39,959 bases of DNA from a virus (taxonomy: Duplodnaviria; Caudoviricetes): positions 1-39,959 of the IMG/VR virus record IMGVR_UViG_3300005298_000015; one strand, 5' to 3'. This document shows, in pieces, positions 1 through 39,959 of this stretch; the stretch's first letter is position 1, and every line of letters begins with the position of its first letter. Both the position numbers and the translations under genes were made by a program. The notes below the pieces were generated by a model. The model did not search any database. It worked only from the letters and a program-made list of their open reading frames with translations, and was not told where the DNA came from.

Positions 1-42
1 TCCTGTTTACCCTGCCAAACGGTGAGGGGGGGGGCAAGGGTC

Positions 43-242
43 TGTAACAAAAATCGGGGACGTATATATATGCATTTTTTGTTGTTACAATTGTTACTTT
101 GTTACTAAAACACCGTTTTACTCCCCAAAACACGCAAACATAGTTCCATCAACGCTTTTCTCCGATCTCCCTTTAAACCCCTCTGTAACAATTCTCAAAA
201 ATCAAACACCCAGGTCTGTTACAGGAGCCGATTTTTGTTACA
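43..242. repeat. 15-bp inverted repeat enclosing a cluster of TGTTAC/GTAACA motifs (possible origin or protein-binding region)
   Basis: TGTAACAAAAATCGG at 43-57 and its reverse complement CCGATTTTTGTTACA at 228-242; further TGTTAC at 83, 92, 100, 217 and TGTAAC at 184. Confidence 0.75.
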
Positions 243-251
243 AAACCTCTC

Positions 252-280
252 TTGACAAATTCTTAAAAATATGCTATATA
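252..280 (+). promoter_or_regulatory. sigma70-type early promoter with extended -10
   Basis: TTGACA(252-257)-N17-TATATA(275-280), TG at 272-273; GGAGG RBS at 301. Confidence 0.85.
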
Positions 281-311
281 AATACCAGAAAAACAAAAAA
301 GGAGGGCCAAA

Positions 312-545
312 ATGAAGAGAATGAGAATTTCAAAACAAAATACACTTTCTTGGTTATACAAAAACTTTGGCATAGGCGGAATTGAAAACTACGATCCCCG
401 CCAAGTGGACGAAATACTTTCAGCGCTGAGAATTATTCTCCAAAATTGTGGGCTAATAGAGCTCGAATTTTTAGGCAAATTCCTTTTAAAACTCTCAGAA
501 GATCCTACGCTTGTTGATAAGCTTTTAGATGAACTTAGCTTTTAA
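312..545 (+). CDS. hypothetical early protein (77 aa)
   Basis: ORF with GGAGG RBS directly downstream of a consensus promoter. Confidence 0.75.
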   Translation: MKRMRISKQNTLSWLYKNFGIGGIENYDPRQVDEILSALRIILQNCGLIELEFLGKFLLKLSEDPTLVDKLLDELSF

Positions 546-558
546 AGGAGGTGCAAAA

Positions 559-1005
559 ATGAAGAACGCAGAAAACAAAAAGAAGGTAGAAAATATACGC
601 TTAATAGAAGTTTATGAAGATTTTACGGTAGAGCCTCGGGGAATATATGATATAGAATGGAGGTTCAAAAGAATTTCGCTAAATTATAACGGTACATTAT
701 ATTTCATCGAGGTAGGTTATGTATATTATCCCGAAAGTATTTTCGAGCATTCTTTCAAGTTTATAACATCGATATGCCCCAAGCGAATTGCGAAACTTAT
801 CTTAAACAACAAGTTCAATAATACCGACATTGAAAAATGCGGATATACTTATCGAGTGCCCTTCATAAGCGTTTTGAAAGAAATTCCACCTTTAGGAGGT
901 TTAAAAATTCTCTTTTACAAAGAAGCCCCTACTTTCGATCAGTTATTTCAAAAAGTCTCTAAACGCTTCTCTTATCTTGCTTCCTTATTTTGCCAGGAGG
1001 CTTGA
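559..1005 (+). CDS. hypothetical early protein, paralog family A
   Basis: Start moved to ATG 559 after GGAGGTG; shares F..I.....G..Y....G....P / Y..PFI..L motifs with 4615-4986 and 5004-5366. Confidence 0.8.
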   Translation: MKNAENKKKVENIRLIEVYEDFTVEPRGIYDIEWRFKRISLNYNGTLYFIEVGYVYYPESIFEHSFKFITSICPKRIAKLILNNKFNNTDIEKCGYTYRVPFISVLKEIPPLGGLKILFYKEAPTFDQLFQKVSKRFSYLASLFCQEA

Positions 1006-1030
1006 CAAAATCACCAAATTATGCTATATA
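1002..1030 (+). promoter_or_regulatory. sigma70-type early promoter
   Basis: TTGACA(1002-1007)-N17-TATATA(1025-1030) with TG extension. Confidence 0.85.
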
Positions 1031-1051
1031 AAAACAAAAAGGAGGTGCAAA

Positions 1052-1351
1052 ATGAAGCAAGCCGCAGAGGTCAAAATAAATAAATCAAAAGTAAAAAAAG
1101 TGACTTTACAGGCCCCCAAGGGGGAGAGTCAAGCTTATGTAGTTCAAGACTGTGGTAGCTGGAGACCGCTTGATATTTTCCTAAACGAACACAGTTTAAC
1201 CTACATTATTGAAACTATGTATCAGGTCAACACTGAGCCAGAAGCATGGAATTATTTCAAGTACACATATAATACACTTGAGGGTTTTAAAAAATACCTT
1301 AACCCTCCTCCTCCCAAAATAACCTTAACGATTGAAGACATCCAAGATTAA
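1052..1351 (+). CDS. hypothetical early protein, paralog family B
   Basis: ATG 1052 after GGAGGTG; clearly similar to 3076-3387 (W.PLD.FL..H.LTY, YFK.TY, FKKYLNPPP.KI.LT.ED). Confidence 0.85.
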   Translation: MKQAAEVKINKSKVKKVTLQAPKGESQAYVVQDCGSWRPLDIFLNEHSLTYIIETMYQVNTEPEAWNYFKYTYNTLEGFKKYLNPPPPKITLTIEDIQD

Positions 1352-1386
1352 CAAGATTGAAACACTCATAAATATATTCCCCCCTT

Positions 1387-1419
1387 CCCCTGCCCCCTTT
1401 TACGGGAGCAGGGGTTTTT
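1387..1419 (+). terminator. intrinsic terminator
   Basis: CCCCTGC...GCAGGGG stem followed by TTTTT. Confidence 0.75.
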
Positions 1420-1516
1420 ATTTTATCCCCCTTTCCCTTTAACCCTTAAAACCAATTCGCCGACCGCTTGACACCTTTAGGTATGGATCAGGTGAAATTC
1501 CTCATCATTTAACCCC

Positions 1517-1545
1517 TTGACAAAATCATCGAAATATGCTATATA
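1517..1545 (+). promoter_or_regulatory. sigma70-type early promoter
   Basis: TTGACA(1517-1522)-N17-TATATA(1540-1545) with TG extension. Confidence 0.85.
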
Positions 1546-1581
1546 AATGTTAGAAAAATAAAAATAAAAAGGAGGGGCAAG

Positions 1582-2025
1582 ATGAAGACCGACGTTTATG
1601 TTAGTAATAAAGATGCTGAACTCATCCAAAAGTTCGTTGAGGAATACTTCCAACAAGAAGAAGAATTATCCTTTTTAACATATCCTCATCCCACCCCGAT
1701 TTGGGAAGAGTTTTTCAGGCTCCTTCAGGACCTTGGAGCGGGAAGGTTGTATTATAAAGTCTTCTGTTCTTGTTGTGGTCCTGAACTTACATTCGAGGTG
1801 ACAGATAAGTATTTCCCCGCCTCATGTGATTTTCAATTACTTAATAGTCTACAGGAGCTTCTCCACCAAAAGCGAAAAGAAATTATTCAATATTTCATCA
1901 ACAAAATTTACTTCGCTGACACGCAGTACGAAAAAGAACGATACATTACGCTTGCCTCTTTACTTTTCCACCCCTTTCTACTTCCAAAATTAATAGCTGT
2001 TAATACGTATTTCAGAAAAAGATAA
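1582..2025 (+). CDS. hypothetical early protein with CSCCG motif; homologue of the target of CRISPR spacer 1
   Basis: 147-aa ORF with GGAGG RBS, own promoter and terminator; 1819-1855 matches the reverse complement of spacer 1 at 29/37 nt. Confidence 0.85.
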   Translation: MKTDVYVSNKDAELIQKFVEEYFQQEEELSFLTYPHPTPIWEEFFRLLQDLGAGRLYYKVFCSCCGPELTFEVTDKYFPASCDFQLLNSLQELLHQKRKEIIQYFINKIYFADTQYEKERYITLASLLFHPFLLPKLIAVNTYFRKR

Positions 2026-2039
2026 AATAGACGTTTAAT

Positions 2040-2064
2040 CCCCCCTCAAAGAGGGGGGCTTTTT
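2040..2064 (+). terminator. intrinsic terminator
   Basis: CCCCCCTC-AAA-GAGGGGGG hairpin followed by CTTTTT. Confidence 0.85.
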
Positions 2065-2138
2065 ATTCATTTTTTTTTAAACACTTTTAAAACATCACTA
2101 AAACTATCGAAAATCTTATTTAAACTCTTAAAAATTCC

Positions 2139-2167
2139 TTGACAAACTTTTAAAAATATGCTATACA
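2139..2167 (+). promoter_or_regulatory. sigma70-type early promoter
   Basis: TTGACA(2139-2144)-N17-TATACA(2162-2167) with TG extension. Confidence 0.8.
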
Positions 2168-2194
2168 AAAAAACAAAAAAGAGGAGGGAGGGGA

Positions 2195-2668
2195 ATGAAA
2201 ACAAAACTGATAGAAAAAGAGTTCACTGCATGTCTGGGTGAAGTTTTATATAATAATTTAAGGTATTTCAAAAAAATAAGAAAACTTTATGTTTATCGTG
2301 TTGGGGGCCCATACTTCGGCCCCTACGGTGGTCCCAACTTTTGGGGACAGTATTTTATTTTCTCAACTGTCCCCCTCGATGAACATTCAGAAGAAAGTTA
2401 TTTATGTCAACTAATCACTAAATCTACCCCAAATTATTCTACCGAGTATTTGTTTTTGCAACCCACTTCCCAAGAACCCAAGTTTGTGCTCTGTCTTAAC
2501 TTCACCGAAAAGTGGAAATGGGTGAAAAAGGCTTCTTTATGGTACTGCCTAACCGAAGAAAATCCCCTCCCCCAAGGAGCGGAGATCATCTTCAAAGGAG
2601 GGAGCTCCTCCCTCCAAGCCCGCCGAGGCTCCGAATGGGCTTTATTCTTATACCCTTTAACCCCTTGA
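2195..2668 (+). CDS. hypothetical early protein, paralog family C
   Basis: Shares Y..GG..FGP.GG..F...Y.I, FT..WKW..K and GGS.....R.G..W.L with 3558-4217. Confidence 0.85.
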   Translation: MKTKLIEKEFTACLGEVLYNNLRYFKKIRKLYVYRVGGPYFGPYGGPNFWGQYFIFSTVPLDEHSEESYLCQLITKSTPNYSTEYLFLQPTSQEPKFVLCLNFTEKWKWVKKASLWYCLTEENPLPQGAEIIFKGGSSSLQARRGSEWALFLYPLTP

Positions 2669-2693
2669 CAATTCTTTTTAAATATGTTATATA
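2665..2693 (+). promoter_or_regulatory. sigma70-type early promoter
   Basis: TTGACA(2665-2670)-N17-TATATA(2688-2693) with TG extension. Confidence 0.85.
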
Positions 2694-2727
2694 GATGTCG
2701 AAAAAACAAAAAATAAGGAGGTTGCGC

Positions 2728-3030
2728 ATGAAGTACACAGTTCGGCTGAAGGAGGCAAAAGTGGTAAAAATATCAATAGGTGATAGGGAAATCGGGGAAA
2801 CCTACCTTTTTAACGAGAAGTTCCTTGACGACCTCCTTTCTCCCTACAACAGGTGTGTCATCGACAATTTTCTTGCGCTATACGACATCCCCGCAGACAT
2901 AAAGGAACTTTTAGAAAGAATACTCGAACACGATTTTGAAATTTTTAATACCTTCTTCCAATTTCTTTCACGTAATCCATCTGAAGTCATTACTATTGAA
3001 ATCCAAGATTACCCCCCAACCCCCTTCTGA
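2728..3030 (+). CDS. hypothetical early protein, possibly a distant member of family B
   Basis: ATG 2728 after AAGGAGGT; similar length and weakly similar termini (V.L...KV.K, FL.D, P...I.I..QD) to family B. Confidence 0.75.
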   Translation: MKYTVRLKEAKVVKISIGDREIGETYLFNEKFLDDLLSPYNRCVIDNFLALYDIPADIKELLERILEHDFEIFNTFFQFLSRNPSEVITIEIQDYPPTPF

Positions 3031-3075
3031 AGATCAATAACCTTAAATATGATATATAAAAAAAGGAGGTGTCAC

Positions 3076-3387
3076 ATGAAAAACAAAGTGGAAGCAAAAC
3101 TAAACAAAGAAAGGGTGAAGAAAGTCATTATACAGACACCTTTTGCTAAGGCCATTGGATATGTTGTTTATGACAATGGTAATGATATTTGGTTACCATT
3201 AGACAAATTCTTAAAAGACCATACTTTAACTTATGTTCTTTCAATTATGTATGATGTCGAAAAAGAGAAAATATGGGATTACTTTAAACACACATATAAA
3301 TATGATATGCTCGAAAAATTTAAAAAATACCTTAACCCTCCCCCTTCCAAAATAATTCTAACAGTTGAAGACGTTAAAGATATATAG
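3076..3387 (+). CDS. hypothetical early protein, paralog family B
   Basis: ATG 3076 after GGAGGTG; paralog of 1052-1351; TGaTATATA extended -10 at 3050-3058. Confidence 0.85.
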   Translation: MKNKVEAKLNKERVKKVIIQTPFAKAIGYVVYDNGNDIWLPLDKFLKDHTLTYVLSIMYDVEKEKIWDYFKHTYKYDMLEKFKKYLNPPPSKIILTVEDVKDI

Positions 3388-3417
3388 AAAATCAAAACAC
3401 TTATATATATAAATATA

Positions 3418-3452
3418 CCCCTGCTCCTTTTTACAGGGGTAAGGGGGTTTTT
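3418..3452 (+). terminator. intrinsic terminator
   Basis: CCCCTGCTCC...GGGGTAAGGGGG imperfect stem plus TTTTT; resembles the terminator at 1387. Confidence 0.65.
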
Positions 3453-3500
3453 CGCTTTATCCCTCTCCTTCCTTAATTTTCTATCAGAACCAAAAACCCC

Positions 3501-3529
3501 TTGACAAATTTTTTAAAATGTGATATATA
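3501..3529 (+). promoter_or_regulatory. sigma70-type early promoter
   Basis: TTGACA(3501-3506)-N17-TATATA(3524-3529) with TG extension. Confidence 0.85.
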
Positions 3530-3557
3530 AAAGAAAAAATTGAAAAGGAGGTGCAAA

Positions 3558-4217
3558 ATGGAGAAAGTATTATGCCGAGTCTGTGGGAAAGAGATTGAGG
3601 ACTGGGGGGTGTTGGTTGCGAAAGGAGCCACCCCTCCTAAATTATGCGAGCCGTGCCGAAGGCAAATCCGTGAGTACCGAGCAAAAATGATCGTGAAACA
3701 TGAACCAATAAGGGTAGTTGAGGCGAAATTGGGGCCTCGACTTGTACGTAACCTCAGACCCGAGGGGAAATGCGAAAATTTTGCTCCTCAAATCTACCCT
3801 CAATGCTTCAAATACAGCATTGGGGGACGGGGCTTTGGGCCCTGGGGAGGGGCCAGGTTTGAAAAAAAATATATCATTTACACATACATAGAACCCCAGC
3901 CTGAGGCACCTGTTTTGGTGCGGTTAATGCGAAAGCAGGAGGCTGAAGGATGCCTACGGTGGTTTTACCTCGTTTTTGAACCACCAGTATCGGAAGAGCC
4001 TCCCAACCTCTGGTTAGAATTGTGGTTCACGAGGGTCTGGAAGTGGACCCTCAAGGGATTCGGGAGGCAATTCAAAAGATACTACCCAATTAACGTCCCT
4101 CACGAGACCCTCTTGACCGGGGGATCTCGTGCGAACTCGGGGCGATTCGGTAACCACTGGGAGCTTATTCTGTGCGAAGAGCTCCCGGAGGAGGTTGTAA
4201 TTGAAGAAGAGATTTGA
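3558..4217 (+). CDS. family C protein with N-terminal zinc-ribbon (CxxC...CxxC)
   Basis: ATG 3558 after GGAGGTG; CRVC...CEPC; C-terminal part aligns with 2195-2668. Confidence 0.85.
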   Translation: MEKVLCRVCGKEIEDWGVLVAKGATPPKLCEPCRRQIREYRAKMIVKHEPIRVVEAKLGPRLVRNLRPEGKCENFAPQIYPQCFKYSIGGRGFGPWGGARFEKKYIIYTYIEPQPEAPVLVRLMRKQEAEGCLRWFYLVFEPPVSEEPPNLWLELWFTRVWKWTLKGFGRQFKRYYPINVPHETLLTGGSRANSGRFGNHWELILCEELPEEVVIEEEI

Positions 4218-4230
4218 CAGGAGGGAGAGG

Positions 4231-4542
4231 ATGAAGGAGAGGAAAAGAACCGGACGGCCCAGGGGCGGGATGTATGTCCGAGTCCTGCCCGATGGGCACG
4301 TGATAGTATGGAGGGAAGTACTGGAGGCTTTAAAGGAATCCTATTACGAACGTGAGGGGATAGACAAATATCCACGCTACGTTTCGTACGACGTAGTTGG
4401 GGAAAAGGTTCAGATATGGCCTACCAGCGAGGTGGGCCCGTACACAATTACCTTGCAAATTCATCCCCGAGCGACCTTCTTCCGGGCCAGGAAATTGGCC
4501 CGGATAGTGGGGGTGGGGGTGAAGGAGGTTGAAGTGTTATAA
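4231..4542 (+). CDS. small basic protein, possibly AbrB/MazE-like DNA-binding
   Basis: ATG 4231 after AGGAGG; RTGRPRG followed by VRVLPDGHVIVWREVLEAL, reminiscent of the swapped-hairpin pattern. Confidence 0.55.
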   Translation: MKERKRTGRPRGGMYVRVLPDGHVIVWREVLEALKESYYEREGIDKYPRYVSYDVVGEKVQIWPTSEVGPYTITLQIHPRATFFRARKLARIVGVGVKEVEVL

Positions 4543-4547
4543 AAAAG

Positions 4548-4590
4548 AAGGGGGAAGCGGGGTCATATCCCTTGCTTCCCCTTTTGTTTT
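4548..4590 (+). terminator. intrinsic terminator (possibly bidirectional)
   Basis: AAGGGGGAAGCGGGG...CCCTTGCTTCCCCTTTT stem with T-rich tail and upstream A run. Confidence 0.75.
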
Positions 4591-4614
4591 ATACGAACAA
4601 AAGGAGGTGTAAAA

Positions 4615-4986
4615 ATGAAGGTTAAGATTCTTTCGATTAAAGATAAAGGAGGAGCCAATAATTGCTTTGAGGAAATAGCTTTTAACATTGACGGTAAGCG
4701 CTATAAACTTCTGATCGGTTTTGTTTACCGTCCTGCAAATGAAGTAGAAGCTAAAATAAATCCCTATATTCTGCAAAATCACGCAAAATACGATATAAAC
4801 AAACATACAGAGGGTTACGCCATTCCATTTATTGCTTTAATTTCCCGAAATAATTTATTGTTTTATGAAGAATGTGATAATTACCGTTCGTTAATAGCAA
4901 AACTCATCAACACTTATCCTCACCTTTCTGAAGTCGTCAAGAGAAGTTTGTATTATACTTATGCGTTGCAAAAAGTTATTGAATAA
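4615..4986 (+). CDS. hypothetical protein, paralog family A
   Basis: GGAGGTG RBS; FEEIAFNIDGKRYKLLIGFVYRP / YAIPFIALI motifs. Confidence 0.85.
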   Translation: MKVKILSIKDKGGANNCFEEIAFNIDGKRYKLLIGFVYRPANEVEAKINPYILQNHAKYDINKHTEGYAIPFIALISRNNLLFYEECDNYRSLIAKLINTYPHLSEVVKRSLYYTYALQKVIE

Positions 4987-5003
4987 TCAAAAGGAGGTGT
5001 ACC

Positions 5004-5366
5004 ATGAACAACCCAACACCCAAAATAACCTTTATACAAACAAACAAAACTGAAGACGAATTTTTGTTTGACGAAATTCGATTCTCTTATTTAGGTCAAC
5101 CCTACATCCTCAGAGTAGGCTTTACCAAAATCCCCAAAGAAGACCTTAATGCTAACATTGTTATAGACCTTCTTTTTATCGAAGAAACCGATGTTGATGA
5201 AGACGACTTTTATTACTATATTCCCTTTATTATGCTTCTGCGTTCGCACATTATGATCGAATACTACGACCAGCAAAAAACCTTTAAAAAACTGTTCGAG
5301 GTTTTTTTGAATTATTGGCCTGAGTTAGACGAAATCTGCAAACAAACACAATATTTTTATTACTAA
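5004..5366 (+). CDS. hypothetical protein, paralog family A
   Basis: GGAGGTG RBS; FDEIRFSYLGQPYILRVGFTKIP / YYIPFIMLL motifs. Confidence 0.85.
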   Translation: MNNPTPKITFIQTNKTEDEFLFDEIRFSYLGQPYILRVGFTKIPKEDLNANIVIDLLFIEETDVDEDDFYYYIPFIMLLRSHIMIEYYDQQKTFKKLFEVFLNYWPELDEICKQTQYFYY

Positions 5367-5400
5367 AACAAAACAATAAAACTTTAAAAGGAGGTGCCGC

Positions 5401-6135
5401 ATGGAAAAAGTATTGTACGAAGTCACCCTTAGCTTCACCTCTCCCGTTTTAGGACTTAACCCCGCAGATCAATTTTCATTGCCTTTTGTTTTGAGTAAAT
5501 CAAAAGAGGAACTCGAAAAACTTGAGAAAGCCATTGAAAAAGAAACTGATGAGGAAAAGAAGGCTATTTTAATCGAAAAAGCTGATCGGTTGCGTGCCGA
5601 AATAGAGGAACGTGAAACTGAGTTATTGTCCGAGCTCGAGACCAGAAAGACTATCTTTGCGAAAGACGCAGAGGGGCGACTTGGGTTTTATCACTATCAA
5701 ATTAAGGGCTACATGAAAGAAGTAGCCCATCTTTTCTTCTCCGAAAAACGAGGGAAAGCTTCTCTTAAAACTTTGATCAGCCGCTATGTGGACATATATC
5801 CCTCACACACCGATCTGAAAGCCTCGTGGGATAAAACCTTAGTTTGTCCTTTTAAACGAAACGGCGATTACATTTACGTTCCCGACGGCGAAATAAGCAG
5901 GCCCCTTCGGTCTTTTTCTCACAGCCAGTACATTGTGACGATCTCTCAATCTGATGTCTTGTATCCTCCCCTTGAGCTTGATTTTAAGGTCTTGGTTCTA
6001 AACAGTTATTTAACCGACAACGACATAGTGGATATATTTAAACAAGGCGAGAACTGGGGGATGTCCCAGTGGAGAACTGCAAGGTACGGGCGTTTTGTGC
6101 TTAAGAAAGTGAGCAAAATAAAGGTAAAAGAATAA
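5401..6135 (+). CDS. solo Cas7/RAMP-like RNA-binding protein
   Basis: N-terminal YEVTLSFTSPVLG strand, YQIKGYMKE (RAMP S.KG..R-like helix), C-terminal G-rich loop GENWGMSQWRTARYGRF; acidic coiled insertion at about aa 33-82. Confidence 0.7.
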   Translation: MEKVLYEVTLSFTSPVLGLNPADQFSLPFVLSKSKEELEKLEKAIEKETDEEKKAILIEKADRLRAEIEERETELLSELETRKTIFAKDAEGRLGFYHYQIKGYMKEVAHLFFSEKRGKASLKTLISRYVDIYPSHTDLKASWDKTLVCPFKRNGDYIYVPDGEISRPLRSFSHSQYIVTISQSDVLYPPLELDFKVLVLNSYLTDNDIVDIFKQGENWGMSQWRTARYGRFVLKKVSKIKVKE

Positions 6136-6139
6136 AAGC

Positions 6140-7045
6140 GAAGGATACGACTTTTACAGAGAAGAAGGGAAGGGTTAAGAGAGGAATAGGAAGAGGGAGA
6201 GGAATAGGAGGAGGGAGAGGAATAAAAAAAGAGAAGGGGGGAGGAGCATTAGGTGAAAAGAATAGCAAAATTGGAATGGATTGGATGGGAAGAGAAGTGG
6301 AATTGCCGGAAAGAGTAAAATGGTGCGGAATAGATTTGATCAAAGAAGAATTAGATGAGACTTGAATGGATGCGATGCGAAGAGGATAAGATCGAAATGG
6401 ATCGAAATAAAATCGGATTTGATTGAAGCAGAAAGGAAAAGGATGGGAATCAATCGGAAAAGGAGGCGATAGGAGGCAAACAGAAGAGATGAGATTGGTA
6501 AAACTAACTAAAATATGAAATGGAGGCGATACGAGAGGAAGTGGAAAGGCAGCAATCAGATTAGAACGGTAGAAACAGAATAGAAATGAGATGCGGTAGA
6601 AATGATAACAAAACAACGGATGACAAACGAAATTGTTTTTAAGGATGGGAAAGGATATGTGGTGAACGGAATAGGAAAAGGAAAGGAAAGGAGTGGAGAG
6701 TAGTTGAAGAAAAAGGAGAAAAGAAAAACAGAAGAAAGGAGGAGGAGAAAAGAGTAGAAGTGAGGGGAGTTGGCAGGATAGGGAAGTAATATAAACTGAT
6801 CGGCTCGACCGGATTGAATATGGAATGGGAGAAGAATAGATTAGACCGGACCAGAACTGAAAAGGGAAGGGAGGGGATGGAAGAAGATAGGATCAGCCTG
6901 GATCAGAGCTGAAAAGAAAGAAAGATGAGAAAAGGAAAAGTACTGAGGGGAGTTAACTGGAGAGGAGGTGAGGCGAGGGGAGGGGATTTGAGAGGGACCT
7001 GTGTTGAGAAGCTTTGAAATGAATCGAATCTGAATCGAATAATAA
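6140..7045 (+). ncRNA. putative non-coding guide array: purine-rich 5-nt periodic GAN-NN repeats
   Basis: No + strand ORF of 60 aa or more in the track; in-register pentamer runs such as 6354 GATGA GACTT GAATG GATGC GATGC GAAGA, 6834 GAATA GATTA GACCG GACCA GAACT GAAAA, 6945 GAGGG GAGTT AACTG GAGAG GAGGT GAGGC GAGGG GAGGG GATTT GAGAG. Periodicity is seen; RNA function is inferred. Confidence 0.65.
6179..6224 (+). repeat. 18-nt tandem repeat, 2.5 copies
   Basis: GAGAGGAATAGGAAGAGG / GAGAGGAATAGGAGGAGG / GAGAGGAATA. Confidence 0.85.
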
Positions 7046-7050
7046 AAGGG

Positions 7051-7079
7051 TTGACTTTTAAACGTTTTTGTGTTATAGA
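7051..7079 (+). promoter_or_regulatory. promoter of the replication gene
   Basis: TTGACT(7051-7056)-N17-TATAGA(7074-7079) with TG extension. Confidence 0.75.
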
Positions 7080-7099
7080 ATGCGGAAAGGAAGCAATAA

Positions 7100-9781
7100 A
7101 TGAAATATTACAGACAGCCACCCAAGAAGAGAACCATTGATCCCCTTCTTGAGGAATACTTAAAGCTATACCAAAAGTACAATTTTAAAGTCATTCCTTT
7201 ATCTGTTAATTCAAAAGTTCCAATTAAAGACTTACCTTTACAAGATATCTATAACGGGGAATCCTATGTTTACAACTGGGATTTTCATGAGGGCAATATC
7301 GGTATTGTAACTGGCTTTGAAAACTTAGCTGTGATTGACTGTGACAACCAAGAAACAGCCCAATGGCTTGAAGAGCAACCCGAATATCAACCTACTGTTG
7401 TAGTCCGAACCCGCAGAGGTTTTCATTATTACTTTTTTATCATTGATGCCACAAAACACGACTATTACACTACAGGGGTAAAAGATAAAGAAGGCAAATT
7501 TAAAATCGACTTCTGTTTCGGAAAAAAATATGTAGTAGCCCCACCATCGGAAATACGGGAAAACGGCAATGTTTACCAATATCGTTTTATACAAAACTTT
7601 GATCTTGCCAGCCGCAGATTGGATATTGCTATATTAACCCTTTCAGCCTATCACAACCTAATCAAAAAAGCCCGAGAAAAAGCAGGCCGAACCCTGATAG
7701 CTGATGAAGTAGCCGAAAAAGTAAAGTTTTATCAAAACTCACATACGGATGTAGGGGCTCTTAATTGTTTCCTTGAGATTATTGAAATTGTCAAAAGATA
7801 TTACACCGAAGGTAATAGACAATCTTTTTGGCTTGGATTAGCAGGCATAGGTCGTAAATTAGGTTTAAAACAAGAACAGGTACTGGATATTTTAAGGCGT
7901 GAGTTATACGAAGGACTTAATGACACCGATCCATGGTCTCAGCGCTTAAGTGCCATTACCGAGACTTTCGAAAAAGACGTTTCCCAAATTGCTGGTATTT
8001 CAATCATTACCCAACTGGTTGATCCAAGTACAGCCGAACACATAAATACCCTTCTGAAGGATTATTCCCGTAAGTATCAGATTCTCCAAAAGGGTGAAGA
8101 CGTTGTTTTAACCGAAGAAGCGCTGGTTCAGGCGGTAAAAATCGTGAAGAAGTGGGGCAAAACTTTTGCTTTGATTGAAGGTGACTGGTACGTTTTGACC
8201 AATAAAGGATACTTAAAGCCCGTTTGCGCCGGCTTCTGGGTACTTGAGACCTGCTATGATCCTAACCTTCAAAAAACCGTTTTAATGATTAAGGATGCTA
8301 AAAACTACCGAGAAGGACAGGTAGGCCTTGATTATGATGAAATCAAAGAATTTTTGGCCCGTCCTATCTTAGATGTAGCGAATTTTAAATATCTCATCTA
8401 CGCTTTACTTGATGAAAAAAAAGAAAAACAAATATTCCACCATACTGGCTGGATTATTTTACCCAACAAAACAAGGATATTTTTACATCCGCTGAATAAC
8501 GAAACATTAGGAAGGTATAACTTAGCTTGCCAGCTACATGCTTCAAAAAAACTTGATCGGATGTTTTGGTATGCTAATTCTGAGGAACAGCATAAATTAG
8601 TCAGGAAGCTTTTACACGAAGGCAATTTGCTTGGCGTTAAGATAGTACTTGCGTGTGCTTCGCTGTTCCTTGATGAGATTACAAAAGGCTTTTCGGTATT
8701 TGACATAGGTCCACGGGAAGTAGGAAAAACGCTAACCTCACAATTTGTGGTTTCTCTTTTTTACGACGCTACAGCCCCCCTGACCACTAAAGCTACAGCG
8801 ACGGGTTTAGAACTTGTTATACAACGCTTTAAGAATTTGCCGATTTTACTTGATGAATTGGCGCTTATTTCCGATCGGAGCGTTGAAGAGTTGGTGTTTT
8901 TGGTTGCATCAGGGCGTGGCAAAACAAGGGGGACAAAAACCTTAGAAATTGACTTTAGGGAACAACATTCGGTTATATTCTGCACAGGTGAAAAGGAGCT
9001 GAAGTTTGACAGGTTTGGGGCTTTTCGAAGGACAGTTTACATCGAACCTACTTTATGGAACGACTATACAATTTACTACCGACCCCGTGAAATAGCCTCA
9101 GCGATAAGCAACATGCAAGGGGTCGGCTTTGACTGGATCAAATACTTAGAAACACACGAATTTAACGATAGTATTTCACTTGAAAACTTTGAAGGTTTTC
9201 CTTTTATAAAAGCGGTTGAAAAATCATTAGCCTTCCTCAAAAAATACTACAACCTGAATGATGCCGAGATGGAGCGTTTGTATTCCAAGATGTGTGAGGT
9301 ATTTTCGGTTCAAGCCGAGAAAAAAATGATTGACCTTGAAGACTATATAATCAACAGCTTTACGGAATTTATACTTCAGAATTTGCCTCGTTTTCTCGTC
9401 TATTCAAACGACGTTCTTACCCGTGGCCCAGCCTCTGCGGTAGGGAACCTATACGGGGTGTTTTTCGTTGACCAAAACAAATTGTTCCTTGTGTCCAAAG
9501 CTCTGAGCGATTTTTGCGAGAACAGCAAAATGAACGAAAAAACGGTCAAGAAAACCTTAGCCGAAAAAGACATCCTGATCCCCCAGATGAGGATCCAAAG
9601 GGGCGAAAAATCCTACAGGCAGATAAAACGCATTAAATATGCCAACACTTCGCTCGTCCTTTCAGGCTACCTTTTTGACCTCAACAAACTCGGCGCTGAA
9701 TTCACCGATCAACTACTTTCCGAATTAACAAGCATGGAAGGCGAAAAATTCAACGTAGGGTTAGATGATTTACCCTTTTAA
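7100..9781 (+). CDS. bifunctional primase-polymerase fused to a DUF927-like P-loop helicase
   Basis: Prim-pol motifs NIGIVTG, VIDCD, T.RG.HYYF, YVVAPPS; Walker A GPREVGKT and Walker B ILLDE; GRGKTRG; acidic DDLPF tail. Confidence 0.85.
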   Translation: MKYYRQPPKKRTIDPLLEEYLKLYQKYNFKVIPLSVNSKVPIKDLPLQDIYNGESYVYNWDFHEGNIGIVTGFENLAVIDCDNQETAQWLEEQPEYQPTVVVRTRRGFHYYFFIIDATKHDYYTTGVKDKEGKFKIDFCFGKKYVVAPPSEIRENGNVYQYRFIQNFDLASRRLDIAILTLSAYHNLIKKAREKAGRTLIADEVAEKVKFYQNSHTDVGALNCFLEIIEIVKRYYTEGNRQSFWLGLAGIGRKLGLKQEQVLDILRRELYEGLNDTDPWSQRLSAITETFEKDVSQIAGISIITQLVDPSTAEHINTLLKDYSRKYQILQKGEDVVLTEEALVQAVKIVKKWGKTFALIEGDWYVLTNKGYLKPVCAGFWVLETCYDPNLQKTVLMIKDAKNYREGQVGLDYDEIKEFLARPILDVANFKYLIYALLDEKKEKQIFHHTGWIILPNKTRIFLHPLNNETLGRYNLACQLHASKKLDRMFWYANSEEQHKLVRKLLHEGNLLGVKIVLACASLFLDEITKGFSVFDIGPREVGKTLTSQFVVSLFYDATAPLTTKATATGLELVIQRFKNLPILLDELALISDRSVEELVFLVASGRGKTRGTKTLEIDFREQHSVIFCTGEKELKFDRFGAFRRTVYIEPTLWNDYTIYYRPREIASAISNMQGVGFDWIKYLETHEFNDSISLENFEGFPFIKAVEKSLAFLKKYYNLNDAEMERLYSKMCEVFSVQAEKKMIDLEDYIINSFTEFILQNLPRFLVYSNDVLTRGPASAVGNLYGVFFVDQNKLFLVSKALSDFCENSKMNEKTVKKTLAEKDILIPQMRIQRGEKSYRQIKRIKYANTSLVLSGYLFDLNKLGAEFTDQLLSELTSMEGEKFNVGLDDLPF

Positions 9782-9788
9782 AAGGGAC

Positions 9789-9817
9789 TTGACAAATTTT
9801 AAAAGTTGTGATATATA
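9789..9817 (+). promoter_or_regulatory. sigma70-type promoter
   Basis: TTGACA(9789-9794)-N17-TATATA(9812-9817) with TG extension. Confidence 0.85.
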
Positions 9818-9844
9818 AAAGAAAAAAGAAAGGAGGTAGGGAAA

Positions 9845-10477
9845 ATGGAGCTTTTTGAAAAACAAAAAAGGCAGGTTAAGGAAGTTAAGGAAGAAGCAGT
9901 ACAAAATGAAGTTATTGAAGTAGCTGAGTCTGCCGCTCCTTCGATGATAGAGTCTGTGCTTTCTCCTTCTGAACTCCCCATTAAAGACGAATTTATTGAA
10001 GCTGTGACGCAAGTGGAAAAGCGGCTTGAGTTTTTAGATCGGCTGAAGTCAGCGGTTTTAAAATTGACACGAGCAACGGACTGGGTGAACTTCGGGGGCT
10101 CTGCCTATTTATGCGCTCAAGGAGCCGAACGATTAGCTCAAATGTTTGGAATAAACTTCAGGATTTTAGAGGAGCCGCAAAAAGTTGACCTTGAGGATGG
10201 TCATTTTTACGTAATCATCAAAGGTGAATTTGAGTGGAAAGGCAGGAAACTCCAAGATTACGGTATTCGTTCAAGTAAAGACATCAAATACAAAAATCTT
10301 CCTCCTGACCAAGTAAAGGTTAGCGATGTGATTAAAGATGCATATGGTAACCTAATTGCAAGGGGTATTTCAAGAATGCTTGGGATAAGGGGATATACTG
10401 TAGAAGAAATTGAAGGGGTTGTTGGTCCAATTAAGAAGACAATAGGTTTTAAGAAGAAGGAAGACAAAGACAATTAA
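9845..10477 (+). CDS. putative single-strand annealing/recombination protein
   Basis: YLCAQGAERLAQMFGI motif recalls phage recombinase-like proteins; same operon as a Cas4-like exonuclease. Confidence 0.45.
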   Translation: MELFEKQKRQVKEVKEEAVQNEVIEVAESAAPSMIESVLSPSELPIKDEFIEAVTQVEKRLEFLDRLKSAVLKLTRATDWVNFGGSAYLCAQGAERLAQMFGINFRILEEPQKVDLEDGHFYVIIKGEFEWKGRKLQDYGIRSSKDIKYKNLPPDQVKVSDVIKDAYGNLIARGISRMLGIRGYTVEEIEGVVGPIKKTIGFKKKEDKDN

Positions 10478-10492
10478 ATAAGGAGGTGCAAC

Positions 10493-10711
10493 ATGAGGAA
10501 GCAGTATATTGAAGTTGGAGGAGATTTTATAGCTATACCAAACATCAGCTCAGTGACATTTTTAAAGAATGAGAAAACAAATACTTGGAGTGTGAGATTT
10601 GGGTTAGGAAAGTATTATTTGGATTACGAACTGATGCCTGATGAAGCTGAAAAATTACGTAAATTCCTAAGGGATACGGTAATCTTAAGCATAGACAAAA
10701 TTGAAGAATAG
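10493..10711 (+). CDS. hypothetical protein
   Basis: 72-aa ORF with AAGGAGGTG RBS. Confidence 0.75.
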   Translation: MRKQYIEVGGDFIAIPNISSVTFLKNEKTNTWSVRFGLGKYYLDYELMPDEAEKLRKFLRDTVILSIDKIEE

Positions 10712-10721
10712 GAGGTGCCAA

Positions 10722-11294
10722 ATGAAAACATATTGTCTGCGTTTAGACAAAGATCTTTATAAAAAGGTAATACAATATATTGCTTCACTGAAAGGAAGCA
10801 TGAGTGGTTTAACCTACATGGCATTACAACGCTTATTTGAAGCATACAAAGATGAATTTCCAGACATTTACGAGGTTTTTTACAATCGCAAAACTGCAAC
10901 TAAGGCTGACAAATCTAAACCATTTCGGATCGGGGTTATGCTGGACGATCATGTTTTAGACGCCTTAGAGATGCTGTCTGAAAAGGTTTGCGTTTCCAAA
11001 AACGAATTAATCAGGAATGCATTAAAGAGCTATTTTGATGATGTTCCTATCAATTTTTTAAGTCCCACTAATATTGTTGAAGTGCCCGAATTCGCAGTGG
11101 ACCAAAAGGGCGTTCAAATTGCCAAAAACATGACCAAGGAAAAACACATAAACTTACACTGCAGCGAGGATCTTCATACAAAGTTCAAAGAAATTGCTCA
11201 AAAGTATAACTTGACCATTTCAGATCTAATGAGGATTTTAATTATGCAGTTTATAAAACAAGAGGAGGAAAAAGAAGCTTTACAAAAACAATAA
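10722..11294 (+). CDS. multi-domain ribbon-helix-helix (CopG/Arc-like) DNA-binding protein
   Basis: ATG 10722 after GGAGGTG; three RHH-like units: YCLRLDKDLY, IGVMLDDHVLDALE..S..ELIRNAL, INLHCSEDLH..TISDLMR. Confidence 0.75.
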   Translation: MKTYCLRLDKDLYKKVIQYIASLKGSMSGLTYMALQRLFEAYKDEFPDIYEVFYNRKTATKADKSKPFRIGVMLDDHVLDALEMLSEKVCVSKNELIRNALKSYFDDVPINFLSPTNIVEVPEFAVDQKGVQIAKNMTKEKHINLHCSEDLHTKFKEIAQKYNLTISDLMRILIMQFIKQEEEKEALQKQ

Positions 11295-11309
11295 AAAAGG
11301 AGGGTTAAA

Positions 11310-12299
11310 ATGTTGATTGAAAAAATTAAACAAATCAAAAAAGGAAGTGTAGCGCCTGTTCATTCAAACAGGTGCTCAACAATAGGCCATGACTGTCTCA
11401 GGTATTTGGTTTACGAGCGTACTATGTGGCATGTAAAGCCTGAGCCGAGTTTTGATCTTCTGAATCGTTTTGATATAGGAAAGATTTTAGAAAGGCAAAC
11501 TATAATTGACCTACAGCAAGCAGGTGTTGATGTGATCTTGCAGCAACAGTCATATTACTTGAAGGAGTACGAGTTGAGCGGAAAAATTGATGGTAAAGTA
11601 GTTGTAGATGGTAAAACCTACATCATAGAGATAAAATCTGTTGATTCTTATTCGTTCCATGTTTTTCGTTCAGTCGAAGATTTTTTGAACACCGACAAAG
11701 TATGGCATCGTGGGTGGTATCATCAGTTGAATATGTATTTGCATATGGCCACTTCTGAAGGTGAGAAAGTAGAAGGCGGGATTATTATTTTGCGTTCGCT
11801 TGATGGAAAGTGGAAAGAGATTCCTATGTCTTATAATCCCCAAAAGGCCCAAGAAGTACTTCAGAAGTGTTTGATGATTAACGAATACGTTAAAAAAGAA
11901 GAAGTTCCAGAGCCAATATACAAGTCTAATCCCGAAAAAATCAAAATTTGCTTGGAATGTGCATACAAAACCTTCTGTTTGACCGAAATGCCGAGCATGG
12001 AGCATGTTATTTTTGAAGAAGCTAACCAAGAAATGATTGAGAAAATCAAGCGCCTGAAGGACTTAGAAGCTTACAAAAAAGAATACGAAGCCTTAGAAGA
12101 AGAGATCAAATCTGCTTTCAAACCAGACAAGCAACTTATGAAAGAAATGTTAAATAAAAATCAAGATTTTAAGGCTTTTGTGTTAGGTGATTATGTTGTA
12201 AAAATGAAGCTTTATTGGCAAACAAGATATGATATTCCTGAAGAGATCAAGAAAGAATATGCCAAAAAAGAGCCAGCTTGCAGGATAACTATTGAATAG
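11310..12299 (+). CDS. Cas4-like PD-(D/E)XK exonuclease
   Basis: LSGKIDG, IIEIKS, YHQLNMYL motifs; N-terminal Cys plus C-terminal CLECAYKTFC (Fe-S-type arrangement). Confidence 0.8.
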   Translation: MLIEKIKQIKKGSVAPVHSNRCSTIGHDCLRYLVYERTMWHVKPEPSFDLLNRFDIGKILERQTIIDLQQAGVDVILQQQSYYLKEYELSGKIDGKVVVDGKTYIIEIKSVDSYSFHVFRSVEDFLNTDKVWHRGWYHQLNMYLHMATSEGEKVEGGIIILRSLDGKWKEIPMSYNPQKAQEVLQKCLMINEYVKKEEVPEPIYKSNPEKIKICLECAYKTFCLTEMPSMEHVIFEEANQEMIEKIKRLKDLEAYKKEYEALEEEIKSAFKPDKQLMKEMLNKNQDFKAFVLGDYVVKMKLYWQTRYDIPEEIKKEYAKKEPACRITIE

Positions 12300-12308
12300 G
12301 AGGTAATC

Positions 12309-12590
12309 ATGAGAGTCATTATGCTTAAAACCTTGGTAAAATACGGGCCTTACATGGTAGTAGGCAAAAAGGTAACTTTTCAAAAAGAGATTGATTTTGT
12401 TCCACCTAAAGGCATAGTAATTTTATTAAAAAGTCAAGAGTATGTGAAGTACGACACTGTAGAAGAAGTTTATTGGAACACTTTAGAAAACATAATCACT
12501 TGTTATCTGCGCCATGAAAATGTGATGTCCGACGAGGAATTTGAGAAAATTAAACGAATTTTTGAAGCATCAGGATGGGTTAAGGTTTAA
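12309..12590 (+). CDS. hypothetical protein
   Basis: 93-aa ORF with AGGAGGT RBS. Confidence 0.75.
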   Translation: MRVIMLKTLVKYGPYMVVGKKVTFQKEIDFVPPKGIVILLKSQEYVKYDTVEEVYWNTLENIITCYLRHENVMSDEEFEKIKRIFEASGWVKV

Positions 12591-12595
12591 AAACG

Positions 12596-13192
12596 ATGAA
12601 AATAAAGGTAAACGACAAAATAGCGAAACTTCCGTCTGACACGATTAGCCCTTATCATACCGTTTTCACCGACATTGTGCTTGAGATAATCCATTTGTTT
12701 GTTTTAAAAGCCATAAAGGAAAATTTGAGCTGGATTGAAGCAATTAAGTTGGTATATCAATTATTTGACTTACCTGAAGTAATTCCGTGGAACAAAGCCA
12801 AAGACCTTTTGAAAACAGACATAAAACTTTATTCCAAACTTGCCAAAAAAAGGATGAGAAAGTTTTTGATCCCTTCTGATTTAAAGGATGTTTTGATAGA
12901 AACACGGGTTCTTTATCTTTACCTTCTTACTTTATTCCCCAAGCCTTTTGCTCGCCTTTTAGCCTATGACTACGCATTTTTTCATCCCAGCATGCAAAAA
13001 TATCCTTTTGCTATCACCACTTCGTTAATAGCTGATGCTTTGAGCTTAAAAAGACACTTTTACGAATATACAACAGCAAACCTAAAAAACGCTTTTGAAA
13101 GACTGAAAATAACAGGACCTTTAAGGGGTGTAGAAATCGAATTTGAAGACTTGTTTAGGATTGAGGAAGAAGAAGCAAAAGCTATTGAATAG
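12596..13192 (+). CDS. hypothetical protein
   Basis: 198-aa ORF closing the + strand operon; overlaps the end of terL by 11 bp. Confidence 0.7.
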   Translation: MKIKVNDKIAKLPSDTISPYHTVFTDIVLEIIHLFVLKAIKENLSWIEAIKLVYQLFDLPEVIPWNKAKDLLKTDIKLYSKLAKKRMRKFLIPSDLKDVLIETRVLYLYLLTLFPKPFARLLAYDYAFFHPSMQKYPFAITTSLIADALSLKRHFYEYTTANLKNAFERLKITGPLRGVEIEFEDLFRIEEEEAKAIE

Positions 13193-14933
13193 GTATCACT
13201 ACGCTTCCAAACCGCAGAATTTTTCTTTCCCTACTTTGTTGACTTTTAATGCGATCAATTCTGCCTCTCACAAAACGCATGTAAGTTTCAATTGCTAAAG
13301 CCGCTCCAATTACCCTGTCATCTTTAAAACCCGATTGGGCTTCTATAACTGCGCCGTCTTTAATGACCGTTTTCATTTCCTTTAAAAGTTCCCTCGATCT
13401 TATGATTACCCTGTTTTCGGCAATAGCTCCACGCATTACATGGAATAAATCGACTTTTGTGTCTGGTGTGGTTTTCCAATGCCTTACATAGCTTTTCCTT
13501 AAGGAGTCCGCCCGACAATAAAGGTATTCCTTAATGTATCGGATGTTGTTCTGCAAATATTCTTTCGATTCAGAGTCTAAAACTACATCAGGAACCCATC
13601 CCATTTTTCTTAAGTAGTCAATTTCACGCAAAGTTGATTGACCAGGTCCTGTAATTTCAAGGTTAATGTAAGCTCCATTGTAAAGACCAGCAAGAAGCAG
13701 GATAAAACGAGCAAAAAGCTGAGGGCTTACTTGGTTGTCAACGAATTCAGCTACCTGAAAAACTTTTTCAGGTTCAGCCCTCCATACCGAAATGACCGCA
13801 TTATCACTGTCAGGATTAGCCGCCATCGTAGGATCAGCCCCTATCACATAAACGGCATTTGCATCAGGAAACTCCCAGATTAACAGGTTGGGTTTTACGG
13901 TAGTTTCTTGAAATACAAAATTGGTCCCATCATAAGCCAAACGATAGCTTTTTTCTTTAATTAACCCCATTTTTGTTTCTTCACGCAGATAATCTTCGAG
14001 GTTTTTTATAAGAGCAGCATCAAAGAAACGATTCCCAGACAACTGGAATGCCTGATCTTCAAAGAAAGGAAGCTCTTGAAGGGCATAATTTTTGTTGGCA
14101 TTGTAGGCTTCGTAAAGCTTCCATCTCCACCACGCCATTTGAGGCATAGTGATTTTGAAGTTATAAAGCTTTTCAACCGCTTCAACCCACTCTTTTTCCT
14201 CACGGTTTAGAGGATAACAGAAAAATTGATAAGTTTTGCTGTTAGGGTCAAGCTTATAAGTTTCCTTTGTCCACCAGCCTATAAAGATCGCCTTCATAGC
14301 AGGTGACTTTTTGGCTGTTTCATACAAATCATAAAACTCATTGTAGCCATTAGCCGTGCTTTCATAGATGTAAAAACGGGCAGGGTGTAAATCAGACAAG
14401 CTTTGCTGTAGTGAATGAAAATCATCCCAAGAGTTAAAATAAGCAACCTCTGTGGCATGCAAAAAATTATAAGCCTTACCTCGTCCAGTTTTCCCTTGCC
14501 CAGTGGAACGCTTTGACGTATATAAAAAATGCAAAGACGAATTGTTTGCAAACCTTAACCCTTCACGGGAATTACTGGTTAAAAGGACCTGGTATTTTTC
14601 GTCTATCATATCGTAAAAATCATGAACTATAGTGCGCCTTATGATGTCTAAATCCGAATAGTCAGCTACTAAAATAGCTCCTTTGCTGTTTGGAATTACT
14701 TGGTGATAAAATAAAGTAAAAGCATTAATAAACGAAGTGATCCCTAACTGACGGGCTTTCAAAACTACAAAAGTCCGCTGTTCGGGATCTGATTGGTAAA
14801 TTTGTTTCAAAAGATACTTCTGACTCTGCCACCACCTCTTTAGGCTAAATTTGATAAGCCCATAATCTTTCGAGTTTATGTGTAAATACTCCGCCCATTT
14901 AACAAATTTTTTACAAAGCTTTTGTAAATCCAT
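13182..14933 (-). CDS. terL: terminase large subunit
   Basis: LKARQLGITS Walker A, LHATEVA Walker B, YESTANG coupling motif, VIGADP and DDRVI nuclease motifs. Confidence 0.93.
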   Translation of the reverse strand: MDLQKLCKKFVKWAEYLHINSKDYGLIKFSLKRWWQSQKYLLKQIYQSDPEQRTFVVLKARQLGITSFINAFTLFYHQVIPNSKGAILVADYSDLDIIRRTIVHDFYDMIDEKYQVLLTSNSREGLRFANNSSLHFLYTSKRSTGQGKTGRGKAYNFLHATEVAYFNSWDDFHSLQQSLSDLHPARFYIYESTANGYNEFYDLYETAKKSPAMKAIFIGWWTKETYKLDPNSKTYQFFCYPLNREEKEWVEAVEKLYNFKITMPQMAWWRWKLYEAYNANKNYALQELPFFEDQAFQLSGNRFFDAALIKNLEDYLREETKMGLIKEKSYRLAYDGTNFVFQETTVKPNLLIWEFPDANAVYVIGADPTMAANPDSDNAVISVWRAEPEKVFQVAEFVDNQVSPQLFARFILLLAGLYNGAYINLEITGPGQSTLREIDYLRKMGWVPDVVLDSESKEYLQNNIRYIKEYLYCRADSLRKSYVRHWKTTPDTKVDLFHVMRGAIAENRVIIRSRELLKEMKTVIKDGAVIEAQSGFKDDRVIGAALAIETYMRFVRGRIDRIKSQQSRERKILRFGSVVIPIQ

Positions 14934-15215
14934 TTAGTCCTCAAATTCTAATGTGGTTTTGTAGTATTTGATGAAATAGTAAAGCGCCAAATAACCTATT
15001 TGGTCATATTTGTAAACGGTAAAAACTATAGTCTTTTTGGCTCTATTCACAGGATCCAACCCCTCAACGATAATTTGCAAACTTTGCAAAACAGATTCAA
15101 ACGTATCACACAGTTTTGAACATAGTTTGCGGCGAATAGATGGATGTAAATTGTCTATTTCTTGAATAAGTTGTTGAATCTTTTTAGCTTGTTTTATTGT
15201 TAACCTTTCTTCCAT
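14934..15215 (-). CDS. hypothetical protein immediately upstream of terL
   Basis: ORF abutting terL; likely start at MEERLT (15215), which shortens the overlap with the upstream gene. Confidence 0.6.
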   Translation of the reverse strand: MEERLTIKQAKKIQQLIQEIDNLHPSIRRKLCSKLCDTFESVLQSLQIIVEGLDPVNRAKKTIVFTVYKYDQIGYLALYYFIKYYKTTLEFED

Positions 15216-15427
15216 ATTGGCAAGTAACTTATGAATAAAAATCCCAAAGAACAAAACATTGCCATGACGTTATCTAATTGTATGGCTTGATAAAACAAAT
15301 ATCCACCCAGACAAGTAGCAAAAACATACAAAACGTTTCTGATATTAGCTAAGGCTCCCAATACAATACCTAAAAACAGATCTGGGTGTTTCTTTTTTTC
15401 TTTGTTTTCTTTGTTTTCTTTCATCAT
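15200..15427 (-). CDS. small membrane protein
   Basis: Charged N-terminus followed by two to three hydrophobic segments. Confidence 0.65.
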   Translation of the reverse strand: MMKENKENKEKKKHPDLFLGIVLGALANIRNVLYVFATCLGGYLFYQAIQLDNVMAMFCSLGFLFISYLPIWKKG

Positions 15428-15858
15428 TCTCCCCTCCTTCTTAGTTTCTTAAGGAGTTCTTCTAAAGTTAAAGAAGCGCCAACACCAGGATAATTATCTT
15501 GGTCTGTTAATTGTTCTTTTGCTTCTTCATTTTCATCTTCGGTTTCTTCAACTTCCTCTTCGTCTTCCTCTTCATTTTCTTCTTCGTCTTCATCTTCAAG
15601 TTCATCCTCTTCCTCTGGATTTTTTTCTTCTTCTAACCCCAAAAGATCTTCTATATCTTCATCTCCTTCTTCCCATCCGCTTGATCCACCAGCAATAAGA
15701 TTAAGTTCACCTGCCGTTTTAATAGCCTTCCTGAATTCCCCCATTAACCTAAGTCCTTGTTCAATTTTGCCTTCTTTAAACGAAATTCTGGCCAATTCTA
15801 AAATTTCACTTGCTAACTCCTTTAAGGCTTCGGTTAACTCTTTCCACGTTTGGGCCAT
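15424..15858 (-). CDS. protein with long Asp/Glu tract (possible small terminase or DNA mimic)
   Basis: AGGAGGTG RBS; helical N-terminus, central E/D run, basic C-terminus. Confidence 0.7.
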   Translation of the reverse strand: MAQTWKELTEALKELASEILELARISFKEGKIEQGLRLMGEFRKAIKTAGELNLIAGGSSGWEEGDEDIEDLLGLEEEKNPEEEDELEDEDEEENEEEDEEEVEETEDENEEAKEQLTDQDNYPGVGASLTLEELLKKLRRRGE

Positions 15859-15882
15859 GGTACACCTCCTATTTAAATTATA

Positions 15883-18800
15883 TCACTGTTCAACGAATTC
15901 TTTAAACTTTTTAAATTCAAACCATCTCTTTATTTCTCTCTTATAAGCATTTCTTATGTATTCATAAATTCTGGTTTTGTAATTGGGAGGTATAGCTGAG
16001 TAGTTAAGATCTTCTCGGATTTGAGGCAATACCTGAGCTCCGATTTTATAAGCTTGTCTCAAATCATCTGGATCTTCCCGCTGTAAAACGGGCAAAATAA
16101 AGTGTTTTATATAGCGGTTGCCCAATTGTTCAATAATTCTTCTTTGTAAATCCCTGTTAGCTATTGGGGCTTTAAAGAAAATTTCTTTTTGTCTTAAAAC
16201 CTCTCGGTAATCCCTGATCCACTCATTGAAGTATCGGTTTATATACGGCTCATTGTGTCTTTGCTCAAAAATTACGTCAGCAAAAGTTTCATTGGCTCTC
16301 ATTTTAAAACTCAAAGTGTTTAAAAATCGAGCTACTTTAAAGAAATCTTTGTATTTTTCTGAAGTAGGATAAGGATGCCTTAACCCTAAAAGCTGAACAA
16401 AGATTAAAGGAAAGAAAGAAGAAGCCACTCTGTTACCTATTTCGTTAAGATCAATTAATTCCCTTTTTTCCCTTCTGATCAAATCCCTAAAATCAGCAAA
16501 AAATCTTAAAATTGAGGATAATTTAGTCAACCAAAACCCTGAAAATTCTAATCCAGTTCCTGCTATTAACTGAGATATTTTTTGTTTAAAATCTAAAGTC
16601 GGATGTTCTAAAACATAAAGCAACCTATCAGCTAACTGAGCCAAGCCTATCAATTCAAGTGTTTCATATTCAGGTCCCAAAACATCAATCGTTATTAATC
16701 GCTTTTTACCTGTTTTGTCAGTGATAGGAAACCTAATAATGAACATTTCACGCCAATCTTTTAATAAAAACCTCAATAAATGATCTGGATTTGAAAAATC
16801 AATATGGTCTACCGGTGAATCACCGTAAATGGCATAATTCAAAGCATTGGCCACAAAAAACCTTAAACGCAATAAAGAAGGGTAAAAATGACTTACTAAC
16901 GGACTTGTTTGAGTAGCCCACGTTCTAAGGTTGTTGAAAAGACTAACATACCAGTCAGGAGCAAAAAGAAGCAAACGCCACATTTGTTGGGCTTTAGGAC
17001 TAAAGTATTTCCATCCATGCCATCCACCAAAAACATCATTAATGCTTTTAAAAGTATTGGCCAATTGTTCTTCCGTTATTACTCCTTTTTTGAATAATTT
17101 TATGGCTTCAGACGCTGTTCTGATTTTTAACCCACTATAAAAACCTACCCACAACATATTTTCGGGGACAAAAAAGCTGTGGCTTAAAGCCCTTTTCCAA
17201 GGCAAAGACTCTAATTTTTGAAGAGCTTCAGGTTTTAAATAAGGCTTTATACCTTCAATAGCGCCTTTTAAATGTAAAAGATATTCGCCAAACCTTTTAA
17301 AACCCTCTAAATAACCGCTGATAGGAATATCTACCACATCATAACCTTTATTTTTTAAAGCATTTGTTGTTCGATAAATTTCAATCAATTTTTGATGAAA
17401 ACTTAAATTATCTACCCCTGTGCTTACCACCCTAATTGCATCCCATAGAGAATTTAGGATTATCCGCATCTTGGTCCACCATGGCAAATTCAAAGCAGCA
17501 GTGCTCAAAGCCAATACATTTCCATGGAAAGTAACAGAAAACCACAAGAACAATCTTTTCATTAAACTGTTAATTGGAACCAAAGATAACCCTTCATATA
17601 TTGTTCGGTGCCTTCCTGTAATTACAGCAAAATAATCGCCTAAAGCCTCAGCAATTTCACGGTTAATTTTTGCGGTTTTCCCTAACCAATTCAGCGTTAT
17701 CAATTCTTTCTTTGTAGGATCTAAAAACTTAGAAAGATTGGGATCTTTTACAACATCATCAAGTTTATGATAAACATCATTTATAAAGCGGGGAATTATA
17801 TAACGATTAGCTATAGCGTGCGGTAAGGTTAACCCACCAGTGAAAGTAAATCGATCAAAAATACCCTCGACAATTTCTTCTGCTGTTTTACCTTGAGCTT
17901 TTGCTTCTATGATGTATTTGCCTAATCCCTTTTGAAAACTTTCAAATAAGGTTCTAAATTTTCTGGCTTTTAAGGACTGTAAGGGTTCGTACATATAAAC
18001 CCAATTGGGGGCTCGCTGGAAAACCCTTAAAATTTCGTCTTGCAACTCTTCTAACACAAGTGTTTTTTTGCTGTAAGGAGGTTTAAAAAAGTGTTTAATG
18101 CCTACACGAGGAATATAAGCGTCAAAAATTTCACGGAAAATCGGCATCTCTGTTGTTTCTTTGTATTTCCAAAAGTTTCGTCCTCCATACAACAAAAGGT
18201 CAACAAGTTTATCTTTGATAGGGGTTAAATCACCACGCTGAATTACTTCACGAGCCAAAAACCTTAATCGATTAAGATGAAATTTGTAGCCTTCAAACTT
18301 CTTAACCAAATTCTTTAATTGGCTTTCACCTATTTTTGAAGCTGTAATACCAAAATGAGCAAATAATTCCTCGGTTCTTCCACTAAACTGCGCTATTGCG
18401 TCATTAAACAAATATCCCAACACAGAATACTGAAGCGGGGGGCTTCCTTTAAGAACGCTTTCAATAAACCTTCGAGCTTTTTTGGCTTTTAAAGTTTTAA
18501 ATAAATTGTTCCAAAACCTGAACTCTTTTGATATTTCTTTGGGAAGCCTTACGGTTTTTTCAATTGGAGCAAAATCGCTAAAAAGTTTTTGGAATAAAGA
18601 AACAGCAGTAATTGATGTGCTTAAAGTTTTTATCTTCTCCTTTAAAAGCGGCCGAGCAGCTTCTGTTAATTCTGTCAAAACTCTTTCGGGAAAAACGTTC
18701 AAATTCTTTACTACAGGATTTTCATCTAAAAATTTGCGCAAATCTCTTATTAAGCTGTTAAGTGCTTCTTGGTAAGGAGCTAACTTCTCTGGGTCTTTAA

Positions 18801-20028
18801 CCTTAAGTCTTTTTAAGGTTGCGCTTATTTTTTGCAAGCTATTCTGGAGGAATGGAACATCAATTTTGGTTAAAGCTTCTTCAAGCTCGGCAAAGTGAGC
18901 TATATAAGGCTTTTTAGTAACATACCGCTCAAGATGTTGGGTTAAAATTATATGATTCAATTCCCTTTGCAAACGAAGCTTAGCATTTTCCCAAAAAGCT
19001 TTCCAGGTTTCCTCAACCACCTCGGGCATTTGTTGTTCTAATTTTTCCCAAAACAGACGCTTTGTAGCTTGATAAGGTGTTTGCGGCTGTTTAACTAATT
19101 CAAGAAAAGTCAATAGAAATGGGTTTTCGGGATAGTGATAAGCGGAAACTTTAAACATAAAATCCTCAGCGGCTTTATCACCTAAGAGTCGTTTAATAGG
19201 TTCGGCTAAGTTTTGGACAAACTCTCCCCATTCCCTCTGAACTGCTGCGTTTTCAAAAGCTTCATTTAATGGTCTTACAATTGAACGGGCTAAAATTTGC
19301 TCATTATAACTACTTAGCTTTCGTAAAACCGCAACAGCCTCTGGAGCTCTTTGATGAAAGAGCCTTAAAACCCGATCCTTTAAACTAATTACTTCTTCTT
19401 TAGGTTTTGCCTTTTGCAAGACCAGCTTATCTATTGCATCAGCAGCAAGAGGAACAGTTTTTAACCCGAACTGGAAGCCTTTTTTGACTACTCCTAAAAC
19501 ACCACGCATTCCAATCCCAAAAATACCAAACTCCTTAATCAATTCAGGAATATCCCGCTCTTCAACGCCAACAATTGGTCCAACAGTTTTTCGGGCTAAA
19601 CCAAGTACAGTTCCCAATTTAGCAGCCAACCAAGCTTCTTCAGCTACTGCTCCTACGACTGGACCTATGTATCTTGTTTTTGTAACGGCCTGTGCTATGC
19701 TATTCGCCAATCTGATGTATCTATATATTCGAAGTGGAAGCGTTGCAGCTCGAACCCAACCTATACCAGGTATACCCATAGCTAAAGCAGTGAAAAACAA
19801 ATCAAAACCTATTTCTTTTGCTAAATGTTTAAAATCTATTTCATCTTTTGTTTTAAGCTTAATCTGTGAAGGTTCAGGTATTAACTGATCAATTTCAACT
19901 TTTTGAGGCCGAAAAAGATAAGGAAAAGCTTCCTTAAATTCACGGGGAACTTCTTCTAAAGTCTCCCTTTCCAATGTAGGCTGAAAAAGCTCAGGAAAAC
20001 TTTGCTTGAATTGTGTTACCTTTTCCAT
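15883..20028 (-). CDS. large internal virion/DNA ejection protein (1381 aa)
   Basis: Largest ORF, mostly helical, last of a block following the tail genes as in podoviruses; function from position only. Confidence 0.6.
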   Translation of the reverse strand: MEKVTQFKQSFPELFQPTLERETLEEVPREFKEAFPYLFRPQKVEIDQLIPEPSQIKLKTKDEIDFKHLAKEIGFDLFFTALAMGIPGIGWVRAATLPLRIYRYIRLANSIAQAVTKTRYIGPVVGAVAEEAWLAAKLGTVLGLARKTVGPIVGVEERDIPELIKEFGIFGIGMRGVLGVVKKGFQFGLKTVPLAADAIDKLVLQKAKPKEEVISLKDRVLRLFHQRAPEAVAVLRKLSSYNEQILARSIVRPLNEAFENAAVQREWGEFVQNLAEPIKRLLGDKAAEDFMFKVSAYHYPENPFLLTFLELVKQPQTPYQATKRLFWEKLEQQMPEVVEETWKAFWENAKLRLQRELNHIILTQHLERYVTKKPYIAHFAELEEALTKIDVPFLQNSLQKISATLKRLKVKDPEKLAPYQEALNSLIRDLRKFLDENPVVKNLNVFPERVLTELTEAARPLLKEKIKTLSTSITAVSLFQKLFSDFAPIEKTVRLPKEISKEFRFWNNLFKTLKAKKARRFIESVLKGSPPLQYSVLGYLFNDAIAQFSGRTEELFAHFGITASKIGESQLKNLVKKFEGYKFHLNRLRFLAREVIQRGDLTPIKDKLVDLLLYGGRNFWKYKETTEMPIFREIFDAYIPRVGIKHFFKPPYSKKTLVLEELQDEILRVFQRAPNWVYMYEPLQSLKARKFRTLFESFQKGLGKYIIEAKAQGKTAEEIVEGIFDRFTFTGGLTLPHAIANRYIIPRFINDVYHKLDDVVKDPNLSKFLDPTKKELITLNWLGKTAKINREIAEALGDYFAVITGRHRTIYEGLSLVPINSLMKRLFLWFSVTFHGNVLALSTAALNLPWWTKMRIILNSLWDAIRVVSTGVDNLSFHQKLIEIYRTTNALKNKGYDVVDIPISGYLEGFKRFGEYLLHLKGAIEGIKPYLKPEALQKLESLPWKRALSHSFFVPENMLWVGFYSGLKIRTASEAIKLFKKGVITEEQLANTFKSINDVFGGWHGWKYFSPKAQQMWRLLLFAPDWYVSLFNNLRTWATQTSPLVSHFYPSLLRLRFFVANALNYAIYGDSPVDHIDFSNPDHLLRFLLKDWREMFIIRFPITDKTGKKRLITIDVLGPEYETLELIGLAQLADRLLYVLEHPTLDFKQKISQLIAGTGLEFSGFWLTKLSSILRFFADFRDLIRREKRELIDLNEIGNRVASSFFPLIFVQLLGLRHPYPTSEKYKDFFKVARFLNTLSFKMRANETFADVIFEQRHNEPYINRYFNEWIRDYREVLRQKEIFFKAPIANRDLQRRIIEQLGNRYIKHFILPVLQREDPDDLRQAYKIGAQVLPQIREDLNYSAIPPNYKTRIYEYIRNAYKREIKRWFEFKKFKEFVEQ

Positions 20029-21305
20029 ATCCCGAGTCTTTCCAATAATGGTGTTAAGCTTATTCCTGTTTCTCTCTTTTTGAGTACAGAAGGTATAGTT
20101 TCTGATGTAGAGCGCAAACTTTCTTCAAATCTTATAAGCATGTCAATTCCTTCGTTCATGGCATATTGCCCTTTTAAAATACTTATTAAGTAATCCTTAA
20201 AAACTTTGCCTAATCCAGGTTTTGATTCGTCTAACTCTCTTGCTTCTGTGGCTATCATCTTTTGGGCTTCTATTACTGCTTTTTCTAAATCTTTTCCTTT
20301 GTAATTCGCTAAAAAGTCATTAATTCTTTGGGCAAACTTTTCAGCATGACCCATCATTCTTGTTCGATCAGTAGCAGTTATTTTCTCTTTTTCTTCTTGC
20401 TTTTCCTTGGAAAGCTCAAGCCTTTGAAGCATTAAGTAATTTCTGAACTGTCTGTCTGCTTCTCTTCTTTCTTCTGCTAATTGTCTTAATTGCAGCATCA
20501 TATCACGATATTCGCTTATGTCAATTACTTTGTAAGCATCCATAAGCCTTTTGGGTAAGTTAACTAACTCTTCAAGGTATTTTTTGAATAACTCGTTGTC
20601 TAATTTCAAGAAAGACTCATACTCAGACTTTAAAAACTCAAGTTGGGTCCTTAACGGTTCTATTTTCGTTTCTCTTTCAAGATCCAACATCTTTTTTTCA
20701 GCTTCTAATAAAGTAGACAAATGTTCAATTTTAAGCTTGCCTAACTGCAAAGCAGCATTAAACCTATTCATTGCCATTTCAAAATTAGCGAGATCTTCAT
20801 TTCTCCAATACTCAAGAACTTTAGGAATGGCCAAGAAATAATATAAAGAATGCCCTGGATGGAAAAATGAAGCTATTCCCATTAAAGCTAAGGCTAACTG
20901 CCGAGCCCACTGCGTTTTTTCGTCAGGTGTCAATTTAGGTGCTTTTTGTAAAAGCTCAGAATAAGCATCTGTTATTTTTGCAAGATACTCAGATATGGTT
21001 TTTTTGTAATTTTCAGCCCAATCCTGAGCAACCGATTGAATTTTGTTTAAGGTATCAAGAATTTTTTCAAGGGCTTTTTCTCTTTTGGGAGCAATTTCTA
21101 ATATTTTTTCTTCAAATATTTTAGGAGATTCAACAGCTGTCTTTACTAAATAAGCTTGAAAAACCTTTGGTTGATCCATCATCTTTAACAAATCTTCAGT
21201 TTTTGACTCTAATTCCACGTATTTAGGTGCTAAATCAAAGCTCATTTTTAAAGCTTCAGTAGGAGATGTAAGTTTAAATTCTTTGGCTAATTCACTTAAA
21301 GGCAT
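20016..21305 (-). CDS. putative internal virion/ejection protein
   Basis: 429 aa, coiled-coil-like with one hydrophobic segment; synteny. Confidence 0.55.
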   Translation of the reverse strand: MPLSELAKEFKLTSPTEALKMSFDLAPKYVELESKTEDLLKMMDQPKVFQAYLVKTAVESPKIFEEKILEIAPKREKALEKILDTLNKIQSVAQDWAENYKKTISEYLAKITDAYSELLQKAPKLTPDEKTQWARQLALALMGIASFFHPGHSLYYFLAIPKVLEYWRNEDLANFEMAMNRFNAALQLGKLKIEHLSTLLEAEKKMLDLERETKIEPLRTQLEFLKSEYESFLKLDNELFKKYLEELVNLPKRLMDAYKVIDISEYRDMMLQLRQLAEERREADRQFRNYLMLQRLELSKEKQEEKEKITATDRTRMMGHAEKFAQRINDFLANYKGKDLEKAVIEAQKMIATEARELDESKPGLGKVFKDYLISILKGQYAMNEGIDMLIRFEESLRSTSETIPSVLKKRETGISLTPLLERLGIWKR

Positions 21306-21315
21306 TTTTGCCTCC

Positions 21316-22005
21316 TTATTTAGTTAGCCTAAAACCTAAATCTTCAAAAGATAATTCGGTTAAAGGTGAAGCAAAGGTTCCAGTTTGGGTAACAGGTGTT
21401 TGTTGAAAGATTCCAGATAACCCGCCCAATCCAGTTGTCAAACTTTGTATTCCTGATTGCAAACCTAAAGTTTGTCCTAAGTAAGCAGAGGCGCCTAACT
21501 GAGCAGCAAGTGCTTGAGCCTGTGCCGCTTGTGTATAAGCGCTTAATTCAGAAAGGATTGCATTTATGTCTTCTCCAGCTAAACCGCTAAGACTCAAAGC
21601 ATCTTGGAGCTGTTGATTTAAAAGAGCGTAGTAGTTCTGCTGATACCACTTGTCCAGTTCATTCAAAACTTGTTGTTCAATAGAAGATCCAGTTAACCCC
21701 CTTGCGGCTAATATAGCTTGGGCTTGGGCTCGTTTTTGAGCGTAAGCTAAATCCAGCTGGGTTTTATATCTTGGATCTAAAATTCCTTGCCTAAACCGAT
21801 CTAAAGCTTCTAAAACCGTTTGTCTCGCTGTTTCGCTTATGGGAGTTATACTTTCTATCCTCGTTCTAAGCCTACTAAACACTTCTTGAGGTATTTCAAT
21901 CTTAGGAATTTTAGGGGTTTGAAAAGCCCTAATGATAGAAGCTACCCCAGATAAAGCCCCTATAATACTGCTAACAATACCTACGATACTACCAATGGCT
22001 CCCAT
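21316..22005 (-). CDS. putative DNA pilot/ejection protein
   Basis: Gly/Ala/Ser-rich hydrophobic N-terminus and Gln/Ala/Gly-rich helices. Confidence 0.6.
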   Translation of the reverse strand: MGAIGSIVGIVSSIIGALSGVASIIRAFQTPKIPKIEIPQEVFSRLRTRIESITPISETARQTVLEALDRFRQGILDPRYKTQLDLAYAQKRAQAQAILAARGLTGSSIEQQVLNELDKWYQQNYYALLNQQLQDALSLSGLAGEDINAILSELSAYTQAAQAQALAAQLGASAYLGQTLGLQSGIQSLTTGLGGLSGIFQQTPVTQTGTFASPLTELSFEDLGFRLTK

Positions 22006-22298
22006 ACTTTCACCTCCCTTAACTTACCTTTTGGATCAACCCATTTTACCACCCTTATTTTTTCATTAAAAAATCTCTGACGCAACTTTTTAAATACTGA
22101 CGGTTTGGGTTTCCCCCAACACTTTAAAAAACAAACGGTATCAAATTCGTGTCTGTGTATTTTTTCTAAAAAATCCTCAACGGTCATAATTTCTTCCTCG
22201 TTCTCTGGTAAATAAGCCCATATAATCATCACATCCTCATCCGCATAAAACCATCCTAAAGTAATACATCCTCTTATAAGTTCATCTAAAATCCCCAT
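21981..22298 (-). CDS. hypothetical protein
   Basis: 105-aa ORF overlapping both neighbours in the operon. Confidence 0.65.
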   Translation of the reverse strand: MGILDELIRGCITLGWFYADEDVMIIWAYLPENEEEIMTVEDFLEKIHRHEFDTVCFLKCWGKPKPSVFKKLRQRFFNEKIRVVKWVDPKGKLREVKVWEPLVVS

Positions 22299-22891
22299 AC
22301 TGTCTTATATAAATCCTCCGCTGATATTTCGGTTATTCCCAATTCTTGCAAGTATTTGGCCGTTGTTTCTAATAAACTGGCATACTGCTGTTTGGCTTCA
22401 CTTAAAGCTCGTCTTATATCCCCGCCTGCTTCCCCATAATCTTTACCCCAAAAATAACCATATTTTTGGGCTAACCCTCCAACTATAGCAGTTTCAGGTG
22501 AAGTAAAAGCTTGAGCAAACTCAGAAAGGGAACGGACATATTCGGGAGTTAATTGTTCCATAATTTTCTTCGTTTCTCTTTCCACTACTTCCCCTTTTCT
22601 TTTTTCAAAAAACCTACTTATATCTGTAGGTAATGTACCAGGAACTGTTTGAGCTAAACTAAGAGCCCTTTGCCCTGCTTCTGTCCATGTTGGGGTTATA
22701 GCAGTAGTGATTTGCTCCTTTGTTTCAGCTTCTTTTTTAGGTAAAGCTATTCCTAAAAGCCTACTAATTAATTCCTCTCTTTTAACAGCAGGCGTTTTTT
22801 GGGCAAGCGATCGGTAATAGTTAATAAATTCTTGAATGTTTCTTGCTCGTCTTTTAGCTTTTTTCTTTTTCTTGCTTGAAAAAAGCCCCAT
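22286..22891 (-). CDS. putative virion protein
   Basis: 201 aa, MGLFSSKKKK N-terminus, located in the structural operon. Confidence 0.65.
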   Translation of the reverse strand: MGLFSSKKKKKAKRRARNIQEFINYYRSLAQKTPAVKREELISRLLGIALPKKEAETKEQITTAITPTWTEAGQRALSLAQTVPGTLPTDISRFFEKRKGEVVERETKKIMEQLTPEYVRSLSEFAQAFTSPETAIVGGLAQKYGYFWGKDYGEAGGDIRRALSEAKQQYASLLETTAKYLQELGITEISAEDLYKTVWGF

Positions 22892-23268
22892 TATTCACCC
22901 CCTAATAAAATAATATACTGCTCAATATCTCTATGCATCAAGTATTCTTTGTAAATCAAATCAAATTCGTCGTGAGCAAATAAAATTTTAGGAACCACTA
23001 TAATAGGAGGCTCTAAAGATAATCCCAGATCTTGCATAAACTGCATCAAAGTCAAATGGATTCTGTAATTTTTCAACATAACATCACGCCAATCATCTGT
23101 TTTGGCAATTTGCGCTAAAGTGGGTATTTGAAATAAAGGATCAATCCCTTTAAAACTACGATATAAATCAGACAAAGTGTCAACAAACATCAAATGATCC
23201 CGATCAGTATCATATAACCAATCTAAAAATTCTTTGTAATAATCTTTATTCGGTTTAACTTTAATCAT
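22891..23268 (-). CDS. hypothetical protein
   Basis: 125-aa ORF with stop/start overlap to the next gene. Confidence 0.7.
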   Translation of the reverse strand: MIKVKPNKDYYKEFLDWLYDTDRDHLMFVDTLSDLYRSFKGIDPLFQIPTLAQIAKTDDWRDVMLKNYRIHLTLMQFMQDLGLSLEPPIIVVPKILFAHDEFDLIYKEYLMHRDIEQYIILLGGE

Positions 23269-23272
23269 CTCG

Positions 23273-24688
23273 TTACCCTACATAATAAAACCAATTTATT
23301 GGTCCTAAGAGATGTATCCTCATGTAAATTTTGCTTACAAAAGCAAAGTCTAAATAATTGTCTGGTGTATAAATCGAGAAGCCAATTTTATACCCTTTCC
23401 GCCCTATATGACTTCTAAATTCCAAATAATCTGGACCTATTTGAGCGTAAAATTCAGACTGCTTCAATCCATAAATGTCGTACAAAAAGTCCACCAACAG
23501 ATGGCCTTTTCCGTTAAGCTTCAAGTCTTTTATAAACTTAAAACGAGGTTGGTTTAAATCGTGCAAGACAGAAGTATATTTAAAAGGATAATATTCTTCT
23601 TTAGAAAAAAGAATTTGAATGTAATCGTCAGGTGGAAAAGAAAAGCTCGTATTGTAGCTATTGTAAACGCCGTTTATGATTTTAAAAGGGAAATAAAAAA
23701 AATGATTGTATTCTACGCTATAACCCACACTTATGTTTCCTTCTATGCCTGGTATGGTTATTATTTTTTGTCCTTGATAATTTACAACACCTGCTTTCCT
23801 AAAGTCTAAGTATCCTATTTGATCGGCAATTGGCCAATCAAACCTTTCTAACCGCAAGCCTTTAATCCAAAACATTCCTAAATTGCTTAACACTGCTAAT
23901 TCATCAAAAACTATAATAGGTTTGCTTTTTTTAAAGTTCATTCTTATGCCAGTATCAAGGATGTAAAAAGTAGAAGGGGCATTCGAAGCTAAAGACACAG
24001 TTAGCACAAACAGTCCGCCGTCCGTAAAAATGTAAAGCATGTCTTCATAAGGAACTAAGTATAAAATCTCGGAAACTTGGGGATGCTGTAAAACCAAATA
24101 ACCACCGCCGTTTTCACTCGCAAAAGGATCGTCTTCAAAAGAAGGATCAGTTATAGAAGCTCCTGAAAAACGCAAAATTTTCCCATCACCAATAAAAAGC
24201 CGTCCCTTAAAAAATCCCAAAACACTTCCATTTTGGTTATATTGCTTGATTGTGTTAGTTGGCCAAAAGAATATATGCAACGGGTTTTCAGAACCGGTAG
24301 TCAAGCAAGCAAAAGCAATATCATTAAGAATAAGCGCTGTTTTAGGTTCAACCTCAGAAAAAATGTAATAATAAATAACTCTTAACTCTTTCAAATCAAA
24401 CAAATAAACATAAGAACCTTTTATTCCAACAATTACATCAACAGGCACGTTAGAAGTGTAAAAATCAAAAACCAATTGGTTAGTTGTAGTTTCTCGTGGA
24501 ATGTTTGTCCATCCGTATTTAAGATCAGGTAATCCAAAAATTTCCTGAGCATGGGTAGGTTCTCTTCTGGTATTGTCTAAATTGGTAGCTAAACCCATCA
24601 AAGGAGCTTCAATCTGAACTAAGTCGCCTAATCCTTCATATTTTTTATTCACTTGATATTGCGTAACCGTTCCTTTCTTAGGCATCAA
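23273..24688 (-). CDS. tail nozzle/hub protein (tail tubular B / P22 gp10-like)
   Basis: 471 aa, beta-rich, FFKGRLFIG...LRFS pattern; follows the adaptor gene. Confidence 0.6.
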   Translation of the reverse strand: MMPKKGTVTQYQVNKKYEGLGDLVQIEAPLMGLATNLDNTRREPTHAQEIFGLPDLKYGWTNIPRETTTNQLVFDFYTSNVPVDVIVGIKGSYVYLFDLKELRVIYYYIFSEVEPKTALILNDIAFACLTTGSENPLHIFFWPTNTIKQYNQNGSVLGFFKGRLFIGDGKILRFSGASITDPSFEDDPFASENGGGYLVLQHPQVSEILYLVPYEDMLYIFTDGGLFVLTVSLASNAPSTFYILDTGIRMNFKKSKPIIVFDELAVLSNLGMFWIKGLRLERFDWPIADQIGYLDFRKAGVVNYQGQKIITIPGIEGNISVGYSVEYNHFFYFPFKIINGVYNSYNTSFSFPPDDYIQILFSKEEYYPFKYTSVLHDLNQPRFKFIKDLKLNGKGHLLVDFLYDIYGLKQSEFYAQIGPDYLEFRSHIGRKGYKIGFSIYTPDNYLDFAFVSKIYMRIHLLGPINWFYYVG

Positions 24689-25254
24689 AAAGCTCCTTTA
24701 GCAGTATAAGACATACACAAAAGTTTATATTCGTTTTCAAAATACGCCTTCAAAGCGTACTGCAGATCGTTCTCGGCTAATCTTACACAAATTTGGAGAG
24801 CCACTAATTCTAAAACAGTCTCAGGTAAATAAGTTTCCACATCTTCTAATGTAGTTAGTTCAGGTAAAGAAGGGACATAAACAACCCTTAATTTTTCCTC
24901 ATCAATAGTATATTGCTGCGGTAATAAATAAACTCTGTTAGGGGATTTTAAAACATAGGCTAAAGGTTTGGAATTGAGTTTAAAAGGTTCAAATAAACTC
25001 GGTTTGCGAACCAAAAGATATTGATACACATCACCTATTAAATAAACCCGCCTTACGGCCACAAAATTATTGGAAAGCTGAACATAAGCGGGTTTATTGC
25101 TTAAATCAAAATCCTCTTGGATTGTAAGGTCTAAGTCTAAAGCTACTTTGTTTCGGCTGAAGTTAAGCGTCCGATAAATAAAAGGAGCCTCATCCCAAGC
25201 AACAGGATACCTATCAAAGGCCCTTTGAAGATAATTGGCCGCAGTTACAGGCAC
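24685..25254 (-). CDS. head-tail adaptor
   Basis: 189 aa; KP.AY....RVYL.P...LRVVY..LP pattern, downstream of the capsid gene. Confidence 0.6.
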   Translation of the reverse strand: MPVTAANYLQRAFDRYPVAWDEAPFIYRTLNFSRNKVALDLDLTIQEDFDLSNKPAYVQLSNNFVAVRRVYLIGDVYQYLLVRKPSLFEPFKLNSKPLAYVLKSPNRVYLLPQQYTIDEEKLRVVYVPSLPELTTLEDVETYLPETVLELVALQICVRLAENDLQYALKAYFENEYKLLCMSYTAKGAF

Positions 25255-25256
25255 AT

Positions 25257-25532
25257 TTATTCACTCCTTCTCCTACTTTTAATTTTGCCTTCTGCAATAA
25301 GACTTTGATGTATTTTTAAGAAATCTTCATAACTTATATTGTTGCCTAAACTTAGTAAACGGTTGTAGCATTCTTTTAACTGCGCTTCGGTTGTTAAAGT
25401 AAAACCAAAAAACAGCTCTGCTATCCAGTCTGGTACTGTGTATTCAGAGTCGGGTGGTATTTCTATCCATTCTTTTTCCCACTTCATTTTCACTTTGATA
25501 TAGGAATTAGTGTGGTTGTAAAGAACTGCCAT
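25257..25532 (-). CDS. hypothetical protein
   Basis: 91-aa ORF with AGGAGGT RBS. Confidence 0.7.
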   Translation of the reverse strand: MAVLYNHTNSYIKVKMKWEKEWIEIPPDSEYTVPDWIAELFFGFTLTTEAQLKECYNRLLSLGNNISYEDFLKIHQSLIAEGKIKSRRRSE

Positions 25533-25553
25533 CTCAACCTCCTTTAGTTATTC

Positions 25554-25586
25554 AAAAAGGGCCCAGGGAATAACCCCCCAGGCCCC
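25554..25586 (-). terminator. intrinsic terminator after the capsid gene
   Basis: Minus strand GGGCCTGGG...CCCTGGGCCC followed by TTTTT. Confidence 0.8.
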
Positions 25587-25596
25587 TGCATTAACA

Positions 25597-26688
25597 TTAA
25601 GCTATAGAAGGAACTCCCGTAATTATAAAGTGCGCTCTTGGCCTGTCAGTATAAAGCTGACCAGTGATTAGTGCTAACGAACTCCACGCAAGTTTCCCAG
25701 CAACCTGTTTGTTCACCCACTCAGTAATGTAGTACTCAATAGGTGAAGCTCCAGTAAAGAAAATGTGATCCAAGTTGATAAAATAAATGTCACCGTAATA
25801 GTTTGTATCTACTTGATAATTTGACAAGTAAGGATCAGGGAATATAGCTATTCCGCCTATGTCTATACCACGTACATTGTATTCCCTTACTTCAGCTATA
25901 CTTCTGATATCACCCACAATGTACCTTTCAATAGATACAAAGCTTTCAGCTATTTTGTTAAAAGTCATAGTATCTGTAAAAGCAATAGTGGGCATTCCAT
26001 AAATGTTTCCATAGTCATTCCAGTACTTATTGATACCCCTGTTAATGACCGCATAAATCGGTAATCCAGTCTCACCGCCGGTCAATGTGGAATAACTAAA
26101 CACAGGAGAGTTCCACCACGGATAAGTAGAGCGGCTAAGACCACCAAACACAGATTGATTGGTCCCATTGTCTATTACGTCTTTAATTCCGTAAAACTTC
26201 TGGTCATCAGTCCCACGACTACCCATCAAATCGGTCTGCAAACCTAAAAACAGCTGTCGAACTGCTTCTTCTATTTTTAACTGAACGGTGTCGATAATGT
26301 TAAGCGGACTTTCCATAACCAAACCTTCAAAGAACTGGACTTCAAAGGTCTGATACAATCCTGAAGGGGTGAATTTAGCATATTGTACGTCAACATAGTA
26401 ACTTTGTTCAGTAAATTGACCAGTCGTAAAGTCTATGTATCGAGGTTGCATATTTGCTTGGTTAGTAGCATCAGGACCTCCATACACAGGGAAAATAACA
26501 AAATCATGCTGGAATGGTTGACTATCTTGTTTCTCCAAAATCAACTTTAAAAGCGCAGATACTTTAGGCAAATTCTGCGCTAAAGCATAAATCAAAATAT
26601 TTCGCCTCGTAACATTAAGCCACCTGGTTAGGGTGGCTGAATCCCTAAAACCTCCACCAATATCAGTTACATATGGCGTAATGGGCAT
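25597..26688 (-). CDS. major capsid protein (HK97-like fold)
   Basis: 363 aa, strong RBS, follows scaffold, followed by terminator; G.G....FYGI..VID, GGLSRS.YPWW, GIAIFPDPY, IYFIN motifs. Confidence 0.82.
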   Translation of the reverse strand: MPITPYVTDIGGGFRDSATLTRWLNVTRRNILIYALAQNLPKVSALLKLILEKQDSQPFQHDFVIFPVYGGPDATNQANMQPRYIDFTTGQFTEQSYYVDVQYAKFTPSGLYQTFEVQFFEGLVMESPLNIIDTVQLKIEEAVRQLFLGLQTDLMGSRGTDDQKFYGIKDVIDNGTNQSVFGGLSRSTYPWWNSPVFSYSTLTGGETGLPIYAVINRGINKYWNDYGNIYGMPTIAFTDTMTFNKIAESFVSIERYIVGDIRSIAEVREYNVRGIDIGGIAIFPDPYLSNYQVDTNYYGDIYFINLDHIFFTGASPIEYYITEWVNKQVAGKLAWSSLALITGQLYTDRPRAHFIITGVPSIA

Positions 26689-26711
26689 AGCTTACACCTC
26701 CTTTAATAAAT

Positions 26712-27230
26712 TTATTTAGCAATAGCTTTATATAATTCTAAAAGATCTTCCTTCAAGTTTCTTCTTCCTTCAACCCCAGCATACCTTTCCATGAGCGATT
26801 TTTCCCGTTCCATTATCGGCTTACCAGCTACGATATTCTTTAGTTCAGCCTGCTTCTGAGCGTAAAAAGCACAAGCCGTTTCCCATTTTGTAATACCAGC
26901 TTCTTTTGCTAACTGTTCCACCTCTGCAAGTTTTTCCCTTGGTATGCCGTATCTGTCCATAATTTCATAGGCTTTTTGTAATTTTTTCTCGTTTTCTATA
27001 GTCTGCAATTTAACTTCCAGCTCTTTTGCTTTTTCATCAAACTGCTCGATTTTTTTGCTAATTTTTTCTTCTACTCTTTTTTTCTCTTTTGGTTCGGGAA
27101 TATAGTAATCGATATTGTACTGCTTAAACATCTGGTTTATTTTTTCACGCCATTCATCATCATATTGAATTTCCTCTAAAATCTTCTCAAATACCTTGGC
27201 TAATTCTTTAGGTATTTCCATCCTTTCCAT
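26712..27230 (-). CDS. putative scaffolding protein
   Basis: E/K-rich coiled-coil directly upstream of the capsid gene. Confidence 0.6.
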   Translation of the reverse strand: MERMEIPKELAKVFEKILEEIQYDDEWREKINQMFKQYNIDYYIPEPKEKKRVEEKISKKIEQFDEKAKELEVKLQTIENEKKLQKAYEIMDRYGIPREKLAEVEQLAKEAGITKWETACAFYAQKQAELKNIVAGKPIMEREKSLMERYAGVEGRRNLKEDLLELYKAIAK

Positions 27231-27232
27231 TG

Positions 27233-27376
27233 TTACTTACCCCTCTTTCTGGTAGGTTTATTAAACTTGCCCTCATACTTTGGATCAGTCAATCCAGGGC
27301 AAGCCTCTACGCCTTTTCCGGTAATTATTCCTGAATACTTTTCAGGACTATACACTTTAGTTTTCCCTTTAGCCAT
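27233..27376 (-). CDS. small basic protein (47 aa, MAKGKTKVYSPEKYSG...PTRKRGK), absent from the ORF track
   Basis: AGGAGGTG RBS, ATG 27376, TAA 27233-27235, stop just before the scaffold start. Confidence 0.75.
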   Translation of the reverse strand: MAKGKTKVYSPEKYSGIITGKGVEACPGLTDPKYEGKFNKPTRKRGK

Positions 27377-27471
27377 TGTTTACACCTCCTTATATAAATA
27401 TCTTAAATAACTTTGCTCTCCTTTTAAATATTTCTTTTATTCCTTCTTTTAAAATTTTACCAATTTTCATG

Positions 27472-27909
27472 TTAAACCTCAATTCCTTCTAAAACTCCCT
27501 CAGGTATTTCTTCTGTACCAGTTGGCGCTGGTGTAGGAGTAGCCACAGGAGCCGCAGTTGGTGAAACAGGCGAAGGAGTTCCAGCTGTTGGTGCTACCAT
27601 ATTCATCACGCTCTGAGCTTTCATTAATGCTTCATTAACATCTATTGCTTTTCCAACACGTTTCATTATATCAAGCGCTACATCGTTATAATCATCATAA
27701 GGCGGTGTAGTAGCTACCGCTTGAGCCAATACATAAATAAGTGCCAACGCTCCCTCTTTCATCACTTCCAACCCTTCAGGCGCAGGACCACTTAACTGAG
27801 CACGTAATACATCGGGCGACACAGGACCAGCTTCTAAAGTAGGAGGAACTGCTCCTGGCGTACCTCCTAATCCTAAAGCTCCTAAAATCTCAGTTTTTGG
27901 ATCTGCCAT
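27472..27909 (-). CDS. hypothetical Pro/Ala/Thr-rich protein
   Basis: 145 aa with AAGGAGGGTG RBS. Confidence 0.75.
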   Translation of the reverse strand: MADPKTEILGALGLGGTPGAVPPTLEAGPVSPDVLRAQLSGPAPEGLEVMKEGALALIYVLAQAVATTPPYDDYNDVALDIMKRVGKAIDVNEALMKAQSVMNMVAPTAGTPSPVSPTAAPVATPTPAPTGTEEIPEGVLEGIEV

Positions 27910-27973
27910 TCTTCACCCTCCTTAAGTAGTGGGGAGGCGTTCTAAAAAGATTAAAAAATATGTTTAAAAATGT

Positions 27974-28021
27974 TTATTTCCTGGATTTTTTCCTGGTCGC
28001 CCTCTTTTTGCGCCTTGCCAT
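27974..28021 (-). CDS. 15-aa basic peptide MARRKKRATRKKSRK
   Basis: AGGAGGTG RBS (28026-28033), ATG 28021, TAA 27974-27976; first ORF after a promoter. Confidence 0.65.
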   Translation of the reverse strand: MARRKKRATRKKSRK

Positions 28022-28085
28022 GGTGCACCTCCTATTTTAAAGTTTGGTTAAAGTTAATGTTAATAAACGCCTCCCCACCAATATC

Positions 28086-28113
28086 ATTATAACACCCTTA
28101 CAAAATTTTTCAA
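28086..28113 (-). promoter_or_regulatory. promoter of the head-gene operon
   Basis: Minus strand TTGAAA-N16-TATAAT with TG extension. Confidence 0.65.
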
Positions 28114-28120
28114 TAGCAAT

Positions 28121-28564
28121 TTAAAACAAAAGTTTAAAACCTTCAAGATATAGCCCCCTTTCTGCTTCTCTTCTTCTGATTAAACCTTTTAATTTTCTTC
28201 CGCCTGCAAAAACCCACTTTAAAAACTCGTCTGCAGCTTCCAGGTATTCTTGAGCATTTAACTTTCTTCTGAGTGTTGAAGCTTTAAAAGCATAAATTCC
28301 AACATTAAAACTAAAACTAATTAATGCATCAAGCATAAAAGGATGAATTTTTACTGTTATAAGAGGAGTTATAGCTTTTTCTACTTTTAAAAGATCAATT
28401 ATCAAAATAATTTCAGCTTCTTCTTTAGATAAAGGTGTTTTAATGTCTTCATCAGAAGTAATTACGTGACCGTAACCTATTGTTTTTACCCCAGCAGGAC
28501 ATAAATAAGGAACAGGTGAAAAACCTTCAAAGTGCTTAACTAATTCGATACATCGTGGAGTCAT
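28121..28564 (-). CDS. endolysin, GH24 lysozyme
   Basis: FEG...YLCPAG..TIGYGH (E-8x-C-5x-T triad), DALISFSFNVG, STL, GL.RRR.AE. Confidence 0.95.
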   Translation of the reverse strand: MTPRCIELVKHFEGFSPVPYLCPAGVKTIGYGHVITSDEDIKTPLSKEEAEIILIIDLLKVEKAITPLITVKIHPFMLDALISFSFNVGIYAFKASTLRRKLNAQEYLEAADEFLKWVFAGGRKLKGLIRRREAERGLYLEGFKLLF

Positions 28565-28566
28565 TT

Positions 28567-29040
28567 TTATAATCTACCAAAAACCCTTGAAAAGGCCCTG
28601 TGACCAAACCAAAAACTGATAATCGCTGCTACAAATTCATTTTCGCTTGAGGTCCAAATAAGAGGGATAGCCTCTAAGGTTCCTCCTGCTGTTTTCCACA
28701 TGGCTATTTTCATTGCTAACCAAAAAGCAATCACTAAATAAGTTATGGTAGGTCTGACAGTTTGGTTAAAAACATTAGCTAAAACTTGCAAAGCATCAAT
28801 CCAAGTTTTTCCAGTATGTTTAATTTCCATGGGGGCTGCGAAATCATAAACTTTTTTATCAAGCTCTATAGCAGCTAAAGCCTTTGCCTCTTCTATCCGT
28901 AAGGAAGCCATTTCTCTTTGATATTTTAATTGAAGTTCGAGCATTTCTATTTCTTGCTTATGACGCTGTTTTTCTTTGTAAAGTTTAATAACCTCAGGAA
29001 TCAAAGAACCTATTAAACCTACAATGCTACCTAAAAGCAT
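28567..29040 (-). CDS. putative holin
   Basis: Adjacent to lysozyme; VRP.ITY transmembrane segment and FWFG.R C-terminus. Confidence 0.65.
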   Translation of the reverse strand: MLLGSIVGLIGSLIPEVIKLYKEKQRHKQEIEMLELQLKYQREMASLRIEEAKALAAIELDKKVYDFAAPMEIKHTGKTWIDALQVLANVFNQTVRPTITYLVIAFWLAMKIAMWKTAGGTLEAIPLIWTSSENEFVAAIISFWFGHRAFSRVFGRL

Positions 29041-29051
29041 GTAATGCCTCC

Positions 29052-29339
29052 TTAAATGTGACCCTTTTTGTTTATTAAATCAATTAAAAAGTTAAACTTT
29101 TCGTCTATTCTGTTGCTCAAAATCTCTATTTTGTTTTCCAACCTTTCGTAAATATTTTCTATTTTGTCGTAAAGAGATTGGATTTCCCGCCAATGTAGGT
29201 CAAATCTTTCTTTGCAGTCCTTATATATCACGTCATAATGGTGGTTGTTTTTTCGATTACGTAAATAATCGTAAACTATTTTATACATCAAACCTATGGC
29301 CCCGCCTACTAATAGGTAGGTCACCCAGAAGTCGTTCAT
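29052..29339 (-). CDS. small membrane-anchored coiled-coil protein (lysis cassette)
   Basis: N-terminal hydrophobic helix followed by heptad-like region. Confidence 0.6.
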   Translation of the reverse strand: MNDFWVTYLLVGGAIGLMYKIVYDYLRNRKNNHHYDVIYKDCKERFDLHWREIQSLYDKIENIYERLENKIEILSNRIDEKFNFLIDLINKKGHI

Positions 29340-29340
29340 T

Positions 29341-29508
29341 TTATCTTCTCCTTTTCTTTTGTCGTTTCTGGGCTTGTTGTTTCCTTGTTTGAGAATAAGC
29401 TATAGCTACTGCTTGACGAGGTGGATAACCTTCGTCAATATAATGCCTAACCAAACGGTTGCGATATTGGGACCATGTTTCATCTTTCTTTTTACGAGGT
29501 CTTGGCAT
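29341..29508 (-). CDS. small basic protein (55 aa, MPRPRKKKDETWSQYR...QAVAIAYSQ...KKRRR), absent from the ORF track
   Basis: AGGAGG RBS, ATG 29508, TAA 29341-29343; fills the gap in the operon. Confidence 0.75.
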   Translation of the reverse strand: MPRPRKKKDETWSQYRNRLVRHYIDEGYPPRQAVAIAYSQTRKQQAQKRQKKRRR

Positions 29509-29518
29509 TTTAACCCTC

Positions 29519-29866
29519 CTATTCGTTTTGTTTAAAAGTAAACTTTATACGTATCCCAAAAATTTGGGATCCATCTTTTTTAGGTCTCCAACCTATATAA
29601 AACCTAAACCATTTACATCTAAAGCTGAACAAAGGCAAAATCAAATTCCAGCTTCTTTGGCTGTGGTAAGTATTCCATTCGGAAGGGTAATTCCCCGTGC
29701 CTATCCAGTAGTGGTCAAAATTGTGAAGGGGATTCCTTACAAAATACCAATAAATCCAAGCAAACCAACCATATTTATCAAAGTATCTCTGGGGTGGTAT
29801 AGGATCATCATAGTTACCAAAGGGATTCCATTTTGAATTCCAAATTTTAAGCAATCTTTCCTTCAT
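29519..29866 (-). CDS. hypothetical Trp-rich protein
   Basis: 115 aa, W..RNP..N and YIGWR motifs; in operon orientation. Confidence 0.7.
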   Translation of the reverse strand: MKERLLKIWNSKWNPFGNYDDPIPPQRYFDKYGWFAWIYWYFVRNPLHNFDHYWIGTGNYPSEWNTYHSQRSWNLILPLFSFRCKWFRFYIGWRPKKDGSQIFGIRIKFTFKQNE

Positions 29867-29868
29867 CT

Positions 29869-30078
29869 TTACTCTCCTGCAAATCTAAAAAATCCTTTCC
29901 CTTCTATATAAATATCTCCGACACTACCCCATTCTGTTGGTTTTAAAATAACTTCTTCTTTTCTTACAACTGTACCATCTTCCTTAGCTAAGACAATATC
30001 AGGTACTGATTCCAAACTTTCAACTTCTATTACGTTTATTACTTCACCAGTTTTAGGATCTATACAAGCCACTCGCAT
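29869..30078 (-). CDS. small tail-fibre-associated protein
   Basis: AGGAGGTGA RBS; G.VINVI...VGD.Y pattern downstream of a Gly-rich fibre gene. Confidence 0.6.
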   Translation of the reverse strand: MRVACIDPKTGEVINVIEVESLESVPDIVLAKEDGTVVRKEEVILKPTEWGSVGDIYIEGKGFFRFAGE

Positions 30079-30093
30079 TCAATCACCTCCTTT

Positions 30094-30891
30094 TTAAAGG
30101 AGATAAATTATCTTTACAATACCTGAGGCTCCTGCTCCTCCTGTATAAACAGACCACCAGGGATCACCTGCTCCTCCTCCTCCAGCACCTCTACCTTGCC
30201 CTGCTTCGCCGTTTCCATCTCTTCCTCCTTTTCCACCCCTTCCCCACATAGAAGGCTGTCCAGGGTAGCCCATGCCCCCATAATAAAAACTCCCTCTACC
30301 TCCTATACCACCACTAACAGATATTAATGTTCCTGATATACTACCTGATACACTTGTTGTTCCTCCATTTCCTCCGTTATTATCTCCGTAACCTCCGCTT
30401 CCTCCTGCTCCAATTGTTATCGTCAATGTTTCACCTGGAGTAACGTTTACAATTGATATATCAGTAAAACCACAGTAACCTCCCTCTCCTGCTCTCCCTG
30501 ATTCGTAACCACAAGCACCACCACCGCCACCACCTCCACCAGTAGCAATAATTTGTAATTTCGTTACTCCTTGAGGAACCACCCAATTTGTTGAAGAAGT
30601 GAAAGTAACTGATTGAAGTTGTCCACTGGGCAGGCCTATACCAATAACAGGTATCCAACCTGCATCTATTTTCCCGTCATCTTTAGCTACTGGTATGGTA
30701 TTAGGAGCAGGTGTTTTGCTTGCATGATATCCATCTGTTTTGTCTGAATCTTTTGCTTTCTGCGTTAATGGATCATCATCTACAAAACACTTAGCTAATG
30801 CCTCAAAATTATCATTGGCTTCATTTAAATCTTCCAAAACTTGATTTGTTGCCGTTCCATAATACTCAAACGGCCTTTTGGTGTAAGGCAT
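30094..30891 (-). CDS. tail fibre with glycine-rich domain
   Basis: FTSS..W.VP.GVT......GGGGGGG and GASGIV.I; N-terminus paralogous to 30904-33039. Confidence 0.75.
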   Translation of the reverse strand: MPYTKRPFEYYGTATNQVLEDLNEANDNFEALAKCFVDDDPLTQKAKDSDKTDGYHASKTPAPNTIPVAKDDGKIDAGWIPVIGIGLPSGQLQSVTFTSSTNWVVPQGVTKLQIIATGGGGGGGGACGYESGRAGEGGYCGFTDISIVNVTPGETLTITIGAGGSGGYGDNNGGNGGTTSVSGSISGTLISVSGGIGGRGSFYYGGMGYPGQPSMWGRGGKGGRDGNGEAGQGRGAGGGGAGDPWWSVYTGGAGASGIVKIIYLL

Positions 30892-30903
30892 TGTTATCCT
30901 CCA

Positions 30904-33039
30904 CTAAAAAGTATACCAATTCGATCCATCGCTAACTACCCTCACAATTCCATATTGCGCTGTGATGTTAACAGAAGACTGCCCATCGATAGTTTGCCCA
31001 CTTTGAGGTGAAACGGTTACAGTGTTTGAGGAACTGTCAATTTTCTTGATAATATACTGCCTTCCTGCGCAAGTCGTAGCGTCGGGAAGAGTTATTGTTC
31101 TGCTACCATCTGAAGCATTAACAAGAACAACATGATGATCTGCCCCAAGTGTTGTATTTGATGTAACTGTATGTACTCGTGTTGCAAAAGAGCCGTAACA
31201 GTGCAATTTGCTACTCGGAGCCGTAGTTCCAATACCAACATTGCCGGTATGTGTAATTGACATTCTCGGTACTGGATACTCAGAAATGGTACTAGACGTC
31301 GCAAAATCTAACCTTACGTTCTTACCCCATGTATCTGTCGCATATGCTTCTATGTACGCTTGTCTCCCCCTTTGGTTGGCTTCATCTATATTTGAGTCCC
31401 ATGTTAGCGAAAACCACAAACGAGCTGCATTTCCAACCTCTTCAGTCTGTTGCCCATGAATAACAACTTCTCCTCTCCCAGTAGCATTTTTTATATGTAA
31501 CATTCTGGTTGGTGCTGTTATCCCAATACCAACCTTGCCATATATTGTTCCTCCGCTACCTCTGTTCAAATAAGCCGGGAAGGGATCAAGTTCATAATTA
31601 GTCCAAACCACTTCAAAAATATGCATATATCCAAAACCAGGTTTTGGAGCTTGTAAAATAATTTTGATTTTTTTTGTTCCATATGCTTGTGTACCAGTCA
31701 ATAAAACATAAACACCTTGCTCAGCAGGCCAATTGGTTTGAGTATCAGATAATGAAAGCTGATCGTTTGCATCATAAAATTCAACCGTAAATTGGGAAGG
31801 GGCATAATTAGGATAAAAATAAATTATAAATTGACGCATATACGAGTAAGCAGTTTCTAAATTGAAAGTAATTGTTACTGGGGCATCTGAGGCATTCCAA
31901 TAAACGGGAGCACCTCTTCCGTCTACTAATTGACTTAAGCTGCCATAAGCTGGTGTTTTATCTGAAGTTATAGAGCCTCCTTTGTATGGTAAAAATAACA
32001 ATTGGTTAAAAGCCCCTGGAACAATTAAGGGCAATCCACCTCTACCATAACCTGTAAAATCGGTAAAAAAGCCAAAAATTTCGGAAGGTTGTTTGTTTGA
32101 AAGATCAGCACCCAAATATTTACCGCCTGCTATTATAACGTTTCCATTAACTTCTAATGATTCAGAAGGGGTTGTTATACCTATGCCAATCTTATTATTC
32201 ACAATTAAGTTATCCAAAGTCACATCTTCCGGTAACCAACCCTCATCAATTTTCCCATCTGAACCCGCCACAGGAATAGTGTTTGCTGTTGGGGTTTGTG
32301 ATGCGTGATAGCCATCAAGTTTATCTGCATCTAATCCGCTTCCTGAACCTTGAGGACTAATCGTATCTGGGGCTTGGGTGCCTGTATGATTAGCCCTGTT
32401 CAAATAATAACTTCCTTCTTGTCCGTCCAATTTATCAGCATCCAGGCCACTGCCGCTACCCTGTGGACTAATCGTGGATGGTGGTTGAGTGCCAATGTGA
32501 TGGGTTCTGTCTAAATAATAACTTCCTTCCTGGCCATCTAATTTATCAGCATCTAACCCAGAGTTGTGGCCTTGAGGGTTAATAGTATTTGGTGGTTGGG
32601 TTCCTGTATGATTAGCTCGGTTTAAGTAATAATCTCCGTGTTGTCCGTCTAATAAATCAGCATCAAGTGTTGACCCAGATCCTTGGGGATTAATAGAACT
32701 GGGAGGTTGTGTCCCGGTGTGATTAGCCCGATCTAAATAATAACTACCATGTTGCCCATCAAGTAAATCAGTATCAAGATTGCTTCCTGAACCTTGAGGG
32801 ATCCATCCTAAGTTAATTTTACCTGTACTTTCAGCTACAGGAATTGTATCAGCTGAAGGGGTTTGTGAAGCATGATAACCATCTACTTTATCAGAGTCTT
32901 TTGCTTTTTGTGTAGCTGGATCATTATCCACAAAACAATCAGCAAGCATTTCAAAGTTGGTGTTTGCTTCGTTTAAGTCCTGCTCAATCTGATTTTCAGC
33001 TTCACCCTCGTATTCAAAAGGTCTTCTGGTATAAGGCAT
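30904..33039 (-). CDS. tail fibre protein with internal repeats
   Basis: DADKLDG repeats, three VGIG.T.P...L-type motifs, C-terminal TITLP...G....IKK.D domain. Confidence 0.8.
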   Translation of the reverse strand: MPYTRRPFEYEGEAENQIEQDLNEANTNFEMLADCFVDNDPATQKAKDSDKVDGYHASQTPSADTIPVAESTGKINLGWIPQGSGSNLDTDLLDGQHGSYYLDRANHTGTQPPSSINPQGSGSTLDADLLDGQHGDYYLNRANHTGTQPPNTINPQGHNSGLDADKLDGQEGSYYLDRTHHIGTQPPSTISPQGSGSGLDADKLDGQEGSYYLNRANHTGTQAPDTISPQGSGSGLDADKLDGYHASQTPTANTIPVAGSDGKIDEGWLPEDVTLDNLIVNNKIGIGITTPSESLEVNGNVIIAGGKYLGADLSNKQPSEIFGFFTDFTGYGRGGLPLIVPGAFNQLLFLPYKGGSITSDKTPAYGSLSQLVDGRGAPVYWNASDAPVTITFNLETAYSYMRQFIIYFYPNYAPSQFTVEFYDANDQLSLSDTQTNWPAEQGVYVLLTGTQAYGTKKIKIILQAPKPGFGYMHIFEVVWTNYELDPFPAYLNRGSGGTIYGKVGIGITAPTRMLHIKNATGRGEVVIHGQQTEEVGNAARLWFSLTWDSNIDEANQRGRQAYIEAYATDTWGKNVRLDFATSSTISEYPVPRMSITHTGNVGIGTTAPSSKLHCYGSFATRVHTVTSNTTLGADHHVVLVNASDGSRTITLPDATTCAGRQYIIKKIDSSSNTVTVSPQSGQTIDGQSSVNITAQYGIVRVVSDGSNWYTF
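32311..32799 (-). repeat. 111-bp (37-aa) tandem repeat, four full copies plus a partial
   Basis: Consensus PQGSGSGLDADKLDGQ.GSYYL.RANHTGTQPP.TI. at aa 81-243. Confidence 0.9.
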
Positions 33040-33096
33040 ACTACTCCTCCTCCTAATTTTTTTATAACACTGTTTCTTTTAAAATCAATAACCTTC

Positions 33097-33336
33097 TTAA
33101 CCTATAACCCCTAACTGAACCAATTCTTCTAAAGTAATTCCTTCTAAACGTCCTTTAGAAGCAGCTTTTTGAATAATATATTCGGCCACTGTTCGAGCCG
33201 CCGCTTCTGTTGCAAAACCCTGATAACCGCCCACACAAGGTATAAAAGGCTGATCTATTATGGGAATGTTCCCAATCTTAATACGATACCCCCAACCACC
33301 ATAAGGGCTTGGGTAAACTTCGTAAGTAAAGTTCAT
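33097..33336 (-). CDS. DUF4907-like small protein
   Basis: GWGY.I......I.QP.IP...G..GF.T...A..VA pattern; AGGAGGTG RBS. Confidence 0.6.
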   Translation of the reverse strand: MNFTYEVYPSPYGGWGYRIKIGNIPIIDQPFIPCVGGYQGFATEAAARTVAEYIIQKAASKGRLEGITLEELVQLGVIG

Positions 33337-33348
33337 GGTAACACCTCC

Positions 33349-34410
33349 TTAAGGGTATATGTTTGTAAGTTGCCAAAAATCGTTTAAAATATAACTTAAA
33401 TACTCAAAAATTTCTCCTGTTCCTATATAAGCACTATTATTTATTACAAAAACAGTAGCGTCTTCTATATCGTATTCTAATTTTAATAGTGCATGCCAAA
33501 TATTGTTATAAGGATCATAAAACCAAATATCACGCAAACCTCCAGCTATATATCCATAATTTCCTATGTTAAATCCTACTGGTCTAAATCTTGCTGAGGC
33601 TGGAAACATGTATATTTGAGTCCAAGTATTGTTTGAAGGATCATATTTCCAAAAGTCTCTTAAAAGTTTAGAAGGAGTTTCGCCCATTCCTACATAACTA
33701 TATTGTTTTATAGAAAAAGCTGCTGCTCCTCTTCTTGCTTCGCCCCCTAAATCACTCACTTGTGTCCAAGTGTTATTTGAAGGGTCGTAACGATAAAACC
33801 ATTTACGAGTATAGTGATTTAAATCTGCACCAGTTCCTACATAAGCATAATTGTTTATAGTAAAAGCAACAGCTAAATATATTTGAATAGGAAAATCTGT
33901 TATTTGAGTCCAAATATTATTTAAAGGATCATAACGCCAAAAATCCTGAGAAGGACCCCATCTATCTTCTTCATCAACCCATCCTGTTCCTACATAAGCA
34001 TATTCACCTATAACAAAAGCAACAGCCCAATACCTTCTTATAGGATGATCAGCTATCTGAGTCCAAACATTTATAGAAGGGTCGTAGCGATAAAAATCTT
34101 TACAAGCTTCTTCGCTCTCTCCTGTTCCAACATAACCATAGTTATTTATAGCAAAAGAAACAGCTCTATACCTTTCAGCGCCTATAAATTTTGAAATCTT
34201 TTTTAATCTTGCTCCTGAAACGGAAGGTTTACCCCAAAAGACCCATTTATTACCATCCCATATGACGTAATTTTTAAAATCAGTATCATAAACAATCTCA
34301 TAATCATTAGGTGATAATTGACGTCTTTCCTGAGTAGAAAGGAATTTAACTGTTTTTGCTTTTATTAAAGACCTTACATAATTAAATTTTTCTTCAAAAT
34401 TGGTGCTCAT
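33349..34410 (-). CDS. Kelch-repeat beta-propeller protein
   Basis: About six repeats of R..A.AF.I...YVGTG...DF.RYDP..N.WTQI. Confidence 0.9.
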   Translation of the reverse strand: MSTNFEEKFNYVRSLIKAKTVKFLSTQERRQLSPNDYEIVYDTDFKNYVIWDGNKWVFWGKPSVSGARLKKISKFIGAERYRAVSFAINNYGYVGTGESEEACKDFYRYDPSINVWTQIADHPIRRYWAVAFVIGEYAYVGTGWVDEEDRWGPSQDFWRYDPLNNIWTQITDFPIQIYLAVAFTINNYAYVGTGADLNHYTRKWFYRYDPSNNTWTQVSDLGGEARRGAAAFSIKQYSYVGMGETPSKLLRDFWKYDPSNNTWTQIYMFPASARFRPVGFNIGNYGYIAGGLRDIWFYDPYNNIWHALLKLEYDIEDATVFVINNSAYIGTGEIFEYLSYILNDFWQLTNIYP

Positions 34411-34419
34411 TTTGCTCCT

Positions 34420-35889
34420 TTACTGATAAACAATAGTTATTTTAAGAAGATATAAATGGGTGTCTTCAACTTCTTCGTTATCCCATGCACCTGTATGCAC
34501 AATACCTCCCCAATAAACATTATACTCATCAATAGGCCACACAACTCCCCCTGCGGCAGTGTAAGGTATTTCAAAAGCTACTTCCCATTGATTGGTGTTA
34601 GGATCATAACTTAAGAAATTACGAGGATGTTCATATTTAGCATATTGATAACCTCTTGTGCCTCCACCTATGTAGCCACGATTTTCTAAAGTAAAACCTA
34701 CCGCAAGAAACCTACCTACATTTTCAGCATTAGGAATTCGAGTCCAAGTGTTTGTAGAAGGATCATATTTATAAAAATCGCTCAAATTATAAAAAGGACT
34801 ATATTCATTACGAGAAGCTTTGCCAGCTCCAACATATGCATAATCGCCAATCACAAAAGAAGTGGCCCAAAATCTTCCTGCTACTACTACATCAGGTAAA
34901 TCAGCTACTTGTGTCCAAGTATTAGTATTAGGATCGTAACGATAAAAATCTTTAAAGTAGTGGCTATACGAATCATCTCCCGTTCCGACATATGCATGAT
35001 TATTAATTACAAAAGCTACTGCTCCTGCTCTTGGATATCCAGGTAAATCTGCTATTTGAGTCCAGGTATTTGTATTAGGATCATAACGCCAAAAATCTTG
35101 AGAACAATTATAAGATGAAAACAATCCTGTTCCTGCATATCCATATCCTTGTAAACTAAAGCCAACTAAACCAGCTCTCTCGCCTCCACCAAAGTCTGCT
35201 ATTTGAGTCCACACTTTTTCAACAAAATTAAACTTATAAAATTCTTTATAAATTGTCCATACTTGGAAATATTGGCTATACAATCCTCCAGCTCCTATAT
35301 AGCCATTTCCGTTTATAATAAAGCCTACTGGCAATTCCAAAAGTGATGGGGTGAAGGTTACTCTTTCTACTCTCGATCCATACGTTGACATACCAGTTAA
35401 AAAATCCCATTTTTCACCATTCCAAATTGCAAAACATTTACAATCAGTATCATAAACTACCAATCCTTCGTTTTTATAAGCCAAAGCACGTCTTTCTTCT
35501 GCTGAAGCGACTATAAAGGAGAAAGGTTCCTTTTTTAATATAACCACCCAAAAGCAAGCGTTATCAAAATATACTTGATCGCCTTTTTTAACCGATGTTA
35601 AATCAACTTTTATAGTAAACCATAAAGTAGTTCCTGAAAAAATACCAATTTGGTTAAACTCTCCCCAGTCACTTAAAGCACGAGGGAAAGATATAGGCTG
35701 TTTGTTGGTAATATAAAAAGCATCTTCATCTTCATACAATTCTAAATGAAAAGAAGGGGTTATCGGTATTCTTCGATAATTGCTTCCAGAAAGTTCTACT
35801 CCGTCTTTTAAAAGCCCAATGTCGGTTATCGAGTTAAAAATTAAGTCAACAAATCCTTTTTTAACTATATCCCACAACATTGTGCTCAT
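34420..35889 (-). CDS. Kelch-repeat protein with N-terminal tail-fibre-like domain
   Basis: Kelch repeats as above; N-terminal ELSGSNY.R...N...I.FP.A..DWG.....GIF. Confidence 0.88.
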   Translation of the reverse strand: MSTMLWDIVKKGFVDLIFNSITDIGLLKDGVELSGSNYRRIPITPSFHLELYEDEDAFYITNKQPISFPRALSDWGEFNQIGIFSGTTLWFTIKVDLTSVKKGDQVYFDNACFWVVILKKEPFSFIVASAEERRALAYKNEGLVVYDTDCKCFAIWNGEKWDFLTGMSTYGSRVERVTFTPSLLELPVGFIINGNGYIGAGGLYSQYFQVWTIYKEFYKFNFVEKVWTQIADFGGGERAGLVGFSLQGYGYAGTGLFSSYNCSQDFWRYDPNTNTWTQIADLPGYPRAGAVAFVINNHAYVGTGDDSYSHYFKDFYRYDPNTNTWTQVADLPDVVVAGRFWATSFVIGDYAYVGAGKASRNEYSPFYNLSDFYKYDPSTNTWTRIPNAENVGRFLAVGFTLENRGYIGGGTRGYQYAKYEHPRNFLSYDPNTNQWEVAFEIPYTAAGGVVWPIDEYNVYWGGIVHTGAWDNEEVEDTHLYLLKITIVYQ

Positions 35890-35892
35890 TTA

Positions 35893-36252
35893 TTAAGCCC
35901 TCCTGATATTCCATCTGCCTTTTGTATAAGCTGAGTACTCAAGCCAAGTTTTAAATCTTTTCCAAAAGTTTACCTTTATATAAACCACAAAATTTGGATA
36001 TCTTTTTAAACAAATGGCCCCTACAATATCTAACAATATCTTTGCAACCGCTTCTGCAAACCGTAACTTCCACCACAAAAATTTATGTTCAGGATCAGAC
36101 CAACTTTCAAGAAGTTCCAGTTCTGGAACAGGGAACCAGCGGCCGTACATAAAATCCTGCCAGCTTTTATACTTTGTCCAGCGGTTTGGTATCCCAAAAC
36201 CACCGCTTTTTATGTAAAGATAATCATATGCTTTACCTAACCATTCCTTCAT
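35893..36252 (-). CDS. hypothetical protein
   Basis: 119-aa ORF between the portal and Kelch genes. Confidence 0.65.
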   Translation of the reverse strand: MKEWLGKAYDYLYIKSGGFGIPNRWTKYKSWQDFMYGRWFPVPELELLESWSDPEHKFLWWKLRFAEAVAKILLDIVGAICLKRYPNFVVYIKVNFWKRFKTWLEYSAYTKGRWNIRRA

Positions 36253-36262
36253 TTTTTACTCT

Positions 36263-37903
36263 TTATTTCTTTTTCTTTTCTTGGGCTGCCTGTGCTAAAG
36301 CTATAAGCTCAGCCATTTCTTTCTTTTTGATGTATTCTCTCTTAATTTTACTTTTCATTGGAATGGGTAAAAGATCTATCAAAACTTCGGGATCTACTAA
36401 GCCCGTCTCAATTAAACCAAACAAAAGTTCTTGGTAATTCATCGCCATAATCGGTGAGGAGGTATGAGCATAAACCTCAACCCTAAAGGGTGTCATTAAA
36501 GCGGCAAAACGTGGATCAAAAACTACTAAATACCTTCCCCATAAGCTCATTATATCCTCTATAAACTTTTCGAAGCGCAGGGCTTTTTGTTTAAGATGCG
36601 CAGATGCAAACATACTGATCAACTGTGCATGCGACGCCGAACGGACACCGCTTATGTTTAAACCTAAAATAGTAGGACTTAAACCAAGGTTCTCCACCAT
36701 GTTTTGCTCACACTTGTTTAAAAACGCATAAATAGCATCCAAGCTAACTCGTGGGACGTATTCCTCAACCTTAAGGTCGGGACTGTCAATTAAAACAACA
36801 CCGTTTGGGGTTTTTAACTGCTTTACTACATCGTCTACCGTTAATACGCCGCCTATTGTAGCCATCACTACGGGAGGGTTGATCATTTTATCAGTCGCCT
36901 CTTCAAGCTTATCCAGCCATTTTTTAATGGTCCGCTGTGTCCTAATTACCCGATCACCAGTGCCAACGCCTATGTTGTTCACGCCTAAAATTGGCTCAGC
37001 AATATACATACTAAACGGGTAATTGTACATGTCATAAGGACTTACACCATGCTGAACTACCTTATTCCCAATTACCACCGCTCGGCTTACATAACCATTC
37101 TCCAGCTCTTTATACCAAACCTCGTAAACATTGATTATTTCACCCGTCATGCTGTAGCTTTGACCGAGGATCAGGTACTTTAAAAACTCAAAAAAGTTCT
37201 CGTAAAACTGTTCAAAGTTTATAGGTTCAGCTTCCACACCGTAGCTTTGATTTACAAAAGTTTCAAGCCTCTTCAAAACATTCTGATCGATGGTCTCCAA
37301 TTGAAGAGTCCGAATGGCAAACATCTCGGGTTGAGCTAATTTGACCAATTCCTCGCCAAAAAGTTTGACCGCTTCAGGTATGCCCATCCTGATCACCCTG
37401 ACTATACGCTGACTTGGATCCTCTAACTCAAGCTGGGGGTAGTAAAAGTAAATCTCCCAGGGATAAATCAATGTAGCCTTAACTCGCCCTTTTTCACGGG
37501 GAGCCAAAAAGATGCCACTTGAACCAAAAATTTCGCCAATCATCGCCGCAAGATAAAACTGATAGTCAAGCCCCAAAGTGTAAAAATTATCACTTAAAAA
37601 CTTACGAGCTTTTTCGGCTAACTTTAACTCAAAATCACTGGAAGGCTCTTCATCAAACTCAACGTCAAAAATTATGTTGTCACTCGAATAAATAAGGGAG
37701 GTCACAAGGTTCACATAACGGCTCAAATAATCCAAACCTTCAGGCGCTTTAAACAGCTCATTGATAATATCCACCCACCTCGGCAGCATAAAACGCCACT
37801 GCGCCTGCGCCGCCCGAACCGTATCTAATACCTCCTCAACACTTAAATACGAACCCTGGGAAGCTTTACTTACATCTTCCTTGCGCCTCACCCTGCGCTT
37901 CAT
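36263..37903 (-). CDS. portal protein
   Basis: 546 aa, first large gene of the structural operon; YPF, G.G...I..Q, NPP, LG......RSA layout typical of podovirus portals. Confidence 0.7.
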   Translation of the reverse strand: MKRRVRRKEDVSKASQGSYLSVEEVLDTVRAAQAQWRFMLPRWVDIINELFKAPEGLDYLSRYVNLVTSLIYSSDNIIFDVEFDEEPSSDFELKLAEKARKFLSDNFYTLGLDYQFYLAAMIGEIFGSSGIFLAPREKGRVKATLIYPWEIYFYYPQLELEDPSQRIVRVIRMGIPEAVKLFGEELVKLAQPEMFAIRTLQLETIDQNVLKRLETFVNQSYGVEAEPINFEQFYENFFEFLKYLILGQSYSMTGEIINVYEVWYKELENGYVSRAVVIGNKVVQHGVSPYDMYNYPFSMYIAEPILGVNNIGVGTGDRVIRTQRTIKKWLDKLEEATDKMINPPVVMATIGGVLTVDDVVKQLKTPNGVVLIDSPDLKVEEYVPRVSLDAIYAFLNKCEQNMVENLGLSPTILGLNISGVRSASHAQLISMFASAHLKQKALRFEKFIEDIMSLWGRYLVVFDPRFAALMTPFRVEVYAHTSSPIMAMNYQELLFGLIETGLVDPEVLIDLLPIPMKSKIKREYIKKKEMAELIALAQAAQEKKKK

Positions 37904-37924
37904 TTATCCCTCCTTAAATTTTCC

Positions 37925-38215
37925 TTAAATTTTCCTTTTTTTCACTTTTACACCATCTTTTGTGGGCTCCATACCAACCACCGTAAACTTCTCACGCTTG
38001 TAGGGCACTTCATCCAAACGCACACGGCCCATCTCGTCCTTTTGAGCACGCTGAACCATACCTTCTAATTCTGTGGCAGACATGTAACCAGCAGAAGGAA
38101 GGGTAGTTTTAATAGGTTGTAAATTTTTGGTGGAACTTTCAATAATGTGCTCAACGGTCTTCTCAATCTCCTTCAGCTTCCTCCGATCATAACGGGGAAT
38201 CCAAATGTAAGGCAT
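37925..38215 (-). CDS. hypothetical protein
   Basis: Start moved to ATG 38215 (MPYIWIP) after AGGAGG at 38221-38226. Confidence 0.7.
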   Translation of the reverse strand: MPYIWIPRYDRRKLKEIEKTVEHIIESSTKNLQPIKTTLPSAGYMSATELEGMVQRAQKDEMGRVRLDEVPYKREKFTVVGMEPTKDGVKVKKRKI

Positions 38216-38259
38216 CAGAACCTCCTTTAAGTTACATAATTCATAAACTACCACTTAAT

Positions 38260-38324
38260 ATTGTAAAACCAAAAACATAAAAGGCAAGTGGTAATTGACA
38301 AAATAAAACGGTGTATGGTAATAA
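38260..38324. promoter_or_regulatory. divergent promoter pair
   Basis: Minus: TTGCCT(38287-38282)-N16-TACAAT(38265-38260); plus: TTGACA(38295-38300)-N18-TAATAA with TG extension. Confidence 0.55.
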
Positions 38325-38331
38325 AAAAGCA

Positions 38332-38796
38332 ATGAACCTTTCGTTTGGATGTGAGCCCACAACTAAAATCGAAACTATCAAAATCCAGTTTTGCCCCAAC
38401 AACCTTCATTACCTTAGCATTGATCCTGGAAGCAACAAATCAGGCATACTTAGCACTAATCCACCTTTAGGCATACAGATAATGGGGGATAAAAATGGTA
38501 AATGGCTTTTAACAATTGCTGGATTTTTAATCTGGAATTTTAAATACGAAACAGTGATTATCGAAAACTTTAATATTTACAGAAGAGTAAGAAGTACCGA
38601 ATGGGTGCCAATCGTTATAGGTAAACTAATCCAACTCTGTGAGTTCTTTAATACACCACACGTCTTAATGTACTACTCCCCAAAACAAAGATACCAAATC
38701 CCTTTCGAACACATCAATGATGCGGCTAATTTGCTCGGGAAATGGTTGGAGGGAAGGAAAATTAAATTACAGATCAAGGGATGGGAAGAAATTTAA
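38332..38796 (+). CDS. RuvC-like Holliday junction resolvase
   Basis: LSIDPG...SG, VIIE and H..DA RNase H-fold acidic motifs; start uncertain. Confidence 0.7.
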   Translation: MNLSFGCEPTTKIETIKIQFCPNNLHYLSIDPGSNKSGILSTNPPLGIQIMGDKNGKWLLTIAGFLIWNFKYETVIIENFNIYRRVRSTEWVPIVIGKLIQLCEFFNTPHVLMYYSPKQRYQIPFEHINDAANLLGKWLEGRKIKLQIKGWEEI

Positions 38797-39100
38797 GGGG
38801 TAAAATTTGGATTTGGGGGGTGTTGGCTTGCACCACCAAGCAGCCCAAGCGTAAAAGGACCAGCCAGCCCGCCTAACCTGTCAACCGCCGTTTTACTCTC
38901 CAAACCGTTTTACCCTTTAAAGCCTCGTTTGTTCACATAAAACATCTCACATCGTCAAACAAACCAATTTGTGTTTGGCCCATTAAAACGCTTTTTGACC
39001 TGCCCAAATGTTTCACAGAATAAAACAGATGGGTGATGCGTGTTTGATCTGACCAAACAAAGTTTGGCGTAGTAAAACAAAAATTGGGTTATTTTGGGGC

Positions 39101-39129
39101 TTGACAAGTTTAAAAGTTTATGCTATAGA
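39101..39129 (+). promoter_or_regulatory. sigma70-type promoter of the same class as the early promoters
   Basis: TTGACA(39101-39106)-N17-TATAGA(39124-39129) with TG extension. Confidence 0.8.
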
Positions 39130-39161
39130 AGAAGTAAAGAAAAAGAAAAAGGAGGAGGAAA

Positions 39162-39383
39162 ATGGAAAAGGTGAAAATTGGTGACAAAATATTAAAGTTG
39201 GAAGTTTTGGGTGACATTATAGAGCTTTCAGATAAGTACAGAACGTTTTTGCTACCGTTCGAAAGTTTTGCTAAGAAAAGTAAATATGATATAGCGCAAA
39301 AATGTTTTATTCTAAGTGGTGTAGAGCTTAACGACTTTATTTGCTACGATAACGATTTTGAGAATTTGATAGCAAAAATTTAA
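39162..39383 (+). CDS. hypothetical protein
   Basis: 73 aa with AGGAGG RBS and its own promoter. Confidence 0.75.
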   Translation: MEKVKIGDKILKLEVLGDIIELSDKYRTFLLPFESFAKKSKYDIAQKCFILSGVELNDFICYDNDFENLIAKI

Positions 39384-39801
39384 ATCATTTAAAAAGGAGG
39401 AAAAAATTAAAAAACAAGCGTTTTGTCAATCAGGCATAAAGAAAGTAATAATTTTTTATCACGAAAGCGAACAATACACCTTGTTTTTGTTTTAAAAGAA
39501 GAATCTTAAAACAACTGCTAAGCTTGCCTTTTAACACTTTTTGACCCCTCTCTTCCTTCTCTCCCTCCCCTTTTTTTATTTTACTAAACCAAACAGCGTT
39601 TTAAAAACCAACTTTTAAAACACCACCCAGAAGGTTGTCTGCCCGAAAAGCCGCATGGTTGCTTGGTTTTTGTGTTTTATAGAGTAAAACGGTGTTTGAT
39701 TTTTAACGCCTCATAGCATCTTTATCAAAAAATGTCAAATTCGCTTTGTAACACTCGTTCCCTTTTAAATACGCAAATTGTTACAAAATTGTTACAAGCT
39801 A

Positions 39802-39959
39802 GTTGCAATCGAACCATTATGGTATTGAAATCTTCTAAGGCATTAAGTAATTGAAAATCGCACGAGGCGTTGCAATCGAACCATTATGGTATTGAAATTC
39901 TTAATTTTTTCTTTCTTCAAGATTAAGTTGATCTCCGTTGCAATCGAACCATTATGGTA
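39802..39959 (+). CRISPR. CRISPR array truncated by the window end: 30-bp repeat, two complete spacers
   Basis: GTTGCAATCGAACCATTATGGTATTGAAAT at 39802-39831, 39869-39898 and 39937-end (partial); spacers of 37 and 38 bp; ATTGAAAN 3' end typical of type I-B/III repeats. Confidence 0.95.

Follow-up and report, generated by a model that had tools for sequence, protein, structure and literature searches.

The window, i.e. the whole stretch of 39,959 nt analysed here, is a phage contig in which a Pfam scan of 37 ORFs recognized a primase-polymerase, a Cas4-like exonuclease, a terminase and a lysozyme; a podovirus-type capsid match scores below its cut-off. The Cas4-like exonuclease (11310-12299) falls below the NCBIfam cas4 cut-off; it is the sole cas-like match among the 37 scanned ORFs, and the contig has no cas operon. 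The listed runs which hold the right end of the window are hot-spring metagenomes. The closest named phage is Hydrogenobaculum phage 1 (HP1, NC_028651.1), which is described in the accessible part of PMC7689252. The terminases of the two are 67% identical, and 8 of 20 tested window proteins are matched in HP1 with their order kept, including the primase-polymerase and the Cas4-like exonuclease (gp09 in HP1, 50% identity). Unlike the window, HP1 contains neither a homologue of ORF 1582-2025 nor the CRISPR repeat described below. Two further relatives, L001 and L002 (terminases at 86% and 67%), extend neither to the gene at 1582-2025 nor to the right end, and no relative was found in the viral_contigs collection with the protein of 36263-37903 or with alignment A1.

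The gene at 1582-2025 (+ strand, 147 aa) lies behind a sigma-70-like promoter repeat, and its product has no Pfam or NCBIfam family and no usable Atlas match. The promoter, followed by a strong ribosome-binding site, is present in at least 8 copies (at 251, 1001, 1516, 2138, 2664, 3500, 9788 and 39100), each of which precedes one or a few small orphan genes of the left arm, the gene at 1582-2025 among them; a left arm with repeated promoters is typical of an early, host-takeover region. Two small genes at 1052-1351 and 3076-3387 are paralogous, with about 70% DNA identity over 260 nt and similar hairpins downstream. The intergenic 70 nt at 1441-1510 are matched, with about 11 differences, by X1-X3 contigs at a depth of 560-670, and because these contigs are so deep, the segment looks like an abundant repeat or small RNA gene of the host; an Rfam scan of the whole window gave no match. 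In the structural arm, 33349-35889 (- strand) and 32312-32922 hold a pair of beta-propeller proteins with Kelch repeats, along with a tail-fibre-like gene whose tandem repeats are 111 nt long. The two contig ends are linked by a 32-nt inverted repeat (108-139 with 39666-39697, 84%), and short GTTAC/GTAAC repeats lie close to both of them (39-115 and 39757-39801), which could mark an origin or packaging region if the ends adjoin in the real genome.

Protein searches with the product of ORF 1582-2025 returned two homologues, P0002 (78-79% identity) and P0003 (40%). P0002 is identical to the window protein at residues 80-87 and differs from it at 88, 89, 91 and six of 94-100. Besides, the contig of a relative in X1/X2 overlaps the ORF from 1880 onwards.

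At its right end the window carries a short CRISPR segment on the + strand, which consists of repeat 1 (39802-39831, 30 nt), spacer S1 (39832-39868, 37 nt), repeat 2 (39869-39898, identical to repeat 1), spacer S2 (39899-39936, 38 nt) and repeat 3 (39937-39959), which is cut by the contig end. The preliminary description regarded this array as the window's own. It turned out that the last 185 nt (39775-39959) are identical to an internal stretch (1360-1544) of a 62-repeat array, L082, in which 20 repeats stand before the stretch and 39 after it. The repeats of the window segment are thus most likely host-array DNA, S1 corresponds to spacer 21 and S2 to spacer 22 of L082, and the order of S1 and S2 behind spacer 20 (here S0) is fixed inside the 61 spacers of that array. 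L082 and a second array with the identical main repeat, L083 (78 repeats, 77 spacers), are bare CRISPR arrays without flanks or cas genes and come from another metagenome assembly; together they contain 138 spacers of 34-42 nt, none of which is common to both. No repeat-like site was found elsewhere in the window or in L001, L002 or HP1 (best 19-20/30), and searches of viral_contigs with the exact and the shortened repeat, with S2 and with the stretch across the join gave no hit. The best site of S2 in the window, 25/38, is not above chance. S2 is not covered in X1-X3, which is put down to a gap in the filtered contigs and carries no weight as evidence.

A phage that carried L082 would target itself through three perfect PAM-flanked spacers (see below), which makes a host array the best reading of L082. 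This is the most likely assignment, and the ownership rests on length and content, not on adjacent host genes. The idea of a phage mini-array engaged in inter-phage conflict, implied before, is very improbable, since S1 is spacer 21 of an array which itself holds these three spacers against the phage. Blocks of repeats differ in their last base (T in 46 and C in 32 repeats of L083; A in the first three in L082:49-250), which reflects how repeats are copied from the leader end.

For the 138 spacers of both arrays, we searched ungapped matches in the window, and 27 of them (16 of 61 in L082, 11 of 77 in L083) matched with at most 8 mismatches, a filter that left out two further spacers at 9 and 10 mismatches. 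In the reversed window, used as a control, none of the 138 lay within 8 mismatches and none within 9. None of them lay within 8 mismatches of HP1, and the host assignment of HP1 is not transferable to the window phage. The dinucleotide CC occupies positions -3/-2 (5'-CCN) in 20 of the 27 protospacers (background 0.047, P=1e-21), which fixes the orientation, the same as had been assumed for the array before, and points to a type I system. Codon position 3 accounts for 63 of the 84 mismatches found in the 20 coding matches. Three L082 spacers match the window perfectly with a CCN PAM: spacer 26 (1169-1203, + strand, PAM CCG) and spacers 16 and 55, whose protospacers begin at 38880 and 38891 and overlap within 38880-38927 (+ strand, PAMs CCT and CCG). 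Seven L082 spacers other than S1 combine a CCN PAM and a clean seed with at most 3 mismatches, so the L082 host strain would still be immune to the window phage through these seven. The array is likely of type I-B, because the CCN PAM goes together with related repeats that lie beside Cas3b, Cas5b and Cas7b, while CCN alone does not separate I-B from I-A. According to the available portion of PMC8406132, CCN is the acquisition and interference motif of the Clostridioides difficile type I-B system, and a table in the accessible part of PMC8482600 gives CCN, CCA and CCT for I-B and CCN for I-A.

The matches are unevenly distributed. The contig ends (38800-39801 and 1-240) hold 7 of the 27 within 1,241 nt (P=1.5e-5, for a region picked after looking, in which several matches overlap); 6 of the 7 belong to L082 spacers on the + strand, and a gapped search adds three more (21-51, 39231-39269 and 39562-39585). 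Of the others, 14 fall within 241-9800, and 9801-38799 has no more than 6, where 19.7 would be expected. This distribution fits acquisition from the first-injected end or an origin, or priming. What's more, 7941-7978 is a perfect protospacer of L083 spacer 16 with CTC rather than CCN at the PAM position, which makes it a cleaner single-base candidate for PAM escape than the S1 site, or else for off-register acquisition.

The near-match between S1 and the gene at 1582-2025, from which the preliminary description had started, was confirmed. The reverse complement of S1 agrees with 1819-1855 (protospacer on the - strand, crRNA antisense to the mRNA) at 29 of 37 positions, with a perfect 18-nt core at crRNA positions 11-28, and six of the eight mismatches (2, 4, 7, 8, 9, 10, 29 and 32) lie within the first 10 nt of the spacer. 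The next-best site of S1 in the window reaches 23/37, and none of 2,000 dinucleotide shuffles reached 29/37 (best 26/37 in 2 of 2,000, none at 27 or more). Frame 0 of the ORF yields both peptides quoted earlier. At 29 and 32 the mismatches affect third codon positions and are silent, and the remaining six occupy three adjacent codons; such in-frame, third-position and amino-acid changes support the view that S1 derives from a homologue of this gene in a related phage. A second host spacer, L083 spacer 77, matches the same site (1816-1855, - strand, 33/40) from the same start base and represents a third allele, so near-matches here are common. The PAM position of the S1 site (1856-1858, - strand) reads GCT, as against CCN at 20 of the 27 protospacers, and one change in the next codon would be required for CCN. 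Two independent acquisitions, S1 and L083-77, that start at one base hint at targets with CCN at this position. No perfect target of S1 was found in viral_contigs, metagenome_contigs or phages, all of which are incomplete collections, and neither S1 nor the window protein P0001 had a match in phages. A degenerate pattern of spacer and gene returned nothing from viral_contigs and four loci from metagenome_contigs, namely the window's own contig (L081 and L084) and the arrays L082 and L083.

The preliminary description further proposed that the spacer targets a related phage while the present genome escapes. The origin from a homologue stands, and the window allele is indeed spared: it would not be cut through S1, because the PAM position is GCT and four mismatches (2, 4, 7 and 8) lie in the seed. 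The spacer is, however, not owned by the phage, and escape is a doubtful cause of the seed clustering. For S1 alone, clustering in the first 10 nt has P=0.002, with the region chosen afterwards and the mismatches linked within codons. Over the 25 other spacers, 17.7 mismatches would be expected in the canonical seed and 22 were counted (P=0.14); for the 18 coding ones among them, the count is 14 and the expectation 13.0 (P=0.42). Over all 25, the first 10 nt contain 35 against 25.3 (P=0.011; P=0.035 without S0), an enrichment that fits some selection for escape. Clustering need not reflect selection, because P0002 varies at the same residues: its variation follows the same pattern as that of S1, and the point at which the protein becomes variable is also where the seed end of S1 lies. 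Escape would have needed fewer than six changes in three codons, and losing the match to S1 would bring no gain against the L082 strain. The window protein retains a Q that is E in three other alleles, in keeping with a derived state in the window. Ordinary divergence of a variable protein stretch is therefore the most likely source of the mismatch pattern, and a contribution of selected escape to it seems rather doubtful.

To the left of repeat 1, the window and L082 part. Upstream of S0 there is a repeat in L082 and phage DNA in the window, where 39764-39801 (+ strand) is a protospacer of S0 (34/38, PAM CCT), and the last 27 nt of S0, its 3' end, are identical to 39775-39801. The 38 nt upstream of repeat 1 are thus a protospacer with its PAM and not a leader, and 38800-39959 contains about as many promoter-like sites as chance would give (3 vs 2.8), the nearest being 350 nt away. 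Contigs of 3,709 nt in X1 and X2 (depth 16.2 and 15.3) match 38900-39800 with 0 differences and then continue with 54 letters that are not array. X1 and X2 are listed runs, used as contigs; the two could be a single data set, and the window itself could come from them. Whichever applies, the same phage DNA was assembled without the array. Because these contigs leave the window after 39800, the true overlap of phage and spacer at the join is probably 26 nt. The letters after 39800 do not occur in the window, and the contig could not be closed to a circle. A similar join was found elsewhere: a 771-nt contig of both X1 and X2 covers 57-764 and carries repeat letters at both ends. L083 spacer 9 and a repeat make up its left end exactly, and phage and array have 34 exact letters in common there. 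Logan contigs are built with 31-letter words, which would allow a bridge of 34 nt and not one of 26 nt.

The phage-array join is, we are confident, an assembly chimera, in which the last 158 nt of the window, a copy of the middle of a long, most likely host, array, were probably attached by the assembler. The course of events might be as follows. A host, likely with a type I-B system, would have acquired S1 from a related phage whose allele had a CCN PAM, so S1 is likely a host memory of that phage's version of the gene at 1582-2025. At the end of phage cover, an assembler working with short words would then have crossed from the phage protospacer into the matching spacer S0, and its path would have stopped two spacers later, inside the third repeat.

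It is also conceivable that the hybrid is real, i.e. that phage and host array recombined within the 26-27 nt that the phage has in common with S0, as escape transduction or as the first step towards a mini-array. A crossover would likewise make the window switch from phage to spacer letters within the shared stretch; recombination between spacer and phage is described in PMC8616872, and recombination with host arrays is a proposed route to phage mini-arrays (PMC7099407 and PMC6858448; all three as far as their accessible parts go). We regard such a crossover as improbable, for the phage contigs at a depth of 15-16 run on without a repeat, the window breaks off within a repeat 158 nt past the join, joins of this kind are found at other spacers in other assemblies, and a hybrid extending along L082 would carry perfect self-targeting spacers (26 and 55). 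More improbable still is that repeat-S1-repeat-S2-repeat forms a genuine cas-less mini-array of the phage against a relative, with L082 as a chimera or donor. A repeat identical to the locally abundant one, the lack of a cas operon on the contig, and a spacer that matches the gene of a relative with the carrier mismatched, a pattern reported in the part of PMC6858448 at hand, would all agree with it. It is opposed by the protospacer that takes the place of a leader before repeat 1, by promoter-like sites no more frequent than chance, by the S0-S1-S2 order fixed in a 61-spacer array, by the phage DNA of X1 and X2 that is not followed by a repeat, and by the second host spacer, L083-77, at the same site.

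Partial-match self-regulation, in which S1 RNA would regulate or silence ORF 1582-2025 by partial pairing, had been offered as an alternative before and has the antisense direction of the crRNA and the 18-nt core in its favour. Antisense matches are nothing special here (13 of 20 coding matches, P=0.26), the PAM is absent and the seed broken, and the third-position and amino-acid changes reveal a homologous gene as the source of S1; with the array off the phage, the proposal loses its basis, and we consider it the least probable of all.

As described in the accessible parts of PMC6858448 (SPV1/SPV2) and PMC7099407 (phage mini-arrays), virus-borne mini-CRISPR arrays likewise have a host-type repeat, 1-2 spacers and no cas operon, and like in the window, their spacers are near but not identical to the carrier's own sequence. 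The window segment shares with them the repeat identical to that of the likely host and the lack of a cas operon on the virus, while it has no viral DNA on its far side, no independence from a long array and no leader. Unlike them, it belongs to a long array, is located where the contig ends, is preceded by a protospacer and not by a leader, and is missing from other assemblies of the phage end. Sparing of the carrier is true of S1 alone, as the full L082 has three perfect CCN-flanked spacers against the window. In the spacer-mediated recombination between phage and CRISPR array reported in the portion of PMC8616872 available, the junction similarly lies within the homology of spacer and protospacer, whereas here repeated joins at other spacers point to assembly, and the join is known from contigs only. 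The closest likeness is with spacer-protospacer matches of hosts in hot-spring metagenomes with type I-B CCN systems, which share with L082 and L083 the long array, the 30-nt repeat, spacers of 34-42 nt, the 5'-CCN motif and third-position drift between spacer and present-day phage; L082 and L083 differ from them in having no cas genes, and their subtype was inferred from the PAM and related repeats.

To figure out which organism owns the arrays, we searched the repeat in genomes. The exact repeat has no hit in genome_contigs, and 1 of 22 genomes of G001's order has a single near-copy. The nearest repeats, in Ammonifex thiophilus (L107) and a Thermodesulfobacteriota MAG (L115), differ by 2 letters; these loci were rejected as host evidence, since their 1,517 spacers gave only four partial matches of 16-24 nt, none of them convincing. 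Among 36 ORFs scanned from five loci with related repeats, Cas3b, Cas5b and Cas7b were found in a Desulfovirgula locus (L147, repeat 5 letters away) and Cas1b in an Ammonifex locus (L110, 4 letters away).

If the join were real, the phage would have been caught acquiring an internal piece of a host array by crossover at a spacer aimed at itself, and gaining a spacer against a sister phage; such a join would capture in nature the moment at which recombination gives rise to a phage mini-array, and would show how phages acquire them. As an assembly chimera, the join calls for caution, as mini-arrays and self-targeting can be mimicked by phage contigs whose end is a truncated repeat and in which a protospacer replaces the leader. 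A title-level search of the literature found no report on spacer-bridged chimeras of phage and array, which does not show that they are absent from print. Because many spacers of a host array can be directed at one phage family (27 of 138 here), borrowed spacers will often near-match the phage by construction.

In conclusion, this is most likely a host array recording past infection by diverse local phages, and the "own array" is most likely an artefact and no phage weapon. S1 works like an ordinary host spacer facing a diverse phage population. For the window phage, an undescribed HP1 relative, the analysis also yields a link to its host through the repeat, a CCN PAM and a map of the spacers.

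What the first reader, a model, noticed from the sequence alone, without database searches (positions are those of the whole stretch)
5401..7045. Candidate RNA-guided system: solo Cas7/RAMP-like gene followed by a ~900-nt pentamer-periodic (GAN-NN) non-coding array
Seen: the 244-aa protein shows RAMP/Cas7 hallmarks (first strand ending SPVLG, QIKG..KE helix, terminal G..WG.SQWR...YGRF loop), with no recognisable cas5, cas6, cas8 or cas10 in the window. Directly after its stop and up to the next promoter (7051) lies the longest non-coding stretch between genes in a compact genome. It is strongly purine-rich and made of 5-nt units with near-constant GA(N) and a variable dinucleotide; for example 9 of 10 consecutive pentamers at 6945-6994 start with GA. 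Established: Cas7 proteins polymerise on guide RNA with a fixed nucleotide step. Inference: each subunit binds one pentamer, the constant part acts as scaffold and the variable NN positions spell a non-contiguous target code, giving a programmable system distinct from CRISPR. From memory this resembles the recently reported viral VIPR systems (GGY/NN units), but the scaffold here is GAN, so it may be a new variant. Competing phages are plausible targets.
Basis: partly seen in the sequence, partly recalled or inferred. Interest (0 to 1): 0.95.

Follow-up and report, generated by a model that had tools for sequence, protein, structure and literature searches.

The report
Hot-spring phage VIPR with NGA guides
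A hot-spring virus carries a CRISPR-related protein followed by a 900-base array of five-letter repeats, likely a variant of the recently described VIPR RNA-guided gene silencers whose predicted guides put an adenine where the two solved examples exclude it; no target was found.

Summary
The 244-aa ORF folds as a lone Cas7-like RAMP (pLDDT 94; Cmr1/Csm3/Cas7 Z 12.6-13.1) and its family profile matches a SUSP1-type Vipr (hhalign E 2e-6). The 905-nt tract after it has period 5 (z 9.8). All 11 first-found homologue loci, 4 Hydrogenobaculum-phage-1-like phages and 36 of 49 more distant loci carry such arrays. So this is a VIPR system (Yoon et al. 2026).

Two corrections. The unit is most likely NGA-NN, not GAN-NN, because relatives show NGY or NG(T/A) in the same register. 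The array is also punctuated: blocks of 5-7 pentamers plus one extra base (about 31 nt), mostly starting GGA, resembling the published 'staggered' arrays.

What is new is A at scaffold position 3 (89%). The SUSP1 and P. fulva structures exclude purines there. The hot-spring clade carries Trp at one residue of that pocket.

No target rose above chance in about 1 Mb of hot-spring virus DNA or in three IMG/VR pattern scans. Expression and binding are untested. Non-canonical scaffolds are already in print, and this scan found others before on other DNA (including GCA and punctuated NGY arrays). Verdict: new variant of a known kind.

The parts
5401..6135 (+). vipr gene: lone RAMP (Cas7-like) protein, 244 aa, with a long helical hairpin (res. 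26-79), thumb hairpin (163-187) and G-loop G216-ENWGMSQWRTARYG-R231
6136..7040 (+). predicted vrRNA array: 171 pentamer units N-G-A-N-N (124 are xGA, 14 xGY, 5 GGY), broken into blocks by single extra bases
6322..6352 (+). example six-unit block (ggt-GC ... aga-AT + T); a related strain carries about 213 extra bases at 6325, near its start
6448..6522 (+). array segment replaced by 23 other NGA-phased bases in related strains (runs X3, X4, X5)
7051..7079 (+). sigma70-like promoter (TTGACT-17-TATAGA) bounding the array and probably driving the next gene; similar sites follow the arrays of several relatives
   Evidence: relatives (read by eye)
7100..9781 (+). primase-polymerase/DUF927 helicase, the next gene (context, not part of the system)
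5004..5366 (+). 120-aa ORF upstream, no family hit; not shown to be a vap

Best explanation
This is a phage VIPR locus, a lone Cas7-like Vipr gene followed by a punctuated array of NGA-NN pentamers, which is likely transcribed and cut into guides of about six units that Vipr would coat, one subunit per pentamer, to bind and silence DNA of a rival mobile element by the skip-one-base code. Shown here: the fold, kinship to Vipr, array periodicity, block structure, conservation of the gene-array pair across the clade, and block-scale gain and loss between strains. Inferred from SUSP1: filament assembly, NN pairing with a 1-nt skip, and repression without cutting (no nuclease partner is recognisable). 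Inferred from comparison: G2 is still read (G-loop W224/R225 = SUSP1 W178/R179). Position 1 is free because the G1 contacts are replaced (D177 to Q223; H17 to L19, aligned by eye). The pyrimidine pocket at position 3 is remodelled in the hot-spring clade (C173 to W219, E71 to Y99) so that A is accepted and C excluded. Inferred: the extra base before GGA marks guide boundaries, as in the published staggered arrays.
For: Fold: AF2 with 140 sequences, pLDDT 94, pTM 0.85; Foldseek top hits are all Csm3/Cas7/Cmr, best E 3e-7; VIA Z 13.1, 12.7, 12.6 and 12.6 over 137-163 residues. Vipr kinship: family profile vs the Vipr of phage ekra (identical to PDB 36PP over the 42 residues searched) gives P 89%, E 2.2e-6 over 101 columns; 36PP itself scores E 0.0096. 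Arrays follow the gene in 11 of 11 loci (eight are close ACSV-type kin), in 4 of 4 HP1-like phages and in 36 of 49 wider loci (only 1.2 kb downstream searched). Register: HP1-like arrays are NG(T 51-71%, A 29-47%); the wider clade is NGY, with A at most 46%; blocks open with GGC/GGT in 335 of 400 wider blocks and with GGA in 62 of 102 NGA blocks. In homologous segments, substitution rates are x .043, G .038, A .062, n1 .076, n2 .122 (pairs not independent). Blocks: 104 of 199 runs are 5-7 units vs 20+-2.8% in 100 simulations with random slips; pooled lag 31 is .37 vs lag 30 .16; G follows a slip in 137 of 204 cases vs 241 of 837 inside blocks. A six-unit footprint has precedent in SUSP1 vrRNA4.
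Against: No target found. Exact or near-exact skip-code matches in about 1 Mb (both strands) of hot-spring virus DNA stay at shuffle level for both registers, for skips 0-3 and for a three-base code. Wobble-phase block hits are 11 vs 11.2+-2.9. IMG/VR scans gave 0 hits, 5 hits without extension, and about 650 chance hits (69, 109/113, 114/115). The one long exact match in any array was in the other register: L011 vs AJCSV, 20 of 20, P about 0.007 for that condition, 8 conditions tested. Strain SNPs do not separate the registers (n1 4, n2 7, x 4, G 2, A 2, slip 1, of 20). L009 reached NGA (90% A) without W219, and HP1-like phages have W219 but prefer T, so the residue link is one clade-level event, not a code. 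The counterpart of thumb R138 is unresolved: hhalign puts D185 there, while R167 is the invariant arginine (138 of 140). No vap and no structured 3' tail are recognisable.
Confidence: 0.75

Rival explanations
1. Still VIPR, but the A at position 3 is drift: the clade's pocket takes any of A, C or T, and purine loading plus array homogenisation in this lineage produced NGA, so the protein is not orthogonal to NGY guides.
For: Several mesophile relatives already carry 15-46% A there; C is scarce at every array position (10-12% at the free positions); L009 has NGA with an ordinary GLGQWR loop.
Against: HP1-like phages, also from hot springs, keep T at 51-71% (99), and L175, sister to the hot-spring clade, has under 1% A, whereas the window and ACSV group hold T at 4-7%; the clade has a distinct GxxWGxSxWR loop (129).
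Confidence: 0.3
2. Guides are long and span several blocks; the extra base is a structural bulge once per helical turn (5-6 subunits per turn in SUSP1) rather than a processing site.
For: The block mode of 6 units equals the six-subunit turn of the binary filament; a 12-base code is short; first and last NN of blocks are biased to AA/AT (entropy 3.1-3.2 vs 3.8-3.9 bits), leaving even less code.
Against: The VIPR paper describes staggered arrays as individual vrRNAs offset by 1 nt (18); searches across slips also found nothing.
Confidence: 0.25
3. One reading: the scaffold is GAN and the code is the last two bases of GAN-NN.
For: The three non-GA positions have equal entropy (1.87-1.88 bits); one 20-of-20 match of the L011 array to an AJCSV intergenic site (66, 130); mild excess for this register at skip 1 (61 vs 49+-5, one of 16 tests).
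Against: Relatives fix Y directly after G and open blocks with GGY; the base before GA varies less than the two after it; no array-genome pair converges (0 of 266 at p<=0.01 for this register at skip 1); its dinucleotides fit generic all-frame bias as well as any codon phase.
Confidence: 0.07
4. The tract is a purine-rich microsatellite or DNA element with no guide role.
For: Low complexity, internal duplications, no target found.
Against: It sits directly behind the same gene across the clade while the letters change, and the slips are regularly spaced.
Confidence: 0.03

Closest known systems
VIPR systems with alternative NNNNG/YNNNG repeats and staggered arrays (bioRxiv 10.64898/2026.04.26.720920, text, methods and legends of figs S17-S18)
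   Same: Viral lone RAMP, adjacent pentamer array, only the second G fixed, 1-nt phase steps between units of the array.
   Different: Position 3 is A in 89% of units; NGA is not named in the text I could read. The type cannot be assigned because Fig. 5A, fig. S17 and tables S2-S3 were not visible. ACSV and HP1 proteins are in GenBank and may be among the paper's 2,664 Viprs.
SUSP1 / P. fulva type II VIPR (PDB 36PP; bioRxiv 10.64898/2026.04.26.720927, 10.64898/2026.10.15.759431)
   Same: Homologous G-loop and C-terminal half; G-loop W/R pair kept.
   Different: GGY in only 5 of 171 units; D177 to Q, C173 to W; no pseudoknot tail and no recognisable vap1; a continuous 905-nt array instead of four ~100-nt RNAs; 244 vs 195 aa with a long helical hairpin. 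GGY>GGA is among the substitutions listed for the SUSP1 assay in which GGY perturbation abolished silencing.
Non-canonical VIPR clusters of the Evo-PIN/COMPASS survey (bioRxiv 10.64898/2026.10.21.760802)
   Same: Vipr-like fold beside non-GGY pentamers (GAC, CAC, WGT, TGH named; 21 clusters).
   Different: NGA/GGA is not named in its main text; fig. S10 was not visible.
Type III CRISPR Csm3/Cmr1 and type VII Cas7
   Same: RAMP fold (Z 12.6-13.1).
   Different: No other cas effector genes, no repeat-spacer array; 8-14% identity.

Membership tests
VIPR | RAMP protein with RRM core, thumb and G-loop, single domain | tested here: met
VIPR | Homology to described Vipr | tested here: met
   hhalign P 89%, E 2.2e-6, 101 columns, C-terminal half only; PDB 36PP E 0.0096 (39). 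Csm4 and type VII Cas7 score better on the short G-loop stretch; no tree against CRISPR RAMPs was built.
VIPR | Viral, non-CRISPR context | tested here: met
   virus record; terminase, capsid, tail and endolysin hits; no Rfam hit; relatives ACSV and HP1
VIPR | Flanking tandem pentamers, fixed scaffold plus variable NN (GGY/NN or related consensus) | tested here: met
   fits the paper's NNNNG class
VIPR | vap accessory gene (typical, not universal) | tested here: inconclusive
   upstream ORFs have no family hit and differ among relatives (28, by eye); no systematic synteny test
VIPR | vrRNA expressed and bound by Vipr | not testable with these tools
   no RNA run listed
VIPR | 1-nt-skip DNA targets in rival elements | tested here: inconclusive
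   no excess over shuffles; host genomes and prophages could not be searched
VIPR type II (SUSP1) | GGY scaffold | tested here: not met
   5 of 171 units
VIPR type II (SUSP1) | Conserved structured 3' tail after each guide | tested here: not met
   0 inverted repeats and no recurring tail in 6100-7100 (26); continuous units
Class 1 CRISPR-Cas | Several cas genes and a repeat-spacer array | tested here: not met
   other intergenic gaps are at most 576 nt (130); the record may be incomplete

The most novel reading that the evidence does not exclude
A heat-stable Vipr whose remodelled pocket reads NGA and rejects GGY/NGC guides, working with no accessory protein and no RNA tail. It would cut or cap a long transcript at the extra base to give ~31-nt six-unit guides, in an array that gains and swaps whole blocks between strains: an orthogonal, minimal programmable DNA binder and a place to watch VIPR guides being acquired.
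Probability: 0.3. Interest if true: 0.75.

Novelty: new variant of a known kind. Interest (0 to 1): 0.5.

Why it matters
VIPR is a months-old, PAM-free, programmable DNA-binding system. The two solved examples say the third scaffold base must be a pyrimidine; this lineage uses adenine almost throughout, with a graded series of relatives (NGY, NG(T/A), NGA) that makes the recognition rule directly testable. A version from hot-spring phages could be thermostable and not cross-react with GGY guides. The punctuated array, with strain-level block swaps, bears on open questions of how tail-less guides are processed and how new guides arise.

Tried and rejected
Pfam, PHROGs and NCBIfam do not name the protein; the ESM Atlas gives only unnamed viral clusters. 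A first model from 6 sequences was poor (pLDDT 62) and was replaced. No relative was found in GTDB genomes. An attempt to reach Aquificota genomes through an Aquifex plasmid gene found nothing, so hosts, prophages and satellites were never searched. No plasmid match for a relative.

Target searches that led nowhere: and collection scans 69, 109, 114. The pattern may have crossed a guide boundary, and one search covered only 12 of 64 parts of the collection. Other arrays as targets gave 23 vs 15.7+-3.5 five-unit hits, judged weak. In one search the wider clade gave z 2.8-3.0 for the NGA/NGY register at skip 1, but skip 3 and one skip-0 test reached the same level among 96 tests. A lead only: window block 6322-6352 matches the primase-helicase gene of HP1-like record G006 12 of 12 (antisense, skip on wobble) and G007 11 of 12, within chance.

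An abundant 39.8-kb contig seen in two runs was not found in IMG/VR. No RNA holder listed. Hammerhead-like motifs suspected by eye in relatives got no Rfam support. The antisense ORF 6101-6616 was rejected as a low-complexity shadow of the array (by inspection). The codon-position fit of NN dinucleotides favours the NGA register only weakly. No complex prediction was sent.

Full report
Observation. The window is a linear virus record of 39,959 bases with terminase, major head, tail-fibre, endolysin and primase-helicase genes. Its terminase is 67% identical to that of Hydrogenobaculum phage 1, and the runs that hold at least half of the searched stretch are hot-spring metagenomes. An Aquificota host is therefore likely but not shown. 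ORF 5401-6135 and the purine-rich gap behind it are as described. Period 5 is far above dinucleotide shuffles (z 9.8), and the 9-of-10 example is exact.

The protein. Pfam, PHROGs and NCBIfam give no name. A profile of six relatives found 740 cluster representatives at E<=0.001; 140 sequences were aligned. AlphaFold2 gave a confident model (pLDDT 94). Its best matches are Csm3, type VII Cas7 and Cmr RAMPs by Foldseek (E 3e-7) and VIA-align (Z 13.1-12.6). These fold libraries did not list a Vipr; the Foldseek one ends on 8 April 2026. By sequence the profile hits SUSP1 Vipr (36PP) at E 0.0096, behind three G-loop-only hits to Csm4 and one to Cas7. It aligns to the near-identical Vipr of phage ekra at P 89%, E 2.2e-6 over the C-terminal 101 columns. 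Named relatives are Aquificae Conch Spring virus (44%) and Hydrogenobaculum phage 1 (36%).

The array and its register. Segmentation gives 171 units in 6136-7040, with G in 82% and A in 89% at two adjacent positions. The other three positions are equally variable, so the window alone cannot say whether the triplet is NGA or GAN. Relatives decide it. All 11 loci first fetched have the same GA arrays (A 81-93%). Four HP1-like phages have NG(T/A). In 36 of 49 more distant loci an array was found within 1.2 kb downstream; these are NGY with A at most 46%. The other 13 scored below the cut-off, and their upstream sides were not searched. A therefore stands at the canonical Y3 position. On a FastTree of 49 proteins, the window, the ACSV group and the HP1 group form one clade (support 1.0). 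It is marked by H98 and W219 and by near absence of C at position 3. L009 gained NGA separately without W219. In SUSP1, G1 is read by H17 and D177, G2 by R138 and W178, and Y3 sits in a pocket (E71, M72, C173, T175, R179) that 'sterically excludes purines'. Here D177 is Q223, W178/R179 are kept, C173 is W219 (alignment) and E71/M72 are Y99/Q100. The R138 counterpart is unresolved. Substitution patterns between homologous array segments lean the same way. Strain SNPs are neutral between the registers.

Blocks. Single extra bases interrupt the phase every 5-7 units: 104 of 199 runs in ten NGA arrays, against 20+-2.8% for random slips. Pooled autocorrelation peaks at 26, 31 and 36, and the unit after a slip starts with G in 137 of 204 cases. 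The same punctuation runs through the wider clade. Related strains differ by an 18-nt duplication, about 213 extra bases at 6325, and a 73-for-23 base replacement at 6448-6522. X4 and X5 look like one data set. No inverted repeat or Rfam family lies in the array.

Targets. None established. Both registers, skips 0-3, a three-base code and two ways of treating slips were tested against about 1 Mb (both strands) of hot-spring virus loci, later 2.6 Mb with the wider clade. All stayed near shuffle level. Three exact-pattern scans of IMG/VR gave nothing beyond chance. One 20-of-20 match favours the rival register (L011 vs AJCSV; P about 0.007 in one of eight conditions) but has no companion hits. 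Six-unit guides carry only 12 bases, and host chromosomes with their prophages and satellites, the usual VIPR targets, could not be searched. The blank is therefore weak.

Mechanism. By analogy with SUSP1, Vipr would polymerise on block-sized guides, one subunit per pentamer. It would hold N-G-A, present NN, pair with duplex DNA skipping every third base, and repress a rival element. Every step in that sentence is inferred.

Literature seen. 10.64898/2026.04.26.720920: whole text; the supplement PDF was searched by terms only and the PMC text by passages; figures, tables S1-S3 and data files were not seen, and they may already list this clade and its logo. 10.64898/2026.04.26.720927: part 1 of 6 and passages. 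10.64898/2026.10.15.759431: parts 1-2 of 8 and passages. 10.64898/2026.10.21.760802: passages and section 4.22; fig. S10 not seen. 10.1101/2020.02.27.968263: passages. Two searches and the term look-ups did not show NGA or GGA as a natural scaffold. The first paper does allow NNNNG, and the fourth names GAC, CAC, WGT and TGH.

Verdict. A real VIPR locus, not type II, with a derived NGA scaffold and a punctuated array, from a hot-spring phage. New variant of a known kind; interest 0.5.

Noticed in passing
L011:4066-4140: A tRNA-like element (Rfam tRNA 30.1 bits, gathering 29) sits in the middle of a 1.2-kb NGA array; it could act as a processing site, like the published ribozyme-interspersed arrays.
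   Followed up: no
L011:4522 vs L022 (AJCSV) minus strand 1963: Exact 20-of-20 skip-one match in the GAN-NN register to an intergenic site upstream of gene 1556-1849; borderline after multiple testing.
   Followed up: partly
L003:9135 block vs L006, L007, L013, L024: A whole six-unit block matches a conserved stretch of a 550-580 codon ORF in ACSV-type phages, antisense and wobble-aligned; the total of such hits is at chance.
   Followed up: partly
L014 (NC_028651.1 14735-15453) and L013 (BK013345.1 about 25080-25488): Two published phage genomes, Hydrogenobaculum phage 1 and ACSV, carry unannotated vipr genes (YP_009186880.1, DAD54615.1) with NG(T/A) and NGA arrays.
   Followed up: yes
L009:10001-10677: A distant Vipr (27%) with an ordinary GLGQWR loop has a 90% NGA array, apparently an independent origin.
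   Followed up: partly
window 33349-35889: Two adjacent Kelch/beta-propeller proteins in the tail region, unusual for a phage.
   Followed up: no
window 11310-12299: Cas4-like exonuclease, also annotated in HP1; no link to the array was tested.
   Followed up: no
L001-L008 downstream of the array; L010/L011 upstream of vipr: A small ORF that looks like a tandem ribbon-helix-helix protein by eye neighbours the locus in these relatives; a possible vap, not adjacent in the window (an RHH gene lies at 10701-11294).
   Followed up: no
runs X1/X2: A 39,799-base contig at depth about 400 co-occurs with this phage (depth 11); a possible competitor, not retrieved.
   Followed up: partly
window 4547-4585: Strong terminator-like hairpin (16 pairs) upstream of the gene run that ends in vipr.
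   Followed up: no
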